64,000 nt of DNA from Nitrososphaeria archaeon (GCA_050011875.1 JBEKIG010000001.1:131736-195735); one strand, 5' to 3'; positions 1-64,000 are shown, numbered from the stretch's first letter. Notes: generated from the sequence alone by a model not told the origin. Translations and numbers: made by a program.

Positions 1-30
1 GGGACAAACTGCATAGTTAGAGGGAAATAT

Positions 31-3000
31 TTGGATCCTACAAACCAACCTCAGATGAAACTTGTTGAATTTATGCGATTAACAGATAACGTTTCCAAAA
101 AAATTCATGGTGTACTAAACGAACGGGAAATTTTTAATATTTTGAAGGAGGAATTTTCTAAATCAAAGAAATATGATATTACAATACTGTTAACAAATAA
201 TGACAGAACCAAGCTTGACATGGAAGAAACATCTCTGATTCTTAAGAACCTTAAGAAAATACAAAAGATTACTGGCTTAGGAATCAGTAAATACAATATT
301 GAATTAAATAAATCTAAAATTTTCAATAGAGTCGTAAACGATTGTGAAACATTTGAGGTAAAGACTGGTGATATAATTAGTGAAATTCTTCCTACACCCT
401 TCGCATACCTTGTAACCAGGATGATAGGTCTGGTAGGAAAAAATACTGTGGTAACACCTTTAAATCGAGAAGGAAAAATTGTAGGAGCTTTAGCTATCTC
501 ATCTTCTGAGCAAACAGAGCATTTAATGCTCCCTGTAAAAAACCTAGCTCAGAATATTTCGATTTCGCTTGAACTCATAGATAGGCACAACGATCTTTTG
601 AAGACAGAAAAAGCACTAGAACAAGAACGTAACAAAGCTCAGAAGTACCTAGACGCAGCTGGTTTGATCACACTTTTCATAGACGTTAACGGGTTTGTTC
701 AAAGCATTAATCGGAAAGGAAGCGAATTTTTAGGATATACAATGCAGGAAATTGTTGGCAAAAATTGGATAGATAACTTCCTACCTGAGAAATCTAGGGA
801 ACATGTTAGAATGATATTCACAAATATTGTTCAAGATCCAACGGAATCGAATTCCCACTATGAAAATTCAGTACTAACGCGCAAGGATGGAGAGCGGTTT
901 CTTACTTGGAATGGCATTCGATTGGAAGATTCCGATGGCAAGGTTATAGGGATATTAAATTCAGGGAACGATATCACAGAGCACAAGAAAACAGAAGACG
1001 AGTTGAGAGCAAGTCAAAGGACTCTTTCATCACTAATGAGTAATTTGAGCGGTATGATGTATCGTCGATCCAACGATAATAATTGGACGATGTCGTTCGT
1101 CAGTGACGGATGTTTTGACCTTACGGGTTACCTTCCATCTGATTTTGTAAAAAATAAGATATCGTACAGCCAGCTAGTACATTCCAGGGACAAAAAAAAG
1201 ATTCTTGACGCAATTCAAAAATCCTTAACTGAATCAAAATCTTTTAAAATAGAATACAGGATTTTCACAGCAAATGGTGAAATGAAATGGGTATGGGAAG
1301 AGGGTCACGTTATTTCCTCCGGAACTGGTTCATATGCTACTCTAGAAGGCTACGTAACCGAAACTACTGTGAGGAAGAAGATAGAAGAGGAGTTAAAGAA
1401 GTCAGAAGAAAGCTTCAGGAAGCTGGCAGAAAACGCGTCAGACATTATCTTTCTGTACGACCTAATAAGAGGTTACGATTATATGAGCCCAGCCTGCATT
1501 AAAATAACCGGCTACACTCCCGAGGAATTTTATGCAGATAAAAATCTGACTTATAGAACAGTTCACCCTGACGACGTTCACGAATTAACTAAAATGATGG
1601 AGGAAGTTAATAAACAGAGAATCCCCGTTCAATCAGAAATACGCTGGAGGCACAAGAAAGGTAAGATTGTGTGGACTGAACAGACTTATATTCCAATTCA
1701 GGATGAGAAAGGTGACCTTATTGCTTTTGAGGGCATAGTTAGAGATATTACAGAACGTAAACAAATAGAAGAGGATAGGAGACGCTTTGAAGATAGACTT
1801 TCCGCCCTAAATTTTTATGGTGTTACATTGAACTCTGCTCAAAACCAGCAGCAAGTTTTCGATCTAACTCTTAACGCTGTAGAGAAAGCACTAGGTTTTG
1901 AGTATGCGGCATTCTTGATAATGGACCGAGGATACCTCCGACTGGCAAGTCAGAGGGGCATCTCTAGAACTCTTATAAAGGAACTACCTATTGATGACTC
2001 AAAAAGAGGAATTGACATTAGAGCATACAACACTCGCAAAGCTATACTCGTAGATGACGTTTGGAAGGATAGAGATTACGTTGAAAATATTCCAGGCATA
2101 AGGTCAAAGCTTGTCGTCCCCGTTGAAATTGAAGACAGAGTAATAGGTGTTTTAAACATACAAAGCAAGAAGGTTGGCGCATTTGATGGAAGAGATATGA
2201 AGTTACTCCAGATTTTAGCTTCTCATGCTGCTGCGGCTATTAGTAGCAAAGAGAAACAAGCTGAAATAGAGAGAAGATCGAACCAACTCTCTTCTCTTAT
2301 GAAAAGTTCTGCAGAGATTATTCATACAACTGATCTCTATCAAAGACTAAGTGTGACTGCAAATGCAATAAGAGATTTGGGTTGGAGAAGGGTCGTTATA
2401 ACGTTAAGAGACGAAAATTTAGAAGTGAAAACTTTAGATGATATAGTGAGTTCTGGTCTTACAAATGAAGAAAGGGACTTTCTTTGGAAGAACACACCTT
2501 CACCAAAAGTCTGGCGTGAACGTTTTGGCCCCGAATACAACCGTTTCAAGATAGGCCAATTTTATTATCTGCCATGGAGTGAACCATGGGTTAGAGAAAA
2601 ATTTTCTGATAACACTGTTGCCAGTAGATTAATGCGGGAGGAAATGGTTGACTGGGATCCACAAGACCTACTTTATGCTCCACTTACCTTAGCCAACGGA
2701 CGAATAGTTGGCGTGTTGAGCATCGACGACCCTGTTGATGGCAGGAGACCGACAAGTGAGTCGTTGGCCCCACTTGAACTTTTCATTCATCCAGCCGCCG
2801 TTGGTATAGAAAATGCTCAGCTAATTCGACAGTTGAATAACGCTACTAGTCAAATTAAGGAATATGCGGATAGACTTGAACAGATGGTGCAGCAGAGAAC
2901 TCAAGAGCTTTTTGAAGCACAAAATAAGTTAATCAAGTCAGAAAGGCTGGTGGCGATAGGTGAAATAGCTGCGATGGTAGGACATGACCTGCGCAACCCC

Positions 3001-3633
3001 CTACAGGTTATAATCTATACGCTGTACCTCTGTAATGAAATTCTCAAGAAGGCTCCCCAGGAAGTGGGAAATGCCTTGCAAGAAAATCACCTAGAAGATC
3101 TTCTTTCAAGAATTGGAGAGCAGGTGAACTACATGAATAAAATCATCTTAGACCTGCAAGATTATTCAAAGCCCCTAGAACCAAACATTGTCGAGACTAA
3201 TATTTTAGATTTAATCAAGGACACCATCTCTAATATCACTGTTGCAGAAAATATTAAGGTTGCAATTAAGATTCCAGAAAATTTCCCTAGAGTTCCAATG
3301 GATTCTTCTATGATGCAAAGAGTGTTCGTTAATCTTGCTAACAACGCTATGCAGGCGATGTCAGACGGCGGCCAACTGACCTTTGAGTCTTTAATTTCTG
3401 ATGGGACATTAACAATTAGTGTCCAAGATACTGGAGTCGGTATACCCGCAGAGAACATGGACAAGTTGTTTCAGCCTTTATTTACAACCAAATCCAAGGG
3501 TCAAGGATTCGGCCTAGCCGTCTGCAAGCGAATAGTGGAAGCTCACGGTGGAAGTATTTCCGTAGCGAGCGAATCAGGTAAAGGATCAATATTCACAATT
3601 AAGATTCCAATTGGAAAGTTAAAATACTCCTAA
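31..3633 (+). CDS. Multi-sensor (GAF/PAS) signal transduction histidine kinase
   Basis: Three PAS/PAC repeats (DITEHK, TTVRKK, RDITERK), GAF-like segments, H-box AAMVGHDLRNPL, N-box NLANNA, DTGVGI, LFTTK and GQGFGL; TTG start. Confidence 0.95.
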   Translation: MDPTNQPQMKLVEFMRLTDNVSKKIHGVLNEREIFNILKEEFSKSKKYDITILLTNNDRTKLDMEETSLILKNLKKIQKITGLGISKYNIELNKSKIFNRVVNDCETFEVKTGDIISEILPTPFAYLVTRMIGLVGKNTVVTPLNREGKIVGALAISSSEQTEHLMLPVKNLAQNISISLELIDRHNDLLKTEKALEQERNKAQKYLDAAGLITLFIDVNGFVQSINRKGSEFLGYTMQEIVGKNWIDNFLPEKSREHVRMIFTNIVQDPTESNSHYENSVLTRKDGERFLTWNGIRLEDSDGKVIGILNSGNDITEHKKTEDELRASQRTLSSLMSNLSGMMYRRSNDNNWTMSFVSDGCFDLTGYLPSDFVKNKISYSQLVHSRDKKKILDAIQKSLTESKSFKIEYRIFTANGEMKWVWEEGHVISSGTGSYATLEGYVTETTVRKKIEEELKKSEESFRKLAENASDIIFLYDLIRGYDYMSPACIKITGYTPEEFYADKNLTYRTVHPDDVHELTKMMEEVNKQRIPVQSEIRWRHKKGKIVWTEQTYIPIQDEKGDLIAFEGIVRDITERKQIEEDRRRFEDRLSALNFYGVTLNSAQNQQQVFDLTLNAVEKALGFEYAAFLIMDRGYLRLASQRGISRTLIKELPIDDSKRGIDIRAYNTRKAILVDDVWKDRDYVENIPGIRSKLVVPVEIEDRVIGVLNIQSKKVGAFDGRDMKLLQILASHAAAAISSKEKQAEIERRSNQLSSLMKSSAEIIHTTDLYQRLSVTANAIRDLGWRRVVITLRDENLEVKTLDDIVSSGLTNEERDFLWKNTPSPKVWRERFGPEYNRFKIGQFYYLPWSEPWVREKFSDNTVASRLMREEMVDWDPQDLLYAPLTLANGRIVGVLSIDDPVDGRRPTSESLAPLELFIHPAAVGIENAQLIRQLNNATSQIKEYADRLEQMVQQRTQELFEAQNKLIKSERLVAIGEIAAMVGHDLRNPLQVIIYTLYLCNEILKKAPQEVGNALQENHLEDLLSRIGEQVNYMNKIILDLQDYSKPLEPNIVETNILDLIKDTISNITVAENIKVAIKIPENFPRVPMDSSMMQRVFVNLANNAMQAMSDGGQLTFESLISDGTLTISVQDTGVGIPAENMDKLFQPLFTTKSKGQGFGLAVCKRIVEAHGGSISVASESGKGSIFTIKIPIGKLKYS

Positions 3634-3634
3634 A

Positions 3635-4123
3635 GTGATTATAATAGTGTTAAAGAGAAGATCAAAAATGGTGGGATTCGAAAATTCAAAAATCCTAATT
3701 GTAGATGACGATAGGGAAATTTTACGAAGTCTAAAGGAGATTCTGGAGTCAAAAGGATACGAAATAGACCTTGCAGAGACGGGCCATAGTGCCGTTGAAA
3801 AAGCCAAGGTAAAATACTTCAACTTGGCTTTACTAGATATTAAACTACCAGACATGGAGGGCACAGATCTGCTCGCAAAGATTCATAAGGCTAAACCTGA
3901 GATGATGAAGATAATGATAACAGGTTATCCATCGTTGGATAACGCCGTTAAAGCGCTCAATCTCGGAGCAGACGCGTATATAATGAAGCCGGTTAATCCG
4001 GATAACCTACTCAAAGTTGTTGAAGAAAAACTGAAGGCGCAGAAGGAGGCAGAAGGTATGACAGAAGAAAAGATTGCGGAATGGATTGAAAATCGCATTC
4101 AGAAGCTTGAGCAAAAGAAGTAA
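3635..4123 (+). CDS. Stand-alone response regulator receiver protein
   Basis: ILIVDDD, LLDIKLPDMEG, ITG and KP motifs; directly follows the kinase; the true start may be ATG 3668. Confidence 0.93.
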   Translation: MIIIVLKRRSKMVGFENSKILIVDDDREILRSLKEILESKGYEIDLAETGHSAVEKAKVKYFNLALLDIKLPDMEGTDLLAKIHKAKPEMMKIMITGYPSLDNAVKALNLGADAYIMKPVNPDNLLKVVEEKLKAQKEAEGMTEEKIAEWIENRIQKLEQKK

Positions 4124-4226
4124 GTGTGAAGAATCAATAACAAACATTGACAAGGAAGAAGCCACATATATTATTTTTTATGGAATAAAGAAAGATTTAA
4201 TTGAGTAAGAATTATCATCGAGCTCA

Positions 4227-4631
4227 ATGGCCATTATTTCCTATCCGCATGTAACTTGGCAATGCCAGCGATGTGCAAAATGCTGCAAGGATCATGGAGA
4301 AAGAAAAAGGCGGATACTGTTAACAGATCATGATATGGAACGTATAAAAGAAGCTTCTATTAAAGAGAGATTCTGCACAATTATTAAGAATAATGGCCCA
4401 TATAGATATCAGATGATACTGGAAAATGGTTCATGCATCTTTCTATCTAGCAATAGGTGTACAATCTATAATAGAAGACCTCTAATCTGTAGGTTCTATC
4501 CCTTCTCAATGGTAGAAGATGGAGGTTATATATTCGATGTAGATGCAGACTGTCTAGGTGTCGGTCTTGGTAAATGTGCCACAAAAAAAGTTTTTACTAA
4601 GCTTGTAAAGGAGGCCAAAGAATCACTGTGA
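4227..4631 (+). CDS. YkgJ-family (CxxCxxCC) cysteine cluster protein
   Basis: CQRCAKCC, CIFL, CTIYNRRPLICRFYPF. Confidence 0.9.
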   Translation: MAIISYPHVTWQCQRCAKCCKDHGERKRRILLTDHDMERIKEASIKERFCTIIKNNGPYRYQMILENGSCIFLSSNRCTIYNRRPLICRFYPFSMVEDGGYIFDVDADCLGVGLGKCATKKVFTKLVKEAKESL

Positions 4632-4681
4632 CAGCTTGGGAGGACAGAAAAAAAGAAAAGGGGGAAGTTCACGGTTATATC

Positions 4682-4882
4682 TTATGGTAACTTTATTTCA
4701 GTAATTTGGGCAAGACCGTTTATGTTATTTATCTTTATTATTTCGTCTGATATAGTGTACAGATAATCACCTATATATGGCTCTCTGATCAAACCAAGCC
4801 CGTTGTATTGGTTGTCAAAACCTTCATCGTAGTGAGTTATGTTTCCTTTAAGAGTTATTCCTTTATCGGTGGCCAACACCAA
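4682..4882 (-). pseudogene. C-terminal fragment of a secreted beta-propeller domain protein
   Basis: GITLKGNITH...IREPYIGDYLYTISDE resembles the conserved C-terminus of Beta_propel family proteins, which are normally several hundred aa; only 66 codons are present. Confidence 0.55.
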
Positions 4883-4954
4883 TAGAGCTACAGCTAAAAT
4901 ACCAAACAGTCATAAGATAAACTGGAAAATTAAAACAGCATAGGGTTCGTTTGA

Positions 4955-5641
4955 TCAAGAATCCTCACTTGCTTGATAGGGTCTTTCATATAACCTATTT
5001 TCCACACCATTTTCCTTTGCAGCCTTTTTCCATGCAGCGTCTCCGAACCAGGTGTACATCAGTGGGGATACCAGCGGCCTCTTCATTAGTTTTAGTGCCT
5101 CATCAGGTAACGGTTTATCTTCGCAAATTGAGTTTGCGACAAGTTCTAATGCTTTTCTAACGCCGCCACCTATTCTTCCTACGTCTTCGAGGTTTGTTCC
5201 TCCAATCGCCCCTCCACCTCCTAATGCAAGACCTCCGATCCATTCAATTTTTGTTTCTGAAGCAAATTTCCTACAGATAGCATGAGCAGTCTCACTCTGG
5301 CTTGCTTCTGGAAAACCGCTATTTGATAACGAAAGTATCTTCTGTTTTTTGGGCTCTTTTTGTAGCGAACGGTGTTTAAAAATCAGTTCTAACAGAGCAA
5401 TGACTTGCGATGGAATGTTGTCCACGTACAATGGAAACGTAAGTATTAAAAGATCAGCATCATCAATAGATTGAAGTATGTGAACGGCATCTTTATCGGT
5501 TTTCATGGCATCATAAATGTAGATCTTATCGCTTACAAAACCTTGTTTCTCTAATTTTTTTATGAGATAGTCCCCTAAAGCATTTGATGTGCTAGCGTAA
5601 CTTTTTGGGCTTCCTATAAGAAGTATTACATGTTTAGACAT
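4955..5641 (-). CDS. Flavodoxin-like NAD(P)H-dependent oxidoreductase
   Basis: LLIGSPK...STS, TFPLYVDNIP, NSGFPE flavodoxin-fold motifs. Confidence 0.85.
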   Translation of the reverse strand: MSKHVILLIGSPKSYASTSNALGDYLIKKLEKQGFVSDKIYIYDAMKTDKDAVHILQSIDDADLLILTFPLYVDNIPSQVIALLELIFKHRSLQKEPKKQKILSLSNSGFPEASQSETAHAICRKFASETKIEWIGGLALGGGGAIGGTNLEDVGRIGGGVRKALELVANSICEDKPLPDEALKLMKRPLVSPLMYTWFGDAAWKKAAKENGVENRLYERPYQASEDS

Positions 5642-5643
5642 TT

Positions 5644-6270
5644 TTAATCAATAACCTCTGCTATAGCTTCAGCAACTTTTTTGTATACGTCTTCTGTGGC
5701 GTCGTTGGGATAGACGACTCTTGTTGAATACTTTTCGCTGTAGAAGTTTATGGAATTACGTTCGATCAGCTTTTTGAATATCGTTTCACTTTCTTGGTCA
5801 GAACTTGGAAGGAAACCTATTCCAACCATTTTCGGATACTTCTCATATCGCGCACTGTGGTGTATTTCGCCTCCAATTTTCGTATAAAAGGGTAGGATGT
5901 TTGGTATCATACGTTCAAGAGCTTTCTTCAACCCTGGCGAATATCCTCCAAAAACGATAGGAGAAAGAAGGATAACTAGGTCACTTTGGACATTTTCCTT
6001 TGCAATAGAGCGCCCTACATCATCTATTACGCACATACCCGGCGTCTTTTTCCAACAATCAAAACAGCCTAAGCAACTTGATATATTTTGATCGCGGAGA
6101 ATTAATGCTTTGATTTGGCAATTTCTTTTCTTTAGAATATCCTGAATCTTGTCCATTATGCAAGCTGATATAGAATCCTCTTTTCTGGACCCATCAAGGA
6201 TTAAAGCCTTCATATAATCATCATTCGATAATATTGGTAAAACTTCTGCATGACTAGATAAACTTTTCAC
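5644..6270 (-). CDS. Iron-sulfur flavoprotein / flavodoxin family protein
   Basis: ILDGS, CLGCFDCWKKTPGMCVIDD, SPIVFGGYS; alternative start ATG 6213. Confidence 0.88.
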   Translation of the reverse strand: MKSLSSHAEVLPILSNDDYMKALILDGSRKEDSISACIMDKIQDILKKRNCQIKALILRDQNISSCLGCFDCWKKTPGMCVIDDVGRSIAKENVQSDLVILLSPIVFGGYSPGLKKALERMIPNILPFYTKIGGEIHHSARYEKYPKMVGIGFLPSSDQESETIFKKLIERNSINFYSEKYSTRVVYPNDATEDVYKKVAEAIAEVID

Positions 6271-6950
6271 AAAATAGCAAGAAGCTCTTTAAGATTGTTG
6301 ACCTCATAATCCGGGATCTCAAAATCGTTTATAGGATTGAGGTTGACCATAACACCTTGCTTTACCCTTATAGTCCTAAAACCTAGCACCTTAGACGGCC
6401 CAATGTCGATATCAAGTCTGTCACCGATCATTGTCGAATCTTCAGGACTACATTCCGCCATCTTCAATGCCAGCTGGAATATCCTTGTATTCGGTTTCCT
6501 CAGCTTAACCTGCTCAGACAAGACTGTTACACTAAAATATTCTGCGAGCCCAAAAGAGTTTATCCTTTGCCTTGTGTCCACTGGTTGGTTAGCTATTATA
6601 CCTAACTTAAACCTTCTACTTAGCTCAGAAACCGTTTTTAAAGCGTCAGGATAAGGCTCCATTTTTTCCAGATACCTTTTCAAAGCATATCTTTTATATC
6701 GTTCAACAATTTTCAGCATGATTTTCTTATCACTCGAAAAGTGTTCGGTGAGCCTTTTTACAAGCCCAAAATATGCTGCGCCGCCAAAACTTCTCTCCTC
6801 AATTATCCTCTTTAAAGCTTCATCAAAATCTTCATGAGTGATCTTAGCTCCTGAACGCTCAATCATTTCATAAACGTACCCAAACAGGTACTTGTCAAAT
6901 GTCTCCTCATTAACAAGAGTTGACCCAATGTCGAAAAACAGCCACTTCAT
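6267..6950 (-). CDS. HAD-superfamily hydrolase
   Basis: FFDIGSTL motif I, RKPN, IGDRLDIDI motif IV. Confidence 0.92.
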   Translation of the reverse strand: MKWLFFDIGSTLVNEETFDKYLFGYVYEMIERSGAKITHEDFDEALKRIIEERSFGGAAYFGLVKRLTEHFSSDKKIMLKIVERYKRYALKRYLEKMEPYPDALKTVSELSRRFKLGIIANQPVDTRQRINSFGLAEYFSVTVLSEQVKLRKPNTRIFQLALKMAECSPEDSTMIGDRLDIDIGPSKVLGFRTIRVKQGVMVNLNPINDFEIPDYEVNNLKELLAIL

Positions 6951-7231
6951 TTTCCCTGAACAAACCTCCCAAAACAGGCAATTTAACGATTTATTTGATT
7001 TATATTTATTTTACTCTAGCTTTTACTAGTACTAGCATGCTAGCTAATAATAAAGTGAAGCTGAATGGAAACATCGATACCAAAGATGCGGATTCTATTA
7101 AAACTGCAGCGGGAGGCGGTGAGAGAGCCTATGTGGCCTGGAAGGTAGTCTGAGAGAGGCTGTATGCTTCGTAATATAAATCTTTTTGGGAACCGTTAAA
7201 TATCTGCTTTTAAAAATAAAGAAAGAGTCTA

Positions 7232-7450
7232 ATGAAGATAGGAGCGTGCAGTATAGCCTGCGAAAAATGTCCTAGTATGGTTCAAAACAAGTGCCCGAGT
7301 GGGCAACATAGATGTATGCCGAAGGAAAATGAATTCTGTCAAATAGCAACTTGCGCCTATTATAAGGGAGTTAAACTATGTTTGAATGCCCTAGTTTCTA
7401 GGCATGGGCCAATTGATTGCGTATGGTTGATAGAATATGATAGGGTCTAA
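7232..7450 (+). CDS. Small Cys-rich protein (DUF3795-like), possibly truncated
   Basis: GACSIACEKC...C...C...CQIATCAYYKGVKLC pattern; the C-terminus appears degenerate. Confidence 0.5.
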   Translation: MKIGACSIACEKCPSMVQNKCPSGQHRCMPKENEFCQIATCAYYKGVKLCLNALVSRHGPIDCVWLIEYDRV

Positions 7451-8558
7451 CAGGGAACGTTTTCTTGCAATGCTGGAACATAGGATACCTGATAAGGTGC
7501 CGATAACGGATTTGGACATAGACGGCTCAATCGTAGAAAAGATCACAGGAGTAAATACAAGTGGAGGTGGGCAGCAATCTCCTATGATAGATAGAAGAAC
7601 CGGCTGGAAGAAGGTTCTAAGGGACGTCGACGCACTAATTGATGCGCACAGGGCATTAGACTTTGACGCCTTTTTGCTCACTAACTACAGAATGTCAAGG
7701 AAAGGGTATAAGCCTAAATTCCTCGATAAGGAAACTTTTGTTGACGAATGGGGTAGAAGGATGAGGATAAGAAAGGATACAGGTATAGTATGGTATTGTG
7801 GGGGAACGATAAACACAGAGGAAGAGCTTGAGGCGTTCAACCCCCCTAATGTGCACGAACCCGGTAGAGAAGAGGTCCTCCTCCATGCAATAAAGAATGC
7901 AGGGGAAGAAATGGCTGTTGGAGGAGAGGTGCAAACTGGTTTTGTAATATCCTGGGAGGCAAGAGGCGGCTTGGACAAGTTGGTAATAGACATGTATAGA
8001 AATCCCACATTTGCGAAGAAGGTGATGAAAAAGTTCGCAGATGCTTGCTTTGAATTCGCTAAGATGATGTTAGATGACGGTGTTGATCTTTTAGTTTTGA
8101 CCGACGATTACGCCGACAATCATGGTCCAATCATAAGCCCAGCTCTTTTCAGAGAATTTGAGCTCTCATACCTAAAGCGTGTTATAGAAACTGCAAATAA
8201 CAGGAATGTTCCTGTCATGAAACACAGCGATGGTAACCTGTATCCTCTATTAGACGACCTTATCGATGCAGGTATTTCAGGATTACATCCCATCGAGCCC
8301 GGACCAATGGATATAGCTGATGTAAAAAAGAGATATGGTGATAGAATATTTTTGGGAGGCAATGTCGACTGTAAAAGGATCCTACCTTTTGGTTCAGAAT
8401 CAGATGTTAGAAAAGACGTTAGAAGGGTAATCGATGCCGCAGGAAAGAACGGTGGGCTCGTACTTACGTCAAGTAATTCCCTGCACTCAGGTGTGAAGGT
8501 TGATAACATATTCACAATGGTCGACGAAGCTAGAAAATATGGTAAATATATAACGTAG
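7437..8558 (+). CDS. Uroporphyrinogen decarboxylase / MtaA-CmuA family protein
   Basis: RERFLAMLEHRIPDKVP, DEWG, HSDGN, GGNVD, GGLVLTSSNSL. Confidence 0.88.
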   Translation: MIGSNRERFLAMLEHRIPDKVPITDLDIDGSIVEKITGVNTSGGGQQSPMIDRRTGWKKVLRDVDALIDAHRALDFDAFLLTNYRMSRKGYKPKFLDKETFVDEWGRRMRIRKDTGIVWYCGGTINTEEELEAFNPPNVHEPGREEVLLHAIKNAGEEMAVGGEVQTGFVISWEARGGLDKLVIDMYRNPTFAKKVMKKFADACFEFAKMMLDDGVDLLVLTDDYADNHGPIISPALFREFELSYLKRVIETANNRNVPVMKHSDGNLYPLLDDLIDAGISGLHPIEPGPMDIADVKKRYGDRIFLGGNVDCKRILPFGSESDVRKDVRRVIDAAGKNGGLVLTSSNSLHSGVKVDNIFTMVDEARKYGKYIT

Positions 8559-8656
8559 AATGGATCTTATAAAATCGACATCGAATAAATGGCTTGCTGT
8601 CAGCCATATAAATTTATAAAAGAAGAATTCCCATTTTAAGGATGAGGTTTTAGAAT

Positions 8657-9853
8657 TTGAAGGTTACAGATATTAAACCGTTCTCTAGACCTGTTATCGG
8701 AAAGGTTATCGGAAAACCGGTTTTTCAAGATGCAATAAATTATGGTGGGAACATTATCCGATGGACATATACTGAAATTTTGACTGATGAAGGGATTACA
8801 GGAATAATTCCATACGACATGTCAGCCTATATGCTGGAGTTACTGAAGCCAGCCGTAGTCGGAGAAGATCCAATGGATATTCAGAAGATATGGAATCGAA
8901 TGTATTGGAGGAGCTTTAATGAAGGACGAAAAGGATCCGCGATCATTGCTATGAGTCAGATCGACATCGGGCTATGGGATATTGTCGGAAAGAAGCTTAA
9001 AACGCCTGTCTACAGGCTTCTCGGAGGTTACAGAGATAGGGTTCCGGGATACGGAAGCGGTGGTGTTCTTTCATTAAGCAGGGATCAGCTGGTCAAAGAA
9101 CAATTAAACTGGGTGGAGGCTGGATTCAGGGCCATAAAGATGAAGGTTGGGCGACGCGATCCGAGGGAAGATTCAGAAAGAGTCAGGGTTGTGCGACAAG
9201 CGGTAGGAAACAACATAGACCTGATGGTTGATGCAAACAATGGCTGGACCACAAGCACAGCTATTCAGATGGCTAAAAGACTGGAACGTTTTGATGTCAG
9301 ATGGCTAGAAGAGCCTGTCGTTGCGGAAGACTATGAAGGTTATGCTAGAGTTTCTGCATCCACGGATATTCCAATTGCTGGAGGAGAAAGCGAATATACA
9401 AAATTCGGGTTCAAAGAGCTTTTCGTCAGAAAATGTGTTGACATATGCCAAGCTGATGTAGGTAAAGTGGGAGGAATAACAGAGTACATGAAGATATCAG
9501 CCATGGCCGAAGCGTTCAACATACCTATGTGTCCACATGGTCTAGGCTTAGTCAGTGCACATTGTGTTGCGGCAACTTCTAACGGTATGACTGTAGAGTT
9601 CTTCGATGGGAACCGGCTACCCAACAACACAATAAGGAAGTTTCAAGAAGATACCGGACGAAAGTTCATGCCAAACAGCATTCAACCAATTAAGGGATGG
9701 ATTGATCTTCCAAAAGTTCCCGGCTTAGGGTTAGATCCTGACTTGGACGCTATAGAAGAATATCGTAGAAAGTACAAATTCAAAAACGAAGAATTATACG
9801 AAGGACCTGGAACTAAACCTCCGTTTAACAACAACATGTTTCTCTCACTATAA
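8657..9853 (+). CDS. Mandelate racemase/muconate lactonizing (enolase superfamily) enzyme, probable acid-sugar dehydratase
   Basis: DIGLWD, KMKVG (KxK), MVDAN, WLEEP, GGE, PHG, PGLG. Confidence 0.92.
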   Translation: MKVTDIKPFSRPVIGKVIGKPVFQDAINYGGNIIRWTYTEILTDEGITGIIPYDMSAYMLELLKPAVVGEDPMDIQKIWNRMYWRSFNEGRKGSAIIAMSQIDIGLWDIVGKKLKTPVYRLLGGYRDRVPGYGSGGVLSLSRDQLVKEQLNWVEAGFRAIKMKVGRRDPREDSERVRVVRQAVGNNIDLMVDANNGWTTSTAIQMAKRLERFDVRWLEEPVVAEDYEGYARVSASTDIPIAGGESEYTKFGFKELFVRKCVDICQADVGKVGGITEYMKISAMAEAFNIPMCPHGLGLVSAHCVAATSNGMTVEFFDGNRLPNNTIRKFQEDTGRKFMPNSIQPIKGWIDLPKVPGLGLDPDLDAIEEYRRKYKFKNEELYEGPGTKPPFNNNMFLSL

Positions 9854-10013
9854 AGATAGAAGAAAAGAAAAAAATAGATGTTTCAAATAATGCGACTTCA
9901 TAGGTAGTTAGAATTTTTTGCTGTGTTGATGATCTCCTTCTGATCTTGGTTAAAGGAAGGATTAATAGTTTTGATATAGAAATGATTAAATCAATCTAGA
10001 TTAATAAATAAAG

Positions 10014-10892
10014 TTGATAATCTTGGAAAAGGCTCCCTTTTTAGAAAAGATACTTGTTCTGGCGGACGGTTCTCCATTAAGCAATTTGGCAATGGATACA
10101 TCCGTGAGAATGGTCAAGAAGACGGATGCAAAGGTGACAGTGCTACACGTTATACCTGACAGAGCGTTGTACTCTGGTTTCTATCCTGAAAACATTCCTT
10201 ATGATGTGATAACCAAAATTTTGGATGGCTTGGAAGAAAAGGGAAAGAAGATAATAAGTGAAGCTCAAGAACTATTCAAAAAAGAGGGAATAGATGTTGA
10301 AGCACGGATCATTAGAGGACCTGACCCAGCAGAAGTCGCGCTCGAATATTCGAGACAGGAATTTGATATCATTATAGTCGGCGCAAGAGGTGAAGACGAA
10401 AAAGATCCCAGAATGCTTGGAAGTATTACTAGGAAGGTTGTAATGAATGCCACAGTCCCTACTCTCATAATCAAGAAGGAATGCCCTCTGGAGCGAATTC
10501 TCGTTTGTGTCGATGGATCTGAACATTCAATTGTAGCCCTAGACTATATTTCAAAGCTAGCCCAAGAGATGGGGTCAAAGATTTCGATTATTAACGTAGA
10601 AGAACGTAAACTCTACGATATGTCGCCCAAGACCGCTGTAGAAGGTGGCCAATTAGTCATCACGCACGCCCTCTCTCGCATCGGTAAGCCTGACCTACCT
10701 GTAGACAAAAGAGTTGAATTCGGGGTAACCCCGGATGTCTTAGTTGAAGTCGCAGAAAAAGAAAACATTGACTTAATAGTCATGGGAAGTAGAGGTCTAG
10801 GAACCGTAAGACGATTCTTACTTGGAAGCGTCAGCGATGACGTCAGCCAAAAAGCTAGAACTTCTGTCCTGATAGTTCCATGGAGAAAATAG
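10014..10892 (+). CDS. Tandem-domain universal stress protein
   Basis: Two UspA repeats (ILVLADGS, ILVCVDGS; IVMGSRG...LLGSVS). Confidence 0.93.
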   Translation: MIILEKAPFLEKILVLADGSPLSNLAMDTSVRMVKKTDAKVTVLHVIPDRALYSGFYPENIPYDVITKILDGLEEKGKKIISEAQELFKKEGIDVEARIIRGPDPAEVALEYSRQEFDIIIVGARGEDEKDPRMLGSITRKVVMNATVPTLIIKKECPLERILVCVDGSEHSIVALDYISKLAQEMGSKISIINVEERKLYDMSPKTAVEGGQLVITHALSRIGKPDLPVDKRVEFGVTPDVLVEVAEKENIDLIVMGSRGLGTVRRFLLGSVSDDVSQKARTSVLIVPWRK

Positions 10893-10997
10893 ATCCAAGG
10901 AGTAGCCACCTTCGTGAATATCCTTTGAAGTGTGTTTTAAAGGTATTTTTGAATGTATTGTCAAATAGCTAATAAAATGTTTCTATACTAAACGTTT

Positions 10998-11885
10998 ATG
11001 TGCTCTCCAAACATATCAGCTCTAAGATGCCCATTTATGGAGTACAAAGATTTTGGTAGGGCGAAGGTCAAAGTTTCTGCAATAGGAATGGGTACGTTCT
11101 TTGACGCAAAAGGTATAATGGAATCATGGATCCTTGGTCATTATGGGAACGAAAAGGAAAAGATTGATGCATTGAAGAAAGGAATAGAACTTGGCATCAA
11201 TTTTATAGATACAGCGGAAGTATATCGCACAGAGAAATATATTGGTAAAGTCGTCAAAGCCTATAAAAGGGAGGACCTATTCATCGCGACAAAGGTTTAT
11301 TCATGGCATCTAAGGTATGAACAGGTCTTAAAAGCAGCCAAACGGAGCCTAAGCAGGCTCCAGACTTCTTACATCGACCTCTACCAGATACATATGCCAA
11401 ATTCTAGAGTTCCCATTAAGGAAACCATGAGTGCGATGAAGCAACTTATTAAGGAAGGAAAGATAAGATATGTTGGAGTAAGTAACTTCTCACTTGACCA
11501 AGTTAAGGAGGCGGACAGCGAATTTTCGAACTCTGAACTGGTTTCCGTCCAAAACAAATACAATCTAGTGGACCGAGGTTTAGAAGTCGACATACTACCA
11601 TACTGCATTAAGAATAACATAGTTGTAATACCATATTTCCCGCTGGCACACGGCAAACTTACAAAACCTTCTCGGAAGCAGAAAGAAGTTTTAGACCATA
11701 TCTCCGAGAAGTATGGAGGAAAGACACCGGCTCAAATAGCCTTGAACTGGTTCCTTTCCAAGAGTAAAATAGTCTTTCCAATCCCAAGAGCTTCTAAACC
11801 AAGTAGGATCATAGAAAATGTTGGAGCAATAGGTTGGACAATGGAAAAAGATGACATCATCACGTTAGAAAATACTTTCCAATGA
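10998..11885 (+). CDS. Aldo/keto reductase
   Basis: IGMGT, FIDTAEVY, FIATK, DLYQIH, GVSNF, IPRAS; likely start ATG 11037. Confidence 0.93.
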   Translation: MCSPNISALRCPFMEYKDFGRAKVKVSAIGMGTFFDAKGIMESWILGHYGNEKEKIDALKKGIELGINFIDTAEVYRTEKYIGKVVKAYKREDLFIATKVYSWHLRYEQVLKAAKRSLSRLQTSYIDLYQIHMPNSRVPIKETMSAMKQLIKEGKIRYVGVSNFSLDQVKEADSEFSNSELVSVQNKYNLVDRGLEVDILPYCIKNNIVVIPYFPLAHGKLTKPSRKQKEVLDHISEKYGGKTPAQIALNWFLSKSKIVFPIPRASKPSRIIENVGAIGWTMEKDDIITLENTFQ

Positions 11886-11905
11886 TAATTAAATGATATA
11901 ACATC

Positions 11906-12367
11906 TCAAGCGGAATTCGAATTTTCCTTCGTTTTTTTGTCAAAACATTTTTTCAAAGGATTCCAGTAATAGTCGATCCAGCCTTGCCTATAATATTCCG
12001 CTTGTTCTGTGGGAACTTTAGAATGCGTCATATTAACTACTGTGCCACTTTTGGTCTTCTTGAACGTGAGCTTGAAGATCGAAGGTGGATAACCCGACGG
12101 CCATTCTGACGTCTTCCATTCCTGCACTATCTTCTTTCCTTTCACAAGTTCTAAATTCTTTCCAGATATATAACCATCGCCTGCAGTAAATTTCTGTCCA
12201 ACCTCAGGCACCCCCGTAGCCTTGTCACCAGTAAAAGCCGAGTGCACTTCAGGGTTCATAAAGGCTTCATAAAGCTCCTCAGGAGATGCTATTACAATTA
12301 TCTTCTGCTTCAAGGTTGATGTCTTAAATTCCATGAAATCCACGTAAAATATGTTACGTATAAGCAA
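11906..12367 (-). CDS. SRPBCC/AHSA1 (START-like) domain protein
   Basis: ASPEELYEAF, ISGKNLELVKGKKIVQEW, GWIDYYW. Confidence 0.88.
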   Translation of the reverse strand: MLIRNIFYVDFMEFKTSTLKQKIIVIASPEELYEAFMNPEVHSAFTGDKATGVPEVGQKFTAGDGYISGKNLELVKGKKIVQEWKTSEWPSGYPPSIFKLTFKKTKSGTVVNMTHSKVPTEQAEYYRQGWIDYYWNPLKKCFDKKTKENSNSA

Positions 12368-12558
12368 TAAATAAATTTTACCCGTATATGTTCGGGTTAT
12401 TTTTTCGCCCGGTGTTATAATTCTTTTCTAAAAAAGCGATAGATATTTACATAAGCGTTCCTCTAATATGTTTGTGAGTACATCTGACTGACAATAAACA
12501 GGCTGAGCCCTACCACATAACTATTGAGATAGAGAACAAACAGTGCAAGATACTGAAA

Positions 12559-13128
12559 ATGTTGGAACATCTTAATATACAGCATTTTGAAATGACCGAT
12601 ATCAGGAGTTACGCCCAACGTTCGACCGGACATCTTGTTAAGATGTCCAGGGAACAATTCAACAAATTGCCTAGAAATTTCGTTGGAACTCAGACGGGTA
12701 ACGTATCTGAGGGAGAAGCATCGGTATGGCTCAATAGTAAAGGTTGTGATGTCTGTGGAACAATATTATCTAATGAATCATTCCTCGTGTCTGGAAGAAA
12801 CATAGAGGGGTACACAATTGTCTACAGCTTTATAACGCCTAATTTTGACGCTTTCAAGAACATTATATCAACTTTAGAAGATAAGGGTTTTAAACCAAAG
12901 ATAATGGAAGTTGGAAAATACACACCGAAGGGTAAGATCTTGACGAAAAAGCAGGAGAGCGTGCTATGGTTTGCATTTAACATGGGCTTCTTTGACTATC
13001 CTAGGAAGATCAATTCGATAGAGCTTTCAAAAAAACTGGGAATAGGTGTTTCCACGTTTTCTGAAGTCACTAGAAGAGGTATACATAGATTGTTAGAGCA
13101 CCATCTTGAGACCTTGGACTCCAGTTAA
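12559..13128 (+). CDS. Bacterio-opsin-activator-type (HTH_10) transcriptional regulator
   Basis: C-terminal LTKKQ...AFNMGFFDYPRKINSIELSKKLGI; the frame stays open upstream, so the start may be earlier. Confidence 0.88.
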   Translation: MLEHLNIQHFEMTDIRSYAQRSTGHLVKMSREQFNKLPRNFVGTQTGNVSEGEASVWLNSKGCDVCGTILSNESFLVSGRNIEGYTIVYSFITPNFDAFKNIISTLEDKGFKPKIMEVGKYTPKGKILTKKQESVLWFAFNMGFFDYPRKINSIELSKKLGIGVSTFSEVTRRGIHRLLEHHLETLDSS

Positions 13129-13195
13129 AATCTAGAAAAAGCAATCCAAAGTCTCAGCTAAGTCGATTTAATAGAGGAAGCGATCTTTTTGTATG

Positions 13196-13579
13196 CTATC
13201 TTCTAGTGAGAATTGTTATAACATATATTCCTATCACTATAACTAATATGCCCATGATTATGAAAATAGAGGATAGCAGAAACCATATTCCAAAGCCTTT
13301 GACAACTTGTAAATAGAACGCTAAACCTAACAGAACTAAGATTATACCTCCGATTAAGGGACCAATGAACTTGAACCTCCCTCCGCCATATCTGTTCCAT
13401 CTCTCGTCCCTCATTCTTCTTCTTTCTTCCCTCCATTCCCTTTTCGCGTCCCTAATTTCCGCTTTAGCACGGTCTCTTATGTCTTCATATTGTGAGCCTT
13501 TAAGAGAAGTGCCGCACTTCGAACAAAATGCCATTGTTTCATCCACTTCTGAACCACACTTTGGACAATAAGGCATCAA
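13196..13579 (-). CDS. Zinc-ribbon membrane protein
   Basis: YCPKCG...FCSKCG followed by two hydrophobic helices. Confidence 0.85.
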   Translation of the reverse strand: MMPYCPKCGSEVDETMAFCSKCGTSLKGSQYEDIRDRAKAEIRDAKREWREERRRMRDERWNRYGGGRFKFIGPLIGGIILVLLGLAFYLQVVKGFGIWFLLSSIFIIMGILVIVIGIYVITILTRR

Positions 13580-13660
13580 ATTACCCCTTTATATCAGAGT
13601 CAATATTAACAAGCAGAATATTTAAAGTTGTCAGCGTAAAATAAAAAAATTAAATAGAGG

Positions 13661-14185
13661 GTGAAAATCACGTACTACGATAAATATTTGAATGACGATA
13701 ATACTTTGGTTAGGTCAAAGCATTTTGAATATGTGATCGGTATTGTCTCTTTCGGAAGTTTCATAATATTAATTGGGGTCATATCGGTTTTAACTCCGAG
13801 CTTATTTGGAAAAATTGAAGATTTCTTTCGAGATTTCCACTTAACTAAGCTTCCCCATACCCAAAATGTCTTTCTTCCAGCGCCGGCAGATCCTGGCGCT
13901 CATTTAGCCCTCTACAACGCAGTCGGTCTGTTCTGTCTGTTATGGGGATCCTTCCAAATTTTGGTTTTAGTGTTTAGGCTTCTGCTGAACTTGTCAACAG
14001 TTAGCAAGGCTAGAACTGTTTCCGATATAATCTTCTGGCTGGGTTCTTACTACCTAATCAGTGTTTTCCTAAATGGAACCTTAACTTTAACCTCTTGGTT
14101 CGCATTTTGGGCAACGATAATAATACTTTTGGGCATCTCACTATTAGCTAGAGCAATTCTTCTAGCTTTCAGCTCACATATATGA
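13661..14185 (+). CDS. Hypothetical membrane protein
   Basis: About four hydrophobic segments; occupies the intergenic space without conflict. Confidence 0.7.
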   Translation: MKITYYDKYLNDDNTLVRSKHFEYVIGIVSFGSFIILIGVISVLTPSLFGKIEDFFRDFHLTKLPHTQNVFLPAPADPGAHLALYNAVGLFCLLWGSFQILVLVFRLLLNLSTVSKARTVSDIIFWLGSYYLISVFLNGTLTLTSWFAFWATIIILLGISLLARAILLAFSSHI

Positions 14186-14289
14186 CAGAACCGATCAGTC
14201 TTTAATGCATGTTGCAAAAGAAAATAGAGTCAAGTGTACAAAAAAATTGCCTTGAAGAATTATAATGGATATACTCTTATTATTAATAA

Positions 14290-14490
14290 ATGAACAAGAA
14301 GAACGAAATCATGAAACTAAAAAGAGCCAGAAAACTTGGGCTTAGGCTTGAAGAAATATTGAAGGAACGAATATATAGAACAGGAACAAAATTGCTAGAA
14401 CTACAGCACGAGAGAAGAAAAATGGAAGAAAGAATCATAAAGTTGGAAAGTAAAACAAGTCGTAGGGTTAAAAATTCAACAAATTCTTAA
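14290..14490 (+). CDS. Small basic coiled-coil hypothetical protein
   Basis: ATG start after an AT-rich promoter-like region; heptad-like Leu/Glu/Lys pattern. Confidence 0.45.
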   Translation: MNKKNEIMKLKRARKLGLRLEEILKERIYRTGTKLLELQHERRKMEERIIKLESKTSRRVKNSTNS

Positions 14491-14520
14491 TCTAACAATA
14501 GGTCTCGCATCCAAAAAATT

Positions 14521-15162
14521 CTAAATGTTCATTTTTGGCACTTGTTGACCAGAGACAACGTACACAACAGAATCACCTATGTAAGTAGCATGGTCGGCTA
14601 TTCTCTCGAGATATCGAAGAATAAGGATAGATGATATCGAACATTTAATGTCGGCATTGGACTGCGTAGACACCTGCCTTAAAGCATCTACATATATTTT
14701 GTCAATAACGTCGTCCATCTCTCTAACCTCCTTCGCAACTGTTACATTTTTTTCAACAAAGGCTTGGATGCTGAGTTTTATCATTTCCTTCGCCTGCTCA
14801 CCCGCTTTTAACACTTCAGTTTTATCGCATGTCGAAAGGTTGCCAACGATTCTTAACACCTGTGATATGTCAAACGCATATCTTCCAAATCGTGAGAAGC
14901 CATAGCTTATCTCCATGCATGACTTCAAAAACCTAACGTCAGATGCCACTGGCTGATATCTAGATATTATTTCGACTGCCAGCTCGTTTACATCATCCTC
15001 CATCTTTCGCAGTTGAAGAGATCGCGCATAGATCATATCCGCCAGGTCTTGTCCCTCACTGTAAGAGTTGATCGCCGTGAACACGGTTGCCTCCGAATAG
15101 TCCGCCATTTCCATGATCATACTCTTCAACCTTTCAAGCCCCATATCCATTAATCTGACCAT
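14521..15162 (-). CDS. phoU: Phosphate transport regulator PhoU
   Basis: YQPVASDVR, MDDVID, LERIADHATYI; follows pstB. Confidence 0.93.
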   Translation of the reverse strand: MVRLMDMGLERLKSMIMEMADYSEATVFTAINSYSEGQDLADMIYARSLQLRKMEDDVNELAVEIISRYQPVASDVRFLKSCMEISYGFSRFGRYAFDISQVLRIVGNLSTCDKTEVLKAGEQAKEMIKLSIQAFVEKNVTVAKEVREMDDVIDKIYVDALRQVSTQSNADIKCSISSILILRYLERIADHATYIGDSVVYVVSGQQVPKMNI

Positions 15163-15175
15163 TTCTTTTCACCTT

Positions 15176-16063
15176 TTAGCCAAACTTCCCAGTTATATAC
15201 CTCTCCGTCAGTTCTTCCCGTGGAGTACTAAAAAGCGTAGTCGTTTCAGTGTATTCGATAAGTTTTCCCAGATAGAGGAAGGCTGTATAGTCTGAAACCC
15301 TAGCTGCCTGCTGCATATTATGCGTCACTATTACGACAGTATATTCTCTTTTAAGGGCTATTATTAACTCTTCAATCTTAGCTGTGGCAACAGGGTCAAG
15401 GGCTGAACAGGGCTCATCCATAAGGATAACCTCTGGTTCAACTGCAAGAGCCCGCGCAATACACAGTCTCTGCTGCTGTCCACCCGACAAAGCGGTCCCA
15501 GTTTTCTTAAGCTCATCCTTGACTTCGTCCCACAATCCTGCCTGCTCGAGACCCTTCCTGACAACTTCGTTCAACTTCTTTTTATCTTTTATTCCATTCA
15601 ATTTAAGACCTGCGGCAACGTTGTCGAAGATAGACATAGTTGGGAATGGATTGGGTTTCTGGAACACCATACCAACTCTTCTCCTAACAGCAACGGGGTC
15701 GATGTCCTTAGAGTATACGTCAACACCGTCTAGAAAAACCTTACCTGAAACTGTTGCTGAAGGAACCAGTTCATGCATTCTATTAAAACATCTTATCAGT
15801 GTAGATTTTCCGCAGCCGGAAGGCCCTATGATTGCGGTTACAGCATTAGATTTTATTTCCATAGAGATGTCTTTGATAGCGTTCTTATTTCCATACCAAG
15901 CACTAAGGTTTTCTGTCCTGATCTTGTAGACTTCAGTTATTCCATTTAGTTTAGGTAAGTTAACGCTTCTTGAATCCATCCTCTGTTCTTCTAGCAGAAC
16001 CTTAAATTCTACTTTTATACTTTCCTCTTGCAGCAAATCTGTTATTACCCTTTCGCCTTTCAT
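15176..16063 (-). CDS. pstB: Phosphate ABC transporter ATP-binding protein
   Basis: [51 protein letters not shown]. Confidence 0.97.
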
Positions 16064-16075
16064 AACTTTATAGTA

Positions 16076-17122
16076 TCATGTCAATATTGATTCAACAGTT
16101 AGATTGAGTACGATTTCGGCAATGTCAGTGGCATACTCTGCGGTTCTGCGAATGCTTTCAATAATCAATCGAATATACGATGCTTCTTCAACCTCCATCT
16201 TTTGAGACGAAATAACAGCTTCTTTTTCTATAGAAATAACATCCTTTGTTTTCTCGAATATGCTTTCCGCGAGATTGAAATCCTGTTTGAAAAGGGTTTC
16301 CATGGCTGTTTCAAACATTGAAATCGCTGTATTGCTCATGGTTTCTAGCTTTAGGATTATTTCCGGTTCCAACTGTTTTCTTAGTTGTAGGACGTTTTCT
16401 GCGATTTTAGCAGCGTGATCAGCAGTTCTTTCAACCGACTTTGTTACGAGACGATAGCCTAAACAATCACGGGCATTTTGCAAGCCTATTTCTCTTATTA
16501 ATTTAGGATTTTGAATCGCAGTCTTGAGCTGTCTGACTACATAGAGGTTGAATCTGTCCACTTCATTGTCTGTGGTTATGACCTCTTTGGCCAGCTGAGG
16601 ATCTAATCCTTTTAGGGCAGTTATTGCGTCCCTGTGCATTGAAGCAGCTATTATGCTTGTTCGTCTGAGGGCGCTTTGAACAGAAAGTTCAGGATAACTC
16701 AATAAAACCTGCAACGTTAGCTCTTGTGGTGTGTCCGTGACTATTTCGGTTCCAACAAGCATGATGCGAGAAAAATCTTTTAAGTCATGTCTTTGATTTG
16801 CGGATAACTGTCTTTGGCTTTCAGCTTTTATATGTATTATGTTATAGCCCACGAGGTAGGCGGAGACAGTTTTTCTGATTATCGAGTCTGAAGAATCTTT
16901 AGGTGTCACTTTGATTGTAGCTTCGTCTAGTCTCTTTTGTTGCATGTTTGTGTCTGTTGGTATGATTGATAATAGACCGCCTTCTTCTTCACGTAGTTTT
17001 ATCGAGCTCCCTCTTTTAAGATCGTTTTGCCTGATCCAACTTATGGGTAATGAGATTATGAAGGTTGATCCTCCAGTAAACTGAAGTTTTCTCGTTTCTT
17101 CATTAAGTCTAGTTTCAAGCAT
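16076..17122 (-). CDS. Archaeal phosphate uptake regulator (AbrB N-terminal + PhoU domains)
   Basis: RKLQFTGGSTFIISLP (AbrB-like), then PhoU repeats DNEVDR, ERTADHA, RRTAEYA. Confidence 0.92.
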   Translation of the reverse strand: MLETRLNEETRKLQFTGGSTFIISLPISWIRQNDLKRGSSIKLREEEGGLLSIIPTDTNMQQKRLDEATIKVTPKDSSDSIIRKTVSAYLVGYNIIHIKAESQRQLSANQRHDLKDFSRIMLVGTEIVTDTPQELTLQVLLSYPELSVQSALRRTSIIAASMHRDAITALKGLDPQLAKEVITTDNEVDRFNLYVVRQLKTAIQNPKLIREIGLQNARDCLGYRLVTKSVERTADHAAKIAENVLQLRKQLEPEIILKLETMSNTAISMFETAMETLFKQDFNLAESIFEKTKDVISIEKEAVISSQKMEVEEASYIRLIIESIRRTAEYATDIAEIVLNLTVESILT

Positions 17123-17171
17123 CTAAATACCCCTCCGTAATTATTATAGTTAGCTATTAATATATATTTTA

Positions 17172-17388
17172 TCTATATAGTTTTTAAATAGGAGGACACA
17201 AATTATGCTTTGGTTTTTGATACTTTAGTTAATATTATTTGGCAAATAAAACATATAAAAGTATGGTAGAAGGTGGAGGATCGTCAAAACATTTTTATCG
17301 ATGTCTCATTACTTTTGTTTTTAAACAGAAATCCTACGAGTAGTGTAACAGATAACTAGATGGGTTGTCTTTATAGTCTATATAGTTT
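17172..17388. promoter_or_regulatory. Divergent pst promoter region with two copies of TCTATATAGTTT
   Basis: Identical 12-mer with palindromic core CTATATAG at 17172-17183 and 17377-17388, one near each divergent start. Confidence 0.45.
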
Positions 17389-17411
17389 ATAGAGAGAATA
17401 TATATATAATA

Positions 17412-18668
17412 ATGTTTGGCAACCACGCAAATAGAGAAAAAATGAAAAATACGTACCTAATCGCCGTAGTAATAGTGGCGATAGTCATAATCGTAGCAGC
17501 AACTGCTGGCTACGCATACATCAGCTCCTCAACAAAAACTTCAACAACAACAATTCCAACAACAGTAACATCGACTTTTACAAGTGCAATAACAACCACT
17601 TCGGTCATCACCTCGACCATCACACCGACCAGTAATACTACAAGTCCAACAGGAGCACCAGTATCGGTTACCGGAGCAGGGGGAACTCTGATCTACCCGC
17701 TCATGTCTGCTTGGGAGTTCACCTATAACCAACTTAATCCAAACGTTCAAGTCAATTATGCAAGCGTCGGCAGTGGCGCAGGAATCCAACAAATCACAGC
17801 ACAGACAGTCGACTTCGGCGGCTCAGACGCACCATTGACAGCAGCACAATATGCTGCACTTCCCTCAGGTAAAGTTCTCCTCACCATACCAGAATCTGCC
17901 AGTGCAGTTGTTCCAGCATATAACTTGCCAGGAATTAGCAATGGCCTAAATTTCACTGGAAATGTCTTAGCTCAAATCTTCCTTGGTAATATAACGAACT
18001 GGAACGACCCTGCCATTGCAGCTCTTAACCCCGGTAAAACCCTGCCGAACCATGCCATCGTAGTGATCCACAGATCCGATGGTAGCGGAACCATGTACGC
18101 CTTCACCAACTATCTCTCTGATTCGAGCACCCAGTGGGCAACCAAAGTTGGCAAAGGAACTTCAGTAAATTGGCCTGTTGGTCTCGGAGAAAAAGGTAAT
18201 GAAGGTGTGGCGGCAACCATTATAAACACGCAATATTCGATGGGTCCTATTGAAATCGCATACGAAATCAATAACAAGGGTCTGATTTCATATGGAGCAG
18301 TGCAAAACGCAGCAGGTAACTTCATACTAGCGAACCTAACTAATATAGGAGAAGCAATTAATGCAGGCGCTACAAGTCTTCCGGCAGGAAACGCCCATTG
18401 GACGAACGTATCTATAATCGACAACATATTTAATGATAAGGCAGCAACTTACGCTTATCCAGTCTCAACGCTAACTTACCTACTGGTCTATCAGCAGCAG
18501 ACTAATCTAGCAATAGGCACAGCTGTGGTGAACTTCATCTGGTGGATCGTAAACTCTGCGCAATCAGCCGGATCGAGTTTGGGTTACATACCATTGCCAG
18601 CAAACATTGTCTTAATCGATGATGCAACCCTCAATTCAATCACGTACAACGGTGTAGCAATACACTAG
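17412..18668 (+). CDS. pstS: Phosphate ABC transporter substrate-binding protein
   Basis: N-terminal TM, Thr-rich linker, GAGGT, GSGAG, DFGGSD, RSDGSGT, GEKGNEGV; likely start ATG 17442. Confidence 0.95.
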   Translation: MFGNHANREKMKNTYLIAVVIVAIVIIVAATAGYAYISSSTKTSTTTIPTTVTSTFTSAITTTSVITSTITPTSNTTSPTGAPVSVTGAGGTLIYPLMSAWEFTYNQLNPNVQVNYASVGSGAGIQQITAQTVDFGGSDAPLTAAQYAALPSGKVLLTIPESASAVVPAYNLPGISNGLNFTGNVLAQIFLGNITNWNDPAIAALNPGKTLPNHAIVVIHRSDGSGTMYAFTNYLSDSSTQWATKVGKGTSVNWPVGLGEKGNEGVAATIINTQYSMGPIEIAYEINNKGLISYGAVQNAAGNFILANLTNIGEAINAGATSLPAGNAHWTNVSIIDNIFNDKAATYAYPVSTLTYLLVYQQQTNLAIGTAVVNFIWWIVNSAQSAGSSLGYIPLPANIVLIDDATLNSITYNGVAIH

Positions 18669-18669
18669 G

Positions 18670-18698
18670 GAACCTAATTGTTTATTAGGTTCTTTTTT
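18670..18698 (+). terminator. Hairpin plus T-tract between pstS and pstC
   Basis: Perfect 9-bp stem GAACCTAAT/ATTAGGTTC with a 5-nt loop, followed by T6 and a second T-run. Confidence 0.6.
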
Positions 18699-18750
18699 AC
18701 CACTTTTTTTTATAATTTCGTGAATAAAAAATGCGAGGTCTAAATTAAGA

Positions 18751-19683
18751 TTGCACCGTGAAGCTTTGAAAGGTGACATAATCTTAAAGGCAGTTGTCGC
18801 CATGGCAGCTGTCTTCATCGTATGCTTACTTGGGTCACTCGCATTGGAGTTGTTTTCAGGTTCAAATCTTTCCATCGCCAAGTTTGGCCTATCCTTTGTT
18901 ATAGGTAGAACTTGGGATCCAGTGCATGAAATTTTTGGTGCATTACCTTTTATTTACGGAACGTTATTGACTTCTGCCATTGCTCTTCTTATAGGACTAC
19001 CCATTAGTATAGGAGTGGCGATATTTCTCACAGAGAAGCTCAAAACCAAAAAAGGAATTGCTTATGTGCTTGGAACTTTGGTAGAGCTTCTCGCGGCAGT
19101 GCCGAGTGTTATTTACGGGTTATGGGGGCTGTTATTCTTAAGTCCTATCCTTCGAGACTATGTCGAGACGCCTTTACATAGTTACCTCAGCTTTGTTCCT
19201 CTCTTTTCTGAAACGCCGTTCGGTCTCGATTTCTTTACCGCTGGAATCATACTTGCCATAATGATAATTCCAACGATCTCTGCGGTCTCTAAGGATATCC
19301 TGAACGCAGTTCCAAATAGCCAAAGGGAAGCCATGTACTCACTTGGTGCCACAGACTGGGAAGTTACACAAAAGAGCGTTCTCCCTTATGCGAGGTCAGG
19401 CATTTTTGGAGCAACAATCCTTGGTTTAGGGAGAGCCGTGGGTGAAACTATGGCGGTGACGATGGTGATTGGCAACGCGCCTAGAATTACGGCGGACCTA
19501 TTTTCCGGCGGATACACATTGGCTGCTGCGATAGCGAATGAGTTCACAGAGGCATCTTCCCCACTCTATCTTTCTGCTCTCATCGAACTTGGCCTGATAC
19601 TATTTTTTGTAGCTTTAATTATCAATGTTTTCGCCAGATTTTTGCTTTGGAGGATGATGCGGGGTGTACGATTCAGAGCCTGA
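18751..19683 (+). CDS. pstC: Phosphate ABC transporter permease PstC
   Basis: FGALPFIYGT, ELLAAVPSVIYGLWG, GRAVGETMAVTMVIGN. Confidence 0.95.
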   Translation: MHREALKGDIILKAVVAMAAVFIVCLLGSLALELFSGSNLSIAKFGLSFVIGRTWDPVHEIFGALPFIYGTLLTSAIALLIGLPISIGVAIFLTEKLKTKKGIAYVLGTLVELLAAVPSVIYGLWGLLFLSPILRDYVETPLHSYLSFVPLFSETPFGLDFFTAGIILAIMIIPTISAVSKDILNAVPNSQREAMYSLGATDWEVTQKSVLPYARSGIFGATILGLGRAVGETMAVTMVIGNAPRITADLFSGGYTLAAAIANEFTEASSPLYLSALIELGLILFFVALIINVFARFLLWRMMRGVRFRA

Positions 19684-20572
19684 GAAAGATAAAGATACAG
19701 TGAAGAGGATTAGCCTCGCTACTGGTACAGGTCGCAGGCGGAGGGTAGTTGACAAAGCGATGACGGGCCTTGTCTTGTTAGCTGTAGCCCTTGCGGTAAC
19801 TCCCTTGGTGCTAATACTAGGCGTAGTCGTCTTGCGGGGGGCTCCCGTCATGAGTTTATCGTTTCTAACTAATCTTCCTAGGCCTGTGGGTGTTCCTGGA
19901 GGGGGGATAGCTAATGCGCTGTTTGGCAGTTTCATAATGGTGGGGATAGCTGCGTTGATAGCTGTGCCCATCGGTGTTGGGGCGGGAATTTTCTTTTCGG
20001 AGTGGCCAGAGTCTCGGCTTTCCACGGTTTCAAGTTTTACGAATGATGTGCTAGCGGAGTTTCCTTCGATTGTGATTGGGATTTTTGTTTATGTTATAAT
20101 TGTTTTATCAACTAAGACCTTCTCTGCGTTGGCTGGGGCTGTTGCGCTTAGTATCATAATGATGCCGATAATTGCGAGGACTACTGAGGAGTCTCTTAAG
20201 CTTGTTCCTATGACGTTGAGGGAGGCTTCGATGGCACTTGGAGTTTCGAGATGGAGAACTGTAATTAAGGTGGTCATAGGCACGGGGAAGAGCGGGCTGA
20301 TTACTGGTATACTTCTAGCTGTCGCTCGTGCTGCAGGTGAGACAGCGCCTTTGATTTTAACTGCTCTGGGTAGTGTCTATTTTCCGACTAGCCTTAATCA
20401 GCCCACTGCGGCTTTGCCGCTTTTAATTTATACGTACGCGATCTCTCCGTTTAAAGATTGGCAGGCGCAGGCGTGGGGTGCGGCTTTGATTCTTATAGCG
20501 ATCATGTTTGTATTGAATCTCTCCATCAAGCTTTTTATCGGGAGGAGATCTGTGGTGAGGGCAGAAACTTGA
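19664..20572 (+). CDS. pstA: Phosphate ABC transporter permease PstA
   Basis: GGGIANA, PSIVIG, LREASMALG, ARAAGETAPL. Confidence 0.95.
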   Translation: MYDSEPEKDKDTVKRISLATGTGRRRRVVDKAMTGLVLLAVALAVTPLVLILGVVVLRGAPVMSLSFLTNLPRPVGVPGGGIANALFGSFIMVGIAALIAVPIGVGAGIFFSEWPESRLSTVSSFTNDVLAEFPSIVIGIFVYVIIVLSTKTFSALAGAVALSIIMMPIIARTTEESLKLVPMTLREASMALGVSRWRTVIKVVIGTGKSGLITGILLAVARAAGETAPLILTALGSVYFPTSLNQPTAALPLLIYTYAISPFKDWQAQAWGAALILIAIMFVLNLSIKLFIGRRSVVRAET

Positions 20573-20687
20573 TTATTATGAATGGGCATCTATCGTTTTG
20601 CTGCTAAATGTAATAATAGAGTTACAAAATCCATATTGACATAAAAATTAAGGTTAACTTTATATTTTTTAATATGATGAACACATT

Positions 20688-21914
20688 TTAGAATATCGAC
20701 TTGTACGTAGCAAAAATAGGGAGCTCATCTTTGGAAAAGGCAAGACTAGTTAATTGTGTAACTACATTGAACGTTGTCTTTATCGTTAGGTTTTCGCCTG
20801 TAACTCCGATTATCAGCGTGTATGTTCCAGGCGTAACGTCAACTTTGAAGTGTGGGTCTTTACTTGCTTGCCAGTAGAGGGTACCTATCTGTCCCTGAGG
20901 ACCAGGCAGAGGAGCTTGGGTCGAGTGCCCAAGCTGATACGCTAACCCCCAAACTTGCTGGTTTTGGGAATTAAATACGTCTAATTCCACTTGTGAGGCG
21001 TTGACCTCCTGCGCCCCTGTCAGATTGAAGCGTATCCAGAGGTAGTCGTTAGGATTCACGGACGTACTTGAAAGTGTAACCTCCAGTTTCAGCCCTGAGG
21101 TTTCGTTAGTCAGCGTCGGACCAAGGAACTCGGTAGGTGGCGAAGTTGCGGTGGTCATCGAAGTAGTCGTGGGTGAAGAAGTTGAAGTTGTTGAAGTAGC
21201 TGTTGTAGTAATTATTAGAGGAGCCTGTAGCTCTACCTGTTCAATCTCGTTAAGGTCAATGTTGTAGTAAACACCTTCAACAATGATGGTATAATTACCA
21301 GGGGTTTGTTTGTGAGGTGGGTTTCCTGGGCCCAGCTGGTTTGGTAAGTTTGTGCCCGTATCCCACGTGTCACTGAGAGCCCAGCTATAACCTTTGATGA
21401 AGTTCGGTGGCGGAGGACCTGTGGGGCCTGTAGCGTAAGGAGACCACTCCCAGTATACAGCGTTACCTTTTTCGTTGTAAATTGTTATGTTAAACTTGCC
21501 ATAGTATTCGAGTAGTGAAAGGTGTGAGGAGTTGTTTACATTTGTCATGGAAACGAAATATTTGAAGGTGCCGCCAACATTAAATGAAGGAGTGTATGTT
21601 AGATTAAGTAAAATACCCCGCTCTTCGACCCACACTGAAACCAAAACACCACCAGCTTGTTCAGAGAAGTTGTTGTTAAAGGGAAACGATGTCGTGAACG
21701 GAGTCGTGAGAGAAATGGTGCGAGAGAACTGTGTTGCGGTAGTAGTTGTATTTGAATGGAGCTGTGCTGTTGTTGAAGTTGTATTAGGAGGACTTGTTGA
21801 GCCTTTGAATGATGTTGGGTTAAAGTAGATGACGCTTCCAACAACTACAGCCGTAACTATAAGGGCGACAAAAACTATCTTATAGGAGGATTTATCGACC
21901 GATTGTTTCATCAT
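20688..21914 (-). CDS. Membrane-anchored Ser/Thr-rich surface protein with two Ig-like domains
   Basis: N-terminal TM, two Thr-rich linkers, two beta-rich domains each ending in TPG(N/T)YT. Confidence 0.75.
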   Translation of the reverse strand: MMKQSVDKSSYKIVFVALIVTAVVVGSVIYFNPTSFKGSTSPPNTTSTTAQLHSNTTTTATQFSRTISLTTPFTTSFPFNNNFSEQAGGVLVSVWVEERGILLNLTYTPSFNVGGTFKYFVSMTNVNNSSHLSLLEYYGKFNITIYNEKGNAVYWEWSPYATGPTGPPPPNFIKGYSWALSDTWDTGTNLPNQLGPGNPPHKQTPGNYTIIVEGVYYNIDLNEIEQVELQAPLIITTTATSTTSTSSPTTTSMTTATSPPTEFLGPTLTNETSGLKLEVTLSSTSVNPNDYLWIRFNLTGAQEVNASQVELDVFNSQNQQVWGLAYQLGHSTQAPLPGPQGQIGTLYWQASKDPHFKVDVTPGTYTLIIGVTGENLTIKTTFNVVTQLTSLAFSKDELPIFATYKSIF

Positions 21915-21931
21915 ATCACTACACCTTTAGA

Positions 21932-22639
21932 TCAGCTGGTTTGAATTGCTACAAAATATATTGTGTTCGATGATAGTGGAGAACTGAAGTTTAGGTTGAT
22001 AGTTAGAGATGTTCCTGCTGTCACTTTGATAGGTAGGATTGGGTTTGATGTGCCTCCGTTCACGCTTGACAGGGGGTTTCCGTTTACGAGTATGCCTTTA
22101 ATGGTCTGGTCTGTGCTCCCAGTGTTCATGACGCTAACAAGCACCTGAGTCGGGCTGACGGCTGTCACGTTTGTTACTTCAAGCCTTTCTATGCTCGTAA
22201 CTGTAGTTGTTAAGGTTACAGTTGTCGTTAAACCCTGCGTCTCAGTTGTTGTTACGGTCGCAGTCGCAGTGCCAACTTGCTGTGTCACAGTAACAGTTAC
22301 AGGAGGTCCGGACGTTATAGTGGGAGAACCAGTTGCAGTAGATGTAATAGTTGTAACTGTTATAGGTGTTGTAGACGTCGTACCAGACGAAGTCGTACTA
22401 AACGAAGTTAACTGTGTAGTAGTAGTACTTGGACCACTGTAGGTTGTTGTGGCTGTGCTTGTAGCTGTAGTGATAGAAGTCGTAGTTGTAGTTGTAGAAC
22501 TGGGTATTGTGGAAGTCGTCTGCGTCGGCTGCAGTGGAAGAAGGTAGAATGCTGCCCCTGCCAGAACCAACGCTAATACGGTGGCTACGAAAACTCCTAC
22601 AACTATCTGTCTTTTATATTCCGACATTATGCTCGTCAA
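21932..22639 (-). CDS. Membrane-anchored Thr-rich surface protein with C-terminal pilin-like beta domain
   Basis: N-terminal TM, long poly-Thr stalk, VSVMNTG...IKGILVNG motif. Confidence 0.75.
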   Translation of the reverse strand: MTSIMSEYKRQIVVGVFVATVLALVLAGAAFYLLPLQPTQTTSTIPSSTTTTTTSITTATSTATTTYSGPSTTTTQLTSFSTTSSGTTSTTPITVTTITSTATGSPTITSGPPVTVTVTQQVGTATATVTTTETQGLTTTVTLTTTVTSIERLEVTNVTAVSPTQVLVSVMNTGSTDQTIKGILVNGNPLSSVNGGTSNPILPIKVTAGTSLTINLNFSSPLSSNTIYFVAIQTS

Positions 22640-22694
22640 CCAGTACCTCTGAACCGGATATATTGCTATTAATAGAAAGACAGGAAAGTAGAGT

Positions 22695-22752
22695 TTTCTA
22701 ATTTTAGAAAACGTCTTTCTAATTTTAGAAAACGTCTTTCTAATTTTAGAAA
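22695..22752. repeat. 21-bp tandem repeat (2.8 copies) containing the palindrome TTTCTA-N4-TAGAAA
   Basis: TTTCTAATTTTAGAAAACGTC at 22695 and 22716, plus a partial copy at 22737, in a divergent promoter. Confidence 0.9.
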
Positions 22753-22798
22753 TTGATAAGGCTTAATACTTTATAGTTTATCGTTAAATTGAAAACTG

Positions 22799-23221
22799 TT
22801 GAGTGCTGAAGAAGAAGATGAAGCAAAGGTTTTGAGGGGTACAACTCTTAGAGTTTACCGTTTCATATTCAAGGCGGGAAAGCCTGTTGGAATCAGCGAA
22901 TTGCAGGAGGGTCTTGGTTTCAGCTCCTCGTCCGTCGCATCATATCACGTCAGCAAGCTTCTTGAGGCTGGGCTAATCAGAGAGCAGGACAAAGGCTACG
23001 TCATGGACAAGGTTGTTTTTGACAACATGGTCAGAGTGAGAAGGACGCTCATACCCTTCCAGACGGCGTATATGGCGTTCTTCGCTGTAGCATTCCTGAT
23101 TCTGTTAACTTATCTGAGGCCGCCTCAGATAACGTCTACATATGGTTTCGCTTTAGTGGTGTGCTTGGTAGGGGTTGCAACATCGCTGTATGAAGTGGTT
23201 AGGGCGTTGAAGAAGGTGTGA
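22799..23221 (+). CDS. Membrane-anchored winged-HTH transcriptional regulator
   Basis: LRGTTLRVYRFI...GISELQEGLGFSSSSVASYHVSKLLEAGLI followed by two TM helices; TTG start. Confidence 0.85.
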   Translation: MSAEEEDEAKVLRGTTLRVYRFIFKAGKPVGISELQEGLGFSSSSVASYHVSKLLEAGLIREQDKGYVMDKVVFDNMVRVRRTLIPFQTAYMAFFAVAFLILLTYLRPPQITSTYGFALVVCLVGVATSLYEVVRALKKV

Positions 23222-23225
23222 GATA

Positions 23226-23702
23226 ATGTCGTCTTCGAAGATAAGAAACAAGTTGTTGATCATGTTTATAGTTCTTACTTTGATATTCGGTTCCCTGTTT
23301 GCCTTCGAATTTGTACAGGTAAACAATTTGGAGAAGGAAGTGGGCGAGTTAAAGGGCTCCAACTCTACCACTGTCCCAGAGGAGGGCCTAATCTACTTCT
23401 ACAAGATGGGCGATTTCTCTTATAAAATGGTGAGCGAGATGAACGAGGGTGAATCCATCACATTCAATGGCGTCACGTTCACAAACCTTCCCCTTAATCT
23501 CACCTACACCGGATGTGCTGTCCAGTTCTTCAAGTTCTCCTTCGCAGACGGTTCTTCCGAGATTGCGCAGATTAACCTATGCCCAATGGCCTTCGAGCCA
23601 GGTATGTACTTTACAAACCATATGAACCCGAGGGCGGGAGTGATTGTTTCACTTGGAGATTCACCTATTGCCAGAGGAATCTACCTCCTCGTCCAAAACT
23701 AA
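23226..23702 (+). CDS. Exported/membrane-anchored hypothetical protein
   Basis: N-terminal TM followed by a short coiled coil; 4 bp after the regulator gene. Confidence 0.75.
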   Translation: MSSSKIRNKLLIMFIVLTLIFGSLFAFEFVQVNNLEKEVGELKGSNSTTVPEEGLIYFYKMGDFSYKMVSEMNEGESITFNGVTFTNLPLNLTYTGCAVQFFKFSFADGSSEIAQINLCPMAFEPGMYFTNHMNPRAGVIVSLGDSPIARGIYLLVQN

Positions 23703-23971
23703 AGGTACTTACTTCCATATATGATAATCTAAAGATGCGGCGTCCGGGATTATAAATCCTACGGTAATAATCGCACATAATAATCGTCTAAAAAAGTTTA
23801 CCTTTTAAAATCCAAGTAAATCAATTAAAATTTTAATAGATGTAAAGAGGAAAATTGAAGCCAGTGGGCTTCATACCCAAATGGGTTCTAAGCCATTTCC
23901 AAGAACGATCTTCCTTGGATAAAATTTTTTCGAGCCAGTCCAGTGGCTCATATTAGTCGGATTCAAACATC

Positions 23972-24310
23972 TTATGTCGACAACCACCGTCTTTCTTTGG
24001 CTTGCCTAATGACCTCAGCAAAAAGCTTGTCAGGGTAGAAAGTCGCGAACTGGCCCAACATCCACCCCTTCCCTCTGTTCGCCCAATAGCAAGCACGGTA
24101 TTCGACACTCTTATCCTCATCAAAAACGCACTGTTCCAACCCTTTCCAATACTCAAGCCCATTGTGACTAGGCTGATGAACAAAAATGAGATGCTTTATC
24201 GTTCCTTTGCGTTTTCCTTCCATCCCGAATACCCAATTCCGATTCTTGTACCGGAGCTTAATTTCCTCCGGGAATCTATCTGGAAAGCAGCTCTCGCACA
24301 TGCCTAACAA
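23972..24310 (-). CDS. Hypothetical protein (CxxC; RACYW...WMLGQFA)
   Basis: 112-aa ORF with globular, aromatic-rich composition, downstream of an AT-rich promoter-like region. Confidence 0.65.
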   Translation of the reverse strand: MLGMCESCFPDRFPEEIKLRYKNRNWVFGMEGKRKGTIKHLIFVHQPSHNGLEYWKGLEQCVFDEDKSVEYRACYWANRGKGWMLGQFATFYPDKLFAEVIRQAKERRWLST

Positions 24311-24455
24311 GATTCTATTGATAATCTCATATTAATAAAATTTGTCTATCTAACTGTAGATTCTGTGAGAAATATATTCATTGACATATTAAGACTTAAA
24401 TGCTCAATTTAATTTTAAACCTTATTATTTAATGGAAATAGAATATGATACCTGC

Positions 24456-25469
24456 TTAACTGAAATACTTGTCAATCTTGCTATACCCTTTACCGTTCAC
24501 TTTCCTTATACCTCTAGTTCTGAAGGCATATCTTCTTTCTTTTCTTGAGAACTTTTCTAATTTTCCACAAATCCATTCATCATAGGATTTTCTTATAGGA
24601 TGGGGTAGTGAAGTAATATCAAATCCAATTTTTTTAAATGTATAGAGTGCTTCCATAATCCACTGTTTCTTGGCTTGAATTGTTTCTGAGTCTATATTAC
24701 GCCATCCTGGGAAAAGAGACTTCATATTATTATAGATAGCATCTATTTGCAAATCTACAGCCGTACCTTTAGGAAGATTTGAGGAGTATGATGGAAAAAC
24801 GTGCATTAATAATACTTTCATGGTATATTGGATAGGTGGTTTTTGTACAACGAACAAAAATTTAGAACGCAAATATTGCAATACATCAGCAGGAACAGGT
24901 ATTCCTCCTGGCTCATTTACAAACTTCTCCAACTCATTATTCTTTGTTTTACCATACTCACAATTTAACCTCATCTCGTCACTAAAGTCCTTGCTTGTTT
25001 TCTTTTTCTTAATAAATGCCCAGCTCCAAACTGCAAGATTATCTGGCTTCAAGAAATCGTTATCAGGAGAGCTCGTCAATTCTTTAATTGAATTGACTAC
25101 AATTTTAGTGTCTTCGACATGGCATATAAGTATAACATCATTATGCTCCAATACGGTAGAAGACACATTTAATTTACAATTGACACTGAAATAACGTTTA
25201 AGGTCAAGCAGTTCGTCTTTAATTGTTCTTTGAGAGACCGCCCACTTTAGTTCAAAAAAAATACAATTACGTTCATCATCGTACGTTGCAATGAGGTCTG
25301 GAGTAATCTTTTCGTTTGTTAAAGTTGTAATTGTTCTTTCTATCCCAAAGAATTTACCAACACTTGGATTTTTGATCAAAATTTCTCTAATAGCTGCTAA
25401 AACGATGACAGCATCAGAATATTTAGCAGAGTCTTCAAGGCATTTTGTAATTATTATGCTTTCAGACAA
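24456..25469 (-). CDS. Putative PD-(D/E)xK nuclease domain protein
   Basis: N-terminal E...TPDLIATYDDERNCIFFELK; starts 1 bp after the upstream ORF stop. Confidence 0.7.
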   Translation of the reverse strand: MSESIIITKCLEDSAKYSDAVIVLAAIREILIKNPSVGKFFGIERTITTLTNEKITPDLIATYDDERNCIFFELKWAVSQRTIKDELLDLKRYFSVNCKLNVSSTVLEHNDVILICHVEDTKIVVNSIKELTSSPDNDFLKPDNLAVWSWAFIKKKKTSKDFSDEMRLNCEYGKTKNNELEKFVNEPGGIPVPADVLQYLRSKFLFVVQKPPIQYTMKVLLMHVFPSYSSNLPKGTAVDLQIDAIYNNMKSLFPGWRNIDSETIQAKKQWIMEALYTFKKIGFDITSLPHPIRKSYDEWICGKLEKFSRKERRYAFRTRGIRKVNGKGYSKIDKYFS

Positions 25470-25470
25470 C

Positions 25471-26526
25471 CTAAATTACCGTTATATTACCTTCCCCTAA
25501 TAAATCTTGAACTTTTCCAGCTAGTTTCCATAATGCTGGATTTGTAGTCCTAAGCATTGGTGTGATAGTAACTGTATTATCTAACACAGTTAAGCCAAAT
25601 GATGAACCGTCATAATAGTCTAAGAGATCTGCTGAGAAATAGGGGTTTCCACTATGCGAAATCGATACCATATAGTCAGATCTAAGTTCTTGTGCAATAT
25701 TTTTTAAATCTTCGATACTAAAAGGCTTAGGATAAGTAATTACGCAAGGATGCAACTCAACTTCTTCCTCAACGACTTTTCTTCTTACTTGTTCATATTT
25801 TCTATTTAACTCTATCGAGAGGTTAATAACTTCTAGCAAGACATTTTGGAAATAGCTTGTAAAATTTCCATAGACCAGTTCCGAGAAACCTCTATTAGTT
25901 ATTATAGCATCTAGCAAAGTCATTTTTTCTTGATTTATTACTTTAAAACGAAGTTTCTTTACCCAAATAGATTTTTCTCTTGCTTCCTTTAATAGTCTAT
26001 CTCCAGCCTTCTCTCCACGTAATATCATATACTCGACTTCTGGACCATTTCTGTAACCTATGGAAAAACGTGTAATAAATTTCTGTCCTTGATACAAACT
26101 CTTTGCTTTTTCAAGAAGATCTAGTATTTGTGAGTAATTTAGATAAATCCTAGTTATTTTTGGGTAAAGACCATCAATTAAACTTCCAAATACTTTATCA
26201 GCCAAATAGTGCTTAGCCATCGTGGACATAATCCAGAATGAGGATTTGACATCTAATAGAACCGTTCCCTTCACTATTTTATTTTTTGATATTTGTTTCT
26301 CTATGGATAATCTATAAAAATTGTGTTCTAGCTTATTCAAATCCAGAGAAAATTTTTTCCTAAGCTTGCTATCATCCTGAACAAGTCTCCCTATCTGCTC
26401 TGGATTCAGATCGGTAAGGACAATCATGTTTTTCAAGAGGGGCCTGAGCTCCCGCTTAGTGTAGATATTATTAAGTAAATCGTCCATATCTTCACGGTTG
26501 CTTATCTTGAGGAGCAGGTCTTGCAT
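25471..26526 (-). CDS. Hypothetical protein, partner of the downstream nuclease
   Basis: 351-aa ORF, alpha/beta composition, C-terminal HSGNPYF...DYYDGSSF. Confidence 0.8.
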   Translation of the reverse strand: MQDLLLKISNREDMDDLLNNIYTKRELRPLLKNMIVLTDLNPEQIGRLVQDDSKLRKKFSLDLNKLEHNFYRLSIEKQISKNKIVKGTVLLDVKSSFWIMSTMAKHYLADKVFGSLIDGLYPKITRIYLNYSQILDLLEKAKSLYQGQKFITRFSIGYRNGPEVEYMILRGEKAGDRLLKEAREKSIWVKKLRFKVINQEKMTLLDAIITNRGFSELVYGNFTSYFQNVLLEVINLSIELNRKYEQVRRKVVEEEVELHPCVITYPKPFSIEDLKNIAQELRSDYMVSISHSGNPYFSADLLDYYDGSSFGLTVLDNTVTITPMLRTTNPALWKLAGKVQDLLGEGNITVI

Positions 26527-26788
26527 GTTCTATCATATATCCTTACTACCTTTTAATTAATCTTTTTTTATTGTTTCCATAATACGGTCCTAACTGTTGC
26601 TTATGCTGCATCAGCTCTGGCTCTGGGAGACGTTGGAAATATAGGATATGTTGGCGTTGGGAGGGGTGGTTAAATAATAGTAGTATAATGATAATAAATG
26701 ATTAATTATGGCTACATGTTTAATGTAATGTTAAAATAAATTTGAGGTATTTTCAGCTTCCAGAGAACTTCTTCTATTAATAAAAGTT

Positions 26789-27337
26789 CTAAAGTGATTG
26801 GTATTTCTGTTGATATTCTTTGGATCGGATATTATTTAATTTTTTTGTTGTATTGATTATTGAGTCAACAATACCCGAGTAGTTCATTGGGAAATTCAGA
26901 TACAAAGTCATATTAGCTTTTGGAGCATAAGGACGTGAGTCTCTCATCTCTAGCTCTAGCGACATTAGTTGAGTGATAAGATAATTATCTAAATCTACAT
27001 CTATTCCCTTGATAACTGTATTCGAGATGGATAAGCTGAAGTTTCTTAGTTGTTCTAAGTACACATAACCTTGTGTATCCACATTATTGCCCAACTTCAA
27101 AGTGTCATTTGTTAAAGTAGAATTGTTTGCAATATGATTTCTTAGAGCTTCTATGGCAATGAGCAAGTTGTTGGCAGAAGCAGTAAGAGGAACAAAATCT
27201 GTCATATATGAAAGCCTGGATTGATTCTTATTATAAGCCTTCAATGAAAAAAAATACCCAAGAAATGCGCCGACCAATATGCCAACCAATGTTCCTATTA
27301 CGCCAATAAGAGCAGATGTATCAAATGAACTTTCCAT
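26789..27337 (-). CDS. Hypothetical membrane-anchored protein
   Basis: TM IGVIGTLVGILVGAFLGYFF; the frame extends upstream into a second hydrophobic, signal-like stretch. Confidence 0.65.
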   Translation of the reverse strand: MESSFDTSALIGVIGTLVGILVGAFLGYFFSLKAYNKNQSRLSYMTDFVPLTASANNLLIAIEALRNHIANNSTLTNDTLKLGNNVDTQGYVYLEQLRNFSLSISNTVIKGIDVDLDNYLITQLMSLELEMRDSRPYAPKANMTLYLNFPMNYSGIVDSIINTTKKLNNIRSKEYQQKYQSL

Positions 27338-27887
27338 TTGATACCCGCTGTTCGTAGTCTTTATGTTAGAAGACGCTAGAGCAATGTATGAATTATTGGA
27401 GTGTAGTGTTCCAAATACAAATATTAGTAATAGTATAAGAAGAACAGAGATTACTGTATTTTGTTTGGTTATGTTTTACACTTGATTTGGAATAAGTTCA
27501 ATAAGCAAGATATAAAGCTTATTAAAACGCAGATTCATGCTTCAATATCTTTAATAACTTTTGGTGAACCGTATTCGCTTAATCTACAGATTCCATTTAG
27601 TGAGATACTTTTAATTGATTTTCATTTGGTTATCTTTGTGTAATTAGTCTTCCAAAACTATTGAATATTACCTAAAGTTGTAACTTTCTTAATTCTCTTA
27701 TACTGGGATCTGTTTTAAATTGTTTTCTAATCCAAGAATTATATCTTCCATTTTTTAAAATCATCTTAGAAAAGGATTATTAGCAGATTATACTGTCGTC
27801 TCTCCATCATTTTTCACTCTGATTACTTCAAAAACTTTTAAAGGCCGGGGCTGATTTTTATTAATGATGTAGGAAAGGATTGTTAAA

Positions 27888-30638
27888 ATGATGCCTGAAG
27901 AAAAAGCAAGAGTAAAGATCGACCAACTCCTCGAGGCTGCAGGATGGAAAGTTCAAGACATTAAGGAATTGAACTTTAGTGTTTCCTTGGGAGTTGCTGT
28001 ACGAAATTTTTCTTTAGAATCAGGCATCGCTGATTATCTGATCTTTGTTGACAGGAAAGCCGTTGGTGTTATTGAAGCGAAGCCTGAAGGCACAACACTA
28101 AGTGGTGTATCTGAGCAGACTGAAAAGTATTTGCTGGGCGTCCCTGACAATGTTCCGCATGTTCAAGAGCCACTTCCCTTCGCTTATGAGAGCACAGGTG
28201 TTGAAACTTTTTTCAGGGATACGCGTGATCCAGAACCACGTTCTAGGAGAATATTCGCCTTTCATAAACCAGAGACACTCTACGAATGGCTTTCACAAAG
28301 CAGAACTCTTAGGGAAGGACTTAGAAGCATGCCTCCTCTGATGACTGAAGGTTTAAGAGACTGCCAAATCCAAGCGATAAAGAACCTTGAAAGGTCATTT
28401 GCTGAAGCAAGACCTAGAGCACTTATCCAGATGGCGACAGGTAGCGGAAAAACATACACCGCAGTGAACTTCTCTTACAGGTTAATCAAGTTCGCAGGAG
28501 CAAAAAGAATCCTGTTCCTGGTTGATAGGAGAACCCTTGGCAGACAAACGTTTATGGAGTTTGGGCAATTTGTGACTCCTGACGATGGTAGAAAGTTCAC
28601 AGAACTCTATAACGTGCAACATCTCACGTCAAACAAACTAGATACAGTCAGCCGAGTGTGTATTACCACAATTCAAAGACTGTATGCCATGCTAACAGGA
28701 AAGGAAATAGATGAAGAAATTGAAGAATACTCCCTTTTTGATAAGGCTCCAATAGATGAAAAACCGAGGGAAGTATCATATAATCCTAATATTCCGATTG
28801 ACACTTTTGATTTTATTATTACTGATGAATGCCATCGTTCTATTTACCATCTTTGGAGACAAGTTCTCGAATACTTCGATGCTTTCATCATAGGTCTTAC
28901 TGCCACGCCGTCTAAGCAGACGCTTGGTTTCTTTGACCAAAATCTTGTAATGGAATACAGCCATGAACGAGCTGTTGCAGATGGAGTTAACGTTGGATAC
29001 GAGGTTTATCGGATAAAGACGGATATTACAGAGAAGGGTAGCAGGATTGAGGCTGGATATTATGTGGATAAAAGGGACAAGCTTACAAGAAAGAAGCGTT
29101 GGGAGCAACTTGATGAAGATGTAGAGTACAGTCCAACCCAGTTGGATAGAGATGTTGTATCCCCTGACCAGATTAGGACGATCATTGGAACCTTTAAGGA
29201 AAAGTTGTTCACTGAAATATTTCCAGGCAGGAGGGACGTTCCCAAAACTCTTGTCTTTGCTAAGGATGATTCTCACGCAGAGGATATAGTTCAGATTGTT
29301 AGAGAGGAGTTTGGTAAAGGTAACGAGTTTGCGAAGAAGATAACATATAGGACTACGGGTGAAAGGACAGAGGATCTGATAGCGAGCTTCCGCAACTCAT
29401 ACAATCCACGTGTGGCTGTCACAGTTGACATGATCTCAACAGGCACAGACATCAGACCTTTAGAGTGCCTGCTGTTTATGAGAGATGTTAAATCGAGGGT
29501 TTACTTTGAACAGATGAAGGGACGAGGTACTCGAATAATTTCCCCTACGGACTTGAACGCTGTCACCCCAGACGCTCTAAATAAGACTAATTTTGTTATC
29601 GTCGATGCTATAGGGGTTTGTGAGAACGATAAGACCGACTCCCAGCCTCTGGAAAGAAAGAGGAGTGTTCCCTTTGACAAGCTCATTCTGTCAGTTGCCT
29701 TCGGCAACAGAGACGAAGATACATTGAGTTCTCTTGCTGGACGGCTTGCTAGGTTGGATAGGGAAATAGGCCAAGAAGAAAAGCAGGAGATTATGAAGGC
29801 TACGGGCGGATTAACATTGAAGCAGATCGTCAACAAGCTTCTTGATGTAACCGATGTCGACAAGCAGTTGGAAAAGGCAAAGGAGATCTTTAAGACTGAG
29901 ACACCTACGGAGGAGCAGGTGAACAAAGCCTATGAGGAATTGGCTAAAGAAGCATGTATACTATTTGATAACCCAGACATTAGGAACAAGATTATAGACC
30001 TTCAAAAGTTTAGTGAGCAGATTATAGATACTGTTAGCAAAGATCAGACAATCTTCGCAGGCTTTGATGAGCAGGCAAAAGAGAAGGCTAGAACCATCGT
30101 CGATACATTTAAGACTTTTATCAAAGACAACAAAGACGAATTAACAGCCTTACAAATCATCTACAGCAAATCTTACGCTAAACGCCATCTAACTTATGAA
30201 GACATTAAACAGCTTGCCGAAGCGATAAAAAAGCCTCCATATGGTCTAACTACAGAATTGATTTGGCAAGCGTACGAGCAATTGGAAAAATCAAAGGTAA
30301 AAGGGGCAGGCCCACAGAAACTCTTAACAAATATAATTTCTTTAATTCGTTTCACTATAGGAGAAAGCCAAATTCTAGAGCCTTTCTCCCAAACTATAGA
30401 TAATCGGTTCAATGGTTGGTTAAGTCAGCAAGAGGATATTGGGAGAAAGTTCACACCTGAGCAAAAGGAATGGCTCATTATGATAAAGGACCATATTGCT
30501 ACATCATTGAATATCCAAATAGAAGACCTTGAATATGCGCCATTCTACGAAAGAGGTGGTCCCTTGAAAGCATCTCAAATATTTGGAAATGAACTAAATG
30601 AGCTATTAGAAGATTTGAATAAGGCGCTTAATAAATGA
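27888..30638 (+). CDS. hsdR: Type I restriction-modification endonuclease subunit R (EcoEI-like C-terminus)
   Basis: ADYLIF...VIEAK nuclease motif, MATGSGKT, DECH, GLTATP, QMKGRGTR. Confidence 0.95.
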   Translation: MMPEEKARVKIDQLLEAAGWKVQDIKELNFSVSLGVAVRNFSLESGIADYLIFVDRKAVGVIEAKPEGTTLSGVSEQTEKYLLGVPDNVPHVQEPLPFAYESTGVETFFRDTRDPEPRSRRIFAFHKPETLYEWLSQSRTLREGLRSMPPLMTEGLRDCQIQAIKNLERSFAEARPRALIQMATGSGKTYTAVNFSYRLIKFAGAKRILFLVDRRTLGRQTFMEFGQFVTPDDGRKFTELYNVQHLTSNKLDTVSRVCITTIQRLYAMLTGKEIDEEIEEYSLFDKAPIDEKPREVSYNPNIPIDTFDFIITDECHRSIYHLWRQVLEYFDAFIIGLTATPSKQTLGFFDQNLVMEYSHERAVADGVNVGYEVYRIKTDITEKGSRIEAGYYVDKRDKLTRKKRWEQLDEDVEYSPTQLDRDVVSPDQIRTIIGTFKEKLFTEIFPGRRDVPKTLVFAKDDSHAEDIVQIVREEFGKGNEFAKKITYRTTGERTEDLIASFRNSYNPRVAVTVDMISTGTDIRPLECLLFMRDVKSRVYFEQMKGRGTRIISPTDLNAVTPDALNKTNFVIVDAIGVCENDKTDSQPLERKRSVPFDKLILSVAFGNRDEDTLSSLAGRLARLDREIGQEEKQEIMKATGGLTLKQIVNKLLDVTDVDKQLEKAKEIFKTETPTEEQVNKAYEELAKEACILFDNPDIRNKIIDLQKFSEQIIDTVSKDQTIFAGFDEQAKEKARTIVDTFKTFIKDNKDELTALQIIYSKSYAKRHLTYEDIKQLAEAIKKPPYGLTTELIWQAYEQLEKSKVKGAGPQKLLTNIISLIRFTIGESQILEPFSQTIDNRFNGWLSQQEDIGRKFTPEQKEWLIMIKDHIATSLNIQIEDLEYAPFYERGGPLKASQIFGNELNELLEDLNKALNK

Positions 30639-32155
30639 TGAATAAATCATCAAATATACCAGAACTCCCTACCGGATGGTCTTGGACAAATGTAGGAGAG
30701 ATTTCTAAAAAGATACATTATGGGTATACTGCAAGTTCCAAGATTGAACCTGTAGGTCCGAAGATGCTAAGAATCACAGATATTCAAGAAAATGTAGTAA
30801 ATTGGGATTCCGTACCATATTGCGATATAGATCCAAGAGAAAAAAGGAAATATCTTTTAGGCGAAGGCGATTTAGTTTTTGCAAGAACTGGAGCTACTGT
30901 TGGAAAAAGTTATCTAATTAGAGGAAGGATTCCTGAGGCAGTTTTCGCTTCATATTTAATAAGGATCATTCTTTCAGAAAATGTACAAAAGGAATTTGTA
31001 TATTATTTTTTTCAAACTAATAGATATTGGCAACAGATTCGTAGAGGACAAATTGGAATTGGGCAGCCAAATGTAAACTCACAAACTCTGTCTAAAATTA
31101 TACTTCCACTTCCACCCCTTAATGAGCAGCATCGTATTGTTTCTAGGATTGAGGAGCTTTTCACCCGATTGGATGCTGGAGTAGAGTCTTTGAAGAAAGT
31201 TAAGGTTCAGCTAAAGCGTTATCATCAAGCAGTTCTAAAATATGCCTACGAAGGGAAACTGACAGAAAAATGGAGAGAAGAACATAAACGTGAAATCGAA
31301 ATGGCTTCTGCACTTCTAGAAAAAATAAAAGAAAAACGGAGAAGTGACCTGAAGACTCAACAATATGAAATGAAACTAATAGACAAAGATAATTTGTTTC
31401 GACTGCCAAATAGCTGGTTATGGAGTAGAATAGGTGAAATAGCAGAAATTAACCCACGATTGTCAAGTAGTAGTTTGCCCGATGAATTAGAAGTTTCTTT
31501 CTTGCCAATGAGTGCCCTTCAAGAGAAGACTGGGAAGTATGATTTGTCAATTGTAAAGAAATACTCGGAAGTAAAGAGAGGATATACCTCCTTCCAAAAT
31601 GGCGATGTTCTTTTTGCAAAAATAACACCCTGCATGGAAAACGGTAAAATTGCAATAGTAAATGATCTAAAGAATGGAATCGGTTTTGGTTCTACAGAAT
31701 TTCATGTCTTAAGACCTGTATTAGGCAATTTCCCAAGAGAATTTCTCTTTTTTTATTTATTACAAGATAGTCTTAGGAGAGATGCAAAGAGAAATATGAC
31801 CGGAGCAGTAGGGCAATTACGAGTGTCAGTTAAATATATGAGTGACATTGCTATTCCTTTGCCTCCGCTGGAAGAGCTGAGTATCATAGTTAGAGAAATC
31901 ATGAGTAGATTTTCTGCAACCGATAAAGCTGGAGAAATAGTCGAAATAAACCTCAAAAAGGCAGAACAATTAAAACAAAGCATTTTAAAACAAGCTTTCG
32001 TAGGAAAGCTAGTGCAACAGGACCCAACCGATGAATCTGCAGAAAGGTCGCTTGAACGAATAAGAGAGGAGAAATTTTCACATAGTATAGAAGAAAAGGA
32101 TATTACAGGATCAAAGACCTTAGGACAAATGGAGTTAGATCGTTTTGTCAAGTGA
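30635..32155 (+). CDS. hsdS: Type I RM specificity subunit S
   Basis: Two TRDs with ELPTGW/LPNSWLW, LPPLNEQHRIV and QSILKQAFVGKLVQQDP conserved regions. Confidence 0.95.
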   Translation: MMNKSSNIPELPTGWSWTNVGEISKKIHYGYTASSKIEPVGPKMLRITDIQENVVNWDSVPYCDIDPREKRKYLLGEGDLVFARTGATVGKSYLIRGRIPEAVFASYLIRIILSENVQKEFVYYFFQTNRYWQQIRRGQIGIGQPNVNSQTLSKIILPLPPLNEQHRIVSRIEELFTRLDAGVESLKKVKVQLKRYHQAVLKYAYEGKLTEKWREEHKREIEMASALLEKIKEKRRSDLKTQQYEMKLIDKDNLFRLPNSWLWSRIGEIAEINPRLSSSSLPDELEVSFLPMSALQEKTGKYDLSIVKKYSEVKRGYTSFQNGDVLFAKITPCMENGKIAIVNDLKNGIGFGSTEFHVLRPVLGNFPREFLFFYLLQDSLRRDAKRNMTGAVGQLRVSVKYMSDIAIPLPPLEELSIIVREIMSRFSATDKAGEIVEINLKKAEQLKQSILKQAFVGKLVQQDPTDESAERSLERIREEKFSHSIEEKDITGSKTLGQMELDRFVK

Positions 32156-33602
32156 TTCTTCTGCGATTGTCCAGAGGGTTTGGAACTACTGCAATGTGCT
32201 AAGAGATGAAGGAATAAGCTATGGTGACTATGTTGAGCAACTCACCTATCTACTATTCTTGAAGATGGCTGATGAGCAGACAAAAGCACCATTTAACAAA
32301 CCTTCAATTATTCCAAAAGGTTTTGACTGGCAAAGTCTTCTTGAAAAGGATGGTGTAGCACTTGAACAGCATTATCGTGCTATTCTTGATTCTTTAGGTA
32401 AGGAAAAAGGGATGCTTGGTATAATCTTTAGGAAAGCACAGAATAAGATACAAGATCCAGCTAAACTCAAACGCCTGCTTGAACTCATCAACGACGAAAC
32501 TTGGGTGGGAATGGACATAGATGTGAAAGGAGAAATTTATGAAGGTCTATTGCAGAAGAACGCTGAAGATATTAAGGGTGGTGCAGGTCAATACTTCACT
32601 CCGAGACCGCTTATCAAAGCCATAGTAGAAGTGATGAAACCAGAACCTATGATGACTATTTACGATCCAGCATGTGGGACAGGAGGATTCCTTCTAGCAG
32701 CACATGATTATATCTCTAAGAACTATCAGTTGGACATAGAACAGAAACGTTTTCTCAAATACAACACTCTGAAGGGGAAAGATATTGTAGATAATGTGGC
32801 AAGGTTGTGCGTCATGAACCTTTACCTTCATGGAATAGGGGGAGAGGAAAGCCCAATTGAAGTTGGGGATTCTCTTATCTCTGATCCAGGTGAACGCTTC
32901 GACTTTATTCTTACTAATCCACCATTTGGCAGAAAAAGTAGTATTACGATATTTAATGAGGAGGGTGGATCAGGAAAAGAATCACTGCCATACGAGAGAA
33001 CTGATTTTTGGGCAACAACCTCCAATAAGCAGTTAAACTTCCTCCAACATGTAAAAACGCTCCTAAAAATCAATGGGAAAGCAGCTATCGTTGTGCCTGA
33101 TAATGTCCTCTTTGAAGGAGGAGCAGGAGAAACTGTTAGAAAGAAACTGCTTGCGAATTGCGATGTTCACACATTGTTAAGGTTACCTACTGGAGTCTTT
33201 TATGCTCAAGGGGTAAAAGCAAACGTCCTATTTTTTGATAGAAAGCCTGCAAGCGAAAAGCCTTGGACAGAAAAATTATGGATATATGACCTGAGAACAA
33301 ATCAACACTTCACGTTAAAGACAAATCCTCTAAGTTACGAAGACCTTAAAGACTTCATTAAATGCTATAACTTGGAAAATCGTCGCAACAGAGAGGAAAC
33401 AGAAAGGTTCAAAGCCTTTACTTACGAAGAACTTGTCAAACGTGATAAGGCGAACCTTGACATCTTCTGGCTTAAAGACGAAAGCTTGGAAGATACCGAA
33501 AACCTTCCAGATCCAGACATATTAGCAAGGGATATAGCCGAAAACCTCCAATCTGCACTGGAGCAATTCAATAGTATTTATGGAGACTTAGAGAATAGAT
33601 AG
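32145..33602 (+). CDS. hsdM: Type I RM N6-adenine methyltransferase subunit M
   Basis: GQYFTPR, DPACGTGGF (motif I), NPPF (motif IV). Confidence 0.96.
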   Translation: MSSDSSAIVQRVWNYCNVLRDEGISYGDYVEQLTYLLFLKMADEQTKAPFNKPSIIPKGFDWQSLLEKDGVALEQHYRAILDSLGKEKGMLGIIFRKAQNKIQDPAKLKRLLELINDETWVGMDIDVKGEIYEGLLQKNAEDIKGGAGQYFTPRPLIKAIVEVMKPEPMMTIYDPACGTGGFLLAAHDYISKNYQLDIEQKRFLKYNTLKGKDIVDNVARLCVMNLYLHGIGGEESPIEVGDSLISDPGERFDFILTNPPFGRKSSITIFNEEGGSGKESLPYERTDFWATTSNKQLNFLQHVKTLLKINGKAAIVVPDNVLFEGGAGETVRKKLLANCDVHTLLRLPTGVFYAQGVKANVLFFDRKPASEKPWTEKLWIYDLRTNQHFTLKTNPLSYEDLKDFIKCYNLENRRNREETERFKAFTYEELVKRDKANLDIFWLKDESLEDTENLPDPDILARDIAENLQSALEQFNSIYGDLENR

Positions 33603-33728
33603 AATATATCAGAATTTCCTTACAACATCCAAGAACACTACCTAATTTTTTATGCATGAACTGACAGTTTACACCAACAAAAGTCAGGGATAAGTTGACA
33701 GAAACTAAGAAAGAGTAGTTTTATATCA

Positions 33729-33917
33729 GTGAAACCCATCGTATTTATTGTTTGCGTGACCGTGCTCATCTTCGCTACGATGTTTCAGCCTGCATTGCCA
33801 ACCACCTCTGGCATGTCAAATACCATGGTACATCTTATTTCCTTCGGGGTAGGTCTGGCTGTAGGGTTTGTCTATTTCGATAGTAAAAAGGTGATGCGGC
33901 TAAGCACTAGCATGTAA
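33729..33917 (+). pseudogene. Possible C-terminal fragment of a rhomboid-like membrane protein
   Basis: Two TM segments with NTMVHLISFGVG resembling the rhomboid TM6 His motif; no N-terminal part is present. Confidence 0.3.
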
Positions 33918-34098
33918 GGCAAAAAGCCTTCAAGACTACCCTATGTTGCTGCTCTCGTTAACAAATACTGCAAGGAGAATTATTGATCGTTTATAATCAC
34001 CAACTAAATAAAATTTGCTTTGTATACTTTGTCATAGGCCCTGTTCATAGGCCATCAGATGGTTTCTAATTCTAGCGAGCATCACAGCAGAAGACGAC

Positions 34099-34635
34099 TT
34101 AACTCTTACATCTCGCTTTGGTCTTTTTACCCCACCAATTGTCTGTTGTCGATGCATCTTCCAGTATCTTCTTAACATCTTCGTAGGAGCGAGACCCTTC
34201 TTTAAGTATATAGTAAACTGCGCAACGACTAGGCATCTTTCTTTCATCAATGCCCAGATATATCAGCAAATCCCGAATTGTATCAAAGATGTCGTAGATC
34301 TTGTTCCTGATGCGATCATTATCGGTTGGAACTATGAATACAAGCAAATCAACAGACCCGCATAGACAAGATTGAATTGAGTCAGCAATTATTGCATTTG
34401 TATCATTCAGTTCACTGTCAAGAACTTCAAATATGATTCTGTTCTTGTTTTTCTTCATAAAATATAAGTCGGGAAAGTATTGTATAGGTAAGATTCTCCT
34501 TCGTGTCGCTTGTGGGTGCAAAATGTACAATGGATCTGTACGCCCGTCTCTGACTTCAATACATTTTTGGTTGTTCTCACCCCCGAATTTTCTTATAAAC
34601 TCTATTACCTTCTTATGATAATCTGATTCGCCCAA
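34099..34635 (-). CDS. Hypothetical protein with PD-(D/E)xK-like nuclease motif
   Basis: ESDYH...YFPDLYF...IIFEVLDSE; TTG start. Confidence 0.6.
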   Translation of the reverse strand: MGESDYHKKVIEFIRKFGGENNQKCIEVRDGRTDPLYILHPQATRRRILPIQYFPDLYFMKKNKNRIIFEVLDSELNDTNAIIADSIQSCLCGSVDLLVFIVPTDNDRIRNKIYDIFDTIRDLLIYLGIDERKMPSRCAVYYILKEGSRSYEDVKKILEDASTTDNWWGKKTKARCKS

Positions 34636-34640
34636 TTCAA

Positions 34641-34751
34641 CTACCTTTTTTTCTTTTGCTTTTTAGGTCTGGCATAGAAAGTAACTCTTTTTCTCCTCTT
34701 TCCTAAACTCTCCGCCAAAAAAGAAACCTTCTTCCTCCTAACTTTAACCAT
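34641..34751 (-). CDS. 36-aa highly basic peptide (not in the ORF track)
   Basis: Hand translation gives MVKVRRKKVSFLAESLGKRRKRVTFYARPKKQKKKR*; 17 of 36 residues are K/R; stop lies 5 bp before the next start. Confidence 0.55.
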   Translation of the reverse strand: MVKVRRKKVSFLAESLGKRRKRVTFYARPKKQKKKR

Positions 34752-34887
34752 ATCTTTTCTCTTGGGTTTTCTTAGTGTGACTTACATAAAACCTTTTTTT
34801 CGCAACCTTATAAAATATATCTGCATCTGAATAAATCAACTCTGCCGTCGTCTTAGCCAGATTATAAATAATACCCGAAAAAAAAAG

Positions 34888-35121
34888 TTAATGTGGACTC
34901 CTAACTATCTTCAGGAGCCTTTCGATGTTGGAAATGTTAAGATTTGTATCCTGCACTTTGTAGGAGTGAATGGTAACAGTCTCCTTCTTTATCTGTTTAA
35001 GTCTCCTTTCCTGCTTCTCAGTTATCTTGCCGTAAACTGCTAGGTTGCACGCTGGACAGATACCGTGAGAGAATAGTTCTACATCAGTCCACTGCTTACA
35101 CCTTGGACATTTCCTTGACAA
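34888..35121 (-). CDS. Small zinc-finger protein
   Basis: CPRC...CPAC; preceded by TCGGGT-AAAA-TTG. Confidence 0.75.
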   Translation of the reverse strand: MSRKCPRCKQWTDVELFSHGICPACNLAVYGKITEKQERRLKQIKKETVTIHSYKVQDTNLNISNIERLLKIVRSPH

Positions 35122-35136
35122 TTTTACCCGAAGTGG

Positions 35137-35172
35137 CTAAACTAGAGGTATAAGTCTATCGAAGTTTCTCAT
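35137..35172 (-). CDS. Putative 11-aa micropeptide MRNFDRLIPLV
   Basis: ATG-to-TAG ORF that exactly fills the space between two TCGGGT motifs. Confidence 0.3.
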   Translation of the reverse strand: MRNFDRLIPLV

Positions 35173-35193
35173 ACTATCACCCGAAAAAAAGTG

Positions 35194-35529
35194 TTAGTCT
35201 ATTGCGATCAGCAGTGCTTTCAGCTCTGGACTCAGGTTCAGTTTTTCTAGATCGCTTTTCGGAAGCGGTTGTTCCACCCTGCGTTCTGGTTGGGCAGGCC
35301 CCTGTGCCTGCTGCTCTATTGCACGTTGAATATGCTTGCAGTAGTCTCTTGACCATATGTCAAGTCCCTTATTCTGTCTACCTTTAACGAAGTGTGGACA
35401 GTTACAGGTCCATCTGCCGTTATCGAACTTTACTACATCATAGAACTTGTCTGGAACAGAGTCACTAAGTATGCGGACAGTTTTAACAGCGTAAGTCATC
35501 CCATTCATTGTCTGAATACCATAGGTCAT
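35194..35529 (-). CDS. SWIM zinc-finger protein
   Basis: YDVV...WTCNCPHF...CKHI (CxCx(n)CxH). Confidence 0.85.
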   Translation of the reverse strand: MTYGIQTMNGMTYAVKTVRILSDSVPDKFYDVVKFDNGRWTCNCPHFVKGRQNKGLDIWSRDYCKHIQRAIEQQAQGPAQPERRVEQPLPKSDLEKLNLSPELKALLIAID

Positions 35530-35558
35530 GGGTACCCGAAAAAAATAAGGCTAAAATA

Positions 35559-36212
35559 TTAGGAGATGGCGGTTATAAGTGCTTTTATCTCTGTACTGGA
35601 AACAGGCAGTTCTCCTTCATCGTATATTTCCACGCTTTTAGGCTCCAAGTCGATCTTAATCTCCTCTCCTGTAACCTTTGTCACCTGCAGGGTTTCCTGA
35701 GCTTTAACAAGGAGGTATTCTGTCCTGAAATCTCGGTAACGGATATATCCTGAAGGTATATGATATTTGCTGAGAGCCTGTACCTTCGCCTGCAGGATTG
35801 TGGCAGGTATTGGTTCAGACTTGAACAGCGTCATATCACATCTATATCTCGCATCTAGTTCTCTGAAGTCAACCAAGTAGTAGTTACACTCATTTTCCAT
35901 GGACCACTGCTTGTCTGTAATCGCGGTGTAGACTTCTCCTTCCATCTTTGTTTCTATAATGTTGTATTTTGCTTCCATGTTTATAGCCTGCGTCAACTGT
36001 GACGCAATAACGTTATCCTGTGGCAGCGCGTCCCTATAGTGTGTTCTCGTCCACAAGACGACGTAATCAGGAACAGCAAATGAGAAGTAAGGTTTAGGAC
36101 TTGTCTCCGTTAACGTGATGACTCTGTCCTCGCCCTCGCAGTGTCCGAAAGCTCCCCTTGCAGAGATGCTGGGTGTTGTGCCCAGCACTAACGCTTTACT
36201 TAACCAGTTCAT
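35559..36212 (-). CDS. Hypothetical protein
   Basis: 217-aa ORF preceded by T9-CGGGT-TAA-ATG; no family recognised. Confidence 0.75.
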   Translation of the reverse strand: MNWLSKALVLGTTPSISARGAFGHCEGEDRVITLTETSPKPYFSFAVPDYVVLWTRTHYRDALPQDNVIASQLTQAINMEAKYNIIETKMEGEVYTAITDKQWSMENECNYYLVDFRELDARYRCDMTLFKSEPIPATILQAKVQALSKYHIPSGYIRYRDFRTEYLLVKAQETLQVTKVTGEEIKIDLEPKSVEIYDEGELPVSSTEIKALITAIS

Positions 36213-36230
36213 TTAACCCGAAAAAAAAAG

Positions 36231-36392
36231 TTAGCCACAGTAGACTACTTTCTCCTTGAAGTCTAAGCCTAGATCTCTAAGTTTCTTGACCAGCTTTCTG
36301 ACATCAGTTGTCTTATGCTGGATGAATACTATATCCCCTTCTATTATGAACTCGTTATCGTTTCCGCGGCAGCTGACAGCAGGCTTAGGCAT
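36231..36392 (-). CDS. 53-aa protein ending in Cys-Gly (not in the ORF track)
   Basis: Hand translation gives MPKPAVSCRGNDNEFIIEGDIVFIQHKTTDVRKLVKKLRDLGLDFKEKVVYCG*; start overlaps the upstream stop (ATGCCTAA) and stop abuts the T9CGGGT motif. Confidence 0.7.
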   Translation of the reverse strand: MPKPAVSCRGNDNEFIIEGDIVFIQHKTTDVRKLVKKLRDLGLDFKEKVVYCG

Positions 36393-36594
36393 GTACTGTC
36401 GCCTTGGTTAATGTGCTGGTAGCATTCATTTCCGTTGTTGGTACAACCTTCTGTACGTCAAGGTCTACGCCGAGCTTTGCTAGCTGTTTAGCGAGCTTCT
36501 CTGCTTCAGCGAGACATGTTTTGCCAGAGAAACCGCTGTAAGTCATTTGAATGGTTCCATCTTTGTTTACGGTTGCTGCAATGTTTTTAGGCAT
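36385..36594 (-). CDS. DUF2997-like small protein
   Basis: VNKDGTIQMTYSGFSGKTCLAEAEKLAKQLAKLG fits the DG...G..G..C......L...LG pattern. Confidence 0.75.
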   Translation of the reverse strand: MPKNIAATVNKDGTIQMTYSGFSGKTCLAEAEKLAKQLAKLGVDLDVQKVVPTTEMNATSTLTKATVHA

Positions 36595-36970
36595 ATGCTT
36601 TAATCACCGTTTTATCCTCAACTTTCTTGGTCTCTGTTCTGTATCCGAGCCCTGAAAGAGCCTTGTTTAATGCATGTGCAGTATAGGTCTGTGTTATGAG
36701 GTTCTCGAAGTCAAGTACGTCATGTTCGTACTGGTAGAAGTCTCCTCTTATCTTAACCTTGCCGTCTTCTTCAACGTCTATTCCTATGCCTCTGTGCATG
36801 GTTGAAGTTTTTATTCCTATGATGAAGTCTGAGTGTTTGTTGCCGTAGTAATCCTCGATTTGAGTGCATATTTCTCCCTCGTTCTCTGCTGCAAGCTCTT
36901 GAATGACCTGTTTTAAGAGGTTGATATCAGGGTTCTTCAGCATACATTTCATTAATGAATATTGGCTCAT
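36587..36970 (-). CDS. DUF1257 / Ycf35-like protein
   Basis: MSQYS...LLKQVIQEL...IEDYYG...IGI...GDFY...ITQTYT...GY pattern; adjacent to the DUF2997-like gene. Confidence 0.75.
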   Translation of the reverse strand: MSQYSLMKCMLKNPDINLLKQVIQELAAENEGEICTQIEDYYGNKHSDFIIGIKTSTMHRGIGIDVEEDGKVKIRGDFYQYEHDVLDFENLITQTYTAHALNKALSGLGYRTETKKVEDKTVIKAYA

Positions 36971-36984
36971 ATTACCCGACGCCG

Positions 36985-37185
36985 TTACTTTCGTTCTATC
37001 TTGACACTAAGGTTGGGCTGGTCACCTGCAAGTGGCGGCAAAAGATGTGACAACAGTTGCTCTGCACTGAGGCATCTCACTATACCCGTTGGAGCAGTTT
37101 GTGTCCAACTATCAACCCCTTTGACGTATTTCCATGTTCTGCCATGTTTGGTCGAGATATAGATTACATAGTCAGCGTTCTTCAA
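36985..37185 (-). CDS. Small hypothetical protein
   Basis: 66 aa, WTQTAPTGIVRCLSAEQLLSHLLPPLAG; TTG start with upstream GGTG. Confidence 0.6.
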   Translation of the reverse strand: MKNADYVIYISTKHGRTWKYVKGVDSWTQTAPTGIVRCLSAEQLLSHLLPPLAGDQPNLSVKIERK

Positions 37186-37250
37186 GTGAATAACACCAAA
37201 GGAAAAAAAGGTTGACGCTTGCCATATGTACCCGAAAGAAAAAAGAGGAT

Positions 37251-37530
37251 TTAAAGGCTTGTTACGCTTGGTGTTCCATCTAGTCCGTCTAATAGTGCTT
37301 TCATTGACGCGTTTTGGTCGGTTGAATATCCTTGCCTTATCATTCTGAGGAAGTACGGATCCTGATTCTCGAGCGTGCCGTATATTCTCACATAGTCTTT
37401 GATCTTGTCAGCCCTATTTTTTTACGTCTGGTTTAGTGGTGTTCATCGCTTTCAGTACAACGTCGGTGGTTATCTTTGAGCTGTCTTCGCTATTCTTTAC
37501 CTCAAACTTAAATTTTTTACAGGCAACATA
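37251..37530 (-). pseudogene. C-terminal remnant of an AAA+ ATPase-like protein (lid region), frameshifted
   Basis: YVACKKFKFEV...KITTDVVLKAMNTTKPD, then an extra A in an A7 run (37417-37423); removing one A extends the frame to TAA at 37251; 5' part missing. Confidence 0.5.
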
Positions 37531-37599
37531 TTAGAAAGGAATTCAAGTGTAAAGTATAAAAAGTGTAATATCTTAGATGCCTTTTCTGTTTTTGGGAGC

Positions 37600-38094
37600 T
37601 TACCAAGGAGCTTCATTATTCTCTTGATAATAAGTATTGAAGTTTTTAGCTGAGCTGTATGCATCGAAAATTTGCCAATAGAAGCCTATGATCTCAAGTG
37701 CTATAAGTACAGCGACTATTGCGATAGACCCAAAACCAGCTGATGAAGTCATATTGCTAAAAGGAGGGTATATTAACCTGAATGCAGTTAATAATCCTAA
37801 CGAATAAGACATATAAGCCAAGGACATGATTAAAAGCAGTCCTACGATTAACCATATTATTCCTCTTAGCACTTTTCCAACATAGAAATGTCCGAAACCC
37901 CATATTCCAACTAACCCAAAAATAGCAGAAATCAATGCAGCAAATCCAGGGTTCTTCAATTCCCTCAACTTTGACATAGCTGCAAGAGTAAGAGGGCTAA
38001 ATTCAGCTGGTGCCATGGACATTCTTTCTCCGCAATAAGGACAAAGTATTGCATCTTTTGGAGCCTCTCTTCCACACTTAGGACACGATACCAT
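37600..38094 (-). CDS. Zinc-ribbon + TM2-like membrane protein
   Basis: CPKCG...CPYCG, KNPGFAALIS...GFGHFYVGK, WQIFDAY. Confidence 0.85.
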   Translation of the reverse strand: MVSCPKCGREAPKDAILCPYCGERMSMAPAEFSPLTLAAMSKLRELKNPGFAALISAIFGLVGIWGFGHFYVGKVLRGIIWLIVGLLLIMSLAYMSYSLGLLTAFRLIYPPFSNMTSSAGFGSIAIVAVLIALEIIGFYWQIFDAYSSAKNFNTYYQENNEAPW

Positions 38095-38185
38095 AGGTTA
38101 ATCATTATATGATGAACTTCTTCAATATTAAGTCTTTCTATTAATTGATCTCTAACTTTTTTTGTTTAATGATATTTCAGTAGAA

Positions 38186-39082
38186 TTATACTGTTCCCGT
38201 AAGTAACTGTAAAAGACTTACATATTTAGTATGTTCTACAGTTCCATTTACTATCATTTGCTGCTGCCAAGTAATTGATGCAGTCGCATTAAAAATCTTA
38301 CGAGGAGGAGGAGGAACAAAGCCAAGATACGCAGGATCGGCTTGGTTAGCTATGACAAAATATAGATTACCTTGACAATTAGAACCTGTTGTAAATGATA
38401 TTCTCATATTTGACCCTACATCATAATGTGATGCATTAGAAAGTGTTCCTTGTTTATAGGAGGTAAAATCACTCTGATTTAAAACGTAAGCATATAAAGT
38501 ATCTCTTATTATTACTGTAGTTTGGATAGCTATTGTTGTAGTTTGGTTAGCTGAAACATCAAAGACAATTGTTCTTCCTGATGGAACATTAACAAGCCAC
38601 CAAGTATAATTTTTAGGGGATATAACAAAGTCCTTATCACTTAAAATTACTTCTGAATTTGTTTTTGTTACTTGATGTAATCCTTTTACAGAGTAAGTTT
38701 GTGGTATTATCGGAATAAAAATTATAGTTAATACAATAAGAACGATAATGAGAGAAACAACAACATACTTAACAACATTTCTCTTTTGAACTTTTTTGGT
38801 AATTCGCGAAGTTCCTTCTTCTATTATAATGCCACAATAAGGACAAAGCAAGGCATTCTTGGGAATTTCTCTCTTACATTTTGGACATAGGAATTTACCC
38901 ATTAAACTGGTTGGCAATTTTGTTCCACAATATGGACAAAGTAAAGCGTCAATCGGGACTACTTTTCTACATTCAGGGCAAAATTTTATATTGGTTGAAC
39001 TTCTGATCAATGTTGTTCCACAATATGGACAAAGTTTAGAGTCGTCGGGAATTTCTCTTCCACAATTGGAACAGTTTGCCAT
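38186..39082 (-). CDS. Triple zinc-ribbon, single-TM protein with extracellular beta-sandwich
   Basis: Three CxxC-x10-CPYCG repeats, one TM helix, beta-rich C-terminus. Confidence 0.85.
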   Translation of the reverse strand: MANCSNCGREIPDDSKLCPYCGTTLIRSSTNIKFCPECRKVVPIDALLCPYCGTKLPTSLMGKFLCPKCKREIPKNALLCPYCGIIIEEGTSRITKKVQKRNVVKYVVVSLIIVLIVLTIIFIPIIPQTYSVKGLHQVTKTNSEVILSDKDFVISPKNYTWWLVNVPSGRTIVFDVSANQTTTIAIQTTVIIRDTLYAYVLNQSDFTSYKQGTLSNASHYDVGSNMRISFTTGSNCQGNLYFVIANQADPAYLGFVPPPPRKIFNATASITWQQQMIVNGTVEHTKYVSLLQLLTGTV

Positions 39083-39958
39083 CTATTTTTCAATTTATTA
39101 AGTAGGTGCGGAATATTAAGTTTTCCTATTAGTTAACCTCTAACCTTAACCCATTTTCTGTCCTACACATCTTAGAAAAATCTGTTGAGAACATTTGTTC
39201 TATTACAGTATAATCTTCCATTGTTTTACAAGACCTTAATTTGAATAACCGTTATTTAATAAACGTTTATTTGTTCTCTGATTGTTGCGATAGGAAAGCT
39301 TGGAACTGAATTGTGCAACCGCTTCAATTTTCTCAGGTATAGATTGATAGGTCGGCGATAGCGTTACCTTAATTTTTTTAACACCTCGACTTCCTGAGAG
39401 AGCTGTTGTCGCCAATTTGACAAAACAAAATCAGTTACTTTGGGTGAACTTTCCCCTAAAATCCCCAACGCCTGTCTGCATGAAAGGGATTTGCTCTTTT
39501 AGCGGTCAAATCAGGCGTTTTTGATAGCTCAAAAGTCGCCGACACAAGAGGGGGGCTTGTCTTTTTCTAGCCTTTTTAGGGGGAGCCCGTGCGTGTATAA
39601 TTAATTATAATAGGCACGCAATTTTACGGTCAATAGTGGATTGCTGTTCGCAAGCCTAACGATATTAACAATAAAGAATATTGTTAAAACGATTTACCTA
39701 ATGATTTGGTCGTTGGCCGCAGGGCTTTAAATGTCGGGAAGAACATTTATTATCGACTATGCACCTATCAACTTGGAAGAACGATGTCATCCTTTAAGGT
39801 TAATAATACGATTTTTTGATAGCATCAAACCTATAAATTTAGGCATACTCTAACCACTACATAAATATGGAACGTTAAGGTCTTTCAGATAACTGATATA
39901 CTTGGTCACTTGAACAAGAATAAAAACTTACTAAGAGATTTTGTTTTACTTAGTTAGA

Positions 39959-40018
39959 ATTTAACTTTTACTTGTGGTGTAATAATTAATTTAACTTTTA
40001 CTCTTAGAGTAATAATTA
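39959..40018. repeat. 30-bp tandem repeat ATTTAACTTTTACT-N6-GTAATAATTA (2 copies)
   Basis: Units at 39959-39988 and 39989-40018 differ only in the central 6 nt; a related inverted copy lies near 40192-40221. Confidence 0.8.
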
Positions 40019-40286
40019 TGTTCAAATGTTCAAATGTCTGTTCACCAAACGGAAAAAACATTTTCCCCTATATATAGAGGGACACGGTTGTTTTCCTAAG
40101 GAATGTTGGGCTTTATCGGGGGGAACCGCTATATAGGGACGAACGGTTTTTCTGTTTGGCGTTCGCATTAGCGATTATAAAGATGCTTAGGTAATTAATT
40201 TATACACTGAGTGTAAAAGTTTTCAGAGCAGTGTTCAGCGTGCTTCTTTATCGCTTCAAAGCTGTCTAAAAGTTCGACTACCAAGT

Positions 40287-41216
40287 TTAATCACTTTTAC
40301 GGAAATCTCTGAATCCTGAGGCGCTTGGGTTCCAGTAGTTTAAGAAAGCGTCCATCAGGTTCTTTAAGGTATCTCGGTCCTTGCCGTAGATCAGCCTTAT
40401 CGGGAGATGGAGGACCTTAATCCCATGGTTATTCCAGAGCCCGTCCTCCTTCACACGGTTAAAGACGATCTTCTTGTCAACCTGGACGCCGATGTTTCCT
40501 ATCAGAAAGTCTACTGTGTAGGGTTTCTGCTTTTTCTTTGGCAGCAGCACTTCTTCAGGGCCCGGCTGGAATGTAACCGACTTCTCAGGGTAGACCTTGA
40601 TCTCGGAAAGCATCGAAGTGAAATCTGCTACAGGGTTACTTTCAGTTTTAGGAGTTTTCGATCCCTGTCCTGAGGACTTCTTTGGGGTTATGTTTTCTAT
40701 AGCCTCTGTTGTACCCTCTGCTACACTCTGTGTAGCACCATTTTGTTTCGTTATATCCTTATGTAAAACACCTTTGCGTGATTTTGCTTTACCTCCTTTT
40801 GAACCCCGACCTTGCATTACCTCGTCTTTATACTGGGGATCTAAAAGTTCCACTATCCTGCCGTAGGAGACTTCAAGGAGCTCCGCCAGTCTTTTAGCGA
40901 CCTTACCTCTCTCGGTCTTTTCTTTGGCAACGAGCGCTTGGGCGGTGTCGTTTATCTGAGTATGCCACCAGGCTTCGTCCTTCGCTGCATGTACGTTATC
41001 GCTAATCTTCTTGAGATGGAAGTCAACGTCGTCCTCAACGACAATAACCTTCTCAGGCCAGTTTGGAACAGCCTTCTTCCTGGTTTCACCCGAGATAATA
41101 CGTCCGTTCTGATCCCTGATAACGCTGTGAAGGGATCCACGTTTAAGGTAACTTTGCCGGAGCTGTAAGAGGATATTGTCCTCAGGTCTAATTTCTTCTT
41201 TATTTTCTTCAGTCAA
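40287..41216 (-). CDS. ParB/Srx-like N-terminal domain + HTH + DUF559/Vsr-like C-terminal domain
   Basis: LRQSYLKRGSLHSVIRDQNGRIISGETRKKA (GxxR), VAKRLAELLEVSYGRI (HTH), YTVDFLIGNIGVQVD...GIKVLHL. Confidence 0.7.
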   Translation of the reverse strand: MTEENKEEIRPEDNILLQLRQSYLKRGSLHSVIRDQNGRIISGETRKKAVPNWPEKVIVVEDDVDFHLKKISDNVHAAKDEAWWHTQINDTAQALVAKEKTERGKVAKRLAELLEVSYGRIVELLDPQYKDEVMQGRGSKGGKAKSRKGVLHKDITKQNGATQSVAEGTTEAIENITPKKSSGQGSKTPKTESNPVADFTSMLSEIKVYPEKSVTFQPGPEEVLLPKKKQKPYTVDFLIGNIGVQVDKKIVFNRVKEDGLWNNHGIKVLHLPIRLIYGKDRDTLKNLMDAFLNYWNPSASGFRDFRKSD

Positions 41217-41428
41217 TCAAATGCACCTTTCCCTTTTATTTCTTCTTTCTTCTCTAAGCCCGCGCTAGGAGGCACGTAACTCGCAGAGCTTTGCATACCT
41301 TGTTGGAATGTTGTCACAATTAGTTCTTCATGAATCTCTGAAAGAGGCATTATCTCCTTAGCATAATCAGCCGCAGCTGACTCAACAGCTGTAAATTCAT
41401 TTTTACTCATTTTTTTTATCGCCATCAT
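41213..41428 (-). CDS. Small hypothetical protein
   Basis: 71 aa; stop overlaps the start of the ParB-like gene. Confidence 0.6.
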   Translation of the reverse strand: MMAIKKMSKNEFTAVESAAADYAKEIMPLSEIHEELIVTTFQQGMQSSASYVPPSAGLEKKEEIKGKGAFD

Positions 41429-41480
41429 AGTTAAGCAGAACGTACATTTTATATACTAATATTATACCACTATACCAGTT

Positions 41481-42074
41481 ATGGACCACCTTTCTATAGA
41501 TAGGATATCAGACAAGATTTTAGAAATCGTGAGAAAAGAGCCAGGCATCTCATCTAATGAACTCGTGAGGCAGATGGAAGAAGAGGCAAGTAGAGTAAGT
41601 ATCTTCAAGAAATTAAAAATTCTCGAAGAATCTGGACTAGTGAAGATAATCAAACGTAGAAAAGGTCAAAAATCATTCATTTACGAAGGAGAAACCTTCA
41701 AAATATTTGAACGTATAAAGGAAATTAGTAATGAAGTTTTAGAAATTTACAGAGACATTTCAAGAGTGTATGGAGGGGAACTGATGAATAAGGAAAAGAG
41801 TAAAGAAGAATTAACTCAAGAGCTGCAAAGAGCTAATGCACTTGCTAATAAGGTTCTATTTCCGCTTAGATTTTTTCCTTCGGGTAGTTTGGGAATGGTG
41901 ATCAATAATTTGATTTCAGAAATTGAAAAAGAAATATTCGTTGAATCAGTGACAGCTCTTGACTTTAAAGAAGAAGCGGTTCGAATTCCTGAACTTGTAG
42001 GACCATCTTTAACAGAACTTAGAGAACTCCATAGAGAAGTTTTGAAGGGAAACAATAGTAACAGGGAAAAATAG
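41481..42074 (+). CDS. Winged-HTH transcriptional regulator
   Basis: ILEIVRKEPGISSNELVRQM...SRVSIFKKLKILEESGLV. Confidence 0.85.
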   Translation: MDHLSIDRISDKILEIVRKEPGISSNELVRQMEEEASRVSIFKKLKILEESGLVKIIKRRKGQKSFIYEGETFKIFERIKEISNEVLEIYRDISRVYGGELMNKEKSKEELTQELQRANALANKVLFPLRFFPSGSLGMVINNLISEIEKEIFVESVTALDFKEEAVRIPELVGPSLTELRELHREVLKGNNSNREK

Positions 42075-42137
42075 ATTATGTCAAGAGTTATTAATTATCC
42101 CATAAAAGTTTAAAACTTTAGTCTAAATAATATTTGT

Positions 42138-42932
42138 ATGGATGCTAAATACGAATCTGTTAAGGACTTGTTCAAGTTGGATGGAAAGAAAGCTATCATA
42201 ACAGGAGCAGGAAGCGGAATCGGCAGATCTATTGCATTTGGTTTAGCAGAATATGGAGTCGACGTCGCACTGTTTGGGCGCACTTCTGAAAAACTGATAA
42301 AGGTGCAGCAAGAAATAGAAGAAAAGTTCCCCACAAAAACACTGGTAGTTAACATGGACGTGCTGGACTCAAGGCGGATAGGTGAATCTGTGCGGGAAGT
42401 GATTGAAGAGTTTGGTAAAATAGACATCCTAGTAAACAGTCACGGTATCGGACAATGGGTCAAAGCTGAGGAGATGACGGAGAAAGATTGGGATACGATG
42501 ATTGACACAAATTTGAAGGGAGTTTTCTTCATGTGCCAAGCTGTCGCTCAACAGATGATAAAGCAAAAGGGAGGAAAAATAATAACAATCTCATCTATTT
42601 CTGGTATGATTGCCAACAGGCCACAAAGTCAAGCACACTATAATACAGCTAAGGCTGGTGTCCTAAATTTGACAAAATGTCTGGCTGTAGAATGGGCTAA
42701 GTATAACATAAACGTGAACTGTATCAGCCCTGGATATACGCTGACAGCGATGATTGAGAGAAGGTTCAAGACTAATCCGGAGATGGAAGGTATTTGGAAA
42801 TCATACGTGCCTCTAGGGCGTGTAGCTGAGCCAATAGAAATGGTTGGTGCGGCGATCTTCTTAGCTTCAAAGGCTTCAAGTTATATTACAGGAACCAACA
42901 TAGTGGTAGACGGTGGATACACTGCTTGGTAA
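42138..42932 (+). CDS. Short-chain dehydrogenase/reductase (polyol/sugar reductase-like)
   Basis: TGAGSGIG, SISG, PQSQAHYNTAK (YxxxK), VDGGY. Confidence 0.95.
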   Translation: MDAKYESVKDLFKLDGKKAIITGAGSGIGRSIAFGLAEYGVDVALFGRTSEKLIKVQQEIEEKFPTKTLVVNMDVLDSRRIGESVREVIEEFGKIDILVNSHGIGQWVKAEEMTEKDWDTMIDTNLKGVFFMCQAVAQQMIKQKGGKIITISSISGMIANRPQSQAHYNTAKAGVLNLTKCLAVEWAKYNINVNCISPGYTLTAMIERRFKTNPEMEGIWKSYVPLGRVAEPIEMVGAAIFLASKASSYITGTNIVVDGGYTAW

Positions 42933-43144
42933 TAAGAAAAGGGTCTGTCCGAAAGAACGTTCATAGAATAAATAGGTCTTCCCTTGCGTTTAAGAAAAAT
43001 AAAGGTTAGCAGATATCTTAAAAATCTTGTTCATATATATATTAGAACAAGAAGTCACTAAATAAGATAATAACGTTCTTTCTTCAACTAGAGTTTTTGC
43101 AAAAATATTACAAAGTAAGGGATCTACCGCTACGCACGTGTAAG

Positions 43145-44659
43145 TTAGAGATAACTCACATTTTCTAAGTGCTGCTTGATCCTATTTTCAATTTCGTCAA
43201 GTTGTGTCTCCCAGGTATTTGTTAAATATTCTATGTCCTCTTCAACGGTTCCTATGTATTTTTCTGGTGAGAGCAAAACTGTTCTATCAGCAATACTTAG
43301 ACTTGTGAGCATGTCGCTGATTAGACTATCATCTTTTATTATAGAAAGAAAGTTTATATTTTCATTTACAGCCCTGTCTGACAATTTTCTAACGTATTCA
43401 TGTGTGTCAATATCAAGGTTCTTCTTGATGCAATAGACCTGCAACGCCAGTTGAACCGGTTCAGCCGATATGAGACCCTTAGTCATGCTAAGGTTCTCCA
43501 TCATTTTCTCTCTTCTTATCGTCATATTTTTGGCGATCTTTGCAGATCTACGTAACATATGATATGTGATAAATGGAATTTCACTTCCATAGTATCTTAG
43601 ATTTGATGAGGATCTTAAATCCCTCTGGAAGTCGGTAACGAAATCTTCATACACGCTGATAATTTTTGGTAAAATTTGCCTCCAGTGGCCCCCAATATTT
43701 TCCGAGTCGATCGGATTTCTTTTGTGGGCCCCGGTGGAGGAACCAACCTGCTCCGACAGTCTCTGTTCACATATTTCGCTTACTTCTGTCTGCTGAAAGT
43801 TTCTTATATCCTCACCGAACTTCGCCAGATTGCCAGCTATCCCTATCAAGTTACTAAAATACGGCATATAGTATGTTTGATGGACCACTTGACCGGTTAA
43901 AGGGTCAGGCAGTAAATGCATTAAAGACAATGTCTCCTTCTCCAATTTCCGAGGGTGAACTTTTTCACCGAAGAGGAGTTTTTGAGCTGCCGATGTTCCG
44001 ACGAACCCTGAAACTTTTCCCCTAAGGTTGTCTGAAAGATTAAGCTGTTCCCCAAGCAGCGGCATTACACCGCCAAGTATTTCTAAAAGCCAGTGTCCGA
44101 CGGTCGTGGGGGCAGCATGCTGCTTATGCGTTCGCCCGACAAGAATAGTTTTTTTCTCTTCTCGCGCTCTCTTTATTAGAATCCGAGATAATTCTACTCC
44201 CTTTGGCACGATTACTTCGTATGAGACATCCCTCAAAGCCGCGCTCCACGCAGAATTGACGACATCGTAACTTGTGAGACCAAGATATATGTAATATCTT
44301 GCTTCCCTACTTAAAACCTCCTGGCTAGCCCTGATAAGACCCCTTATATCATGTCTTAACTTATCCTCCCATTCCTGCTGTCGCCTATAAGGCACGTTCT
44401 TTCCGTTAAGCTTTTGAACTATTTCAGCCGTAATTCTACTCGGAATAACCCCATATTTACCCAACACGTTGACATACGATTTTATGAAGATCAGCTGGTA
44501 CTCGTAAATAGCTCGGGGAGAAAGGTACTGTACAATTTCAGGTTCCTCTAATTTTTCCCAATCAATATACCTTGCATAGGAAGAAGGCAAGTACTCCTCG
44601 AATTCGGTTACGCTACGACCTTTCGATTTTAGCTCTTCAAGAGATATTGGTGCGGGCAA
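43145..44659 (-). CDS. purB: Adenylosuccinate lyase (divergent)
   Basis: RHD, GLTSYD, GRTHKQHA, GSSTGAHKRNP signature, QRDL; within the purine cluster. Confidence 0.88.
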   Translation of the reverse strand: MPAPISLEELKSKGRSVTEFEEYLPSSYARYIDWEKLEEPEIVQYLSPRAIYEYQLIFIKSYVNVLGKYGVIPSRITAEIVQKLNGKNVPYRRQQEWEDKLRHDIRGLIRASQEVLSREARYYIYLGLTSYDVVNSAWSAALRDVSYEVIVPKGVELSRILIKRAREEKKTILVGRTHKQHAAPTTVGHWLLEILGGVMPLLGEQLNLSDNLRGKVSGFVGTSAAQKLLFGEKVHPRKLEKETLSLMHLLPDPLTGQVVHQTYYMPYFSNLIGIAGNLAKFGEDIRNFQQTEVSEICEQRLSEQVGSSTGAHKRNPIDSENIGGHWRQILPKIISVYEDFVTDFQRDLRSSSNLRYYGSEIPFITYHMLRRSAKIAKNMTIRREKMMENLSMTKGLISAEPVQLALQVYCIKKNLDIDTHEYVRKLSDRAVNENINFLSIIKDDSLISDMLTSLSIADRTVLLSPEKYIGTVEEDIEYLTNTWETQLDEIENRIKQHLENVSYL

Positions 44660-44662
44660 ACA

Positions 44663-46072
44663 CTAACCTCCACGTCCTGATTCAGGGTTAGTTCTAGACA
44701 AATATAACTTCTCTACCTCCTCTAAATTTTTCAAATCCAATCTTTCAATACTTACATTATTGACGAACACCTGATAGACGCCGTCAAGTCTTTTCTTTAT
44801 TTCAGCCACGACTGCAGCCGGTATCTCAGGTAGTGGATTAGGAGGGTTACCGGGGTCGATATATGAATCTAAAAGGAACTGTCTGTAAAACTCCTTGTCC
44901 AAACACCATCCTTCCTGCCTTTTCCCAATGTTATTTTTCCAGAGTTCTTGAACCCAGATCCTAGCCGAATCATGATTTGGTGCTTCATCAATTTGAATGA
45001 ATTCTCCCTTGTATCTTCCGAACTCTATTTTAAAGTCTGGAATCAGAAGCCTCCTCTGCTTAGCTGTTTTCGAGTAGAACTCGTAGAGCTTAAAAGATGC
45101 TTCTGAAAGAGCATCCCATTCATAAGATTTTATTAAGCCGATGCCCACTGCTTTCTGTCTGTCGATGGGAACATCGTGACCGACGTCGGCTTTCGTGGTT
45201 GGAGTTAGCATAGGTTCATCCAATTCTTCTGCAAGATGGAGGCCATTCCGGAGCTTATATCCATATAGAACTCTCTCTCCCTTGGAGTAATCCCGAAACA
45301 TAGAGCCGTAAAGGTGACTTCTTACAACCCATTCTATGTCTATTCTTTTCGCTCTGTAGGCCAGCATCATTGTTAAATCAGGAGTGTCTATGAAGTGGTT
45401 GGGAAAAATGTTCTTGGTTCTTCTAAACCACCACGCGGATAAAAGATTCAGGGAAGCCCCTTTTCCCTCTATTTCAGTTAGAGAATTAACGTCAAAGGCC
45501 GATATTCTGTCGCTAGAGTTTATAAGCAGTTTATCTCCGAGCTCGTAAACGTCTCTAACCTTCCCTTTCTTGAAAAGGGGCAATCCAAGAGGCGAGCTGA
45601 GACCCTTATCCTGGTTGTCTGTCAGATATGTTTCCACGATTTTCATCTTTCTTTCTGATAATTCCCTTTCAGAGTAGACCGGTTTCGAAGTTTCCTTCAG
45701 TAACTGCAGTATTTCTTCACGTTCTTTTATTAGCACTACTCTTATACCGGATGGAAGTTTAGTGCTCGAAAAGACTTTACTTTCACCGTACTTTCCTAGG
45801 TCAGGTGGAAAAGCATAAACGGGTTTTGTGGTGTTAGCCGCAACAGATCCCGACAGTGCATCTGAAAGCCCGGCTACTGTAATGAACGCCGATACATCGT
45901 CAGATCTGTTATATTCTTCTATAATTTTCTGAAGATGACATGGAGTTCTGTGGGCAGAAGCAGTCCTCTGTATTACGTGCACTCCTTTATCTTCCAGATA
46001 GGCGCCTAGACTTCGGCAGAATTCCTTATCGGAGCGCGAACCTTTGATGATTACAACGTTAAGTTTAGCCAT
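44663..46072 (-). CDS. purC: PurE-PurC fusion (AIR carboxylase/mutase + SAICAR synthetase)
   Basis: N-terminal GSRSD, SAHRTP, AGLSDAL (PurE); C-terminal KGKVRDVY, SDRISAFD, PTTK, DFKIEFG, DKE (PurC). Confidence 0.9.
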   Translation of the reverse strand: MAKLNVVIIKGSRSDKEFCRSLGAYLEDKGVHVIQRTASAHRTPCHLQKIIEEYNRSDDVSAFITVAGLSDALSGSVAANTTKPVYAFPPDLGKYGESKVFSSTKLPSGIRVVLIKEREEILQLLKETSKPVYSERELSERKMKIVETYLTDNQDKGLSSPLGLPLFKKGKVRDVYELGDKLLINSSDRISAFDVNSLTEIEGKGASLNLLSAWWFRRTKNIFPNHFIDTPDLTMMLAYRAKRIDIEWVVRSHLYGSMFRDYSKGERVLYGYKLRNGLHLAEELDEPMLTPTTKADVGHDVPIDRQKAVGIGLIKSYEWDALSEASFKLYEFYSKTAKQRRLLIPDFKIEFGRYKGEFIQIDEAPNHDSARIWVQELWKNNIGKRQEGWCLDKEFYRQFLLDSYIDPGNPPNPLPEIPAAVVAEIKKRLDGVYQVFVNNVSIERLDLKNLEEVEKLYLSRTNPESGRGG

Positions 46073-46122
46073 TTGCTGTATCCTCCACTCATTAGAGATC
46101 TGATATATTCTTTCCCCGCATT

Positions 46123-47205
46123 TTAAAGTTTCACCACATTTTTGCTGAACGGTGATTCAATTCTTATGACCGGATTACCTGCTTTTACCTTACCTATGAT
46201 GTCGGATGAATAGTATTTGTTCAGTATTTTGACGGCGTCCCTTGCAACATCACCTTTTATAGAAACAACATACCCTATACCGCAATTAAATCTGGAAAGC
46301 ATTTCAGTATCGTTCATATGGGATTCGTCATATATGAATTGAAAGATCTTCTGAGGAACAAGCCCATGCTCTTTAAAGACTTCGTAAGAAACTGTTTTCT
46401 TGGAAAGTTCCCTGAGCTTGCTGAACCCTCCTCCTGTGATGTGAACTTTACCAGTTATTTCTTTTCTAAAGCTCTTGTTCAATTCTCTCAAAGCTTCGAT
46501 ATAGATCCTAGTCGGTTTTACCAGCTCAGTTCCAAGAGTGCTATTTGAGTCAAGTTCATAATCGAGACCTTTTCTAGGCAAGATCTTTTCCCTCACAAAC
46601 GTTAATCCATTTGAATGGATGCCATTACTTGATATCCCAATCAGCGTGTCACCTTCTCCTGCATGGGGCACTAAAACGTCTTTGGGATCTGCATACCCAG
46701 TTGCAGTGACAGAAAATTCCATTCCTCCGATAGTATTACATATGGCCGTTTCACCTCCGTCAATAATTATGGGTATCATTACACCAGCTGGAGTTTTCCA
46801 TTTATATTTGACGCACAAGCTCTTAAGTGAACTTATGGACTCCAAGATGGCAGCTAGATTTTCTTCTTGGAGGATGAGATGGCTTTGAATCTTGTAAGGT
46901 TGAAAGTTATGCTCGTATAGGTCGTCAACTGTCATAGCAAATGGATTACTTCCTGATTCACTGAACTTTTTCAGAGCCCATATAAGGTAGCCTTTGGTTC
47001 CTGTTCCATCGGTGACAGTCATCTTTTCTGAGCTTCTGAGGGGCTCCGAATATTCTGTTATTGAATACCTCTTACCGATCCTTTTAACGGAGATTTCCCG
47101 CGCAGCCTTCGTCCCGGGTTTTATATGAGTCTCCTCTATTATTTCCCTTATCTTTTCGCCAAAAAATTTTTCTGGGCTGTAAACCTTGTTTACCAAAATA
47201 GTCAC
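46123..47205 (-). CDS. purM: Phosphoribosylformylglycinamidine cyclo-ligase (AIR synthetase), divergent
   Basis: TDGTGTK, AMTVDD, GGETA, SNGIHSNG, PTRIY, HITGGG, FNCGIG. Confidence 0.9.
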   Translation of the reverse strand: MTILVNKVYSPEKFFGEKIREIIEETHIKPGTKAAREISVKRIGKRYSITEYSEPLRSSEKMTVTDGTGTKGYLIWALKKFSESGSNPFAMTVDDLYEHNFQPYKIQSHLILQEENLAAILESISSLKSLCVKYKWKTPAGVMIPIIIDGGETAICNTIGGMEFSVTATGYADPKDVLVPHAGEGDTLIGISSNGIHSNGLTFVREKILPRKGLDYELDSNSTLGTELVKPTRIYIEALRELNKSFRKEITGKVHITGGGFSKLRELSKKTVSYEVFKEHGLVPQKIFQFIYDESHMNDTEMLSRFNCGIGYVVSIKGDVARDAVKILNKYYSSDIIGKVKAGNPVIRIESPFSKNVVKL

Positions 47206-48006
47206 TTATCTAAAGTTCTCCTCAATATATTGAACTGCATTTTTGAATATTGATATCCCTTGAGGGAGTTCCCTTTTTTCAAATGATGTCATTCTATGAT
47301 ATCTTGGATGATTACACATGTTCAGAAAGGCTGTTGGATGAGGCATCAGCCCGAACACTCTACCTGTTAAATCACAAAGGCCTGCAACAGATTCGATGGA
47401 GCCGTTTGGATTAAAAGGATGCTGCATGGTTGGAACGTTGTTGTCATCAACATATTGCATAACGATCTGATTATTTTCTTCTATTTTCTTGAGCACAGAT
47501 TGATTGGCTGGAAAGAATTTTCCTTCACCATGTCTAACTGGTAGGTACATGCTTTTAATGCCGGCGGTAAACACGCACCTTGATCTTGGATTTATCCTTA
47601 AATTCACCCATCTATCTTCAAAGACACCGGAATCGTTGCTCATCAAAGTAACAGTCTGTTCCGTTTTATCCCCTTCTGACCATGGTAGAATTGCGGATTT
47701 CACCATAGCTTGGAACCCGTTGCATTCACCAAAAATCAGTTTCCCATCGCATAGAAAATTTTTGATGCTTTCACCTAGTCTCAATCTGTAAAGGTTTCCT
47801 AAAACTTTTCCAGCTGAGATGTGATCCCCAAAGGAAAAGCCTCCGACAAGAGCTAGAAGGTGATATTCTAAAAGAAGTTTAGGGCGCTCAAAGAGCTGCT
47901 TCAGATGAACCTTGTCGACATTGGCACCCGCCAGCTCAAAAGCGTATCTTGTTTCATCTTCACAGTTTAAACCGAATCCGTATGGAATCAGTATTTTCGT
48001 TTTCAT
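47206..48006 (-). CDS. purQ: FGAM synthase glutaminase subunit
   Basis: GLNCEDE, GGFSFGD, ECNGFQ, HGEG, GLMPHP. Confidence 0.93.
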   Translation of the reverse strand: MKTKILIPYGFGLNCEDETRYAFELAGANVDKVHLKQLFERPKLLLEYHLLALVGGFSFGDHISAGKVLGNLYRLRLGESIKNFLCDGKLIFGECNGFQAMVKSAILPWSEGDKTEQTVTLMSNDSGVFEDRWVNLRINPRSRCVFTAGIKSMYLPVRHGEGKFFPANQSVLKKIEENNQIVMQYVDDNNVPTMQHPFNPNGSIESVAGLCDLTGRVFGLMPHPTAFLNMCNHPRYHRMTSFEKRELPQGISIFKNAVQYIEENFR

Positions 48007-51000
48007 TCAAATCCCCTCTAAAGTCTTCTTCCATATGCCCTTTAGACGTCTGATATCAGAATCGATAATGTAACTTCCATTCAATCCTTTGATCTTAAGA
48101 TTAGGAGAACTAGTAACGGTTCCCACTCTCGCGAATTTGACTCCCCTCATCACCTTTTCAAATTTTCCTTTCCTGTTTTTTGGTACGCTAACTATAAATC
48201 GGCTGTTGGATTCTGAGAACAGTAAAATATCATCCCTTTGTATTCCTGACCCAGGCACCCTTTTTAAGTCCACGTCTAAACCTAATCCACCAGCCAGACA
48301 TGTAAAGGCAAAGGCAACACCTAAACCACCTAGAGTAGGAGTGTGAATCGAATTCGCCAGACTTTTTTCCGTTACCTCACTGATTTTATCGTATATTTTC
48401 TTAGCCTTCCTTAGATCAACCTTGGGCACTTTCTGTCCTACATAGGCATGCCCCTCCATCTTCTCACCCATATAGCGATAATATTCAGACCCACCGGTTT
48501 CGTCGAAGGTTTCGCCAACGACGTAGACCAGATCGCCAGAATTCTTTACATCCATCGTTACCAGCTTTTTGACATCCGATATTTTTGCTCGCACGGAAAA
48601 CATAAGTGTGGGTGGAATGGAAATGACCTTCTCAACTTCCTTACCGTCAACGAATTTGCTAACCTTCCAAACATTCTTCATACTATCTTTGCCGGAAATA
48701 CATGGCAAACCGAATGCAACGCAGCAGTCAGCAAGAGCCTTATTTGCTCTCACCAGCTGTGCAAGCTTGTATTGTCCATCCTCGTTGTCCGGAGAAGAAA
48801 TGTTCCAACAGAAGTTATCCAAACCGTATAAGACACTCTCTTCATTTGGCAGTTTCCCTCCAGCTGCTATAACCCTTCTGATTGCTTCGTCAATTACGGA
48901 CGACACCATATCGTATGTGTCTATTTCGGAAAAATTCGGATTGATTCCTTCGGCTAATATAAGCCCCTCTTTGCCGCCATACTCCACGTAGAATGCAGTA
49001 GCGTCACTGGGGGTATCGCTCTCCTTTCCCACAAGCAGTTTGACAACAGATAACCCTTTAACCTCATGGTCGTACTGCCTAAGTTTGAACTCCTCCGAAC
49101 AAATATTTAGTCTCGAGAGCATCTCCTCCAGGATCTTTTCTAGATCTTCAGGTTCTGCAAATTCTGGCTCACTGCTCGGCCTTTTTTTCCATACGGCTTT
49201 AAGTCTCATTCGTGGAACTCCATTGTGCAGAAAACCTATATCAAGATAGGCTACAGTTTTTTTGCCGTACCTTATATGAAATTTGCCTGAATTAGTGAAA
49301 CAGCCTAAAACCGTTGCCTCAACATCCATTGCCTTAGCGAGTTGCAGGAAATCATTCTTCTTTAATGGATCGACCGCAACCGTCATCCTCTCTTGAGCTT
49401 CTGAGACAAGGATCTCCCAAGGTTGAAGACCCTCATACTTTAATGGGACCTTCTTCAGGTCGAGATCGCAGCCGTTAGTATGTTCAGCAGTCTCACCTAC
49501 AGACGAAGAAAGCCCACCGGCTCCGTTGTCAGTTATCCATCTGTAGAGCCCGCGATCTCTCGCTTCAAGCAGGAAATCGCTCATCTTCTTCTGAGTCAGC
49601 GGGTCACCTATTTGAACCGCCTGTATTGGGGAATCCTTGTCTAATTCAGCTGAAGAAAACGTTGCACCATGTATTCCGTCCTTTCCAGTTCTGCCACCTA
49701 CTAATACTATTAAATCACCTGGATAAACTTGCTTCGTATGAGTTGGCTCACCGTTTATTTTAACCGGCATCGAACCGACCGTCCCGCAGAAGACGAGCGG
49801 CCTAAACGTATACTGAGGGCTAAAGAATTCTCTTCCCCTTGCCAAAGGGATACCGCTTTGGTTTCCTCCATCAATAACCCCCTTGTGTACACCATTCCTC
49901 ACTATTCTAGGGTGTAGGACACCATCAGGCAGTTTTCGAGCATAGAATGGGTCTCCGAAACAGTAGCCGAATACGTTGAAAAGAAGCTTTGCCCCCTTAC
50001 CTGTTCCCATCGGGTCCCTGTTAACGCCCACTATTCCTGTGATCGATCCACCGTAAGGATCTATGGCAGATGGCGCGTTGTGTGTTTCAATCTTATCCAC
50101 AACGTTAATTCTCTCATTGAATCTCACTACGCCAGCATTGTCCTTAAACGAAGATACGACCCAAGGTATTTTTTCGCTTATCCTTTCGCTTGGGCCTTTA
50201 ATGTACTTGTCAAATAGGCTGTTAATGCGTTCCTTTTTTCCGGTTTCGTAATCAAAATAATCTATTATGGCGTTGAATATTTTGTGTTTACAGTGTTCTG
50301 CCCATGTCTGCGCTATTGATTCGAGTTCTACGTCGGTTAGATTTTTTCCGAGCCCCACCTTTTTTCGCTGTTCAATAATTTCAGGTCTTGTAAAATGCTC
50401 CTTTATCGCCTGCATTTCTTCCAGGCTCAGAGAGAGGATTCTTTCCCTACTGATCCTCATCAGTTCCGCATTGTTGACTTTAAGATCAAAATCTCTAACT
50501 TCAATTCTTCGACCGGACCTGACAGCCGGAACAACTAAAGGTATCCCCTCTTTTTTGAACTCCTCATAATTTGAGATCTTCAAGCTATTTATTACGGGGT
50601 TGGCGCCTGTGCTTGGATTTGTTCCTAGGCAGAATCTGCTTATCTTTTCAATTTCTTCCCTGCTTAAGTGCCCACCTTTTATGAAGTATTGAACGGACGT
50701 GTAAACGCCTTCTTTTTCCGTAAACTTCCTTCCCAGAATTTCTTCTGCCGCATACTTAGAAGTCTTTCCAACGTTGTCTGTGACACCTGGCTTATATCCA
50801 ACTACCACTAACCAGTCAAAAGCTGAATCTTTACCGCCAATATCGGATGAAACTAATTCAATTACATTGTCGATGAACAATTTTTCCTCTAACATCTTTA
50901 TCTCTTTAGCTGTCAGCTTCGCATCTATCGTGTAAGATTGCCTTGTTCTAACTGAATCAAGCTTTATTTTGAAAATGTCTTCTATGAACGATTTAACACT

Positions 51001-51057
51001 TTTTCCTCTGATGTCAAGTTCATTTGACAGCGCGCTGACATCTATCCGGCAGATCAT
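48007..51057 (-). CDS. purL: FGAM synthase subunit PurL with fused PurS-like N-terminal domains
   Basis: KPGVTDNVG, QTWAEHCKH, ETHNAPS, DGIHGATFSS, DNGAGG, SEAQERM, SGKDS. Confidence 0.95.
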   Translation of the reverse strand: MICRIDVSALSNELDIRGKSVKSFIEDIFKIKLDSVRTRQSYTIDAKLTAKEIKMLEEKLFIDNVIELVSSDIGGKDSAFDWLVVVGYKPGVTDNVGKTSKYAAEEILGRKFTEKEGVYTSVQYFIKGGHLSREEIEKISRFCLGTNPSTGANPVINSLKISNYEEFKKEGIPLVVPAVRSGRRIEVRDFDLKVNNAELMRISRERILSLSLEEMQAIKEHFTRPEIIEQRKKVGLGKNLTDVELESIAQTWAEHCKHKIFNAIIDYFDYETGKKERINSLFDKYIKGPSERISEKIPWVVSSFKDNAGVVRFNERINVVDKIETHNAPSAIDPYGGSITGIVGVNRDPMGTGKGAKLLFNVFGYCFGDPFYARKLPDGVLHPRIVRNGVHKGVIDGGNQSGIPLARGREFFSPQYTFRPLVFCGTVGSMPVKINGEPTHTKQVYPGDLIVLVGGRTGKDGIHGATFSSAELDKDSPIQAVQIGDPLTQKKMSDFLLEARDRGLYRWITDNGAGGLSSSVGETAEHTNGCDLDLKKVPLKYEGLQPWEILVSEAQERMTVAVDPLKKNDFLQLAKAMDVEATVLGCFTNSGKFHIRYGKKTVAYLDIGFLHNGVPRMRLKAVWKKRPSSEPEFAEPEDLEKILEEMLSRLNICSEEFKLRQYDHEVKGLSVVKLLVGKESDTPSDATAFYVEYGGKEGLILAEGINPNFSEIDTYDMVSSVIDEAIRRVIAAGGKLPNEESVLYGLDNFCWNISSPDNEDGQYKLAQLVRANKALADCCVAFGLPCISGKDSMKNVWKVSKFVDGKEVEKVISIPPTLMFSVRAKISDVKKLVTMDVKNSGDLVYVVGETFDETGGSEYYRYMGEKMEGHAYVGQKVPKVDLRKAKKIYDKISEVTEKSLANSIHTPTLGGLGVAFAFTCLAGGLGLDVDLKRVPGSGIQRDDILLFSESNSRFIVSVPKNRKGKFEKVMRGVKFARVGTVTSSPNLKIKGLNGSYIIDSDIRRLKGIWKKTLEGI

Positions 51058-51092
51058 TTAGAAGCCTCCCGACGTTGGAAGATCTAGAATTC

Positions 51093-52463
51093 TCAATTTG
51101 GTTGCCTGTCGAATGATATTAGTTTTTCAGCCTGGTGCGCAACGTCCTCCGCAATCTTCCTAGCGCTGCCAATGTCCTTGTGGAAGCCTACAGCTAAGCC
51201 CATTCTTCTCTGTGGGTAAGCGTCCGGTTTACCAAAGTACCATATGTCACCATCGTATCCTTTCTCCTCGACGTAGGTTCTTATGCCGTTTAGGTCAAAG
51301 TTGTTAACCCGATATTTCTTGTCTTCATTTAAGCCTTCAGCAAGTACTACGTGCGCTACACCGTACCCTGTCCTAGACATCTTTAGATCAAATGGAGTTA
51401 TCTGAAGTCCCATGCTTGAGAAGAGCATCATGGCTCCTTCATCCATGTTCAACATCCATCTCGTTATCATGCCCGTGTCATGAGGCCTATTAGCGACTTC
51501 GTTATTGTACACGATGTCGTCTATTACGAAAAGCTCTAACGCGAAAACGCCTAATCCTCCTATGAATTCAGCGATCTTTTTCACACTTTCTTGACATACC
51601 TTTCTTGCTCTATCCGATATGTTGGATGGAAGCCAACTTTCATGGAACGTAGCGCCTGGTCTTTTGTGCTCTACCGCTGGAGCTATGGAAGTAACAATCC
51701 TGTGACCTGAATCGAAGTGTCTTACGGCTATCTGGGTAATTTCGGTCCCCTTAACGTTCAACTCTGGCAGATACCTTTCAACTATAACTTCGTCCCCCCT
51801 TCCCCTAGCGTGTTTTAAAGAATGCTCGTAAACTGATTCCAACTGCTCTTCCGTCTTCACTATTGTTGTTCCGTGTCCGCTTGAGGTCATAACAGGTTTC
51901 ACGATTACGGGCAAGTTAAAGTCTTTAGCAACATCTTCTATATCCTGCTGACTTTTTGCATAGCACCAATCAGCTCTAGACAGCTTCAGTTTATCAAACA
52001 TGAGCTTTGTCAGATGTCTATCCATGCATATTAAGGGTCCGAAGGGTGTAGACATGACCTTGTACCCTTCGTCAACGCCCATTTTGCATACCCTTCTTGT
52101 ATCCGCTTTTTCTACCTCTAAGTAAATGGCGTGTGGCTCGGATGGGTCAGGTACAAATTTTTTGATGTTCGCTTCCAGTTCGTCACCATCCATCATGTTG
52201 AACACTTTTTCGTTATCGGCGACATCCTGCGCTGGAAAACCTTCGTATGTATCGAACGCAGCCGTTTTTACCCCACCATTGACGCCTCCCAGCTGCCTTT
52301 TTGAAGCCGTAATCGCTAAATCCCCTAGTTCCCCGCCACCCACAGATATGAACTTGAAAGGTTTCTTAGGATTCAATTCTAAAGTTGGTTCCAGTTTCTT
52401 TTCAAACTCACGCTTAAATCTTTCAGCTTCTGTAAGAACTCTTAATCTTTCTTCTAATTCCAT
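51093..52463 (-). CDS. purT: Formate-dependent GAR transformylase
   Basis: GGGELG, MDR, KPVMTSSGHG, EVANRPHDTG, FGKP...RRMG. Confidence 0.9.
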   Translation of the reverse strand: MELEERLRVLTEAERFKREFEKKLEPTLELNPKKPFKFISVGGGELGDLAITASKRQLGGVNGGVKTAAFDTYEGFPAQDVADNEKVFNMMDGDELEANIKKFVPDPSEPHAIYLEVEKADTRRVCKMGVDEGYKVMSTPFGPLICMDRHLTKLMFDKLKLSRADWCYAKSQQDIEDVAKDFNLPVIVKPVMTSSGHGTTIVKTEEQLESVYEHSLKHARGRGDEVIVERYLPELNVKGTEITQIAVRHFDSGHRIVTSIAPAVEHKRPGATFHESWLPSNISDRARKVCQESVKKIAEFIGGLGVFALELFVIDDIVYNNEVANRPHDTGMITRWMLNMDEGAMMLFSSMGLQITPFDLKMSRTGYGVAHVVLAEGLNEDKKYRVNNFDLNGIRTYVEEKGYDGDIWYFGKPDAYPQRRMGLAVGFHKDIGSARKIAEDVAHQAEKLISFDRQPN

Positions 52464-52517
52464 ACTATCACGTTTTCCTCAATTGAAGATGCTCGATTAT
52501 AAAGCCTTGTCATTTTT

Positions 52518-54149
52518 CTAGACACCGTTCCGATCCAATTTTCTTCCCCAATCCTCGTGCGTCTTTCTGTATCTTTTATTTTTAAAAAATATCTTTTTCT
52601 GTTCTTCATAGACACTTCTTTCAGCTTCTTCTATGGTCTTTCCTTCTCCAACTAGAACCATCGTCCTTCCACCTGAAGTGCAAAAGTCAAGTCCATCGCT
52701 CTTTAAAGCTTGTTCGACATTTTGTTTCCTTAATGAAATACCTGATCCGAATATTTGGACGCCGGCGACCTTATCGATGCCTGTTATAGGCTGGTTAGTT
52801 AAATGCGGCCACGGATACCCTAAATTCTGGTCTTTAATGAACCCTATACCCTTTTCTGCGACGATTTCAAGATCTTCGTAATCGGCCTGATAGGTCCTTG
52901 GAATCCTACCGCTTACAAGCGTAAGTCCAAATGTGTATGCATTTTTCCATTTGATTTCAATTTGGTCAAGTTTATCTTCTAGGTACGCATTTCCTATGTC
53001 GAAAAGACTTGTCTCAAGCAGGGGCATTCTAAGTTCTGTCTCAGTGTCTCCGTCTCTTCCGTTAAATTCCGAGACCTTCCTGACCACCTTTCCGTCTTCT
53101 TTCACAAGCAGCAGCCCAAAATACCCAATACCCTTCCATTCATTTCCTGTCATCTCTTTAAACATTCTGAAAGTAGGTTTGACAATGGTTCCCATAACGT
53201 CTTCAAGGTTTTCTTCGTTTATCCAAGGCGATTGTGCGACACCTACCATACCACCGGTATTTTGATTAATAGTCAGTGGAATGACGTTTTCAAATTGCTT
53301 GGAAGTCGGCCCAAGTTTTTGGAGGCTTTTATAGTACGTGTTGACAAATTTTCGGAAAAAATTTAGGTCAGGAGAATTCTCATCGTACGCTTTTTTGTCT
53401 TCACAAGCTGTACCAAATGATGTCATGGTCTTTTCATTCTTTAGAACAAAGAAACTTTCTTCCCCTAAAACCTCTAATCTCTCGTCAATTTCGATGTTTC
53501 CGTTGTTTGGATCAAGTATACATTCGCCAATTCTTCTTTCGTTCATTATAGCTCTTACAGCCCATCTTGCCTGATCTCGAGAGCTGCAGACGATTGTACC
53601 CTTCCCCTCCGCATAGCCATCGTATTTCACTACAACATTCTTTTTGTCGTTGTACATCTCATCAACAAAATCAAGAGCGGCTTTGAAGTCGTTTGGGTAA
53701 CGGAAGTTTCTGTGCCTAGGAATTGGAACGTTCGCTTTTTTCATAAGATCTTTTTGCCAGCATTTGCTCCCTTCCAACTTCATACAGTGCTTTAGAGCTC
53801 CGACTATGCAATTCACCCCCATTTCTAAACCTTTGTCCACTATTCCCAAAGAAAGGCAATCTTCAGGGCCTACCCAGACCTGCTTAATGCTCTTCTCATG
53901 CGCGAACGATAGAATTTCGTCTATTAGTTCCACCTTCTCGAGAGTTTTGTTAGCGAATTCCATCACCTGTTCTGAAGTCGCCTTAACCTTTTTTCTGGGA
54001 AATTCCATCAGCGGCATACATTTTGGAATCAGGTAGGTTCCAGCGTTGCCGGGGACGATGTAAACCCTGTCTATTCTTGAATCCTTTTGGAGGACGAATC
54101 CGATGGAGTTTTCTCTCCCCCCTTTTCCTACAACTAAAACTTCAACCAT
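52518..54149 (-). CDS. purD: Phosphoribosylamine-glycine ligase (divergent, with insertions)
   Basis: VGKGGRE, PGNAG, VGPE, LEGSK, KYDGYAEGKG, NTGGM, EFNGRDGDTE, TSGGR. Confidence 0.88.
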   Translation of the reverse strand: MVEVLVVGKGGRENSIGFVLQKDSRIDRVYIVPGNAGTYLIPKCMPLMEFPRKKVKATSEQVMEFANKTLEKVELIDEILSFAHEKSIKQVWVGPEDCLSLGIVDKGLEMGVNCIVGALKHCMKLEGSKCWQKDLMKKANVPIPRHRNFRYPNDFKAALDFVDEMYNDKKNVVVKYDGYAEGKGTIVCSSRDQARWAVRAIMNERRIGECILDPNNGNIEIDERLEVLGEESFFVLKNEKTMTSFGTACEDKKAYDENSPDLNFFRKFVNTYYKSLQKLGPTSKQFENVIPLTINQNTGGMVGVAQSPWINEENLEDVMGTIVKPTFRMFKEMTGNEWKGIGYFGLLLVKEDGKVVRKVSEFNGRDGDTETELRMPLLETSLFDIGNAYLEDKLDQIEIKWKNAYTFGLTLVSGRIPRTYQADYEDLEIVAEKGIGFIKDQNLGYPWPHLTNQPITGIDKVAGVQIFGSGISLRKQNVEQALKSDGLDFCTSGGRTMVLVGEGKTIEEAERSVYEEQKKIFFKNKRYRKTHEDWGRKLDRNGV

Positions 54150-54182
54150 TACCTTCGAACTCCATAGCCTTTGAGACCATGT

Positions 54183-55655
54183 TCATTCGTAGACCCTACC
54201 CTTTTCTTGGCAGCCTCTGCAGAACTTCTTCCATTTCCTTTCAATCAGTCTGTCAGCGTATGGAGTAGGATACTGACGTGAAATGCAGCCTAAGCACAGC
54301 TCGTCTTTTTTGAATCCACTGGCGTTTAAAAAACCTTCTAAACTCTGATAATGTAAGCTGTCAACGCCAATAACTTTGGCTATTTCTTCTTGAGTTTTGA
54401 CGGCACCAATAAGCTCCTTGAAGGTTGCCATATCGATACCGTAGGGACACACGCTCACTATCTTCGGAAACGTAATGAAAAGGTGAACCTCTTTAGCGAA
54501 ATTCCTGATTTCTCTAATTATATTTCTGGTCGTGTCACCTCTTACGATGCTGTCGTCAACGCAGCCTATCACCTTTCCCTTTAATCTTTCACCAACTATC
54601 GTAATCTTTCTTTGAATTGTCTGAACTCTTTCTTCAGGAGCTTTTATAAATGCTCTTTCTGATACAAACTTGTCTCTTCTAACTGCACGCTCCCAAGGTA
54701 TTCCGGTTTCCTCATGGAAGCCGTATGTCGCATCGTCAGCGGTTTCAGGTATTGAAATAACGATATCCAACTTTTTGGCTACATCAGCATTCTCTCTCGC
54801 TAGGCTCCTTCCAAATTCTTCTCTAGCTTTATAGATGTATTTACCGTTAGACAACATTGATTCTGGTCTCGAAAAATAGGCTATTTCAAAGGAGCAGAAC
54901 GCTTTCTTGCGTGAGACAAGCAGTCTTCTTCTTTCCACTCCGTTCTTATCGACGAGCGCACATTCGCCTGGCTCAATGAAAGAGTTAAAATCAAAGCCTC
55001 CCTTTTCAATAGCTGGAGTTTCGGAGGCGAAAACATAATCGGTTTTGTCCTCCCCTAGGCCATAGCATAGGGGTCTTATTCCATAAGCGTCTCTAAAAGC
55101 AAACAGGTCACCGTTATGTAGCCCAACAATAGAATACGCTCCCTCTATCTGCTCCATGCAATTCTTGACAGCTGAAAAAATATCCCCTTTAGAAAGTTCT
55201 AGAATCAGCTTCTTGTTAATCAGTTCAGTGTCAACGGACGTGGAAACAGGACCGATCTTTGAAACAATTTCATTCTTTAGCTTGCCAGAATTCACTATGT
55301 TACCGTTATATGAAATAGTAAGATTCGCCTTGCTGTTTTGTTCAACAATAGGTTGGGAATCGTGCATTAAAGATTCTGGATCAGCTCCTCCAAAAGTTGT
55401 ATACCTTGTATTTCCTATCCCCGAACCACCTGGTAAGATCTGGGACAGGCTGATTCCCGCGCTCTTCAGCTTCGAATCTATCTGATCCAATGGTGGTACA
55501 AGACCCAGCGCGCCATATCCGAAAAAGCCTTTATGATAGGTCACTATTTTCCAGGACTGATGACCTCTGTTGTTTAATGCCCTTATACCCCAATAAATGT
55601 TAAGGTATGCGGGATCATCGTTTATGTTGAGTATCCCAAAAACACCGCAGCCCAA
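54183..55655 (-). CDS. purF: Amidophosphoribosyltransferase (4Fe-4S type)
   Basis: CGVFG, NRGHQS, RYTTFG, NGNIVN, VDDSIVRGDT, four Cys ligands (FCSFE, CPYGID, CLGC). Confidence 0.94.
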   Translation of the reverse strand: MGCGVFGILNINDDPAYLNIYWGIRALNNRGHQSWKIVTYHKGFFGYGALGLVPPLDQIDSKLKSAGISLSQILPGGSGIGNTRYTTFGGADPESLMHDSQPIVEQNSKANLTISYNGNIVNSGKLKNEIVSKIGPVSTSVDTELINKKLILELSKGDIFSAVKNCMEQIEGAYSIVGLHNGDLFAFRDAYGIRPLCYGLGEDKTDYVFASETPAIEKGGFDFNSFIEPGECALVDKNGVERRRLLVSRKKAFCSFEIAYFSRPESMLSNGKYIYKAREEFGRSLARENADVAKKLDIVISIPETADDATYGFHEETGIPWERAVRRDKFVSERAFIKAPEERVQTIQRKITIVGERLKGKVIGCVDDSIVRGDTTRNIIREIRNFAKEVHLFITFPKIVSVCPYGIDMATFKELIGAVKTQEEIAKVIGVDSLHYQSLEGFLNASGFKKDELCLGCISRQYPTPYADRLIERKWKKFCRGCQEKGRVYE

Positions 55656-55802
55656 TTATGATCCCCACGGCTTTTCCATGTTATTAGAAATAAAACAGGT
55701 ACTATATTTATTTTTTTAACATATATGTGTAAATTAATTGATTTTATTTTCACATAAATATTGTAGTGCTCACATGGTGATTAAACTCAGGTAATAAAAT
55801 GA

Positions 55803-56675
55803 TTACATTAGACGTTTAGTGTTTCTATTCACGAGGTAGATACCTGCTAGAACCAATGCGACCCCTAACACCTGATATATGTTCACTGTTTCTCCGAGAA
55901 TAAACATGCCCAAAACAAGGGCGATTACAGGGATCATGAGGCTAGAGGAGGACACTGTTGTGGCATCCTCGTTTTTCAATAGATAAAACCATAGAAAGAA
56001 AGCTAAAACGGTGGACAGGACTGTTATATAGGCCATTGAAGCGATATATGGCAGATCGAATACAAAATTGACACCACCCGATGCAAGTGCGAAGGGCAGC
56101 ACTACGATTGAGCCTATTGCCACTTGGGAGAAACTTATCCAGTACGGGTGAACGTCATCCGATATTATTTTGTAGTAGACTATTGTGACAGCCCATAACG
56201 ACGCGCTGAGCAACAGAAATAGGATCGGTAGCCCTTCTCCTCCAGCGCTACCTATTCTTTCAAGATAGATCGTTCCTATACCCGCAAATCCAACCAGAAC
56301 CCCAGCGACCTTTGTTCCCGTTATCTCACTCTTTAAAAAGACTGAAGATAGCCCGAAGACGAACAAAGGCTGTGTAAAAACAATCATTGAGCTTATACCC
56401 GAACTTTCAGACACCAAACCGAGCATCATAAACATGACACTAAATGCATATATTACACAGAGCACTATCACGTTGACGATAACCCTAAAGTCTTTGCGTA
56501 TCCCACTCTTTAGGAACAATACGAAGGGGGCGATCATGATAGCTGAAAAAAAGAACCTTTGGAAGAGGTAGTTTAGGGGGGTAACATAATTTAACCCTAT
56601 CTTCATGTTAACCCAGTTCGCACCCCATATAACGACGACGATCAAGAGCATTATAGAATTCTTTAGACTTTTCAA
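55803..56675 (-). CDS. DMT/EamA family transporter
   Basis: Ten TM segments, IWGANW, QPLF, LGET. Confidence 0.92.
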   Translation of the reverse strand: MKSLKNSIMLLIVVVIWGANWVNMKIGLNYVTPLNYLFQRFFFSAIMIAPFVLFLKSGIRKDFRVIVNVIVLCVIYAFSVMFMMLGLVSESSGISSMIVFTQPLFVFGLSSVFLKSEITGTKVAGVLVGFAGIGTIYLERIGSAGGEGLPILFLLLSASLWAVTIVYYKIISDDVHPYWISFSQVAIGSIVVLPFALASGGVNFVFDLPYIASMAYITVLSTVLAFFLWFYLLKNEDATTVSSSSLMIPVIALVLGMFILGETVNIYQVLGVALVLAGIYLVNRNTKRLM

Positions 56676-56745
56676 GCACCCGGGGACCCTAGATACGGCG
56701 CACCTGAGACCCCTTTATTAAAATTCCCCTCGCAATTTTAGTATT

Positions 56746-58047
56746 TTAGGTGGACACTATTTTCTTAACTCCCCATAAATTTATTGCAGCCTGAAGCTCT
56801 CCATGATCCTTTGCATAATCTTCCAATGCTATTCCTTTCATATAAGCGTCTGCGGCTTGCATCATTGCCTTACTACCAGCTGTCAAGCTTGTCGGATGTC
56901 CTAAAATGCCTCCTCCTGCAAATAGACAAACATCATTTCCTACAAGATTACATGATGCAGGAAGGTTTCCCGGATGGTTTGCAGCAGACAGGACCGGCAT
57001 AGTAGGTTTAAAGTTATGCCATACGGTTCTAAAGGTTACCATATGCCTTATCATTTCTGCTGGTGTGTAGTGGAACTTGCCTTCGATCGATCCAGCGTGC
57101 ATTTCATCTGCTCCAGACATTCTACCCAGCTTGGATATCAAAACAGCATCAAATCCGTGAAAAGGAGACCTAGAAATTGCTCCATGCCCACATCTATGAA
57201 CATGGAGAGGAACCTTTATGCTAGGATCCTCAGCTAATCTCCTTATTCCTCCATAACCCGTGTAGGCATAGCAGACCATCAGATGGTTCCCACCGTGATT
57301 GATCACGAAGTCAGCGGCATCCATCATCTTATCCTGCCTATCCATTGTAATGTTAAAGGCATACATTGCTTTCTTGCCCGTTTCCGCTTTCGCTTTATCG
57401 AGAGCTTCCATTATCCTTACAACCCTCTCCTCAAGCGGACAGTACTTAGGGTTCACCAAAGCCTCATCATCCTTCAGTAAATCCACTCCTCCTAACGCGA
57501 TTTCATATGCCATCTTAGCCATAGTCTTAGCGTCCAATCCAACATTAGGCTTCATTATTGCGCCGATAACTGGCCTTCGATCACTCTTCGTCTGAGTCAA
57601 TTCCCTAACACCCTCTAATCCAAATTTTGGCCCAGGAAAAGCTGATGTCCAAGTTTTAGGGAAATGTAGGTCCATAAGCTTAAGCTTTTCAACAAAAAGC
57701 AGATCATATGCATTTCCCGCGATATCAGCAAGAAGGTTCGCCAATCCGCCTGTTTCAGGGTCATAATTTTCCCCATTAATTGCTAACTGGATAACGTACA
57801 TGTTCTCTTTGGCGTTGATGAACCCCACTATTTTTGCACCATACTCCTTTCTAACTTTAGGTGTCTCATACCTGACTGGAGTCCATGTTCCCGTAGAATC
57901 TTCCACTGCCAATTCTTCAGCAACTCGCTTTGGTGGATATGGGCCTATTTCAGCCAAAAAAGTTGCAATAATGTACTTGTCAGGATCAAGCGCACCCATG
58001 TCCTCCCAAAGAAGTTCCCTCAAATTGCCTTCAGAAATTTCTGACAC
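56746..58047 (-). CDS. RuBisCO-like protein (form IV RLP, tentative)
   Basis: EDSTGTW, FPGPKFG, IMKPNVGL, GGVDLLKDDE, HVHR; the Lys177-equivalent is Asn and loop-7 SGG is SAA. Confidence 0.85.
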   Translation of the reverse strand: MSEISEGNLRELLWEDMGALDPDKYIIATFLAEIGPYPPKRVAEELAVEDSTGTWTPVRYETPKVRKEYGAKIVGFINAKENMYVIQLAINGENYDPETGGLANLLADIAGNAYDLLFVEKLKLMDLHFPKTWTSAFPGPKFGLEGVRELTQTKSDRRPVIGAIMKPNVGLDAKTMAKMAYEIALGGVDLLKDDEALVNPKYCPLEERVVRIMEALDKAKAETGKKAMYAFNITMDRQDKMMDAADFVINHGGNHLMVCYAYTGYGGIRRLAEDPSIKVPLHVHRCGHGAISRSPFHGFDAVLISKLGRMSGADEMHAGSIEGKFHYTPAEMIRHMVTFRTVWHNFKPTMPVLSAANHPGNLPASCNLVGNDVCLFAGGGILGHPTSLTAGSKAMMQAADAYMKGIALEDYAKDHGELQAAINLWGVKKIVST

Positions 58048-58271
58048 AATATGTCACGAATTCCAAACGGAAATTCAATATTTAAAAGTTATGATGTTTT
58101 CACTTCTTAAAATAATACTTAGTTCACCCTTCTTAGTCTTTATTACAGACGGGATCCTGCGTGCTATTAAAGGGCATATTTCACCCAAAAAGCACAACGA
58201 CAAGGTCATTGTCAACTAAGCTTGTATGCGGTACGCCTGTAAGGGAAAACATGTAGGAGTGCAAACATCAT

Positions 58272-59516
58272 TCAGCTGATCTCATCAAGTCTCCTGTGAA
58301 CTCTTTCTATAGCTTTGATGACTGGTTTCTTGTCTATTCCACAGATCTCGCAGATCTTCTCCGTCAGAGCCCATCCGCCGTGAGGTGGGCAACCGTCTAC
58401 AAACGGACCTTTGTTTCTATATTCCCATACACATTTGCCCATAAAGAGGACCTTGCCATTCACTTCCGGTGTAACGGCTTGCTTGCCCATGACCACCGTT
58501 AAGCCTTTGAGCTGGTCGGCTAGACCTGCCTGACGGATATAGAAGAGGGGACTCTGCAGTTCACCTTCGCATGCGGTGCAAGCCTGCTCATCAAGGAGAG
58601 TAAGGTCAGGATAAGTCTCAACAATAACGCTTTGTGGATCCCTAAACTTGCACATGACACTTTCGATTGAGACACCCCTGATTTTGATCTTTTCAAGATC
58701 TCCAATCCCTAGACCTTCCTCACAGGCAAGGGAGATCGTCCTGATCTTTGAAGGATCGAAGCCCATTATCTTCGCACAGACCGCGTCCACAGAAACCGCG
58801 TCTCGACCTGCAACGATCAGGTCCATCTTCACCCGATTATCCTCGGAACGAACTTCACCCTGGTTGCAGACCAGCCCATCAGCCACGACAAAACTTGATC
58901 GGACAGTTCTGGTAAGGTCCACGATCGCCTTGTCCAAGCCCAGCCTATGCGTCTTTCGTTTTTCAGCTAGGGGGAGCACACCCTTCATGTTTTTGCAGGC
59001 AATGGTGACGATTGTTCTACGATGGGTTTTCATCACAGGCACATTTATTATCACATCGCTGTCCACCACCGTCTTCGCGACTTTGAAACTATCCACTACC
59101 AGAGGATGGTCAACCTTTAATTCAATCGAGACATCTTGGTTCAAGTCCACCACTCCAACTCCAAGCCTCTTCGCAACCTCTAAAGTCCCCGATGACTTGA
59201 ACGCATCCATCGTCTGCAAGCCTCGGCCCTCCCACGGAGACGTCACATCATATCCGAAGCCGCTGCCTTCCCCTATCACAACCCGTGCTGGATTCATTTC
59301 CAGGACAAGTTTCGCCACTACCTCGGTTACTCGACAATCGGTGACCTCACCGGACCCTGAGGGACTTGGGCTGACCAAATTGGGCTTTATCAACACCGTA
59401 CTCCCATTCATAACTATGCCTTTAAGGCCACCTGCAAGTCTGACCGCCTCACGGACGGCTGTCTTCACATCTCTTCCATTTCTCTTGACAACTGAGACTA
59501 GACTCATTCTGCTCAC
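58272..59516 (-). CDS. DUF362 family Fe-S protein
   Basis: VLIKPN, IGEG, NVPVMKTH, ACKNMKG, DAVSVD, ACTAC, GCPP. Confidence 0.9.
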   Translation of the reverse strand: MSRMSLVSVVKRNGRDVKTAVREAVRLAGGLKGIVMNGSTVLIKPNLVSPSPSGSGEVTDCRVTEVVAKLVLEMNPARVVIGEGSGFGYDVTSPWEGRGLQTMDAFKSSGTLEVAKRLGVGVVDLNQDVSIELKVDHPLVVDSFKVAKTVVDSDVIINVPVMKTHRRTIVTIACKNMKGVLPLAEKRKTHRLGLDKAIVDLTRTVRSSFVVADGLVCNQGEVRSEDNRVKMDLIVAGRDAVSVDAVCAKIMGFDPSKIRTISLACEEGLGIGDLEKIKIRGVSIESVMCKFRDPQSVIVETYPDLTLLDEQACTACEGELQSPLFYIRQAGLADQLKGLTVVMGKQAVTPEVNGKVLFMGKCVWEYRNKGPFVDGCPPHGGWALTEKICEICGIDKKPVIKAIERVHRRLDEIS

Positions 59517-59610
59517 TCCACTATTATGATAACTTATTTAGTTGGAGGTAAAAATATAAATATTTTTATAGCACAGAAAGAAGATTTTCTGTTTAAGAGT
59601 CTAAACTGAT

Positions 59611-59982
59611 ATGGTGGAGCAAGAAACTTGGGAAGATAAATGTTGCCGTTGTGAAGGCGATGTACAGATAAACCTGTTTCCTGGAAAAAGAGCATGCCAC
59701 GTTGCATGCGGTTCATGTCTTTACCCTGAAGACTGGGGAAAATGTCTATCATGTGAGATTGTAGGACACTGCATGTATGCTTTAGAATATCTTAAGAACG
59801 TTAAGCTGAATGGCATTAAAAAGGGATGTTTCTTTGATCAACAACTGCAAGGAGACGAAACAATTTACCAGACTCTAAATTTCGTAAACGGACAACAGAG
59901 TCTGATAGGTAAAACCAGCGAGCAATCGTATTTGGAAGGCTTGAAAAAAGCAAATGCCAAGAGCCCCTGTCTTCAAAAATAG
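59611..59982 (+). CDS. Cys-rich hypothetical protein
   Basis: CCRC, CHVACGSC, CLSC...C; ATG start after an AT-rich promoter-like region. Confidence 0.65.
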   Translation: MVEQETWEDKCCRCEGDVQINLFPGKRACHVACGSCLYPEDWGKCLSCEIVGHCMYALEYLKNVKLNGIKKGCFFDQQLQGDETIYQTLNFVNGQQSLIGKTSEQSYLEGLKKANAKSPCLQK

Positions 59983-60246
59983 AAAAACAAACTTCTAAAT
60001 TGATAACCCCTAGGTTTTTTTACGTGAATATTTAGGAGTCTAATCCTCGAAAGAATTCTAGAGTTCTGCGAGAAAGAATACCATAACTTAGATCACCATT
60101 ATATTGGAAAGTTTGAATCTCTGTGAGAGCATTCTGAGCTTTTCCTTCGATTTTAGACGATACAAAAATCAATTTAAATTGACTTTTAGACACGGCTGGG
60201 GAACAAAAAACTTAAAAAACCACTTACAATAACCAACAAACACACT

Positions 60247-60324
60247 GCCCAGGTAGTATAGACTGGCCTAGTATGCATGGCTGTCACCCGTGCGACCCGG
60301 GTCCGAATCCCGGCCTGGGCGCCA
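60247..60324 (+). tRNA. tRNA-Asp (GUC), CCA encoded, no intron
   Basis: Acceptor GCCCAGG/CCTGGGC, anticodon arm CATGG-CTGTCAC-CCGTG, T arm CCGGG-TCCGAAT-CCCGG, 3' GCCA. Confidence 0.96.
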
Positions 60325-60382
60325 CCTCTTCAAGTTTAAATCCCTTCCTCCGCCTTTTAAATTCCCACGCTATTCCGGTAGT

Positions 60383-60640
60383 ATGTTGTCGATATCTGAC
60401 TATGAACAGTGGCTTGTGCGGTATCGGCGCGCCATAAAACTTCTCAGGAACGGCGAGACGGCGCTAAAGTTCCTCGACCATTTGGACGTCTGGGGCTTTC
60501 CACTGCCCGCGTAGCCAAATATGCGAGCCACATTCCAGTGCTTTTAAGGGTCATAGATTTTGACCTCAAAGAAGCATGCAGAGGAGACATTGAAAAAGTT
60601 GTGGCATGGATAAACAGCCGACCCCACAAGGAATGGATAT
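60383..60640 (+). pseudogene. Frameshifted N-terminal remnant of a tyrosine integrase
   Basis: MLSISDYEQW...NGETALKFLDHL, then shifted frame GLSTARVAKYASHIPVLLRVIDFDLKEACRGDIEKVVAWINSRPHKEW (SAM-like integrase N-terminus); 58 bp after the tRNA; no catalytic domain. Confidence 0.7.
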
Positions 60641-60886
60641 CACCCAAAACATGTAATTGCGTGCCTCAACTGGACCTGAAATGCTTAAGATGCTTCACCA
60701 AAGTGTTATCTATGGTTGGATGTTAATGCATTGGGATTCTGTAGTCTTTAGTTGATTTGCAGCGGATCAAATGTCATTAGGAAGCAGCTGTTATTTCTTG
60801 ACGAATGGCGCATCAAAATAGTAACATCATAAGAAGCGAAGAGTTATATTGACGAAGTAAAGCCTACTTAACAGTCGTGCAGAAGC

Positions 60887-61546
60887 ATGGACGCTACACT
60901 AAGAGACAATCGAGCAATTACAATTTCAATTGTATGTTTAATCGGGTTTCTGTTGATTGACCTCCTTAGAGGAAACTTGAGCCAAATAAACAATGGAGTA
61001 AATTCGTGGGCAGCAACGATCCATATGATCGACTTCACACTAGTGGCTAAGCTTGTGGCAGTTGGCTTCGATACAGCTCCTCTGTTAGCGCTTTCACTTG
61101 TGATAGGAACAGTGTTGTTCCTGATGAAGATGAGGAAAAATGCTTTAGTGTTGGTAGGGGTCATGGCTGGAAACGCAGTGATATTAGAAGTGCTTAAAAC
61201 GTTCATCTATTCTCCGAGACCTTTGAACGAACTGGTGCTTGAAACAGGTAATTCTTTTCCAAGCGGTCACGTTACAAGCACAGTAGTTCTTTTCGGTTTG
61301 CTGGCATTTTTCACCTGGCAAATTTGGAAAAGTACAAGTTTTAAAGCAATATCTAGCGTTCTTGTTGCAGCTTTGGCCCTGCTTGTAGGATTTACTAGAA
61401 TATACCTAAACGTTCACTGGTTCACAGACGTCATAGGCGGATACTTCCTCGGCGTCTTCTGGCTTGCATTCTGCATCGCCATAACTCCATACATTGTGAA
61501 GATATACAGTGAAAAGCTGAAAAAAAGGCGCTTAACCAACAAATAA
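60887..61546 (+). CDS. PAP2-family phosphatase
   Basis: K...SPRP, SFPSGH, TRIYLNVHWFTDV. Confidence 0.93.
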   Translation: MDATLRDNRAITISIVCLIGFLLIDLLRGNLSQINNGVNSWAATIHMIDFTLVAKLVAVGFDTAPLLALSLVIGTVLFLMKMRKNALVLVGVMAGNAVILEVLKTFIYSPRPLNELVLETGNSFPSGHVTSTVVLFGLLAFFTWQIWKSTSFKAISSVLVAALALLVGFTRIYLNVHWFTDVIGGYFLGVFWLAFCIAITPYIVKIYSEKLKKRRLTNK

Positions 61547-61725
61547 CTTTCCAAAACGCCGTCTTCGTGACCGTGTATAATCTGGTGCGGATAACAAATT
61601 TGAACCGAAAAGAATTCGATCGTTAAAGTATTATTCTATTTCTGTAAAAACTTCAATATTATAAATTAGAGATCGCATCTTAAGAAAACGGTTTTTGCAG
61701 AAAGTTTGTTTAAAGCATTCGGATT

Positions 61726-62073
61726 TTACGAATTTTGCTGTACAAGTTTTAGATGGTCACGTCTAAGTGGTGCAAAGATTTCAATCCCTTGAAATCCGTC
61801 TTCTGATGCCACTCCCTGATGAACTTCATTACTTCCGAAAACAATAACGTCTCCTTTTTTCATGTAATATTCTTTGTCACCTACTGTGAAGGTAATGTTG
61901 CCCTCAACTGCAATCGTTATCTGTTCGTTTTCGTGTTTGTGTTTCGGCGCGGTCGTGTTTGGTTCTATTTCTACAAAGCTTAACGACATCCTTTCTCCAA
62001 AGATCAATCTACCTTTAACGCCTTCAAACAGTTTGAAAGAGGGCACTTTTTCCAATTTATACAGTTTCACCAT
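61726..62073 (-). CDS. Cupin domain protein
   Basis: PKHKHENEQ, GDVI...NEVH, EIFAP. Confidence 0.9.
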   Translation of the reverse strand: MVKLYKLEKVPSFKLFEGVKGRLIFGERMSLSFVEIEPNTTAPKHKHENEQITIAVEGNITFTVGDKEYYMKKGDVIVFGSNEVHQGVASEDGFQGIEIFAPLRRDHLKLVQQNS

Positions 62074-62341
62074 TTGTTCTTCACAGTTATTAGATTAGCC
62101 AAAACGGCTAATATATCTTTAATAAAACAATTTTGAATAAAGAAATGGTGTCAAAAGCCAAAACATAGTGGATTGGCTAGGGACTCCTATCAATTATCAT
62201 CTCCCTTAGATAATAAACATATTGCGAGCTAATTCTGTTTTTCTCAATTCAGTTGTATGGTTGCTATTTTAACTTCACGCATTCCGTTCTCACCATCTGT
62301 CACAGGTCACTATGCGCTCCCCTTTCATCTTTTCGCTTGTG

Positions 62342-63436
62342 TTACTTTTCAGAATGGGGACCGTCGTGTTCTGTATTTGATAAGTAAGCAGTTTTAAGGA
62401 GTAGGTTCTTTGCTTCACTTTTCTTTTTTGGGTCAACTTTGCAGGATATTTCTAATTCTACTGCCTTTTGCTTCAGTGATGAGTAGAGAACTTGGGGAGC
62501 AGATTTGAACATTGAGGGGTTTGAACCTGCAGTATGTTTTATTTTGTCTATTGTTTTCTCTGCATCTCCTTCTATCGTCAACGAGAATTTAAGTTCGTCA
62601 TCGTTGACCGGCATAATTTTGGCGATTGCCACCGCGCCTGTTATGACGGTGCTGTTTAGGAATGTGAGTTCACTGCCGGAATCTAACCTGATCTTTGTTC
62701 GAAGCGTGTCAAGTTCGCTGACTGTACCTTCTGTGTTCATGTAGGTTGTGTAGATTCTGTCTCCAATAGAATATGGAAGCCTTCCTTCGGTGACCGTTGC
62801 GTCAGGTTGAATTCTGGTGATGATTATTGTTCCTTGGGCTATGGCCGTGTTTGGGATATTGATTTGGCCGCCTAGGTCATTTTTGATTTGGGTGGTCATG
62901 GTGGTTATTGCTACTATTTTTCCTGGCACACCATTAACCAGAACTGTGTCACCGACTCTGAAGGAATGGGTTATGAGCACTAGGGCTCCGGCAAGTATGT
63001 TTCCGGCGAAGGTTGAAATGACGAGACCGATTACAATAGTGACGATGCCTCCGCTGACCAGCAGAGTTGTTCCTGAAACTTGAAATACGTCAAGAATTGA
63101 AAAGACTTCTACAATAACGACTGCAAGAACCATGAAAAACTGGAAAATCGTTGCTATTTGAACTCCGAAACGCTTTATTATCAAAAGGTTTGAGCGGCGT
63201 ATGAAGAATATGATGAGCAGGCCAAAAATTATGAGTATCATGATTCTGTAGGTCTGGCTAAGTAAGGTTGGGAGCCCCAGAGGCTTTGCGATGAATTGAT
63301 CAAAAGCTAATACAACACTTATAGTTACAATTGCCAAGATTGTGAGAATCGTGAAGAACCTTTTGAGCGGATATGCAAATTGTGACGTTCGATTGCACCT
63401 CAGCCCATTCCAGATAGTCGAAAGATTTAAAGACAT
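62342..63436 (-). CDS. MscS-family mechanosensitive channel with duplicated beta domain
   Basis: TM region, GNILAG, FRVGD...GKI...IPN, then a second YSIGD...GTV...FLN. Confidence 0.85.
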   Translation of the reverse strand: MSLNLSTIWNGLRCNRTSQFAYPLKRFFTILTILAIVTISVVLAFDQFIAKPLGLPTLLSQTYRIMILIIFGLLIIFFIRRSNLLIIKRFGVQIATIFQFFMVLAVVIVEVFSILDVFQVSGTTLLVSGGIVTIVIGLVISTFAGNILAGALVLITHSFRVGDTVLVNGVPGKIVAITTMTTQIKNDLGGQINIPNTAIAQGTIIITRIQPDATVTEGRLPYSIGDRIYTTYMNTEGTVSELDTLRTKIRLDSGSELTFLNSTVITGAVAIAKIMPVNDDELKFSLTIEGDAEKTIDKIKHTAGSNPSMFKSAPQVLYSSLKQKAVELEISCKVDPKKKSEAKNLLLKTAYLSNTEHDGPHSEK

Positions 63437-63441
63437 TACGG

Positions 63442-63654
63442 TTGGGGCAACACTGTAGTGAAATGATAGCTAAAGTGAGAACACCTGCAATCACCATTCT
63501 CGACTGTATCTGGATCTCACAAGGTGAACTGGCTGGGTATCCTGCGGAGGACACCACTAGACTCAACCGACTTCTAGCTAGCATCGATCCAGTAGCATTA
63601 GACTATTGGGCAGCGATACAGCAGTTAATACTTGTCTTTATGTATTCATTATAA
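63442..63654 (+). pseudogene. Internal fragment of a DUF362-like protein
   Basis: ITILDCIWIS...LLASIDPVALDYWAA resembles the DUF362 core; no N- or C-terminal parts. Confidence 0.5.
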
Positions 63655-63873
63655 ATTAATGTCATGATTTATGAATCATTAAAGCAATCGTAAACATGAC
63701 TAGAGCTAGACCAAAGAATAAAGGAATTAAATCTGTATACACTAAAAAAAAATGGCGTAGAACTGGTAGTTAATGGCCTTAAAATATTTAGATAAAGAGT
63801 TAAGGTTATTCAAGACACGAACACCATGAGAGTCGTATAACGTATTTAAATTGCGATGAAGAGGAGGGAGGGC

Positions 63874-64000
63874 ATGATATATATCTTAGGAGTTGTCGGA
63901 AGCCCAAGAATTGGAGGAAATACAGAATTATTCGTAAATGAAGCATTGAAGGCTGCTGAAGGGGAAGGCGCTAAAGTAGAACTTGTAAGACTTGCCGACA
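63874..64000 (+). CDS. Flavodoxin family protein (partial, runs off the window)
   Basis: MIYILGVVGSPRIGGNTELFVNEALKAAEGEGAKVE; GGAGG upstream. Confidence 0.85.
   Translation, partial: MIYILGVVGSPRIGGNTELFVNEALKAAEGEGAKVELVRLAD

What the first reader, a model, noticed from the sequence alone, without database searches (positions are those of the whole stretch)
34873..37530. Cassette-like array of small genes, each punctuated by a conserved T-tract + TCGGGT motif
Seen in sequence: on the minus strand TCGGGT occurs seven times in 2.4 kb, always between genes (+ strand ACCCGA at 34873, 35126, 35179, 35534, 36216, 36974, 37230). Five copies follow a T-rich run that begins 1-13 nt after the previous stop codon (for example TAA-C-T9-CGGGT-TAA-ATG). 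Six copies lie 3-6 nt before an ATG/TTG. I did not notice this arrangement before genes elsewhere in the window. Cargo: AAA remnant, 66-aa protein, DUF1257-like, DUF2997-like, 53-aa CG-ending protein, 217-aa orphan, SWIM finger, 11-aa peptide, Zn finger. Inference: the motif may be an element-specific expression unit (archaeal oligo-T terminator fused to a non-canonical RBS or RNA-processing site), or a short recombination site for gene shuffling. The array may be an early/anti-defence gene set of an archaeal virus or plasmid. The last copy (34873) has no downstream start, consistent with a junction.
Basis: partly seen in the sequence, partly recalled or inferred. Interest (0 to 1): 0.8.

Follow-up and report, generated by a model that had tools for sequence, protein, structure and literature searches.

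The report
Conserved linker motif between swappable archaeal genes
A short T-run plus CGGGT sequence sits between small genes in variable gene arrays of one archaeal genus from peat, and related arrays keep the linker while the neighbouring genes differ, so it looks like a lineage-specific gene linker and not the ordinary ribosome-binding site.

Summary
Seven same-strand TCGGGT lie between eight small minus-strand genes at 34873-37235. Five are fused to a T6-T9 run that begins 1-13 nt after the upstream stop, and six lie 3-6 nt before a start codon. No other 2.5-kb stretch of the 2.64-Mb genome holds five or more on one strand.

It is not the host Shine-Dalgarno site. The 16S 3' end is canonical, host SDs are GGTGA/AGGTG about 8 nt from the start, and CGGGT is not enriched before other genes.

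The same linker punctuates non-homologous small genes in the only other genome of the genus (G001, two loci) and on a sediment metagenome contig (L127). It forms no arrays in the other 399 genomes of the class scanned. In two comparisons homology runs through the upstream gene, reaches the linker and stops, with different genes beyond.

I found no viral, plasmid, integrase or attC signal and no RNA structure.

Best reading (about 0.45): a lineage-specific composite intercistronic linker, made of an oligo-U attenuator and a start-proximal box, that also supplies the short homology at which ORFan cassettes are exchanged. This is an archaeal, chromosomal analogue of T4-type PeSLs and mycobacteriophage start-associated sequences. 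The function is inferred; no RNA data exist.

The parts
37230..37244 (-). Linker W1: T6CT3 run fused to CGGGT. It starts 6 nt after the TAA at 37251-37253 and ends 4 nt before the ATG at 37223-37225.
   Evidence: PWM score 18.4
36974..36979 (-). Linker W2: TCGGGT without a T-run. It lies 5 nt after the TAA at 36985-36987 and 3 nt before the ATG at 36968-36970.
36216..36230 (-). Linker W3: C + T9 + CGGGT. It starts 1 nt after the TAA at 36231-36233 and ends 3 nt before the ATG at 36210-36212. The 18-nt unit including the stop codon (36216-36233) is identical to that of W7.
   Evidence: family D2; PWM 19.9
35534..35545 (-). Linker W4: T7 + CGGGT. It starts 13 nt after the TAA at 35559-35561 and ends 4 nt before the ATG at 35527-35529. 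Homology with the L127 contig ends at 35553.
   Evidence: family D6; PWM 20.6
35179..35193 (-). Linker W5: CAC + T7 + CGGGTGAT. It ends 6 nt before the ATG at 35170-35172. It is the only copy with a full host-type SD (GGTGAT).
   Evidence: PWM 19.6
35126..35131 (-). Linker W6: TCGGGT without a T-run. It lies 5 nt after the TAG at 35137-35139 and 4 nt before the TTG at 35119-35121.
34873..34887 (-). Linker W7: C + T9 + CGGGT, 1 nt after the TAA at 34888-34890, with no start codon within 12 nt. It marks the distal end of the array.
   Evidence: PWM 21.0
36985..37185 (-). 66-aa ORF with a TTG start and no family hit. The ATG after W1 (37223-37225) is out of frame with it by one base across a T7 run (37203-37209).
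36587..36970 (-). 127-aa DUF1257-like protein. Pfam E 0.028. Its homologue in G024 lies in an AAA-DUF1257-DUF2997 operon.
36385..36594 (-). 69-aa DUF2997-like protein (23.5 bits, cut-off 24.1). Its start overlaps the upstream stop (ATGCCTAA), and there is no linker.
36231..36392 (-). 53-aa ORF with no family hit. It has the same overlapping ATGCCTAA junction and no linker upstream.
35559..36212 (-). 217-aa orphan. Only 2 homologue clusters exist among 1.84 billion representatives (87% and 33% identity). A copy 90% identical at the protein level lies on L127.
35194..35529 (-). 111-aa protein with a weak SWIM zinc-finger match (E 0.0027, below the cut-off).
35137..35172 (-). 11-codon ORF between W5 and W6. 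It may be a micro-gene or a remnant.
34888..35121 (-). 77-aa protein with CxxC...CxxC, a TTG start and no family hit.
37236..37599 (-). ORF-poor stretch upstream of the array. It holds only a 46-aa ORF (37251-37391) and a 55-aa ORF (37497-37664) that overlaps the end of the next gene. The AAA remnant claimed here was not confirmed. A TTTTTATA-like box lies near 37560.

Best explanation
The T-run + CGGGT unit is a lineage-specific composite intercistronic linker. It punctuates arrays of small, mostly orphan genes in variable chromosomal islands of one archaeal genus, probably related to Nitrososphaeria.

Inferred action at the RNA level: the oligo-U run placed directly after each stop codon acts as an archaeal-type attenuator or terminator. 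The CGGGU box, 3-6 nt before the next start, marks the start site of the next cistron in a way that differs from the host's standard Shine-Dalgarno arrangement.

Action at the DNA level (supported by comparison, mechanism inferred): the 12-18-nt near-identical direct repeats are the places where cassettes are joined. Genes are gained, lost and swapped at the linker without disrupting their neighbours. This resembles the promoter/terminator cassettes (PeSLs) of T4-type phages, but here no dedicated recombinase is in sight and the setting is a cellular chromosome.

Shown: the motif, its clustering, its lineage restriction, that it is not the host SD, its recurrence before unrelated genes, and homology breaks at it. 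Inferred: termination, start-site function and recombination at the repeat.
For: 1. Real and unique. Seven copies lie in 2.4 kb on one strand, and this is the only such cluster in 2.64 Mb. CGGGT follows 8 of 4446 T6+ runs, 4 of them here.

2. Not the host SD.
- The 16S 3' end reads GGATCACCTCCT.
- Enriched 5-mers before 2154 long ORFs are GGTGA (5.3x) and AGGTG (4.8x). CGGGT is seen 13 times against 8.7 expected, and 2 of the 13 are array genes. TCGGG is seen 8 times against 9.9 expected.
- Among 284 operon-internal genes, canonical SD 4-mers occur in 48%, against 25% of 1364 other genes. GGGT[A/T/C] occurs in 2.5% of both groups. CGGGT occurs in 1 of 284 and 7 of 1364.
- The host distance from the T of (A)GGT(G) to the start peaks at 8 nt (6-11), against 3-6 nt in the array.

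3. Shared by related arrays with other cargo.
- L127 has T6-7CGGGT four times plus one T7CTGGT variant in 1756 nt, all on the coding strand.
- G001:C6 has four copies in 1.4 kb before ORFs of 74, 39, 54 and 26 aa.
- G001:C2 has one copy before a 161-aa ORF and a T6CGGGA variant before a 151-aa ORF.
- Of the 9 L127 and G001:C6 sites, none of which was selected for an ATG, 7 have ATG within 0-10 nt against a base rate of 17.9% (p 1.5e-4).
- A weight matrix trained only on 12 sites from L127 and G001 places 5 of its 8 best hits in the whole G000 genome inside this array.

4. Lineage restriction.
- T6CGGGT is typically present 0-3 times per genome in 401 genomes of the class, and I found arrays only in G000 and G001 among the loci I inspected.
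- Motif+ATG occurs 8 and 8 times in the two genomes of genus g1, against 2 and 2 for the reversed control. The three g2 genomes have 1-2 against 1-2.

5. Cargo changes at the linker.
- Window against L127: 89.7% nucleotide identity over 370 nt through the 217-aa gene. It ends 6 nt past the stop, in the T-run, and nothing similar follows.
- G001 C2 against C6: a block of about 75 nt (86% identity) ends with CGGGT and diverges immediately after it.
- Linker subfamilies share extra flanking bases (18-nt and 23-nt families), as expected for copied linkers.

6. Only 1-2 of the 6 array starts have a TATA-like box where host genes have one (-40 to -26). The genes therefore look co-transcribed and would need an internal start signal.

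7. The linkers are unstructured: z-scores run from -0.7 to +1.5 at 7 of 7 sites.

8. PeSL precedent: composite regulatory motifs that flank ORFans and mediate modular shuffling (PMC2839356, passages read).
Against: - There are no RNA data, so termination, processing and translation roles are untested.
- Breakpoints at gene boundaries are also what selection would leave after random illegitimate recombination. The spacers are only 14-29 nt and are mostly motif, so a break 'at the linker' is weak evidence that the linker causes recombination.
- Only two clean breakpoint comparisons exist, plus hints from one unseen contig.
- Repeats of 12-18 nt are short for homologous recombination.
- No joint at a linker was seen in four metagenome runs. 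Contigs do not show rare variants.
- Two of the seven copies lack the T-run. Genes inside the DUF1257/DUF2997/53-aa block use overlapping stop-start junctions instead of the linker.
- Several downstream 'genes' are tiny (11-26 codons) and may be debris.
- T6+ runs after stop codons are not the host norm (111 of 2156 genes, 5.1%, against 2.3% of random windows), so a terminator role cannot be read off from host usage.
- GGGU can still pair with the anti-SD at 3-4 positions, so a weak SD role is not excluded.
Confidence: 0.45

Rival explanations
1. It is purely an expression signal. An oligo-U terminator/attenuator is fused to a non-canonical ribosome-binding or termination-reinitiation box. The box is read by the host ribosome or by a factor encoded elsewhere. 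The mosaic gene content is ordinary illegitimate recombination filtered by selection, and the motif plays no part in it.
For: - Fixed geometry: the T-run starts 1-13 nt after the stop and the box lies 3-6 nt before the start at 6 of 7 sites.
- ATG is enriched after the motif in the window and in other loci.
- Most array genes lack a TATA-like box.
- GGGU can pair with 3'-UCCA-5' of the anti-SD, and W5 and one L127 site carry full GGTGA.
- The region is unstructured and therefore accessible.
- SAS precedent: an SD-overlapping conserved box 3-7 bp before starts, of unknown function (PMC3203893, passages read).
Against: - The box is not used by host genes, operon-internal ones included, and it sits 2-5 nt closer to the start than host SDs.
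- The invariant C and the fused T-run are not explained by anti-SD pairing.
- Extended identity between linkers points to copying, not to convergent selection.
- A T9 terminator 10 nt before a start with no promoter in between would starve the downstream gene.
Confidence: 0.25
2. It is a binding or cleavage site for a specific protein or RNA. It could be an orientation-dependent operator that silences the array (stoperator-like), or an endoribonuclease processing site that cuts the polycistronic RNA into monocistronic units.
For: - The motif is asymmetric, in one orientation only, in short intergenic spacers, and rare elsewhere in the genome.
- It is conserved across unrelated neighbouring genes.
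- Small Zn-finger/SWIM-like proteins are encoded in the array.
Against: - No candidate binder is conserved between the three arrays: the cargo is non-homologous.
- No known nuclease or repressor family was detected.
- No structure was found.
Confidence: 0.1
3. It is a neutral relic. The linkers descend from one ancestral spacer, copied along with segmental duplications or rearrangements in decaying islands, and have no present function.
For: - Many downstream ORFs are very short (11, 13, 15, 17 and 26 codons), and there are frameshift-like breaks.
- A possible decayed stretch lies upstream.
- Linker subfamilies share flanks.
Against: - The core is kept intact in loci whose coding parts share about 90% identity or none at all, in two genomes and a third population.
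- The neighbouring genes are unrelated, so there is no sign of segmental duplication.
- The geometry relative to stops and starts is maintained.
Confidence: 0.1
4. It is an integron-like or other site-specific cassette system, with T-run + CGGGT as the recombination site of a dedicated recombinase. A related idea is that this is the early-gene region of an integrated virus or plasmid.
For: - The architecture is cassette-like, with small promoter-less ORFs on one strand.
- Cargo turns over at the site.
- Integrons exist in Archaea (bioRxiv 10.1101/2022.02.06.479319, passages read).
Against: - PF00589 matches lie only on C6, C16 and C36, none on C1.
- Spacers of 14-29 nt cannot hold an attC, and no fold was found.
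- Only one weak PHROG hit, no relatives in viral contigs, and no att repeats.
- The G001 arrays lie in different, ordinary chromosomal contexts.
Confidence: 0.05

Closest known systems
PeSLs (promoter-early stem-loop cassettes) of T4-type phages (Arbiol et al. 2010, PMC2839356; passages read)
   Same: Both are short, conserved, composite regulatory motifs that flank small ORFan genes in hyperplastic regions. Each combines a transcription stop with an expression signal for the next gene. Gene insertions, deletions and replacements have their junctions in the motifs. No dedicated recombinase is known for either.
   Different: A PeSL is a sigma-70 promoter plus a GC stem-loop, tens of nt long, in a phage genome, and mini-circles were shown by experiment. 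Here there is no promoter, no stem-loop, an oligo-T run plus a 5-nt box (12-18 nt), an archaeal chromosome, and no experimental evidence.
Start-associated sequences (SAS) of Cluster K mycobacteriophages (Pope et al. 2011, PMC3203893; passages read)
   Same: Both are asymmetric short repeats in one orientation only. Both lie 3-7 bp before start codons, mostly ATG, of unrelated non-structural genes. Both partly overlap SD-like bases yet have conserved positions that cannot pair with 16S rRNA. Both are nearly absent from the host genome. Function is unknown for both.
   Different: SAS is 13 bp, contains a strong AGGAG core, has no fused T-run, and lies in phage genomes. Here SD complementarity is weak, spacing is shorter than for host SDs, the motif is fused to a post-stop T-run, and there is no phage context.
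Integron attC sites and cassette arrays, including archaeal integrons (bioRxiv 10.1101/2022.02.06.479319; passages read)
   Same: Arrays of small, promoter-less, same-strand genes, each followed by a recurring site. Cargo varies between relatives.
   Different: attC sites are longer imperfect inverted repeats that fold as single strands and need an IntI tyrosine recombinase. Neither feature is present here.
Archaeal oligo-T intrinsic terminators (general knowledge, recalled; no paper read here)
   Same: A run of 6-9 T directly downstream of a stop codon, without a hairpin.
   Different: Ordinary terminators are not followed within about 10 nt by the next start codon, and they do not carry an invariant CGGGT. 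In this genome only 5.1% of long ORFs have a T6+ run within 32 nt of the stop.
Conserved intergenic recombination motifs reported for Sulfolobus conjugative plasmids (recalled from Greve et al. 2004; not found in the library; not verified)
   Same: A short conserved intergenic motif in an archaeal genetic element, proposed as a site of rearrangement.
   Different: That case concerns plasmids and a different motif. I could not check the details.

Membership tests
Host Shine-Dalgarno site | Complementarity to the 3' end of the host 16S rRNA | tested here: not met
   The 16S 3' end reads GGATCACCTCCT. CGGGU pairs at only 3-4 positions, counting a G.U pair. Only 1 of the 6 start-linked copies (W5, GGTGAT) is a full match.
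Host Shine-Dalgarno site | Same spacing to the start codon as host SDs | tested here: not met
   Host distance from the T of (A)GGT(G) to the start: mode 8 nt, range 6-11. Array: 3, 3, 4, 4, 4 and 6 nt.
Host Shine-Dalgarno site | Enriched before ordinary host genes, especially operon-internal ones | tested here: not met
   CGGGT 13 against 8.7 expected before 2154 ORFs, 2 of the 13 being array genes. It occurs in 1 of 284 internal genes and 7 of 1364 others. GGGT[ATC] is 2.5% in both groups.
Archaeal oligo-T terminator | Run of 5 or more T just downstream of the stop codon | tested here: met
   Five of 7 linkers have T6-T9 (one interrupted by a C) starting 1-13 nt after the stop.
Archaeal oligo-T terminator | Transcript 3' ends at the run | not testable with these tools
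   No RNA run is listed for this DNA.
Integron (attC / IntI) | Adjacent integron-type tyrosine recombinase | tested here: not met
   There are 4 PF00589 matches in the genome (C6, C16 twice, C36) and none on C1, which holds the window.
Integron (attC / IntI) | attC: imperfect inverted repeat that folds as a single strand | tested here: not met
   Spacers are 14-29 nt. The 7 folds give z-scores of -0.7 to +1.5. The Rfam gathering scan of the window returned only a tRNA.
PeSL-like mobile regulatory cassette | Composite of promoter and stem-loop terminator | tested here: not met
   A TATA-like box at the host position occurs before only 1-2 of 6 starts. No stem-loop was found.
PeSL-like mobile regulatory cassette | Flanks ORFans in a variable region, with replacement junctions in the motif | tested here: met
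   The genes are orphans or have only weak family matches. The array was not found in 40 relatives. Homology ends at the linker in window/L127 and in G001 C2/C6.
PeSL-like mobile regulatory cassette | Recombination between motifs yields excised circles | not testable with these tools
   Only contigs were available. No joint at a linker appears among the listed joints.
Start-associated sequence (SAS)-like element | Conserved asymmetric repeat a few nt upstream of starts of unrelated genes, in one orientation, rare in the host genome | tested here: met
   Six of 7 copies are 3-6 nt before starts, all on one strand. Five of the 8 best PWM hits genome-wide lie in the array.
Start-associated sequence (SAS)-like element | Resides in a phage genome | tested here: not met
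   There is one weak PHROG hit (E 0.0095) among 10 proteins. No related viral contigs were found.
Integrated virus/plasmid early region | Hallmark genes (integrase, replication, capsid) and att sites | tested here: not met
   Searches found none between about 24 kb and 46 kb of the window. Several ORFs there have no family hit, so absence is not proven.

The most novel reading that the evidence does not exclude
The T-run + CGGGT linker is a dedicated cassette-joining site of a previously unrecognised, integrase-independent gene-shuffling system in a Nitrososphaeria-like archaeal lineage. ORFan micro-genes would move between chromosomal islands, and between strains, as linker-bounded units, possibly through excised circles. 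The same linker would insulate each unit transcriptionally and drive its translation through a non-SD start signal. It would be a cellular, archaeal counterpart of phage PeSL cassettes and integron cassettes.
Probability: 0.2. Interest if true: 0.8.

Novelty: new variant of a known kind. Interest (0 to 1): 0.58.

Why it matters
How orphan genes are gained, tried out and lost is understood for integrons and a few phages. Very little is known for archaeal chromosomes.

A 12-18-nt linker that is conserved while the genes on either side change gives a concrete, searchable handle on such turnover in an uncultured peat and sediment archaeal lineage. It also points to a start-site signal that the host's own genes do not use.

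If the linker proves to act in recombination or in non-SD translation initiation, it would extend the idea of mobile regulatory cassettes from phages to archaeal cells. If it proves to be only a terminator plus a weak RBS, it is still a useful marker for variable islands in this genus.

Tried and rejected
Host SD variant: rejected.

General host terminator consensus: rejected. CGGGT follows 8 of 4446 T6+ runs.

RNA structure, hairpin terminator or attC-like fold: nothing significant at 7 of 7 sites. Some copies elsewhere (G000 C5, C7 and C13, and one L127 site) can form a small CCC-T6-GGG hairpin. Most cannot.

Own promoters per cassette: TATA-like boxes at host positions occur before only 1-2 of 6 starts.

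Viral origin:
- The search for related loci in viral contigs with the 127-aa protein, the 217-aa protein and alignment A1 found no relatives.
- DNA scans of viral contigs gave one chance hit with the 18-nt linker. The pattern T7CGGGT-N3-6-ATG gave 120 or more hits whose TCGGGT clusters were high-GC coding sequence.

Genome contigs with A1: no relatives.

The search for homologous proteins with the 127-aa protein: only itself.

Exhaustive search with the 217-aa protein: 2 clusters only.

AlphaFold2 of the 217-aa protein from a 3-row alignment: mean pLDDT 33.6, unusable, so no fold search was made.

PADLOC: nothing relevant for the array proteins.

AAA remnant: not confirmed.

The 53-aa ORF as a DUF2997 paralogue: no BLASTP alignment.

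G037's 26 T6CGGGT copies lie inside a multicopy repeat and are irrelevant.

The genus g57 genomes with 4-5 copies have them dispersed on different contigs.

G000 contig C13, with several weak PWM hits, is an ordinary gene neighbourhood.

Synteny between the window array and the G001 arrays: none.

ACCCGA, the complement of the box, occurs once in each of the two 16S pieces. That is uninformative for a 6-mer.

RNA evidence: no RNA holder is listed. Four DNA runs were laid. X1 and X2 are identical to the window and may be its source. X3 has low cover. X4 (sediment) holds relatives of about 85-90% identity, with indels at two T-runs, and no joint at a linker appears among the listed joints.

L126 is identical to the window and adds nothing.

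Literature:
- Searches for the recalled Sulfolobus plasmid recombination-motif paper did not find it.
- In the thaumarchaeal mobile-element survey (PMC6563490), a term search found no mention of such a motif. I searched for 'sequence motif', 'terminator', 'Shine-Dalgarno' and 'SWIM' and saw passages only.
- I did not search the literature for the motif itself, so I make no claim that it is not in print. Supplementary files were not consulted.

Full report
THE OBSERVATION

Reading the minus strand of 34500-38000 and searching the window confirms TCGGGT at all seven stated positions. Five copies are fused to T-rich runs: T6CT3, T9, T7, T7 and T9. These runs begin 6, 1, 13, 3 and 1 nt after the stop codon of the upstream ORF. 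Six copies lie 4, 3, 3, 4, 6 and 4 nt before ATG or TTG. The last copy (34873) has no start within 12 nt.

The window-wide count is unremarkable: 22 copies against 16.0 +/- 4.2 in shuffles. The clustering is what stands out. The whole 2.64-Mb assembly holds 612 strand-specific copies. This is the only place with five or more in 2.5 kb on one strand, and the Poisson expectation for seven or more is 5.5e-5 windows. T5CGGGT occurs 15 times genome-wide, four of them here. CGGGT follows 8 of 4446 T6+ runs, four of them here. The repeat finder recovered the linkers as 18-nt and 23-nt direct-repeat families.

IS IT THE HOST RIBOSOME-BINDING SITE?

The assembly's 16S gene is split. Its 3' end lies at the start of contig C15 and reads ...GGATCACCTCCT, which is canonical.

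I used a crude gene set of 2164 non-overlapping ORFs of 100 aa or more. The 5-mers enriched at -18 to -3 are GGTGA (5.3x), AGGTG (4.8x), GTGAT and GAGGT. CGGGT appears 13 times against 8.7 expected, and two of those 13 are array genes. TCGGG appears 8 times against 9.9 expected.

Operon-internal genes are the fair comparison for this array. Among 284 of them, canonical SD 4-mers occur in 48%, against 25% of 1364 other genes. GGGT followed by A, T or C is 2.5% in both groups. CGGGT occurs in 1 of 284 and 7 of 1364. The host distance from the T of (A)GGT(G) to the start peaks at 8 nt (6-11), whereas the array has 3-6 nt.

So the box is not the host's SD by sequence, by spacing or by usage. Only W5 (GGTGAT, 6 nt) would pass as one.

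IS IT THE HOST TERMINATOR CONSENSUS?

T6+ runs within 32 nt of a stop occur in 111 of 2156 long ORFs (5.1%), against 2.3% of random windows. What follows such runs is heterogeneous. Fusion of a T-run to CGGGT is therefore special to these loci.

RELATED LOCI

The array genes are nearly orphan. The 127-aa protein has only itself in the word-indexed search. The 217-aa protein has two homologue clusters among 1.84 billion representatives. Neither array gene used as a query (the 127-aa and 217-aa proteins) was found in 40 relatives, including the one other genome of the genus. The exception is a distant hit of the DUF1257-like gene in G024. There, an intact AAA / DUF1257-like / DUF2997 operon has overlapping stop-start junctions and no linker.

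One protein-seeded metagenome scan returned L126, which is identical to the window, and L127, a 1756-nt contig. L127 carries a copy of the 217-aa gene's C-terminal part that is 90% identical at the protein level. After the stop it has a T7CTGGT variant and then entirely different genes. T5-7 (one run broken by a C) + CGGGT recurs four more times on the coding strand, each 4-10 nt before ATG or GTG.

A scan of 401 genomes of the class for T6CGGGT gave 0-3 copies in most genomes. G000 has 8 and G001 (same genus) has 4, two of them 1.3 kb apart. G037's 26 copies lie inside a multicopy repeat. The copies in the g57 genomes are dispersed.

In G001 contig C6, four T5-6CGGGT lie within 1.4 kb on one strand, before ORFs of 74, 39, 54 and 26 aa. 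A linker-free FMN-reductase gene is inserted among them. On G001 contig C2, a linker precedes a 161-aa ORF and a T6CGGGA variant precedes the next ORF. These loci are not syntenic with the window, and their genes are unrelated to the window's. One weak similarity exists between the L127 52-aa and G001 54-aa ORFs (E 6e-4).

Three further counts support a shared motif:
- Motif+ATG occurs 8 and 8 times in the two g1 genomes, against 2 and 2 for the reversed control. Three genomes of the neighbouring genus have 1-2 against 1-2.
- A weight matrix built only from the 12 L127 and G001 sites places 5 of its 8 best hits in all of G000 inside the window array. The other three are isolated sites on C5, C7 and C8.
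- Of the nine L127 and G001:C6 sites, which were found without asking for a start codon, seven have ATG within 0-10 nt. The base rate is 108 of 605 (p 1.5e-4). The G001 sites on C2 and C16 (except C2:155, first seen) came from a pattern that required ATG, and they are not counted here.

TURNOVER AT THE LINKER

Window against L127: there is 89.7% identity over 370 nt, ending at window 35553. That is 6 nt past the stop of the 217-aa gene, in the T-run. No similarity follows by blastn or tblastx.

G001 C2 against C6: a block of about 75 nt (86% identity) ends with ...T6-7CGGGT, and the sequences diverge immediately afterwards.

In the sediment run X4, contigs about 85-90% identical to the array show a 2-nt shorter T-run at W7. 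They also show a badly fitting stretch between the W3 T-run and the upstream stop. I could not see those contigs, so this is only a hint.

Breaks at gene boundaries are also what selection leaves after random recombination, and the spacers are almost all motif. These comparisons therefore show that the linker is where units are joined. They do not show that the linker causes the joining.

WHAT IT IS NOT

I found no sign of a virus or plasmid:
- One weak PHROG hit among ten proteins.
- No related IMG/VR contigs, and only chance motif hits there.
- PF00589 matches only on other contigs.
- No att-like repeats and unremarkable composition.

The neighbours are a type I restriction-modification system and zinc-ribbon membrane proteins. 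No RNA structure was found at any of the seven sites, and the Rfam gathering scan found nothing but a tRNA. An integron is excluded by the missing IntI and by spacers of 14-29 nt. The 'AAA remnant' was not confirmed.

HOW IT MOST LIKELY WORKS

Host genes typically carry a TATA-like box 26-40 nt before the start. Only W1 and W4 have something similar, so the array is probably co-transcribed from upstream.

I therefore read the unit as an intercistronic linker. The oligo-U run after each stop would attenuate transcription, by analogy with archaeal oligo-T terminators (recalled knowledge). The CGGGU box would serve the next start in a non-standard register. The 12-18-nt near-identical repeats would be the joints at which cassettes are exchanged.

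Linker subfamilies share extra bases, which suggests the linkers are copied and not reinvented. I put this composite reading at about 0.45. The alternatives are an expression-only signal at 0.25, a protein- or RNA-binding or processing site at 0.10, a neutral relic at 0.10, and a site-specific or viral system at 0.05.

COMPARISON WITH KNOWN SYSTEMS

The closest analogues are two.
- The PeSL cassettes of T4-type phages are composite promoter/terminator motifs that flank ORFans and mediate modular shuffling (PMC2839356, passages).
- The start-associated sequences of Cluster K mycobacteriophages are an asymmetric 13-bp repeat 3-7 bp before starts of unrelated genes, partly SD-like, nearly absent from the host, and of unknown function (PMC3203893, passages).

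The present element shares the logic of both but is a member of neither. It has no promoter, no stem-loop, no strong SD core and no phage. It is also shorter, and it sits in archaeal chromosomes.

VERDICT

This is a real, statistically strong, lineage-restricted linker motif with cargo turnover at it. Its function is untested. I rate it a new variant of a known kind, with interest about 0.58.

The organism is an archaeon: its 16S matches the archaeal SSU model at 777 bits. A TackOD1 'thaumarchaeal output domain' in the congeneric genome suggests Nitrososphaeria, but I did not verify the taxonomy.

Noticed in passing
window 27888-33602 (+): A complete type I restriction-modification system, hsdR (916 aa), hsdS (506 aa) and hsdM (485 aa), lies directly beside the array. 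The 178-aa ORF at 34099-34635 (-) has a faint type II REase-like match (PADLOC E 0.006).
   Followed up: partly
window 37600-39082 (-): Two zinc-ribbon membrane proteins lie here: 164 aa with a TM2-like part, and 298 aa with several double zinc ribbons. The ribbon-coding repeats show as a 56-nt direct-repeat family with 93-nt spacing. Zinc-ribbon proteins also flank the G001:C6 array (L128 10457-11463).
   Followed up: partly
window 36587-36594 and 36385-36392 (-): The three genes of the DUF1257-like / DUF2997-like / 53-aa block are joined by the same 8-nt overlapping stop-start junction (ATGCCTAA) instead of the linker. Both downstream proteins begin MPK.
   Followed up: no
window 37203-37225 (-): The ATG placed 4 nt after linker W1 opens only 17 codons. 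It is one base out of frame with the 66-aa ORF across a T7 run. This could be a frameshifted gene, a homopolymer error or slippage. Contigs of runs X1 and X2 agree with the window here.
   Followed up: partly
window 34641-34751 (-): A 36-aa ORF that is extremely rich in Lys and Arg lies just beyond the last linker.
   Followed up: no
window 35351-35400: Contigs in runs X1 and X2 show a variant that skips 48 nt (in frame) inside the SWIM-like gene, at a depth like the main form. A second variant skips 79 nt at 37738-37818 in the TM2-like gene.
   Followed up: no
G000 C5:10931-10953 and C7:53830-53852: The two best PWM hits in the genome are isolated linkers (CCC-T6/7-CGGGT, able to form a small hairpin). 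Each is followed after 4 nt by an ATG that opens only 16 or 13 codons. They may be solo remnants.
   Followed up: partly
L131 (G001:C2) 91-163 and L128 (G001:C6) 7636-7712: A block of about 75 nt that encodes the C-terminal 25 residues of a small ORF is duplicated (86% identity) in G001. Both copies end in the linker.
   Followed up: yes
G037 (L129, L130): This 4.3-Mb genome of the class has 26 T6CGGGT copies because the string lies inside a multicopy repeat of about 50 nt or more, probably an insertion sequence.
   Followed up: partly
G000 C45:2863-3710 and the rc start of C15: The 16S rRNA gene is split over two contig ends. The 5' half lies on C45 and the 3' end on C15.
   Followed up: partly
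L003 (G024:C25) 974-3287 (-): An intact AAA ATPase (491 aa, best PADLOC match IetA-like) / DUF1257-like / DUF2997 / 80-aa operon with overlapping junctions. It is the apparent ancestral context of two of the window's array genes.
   Followed up: partly
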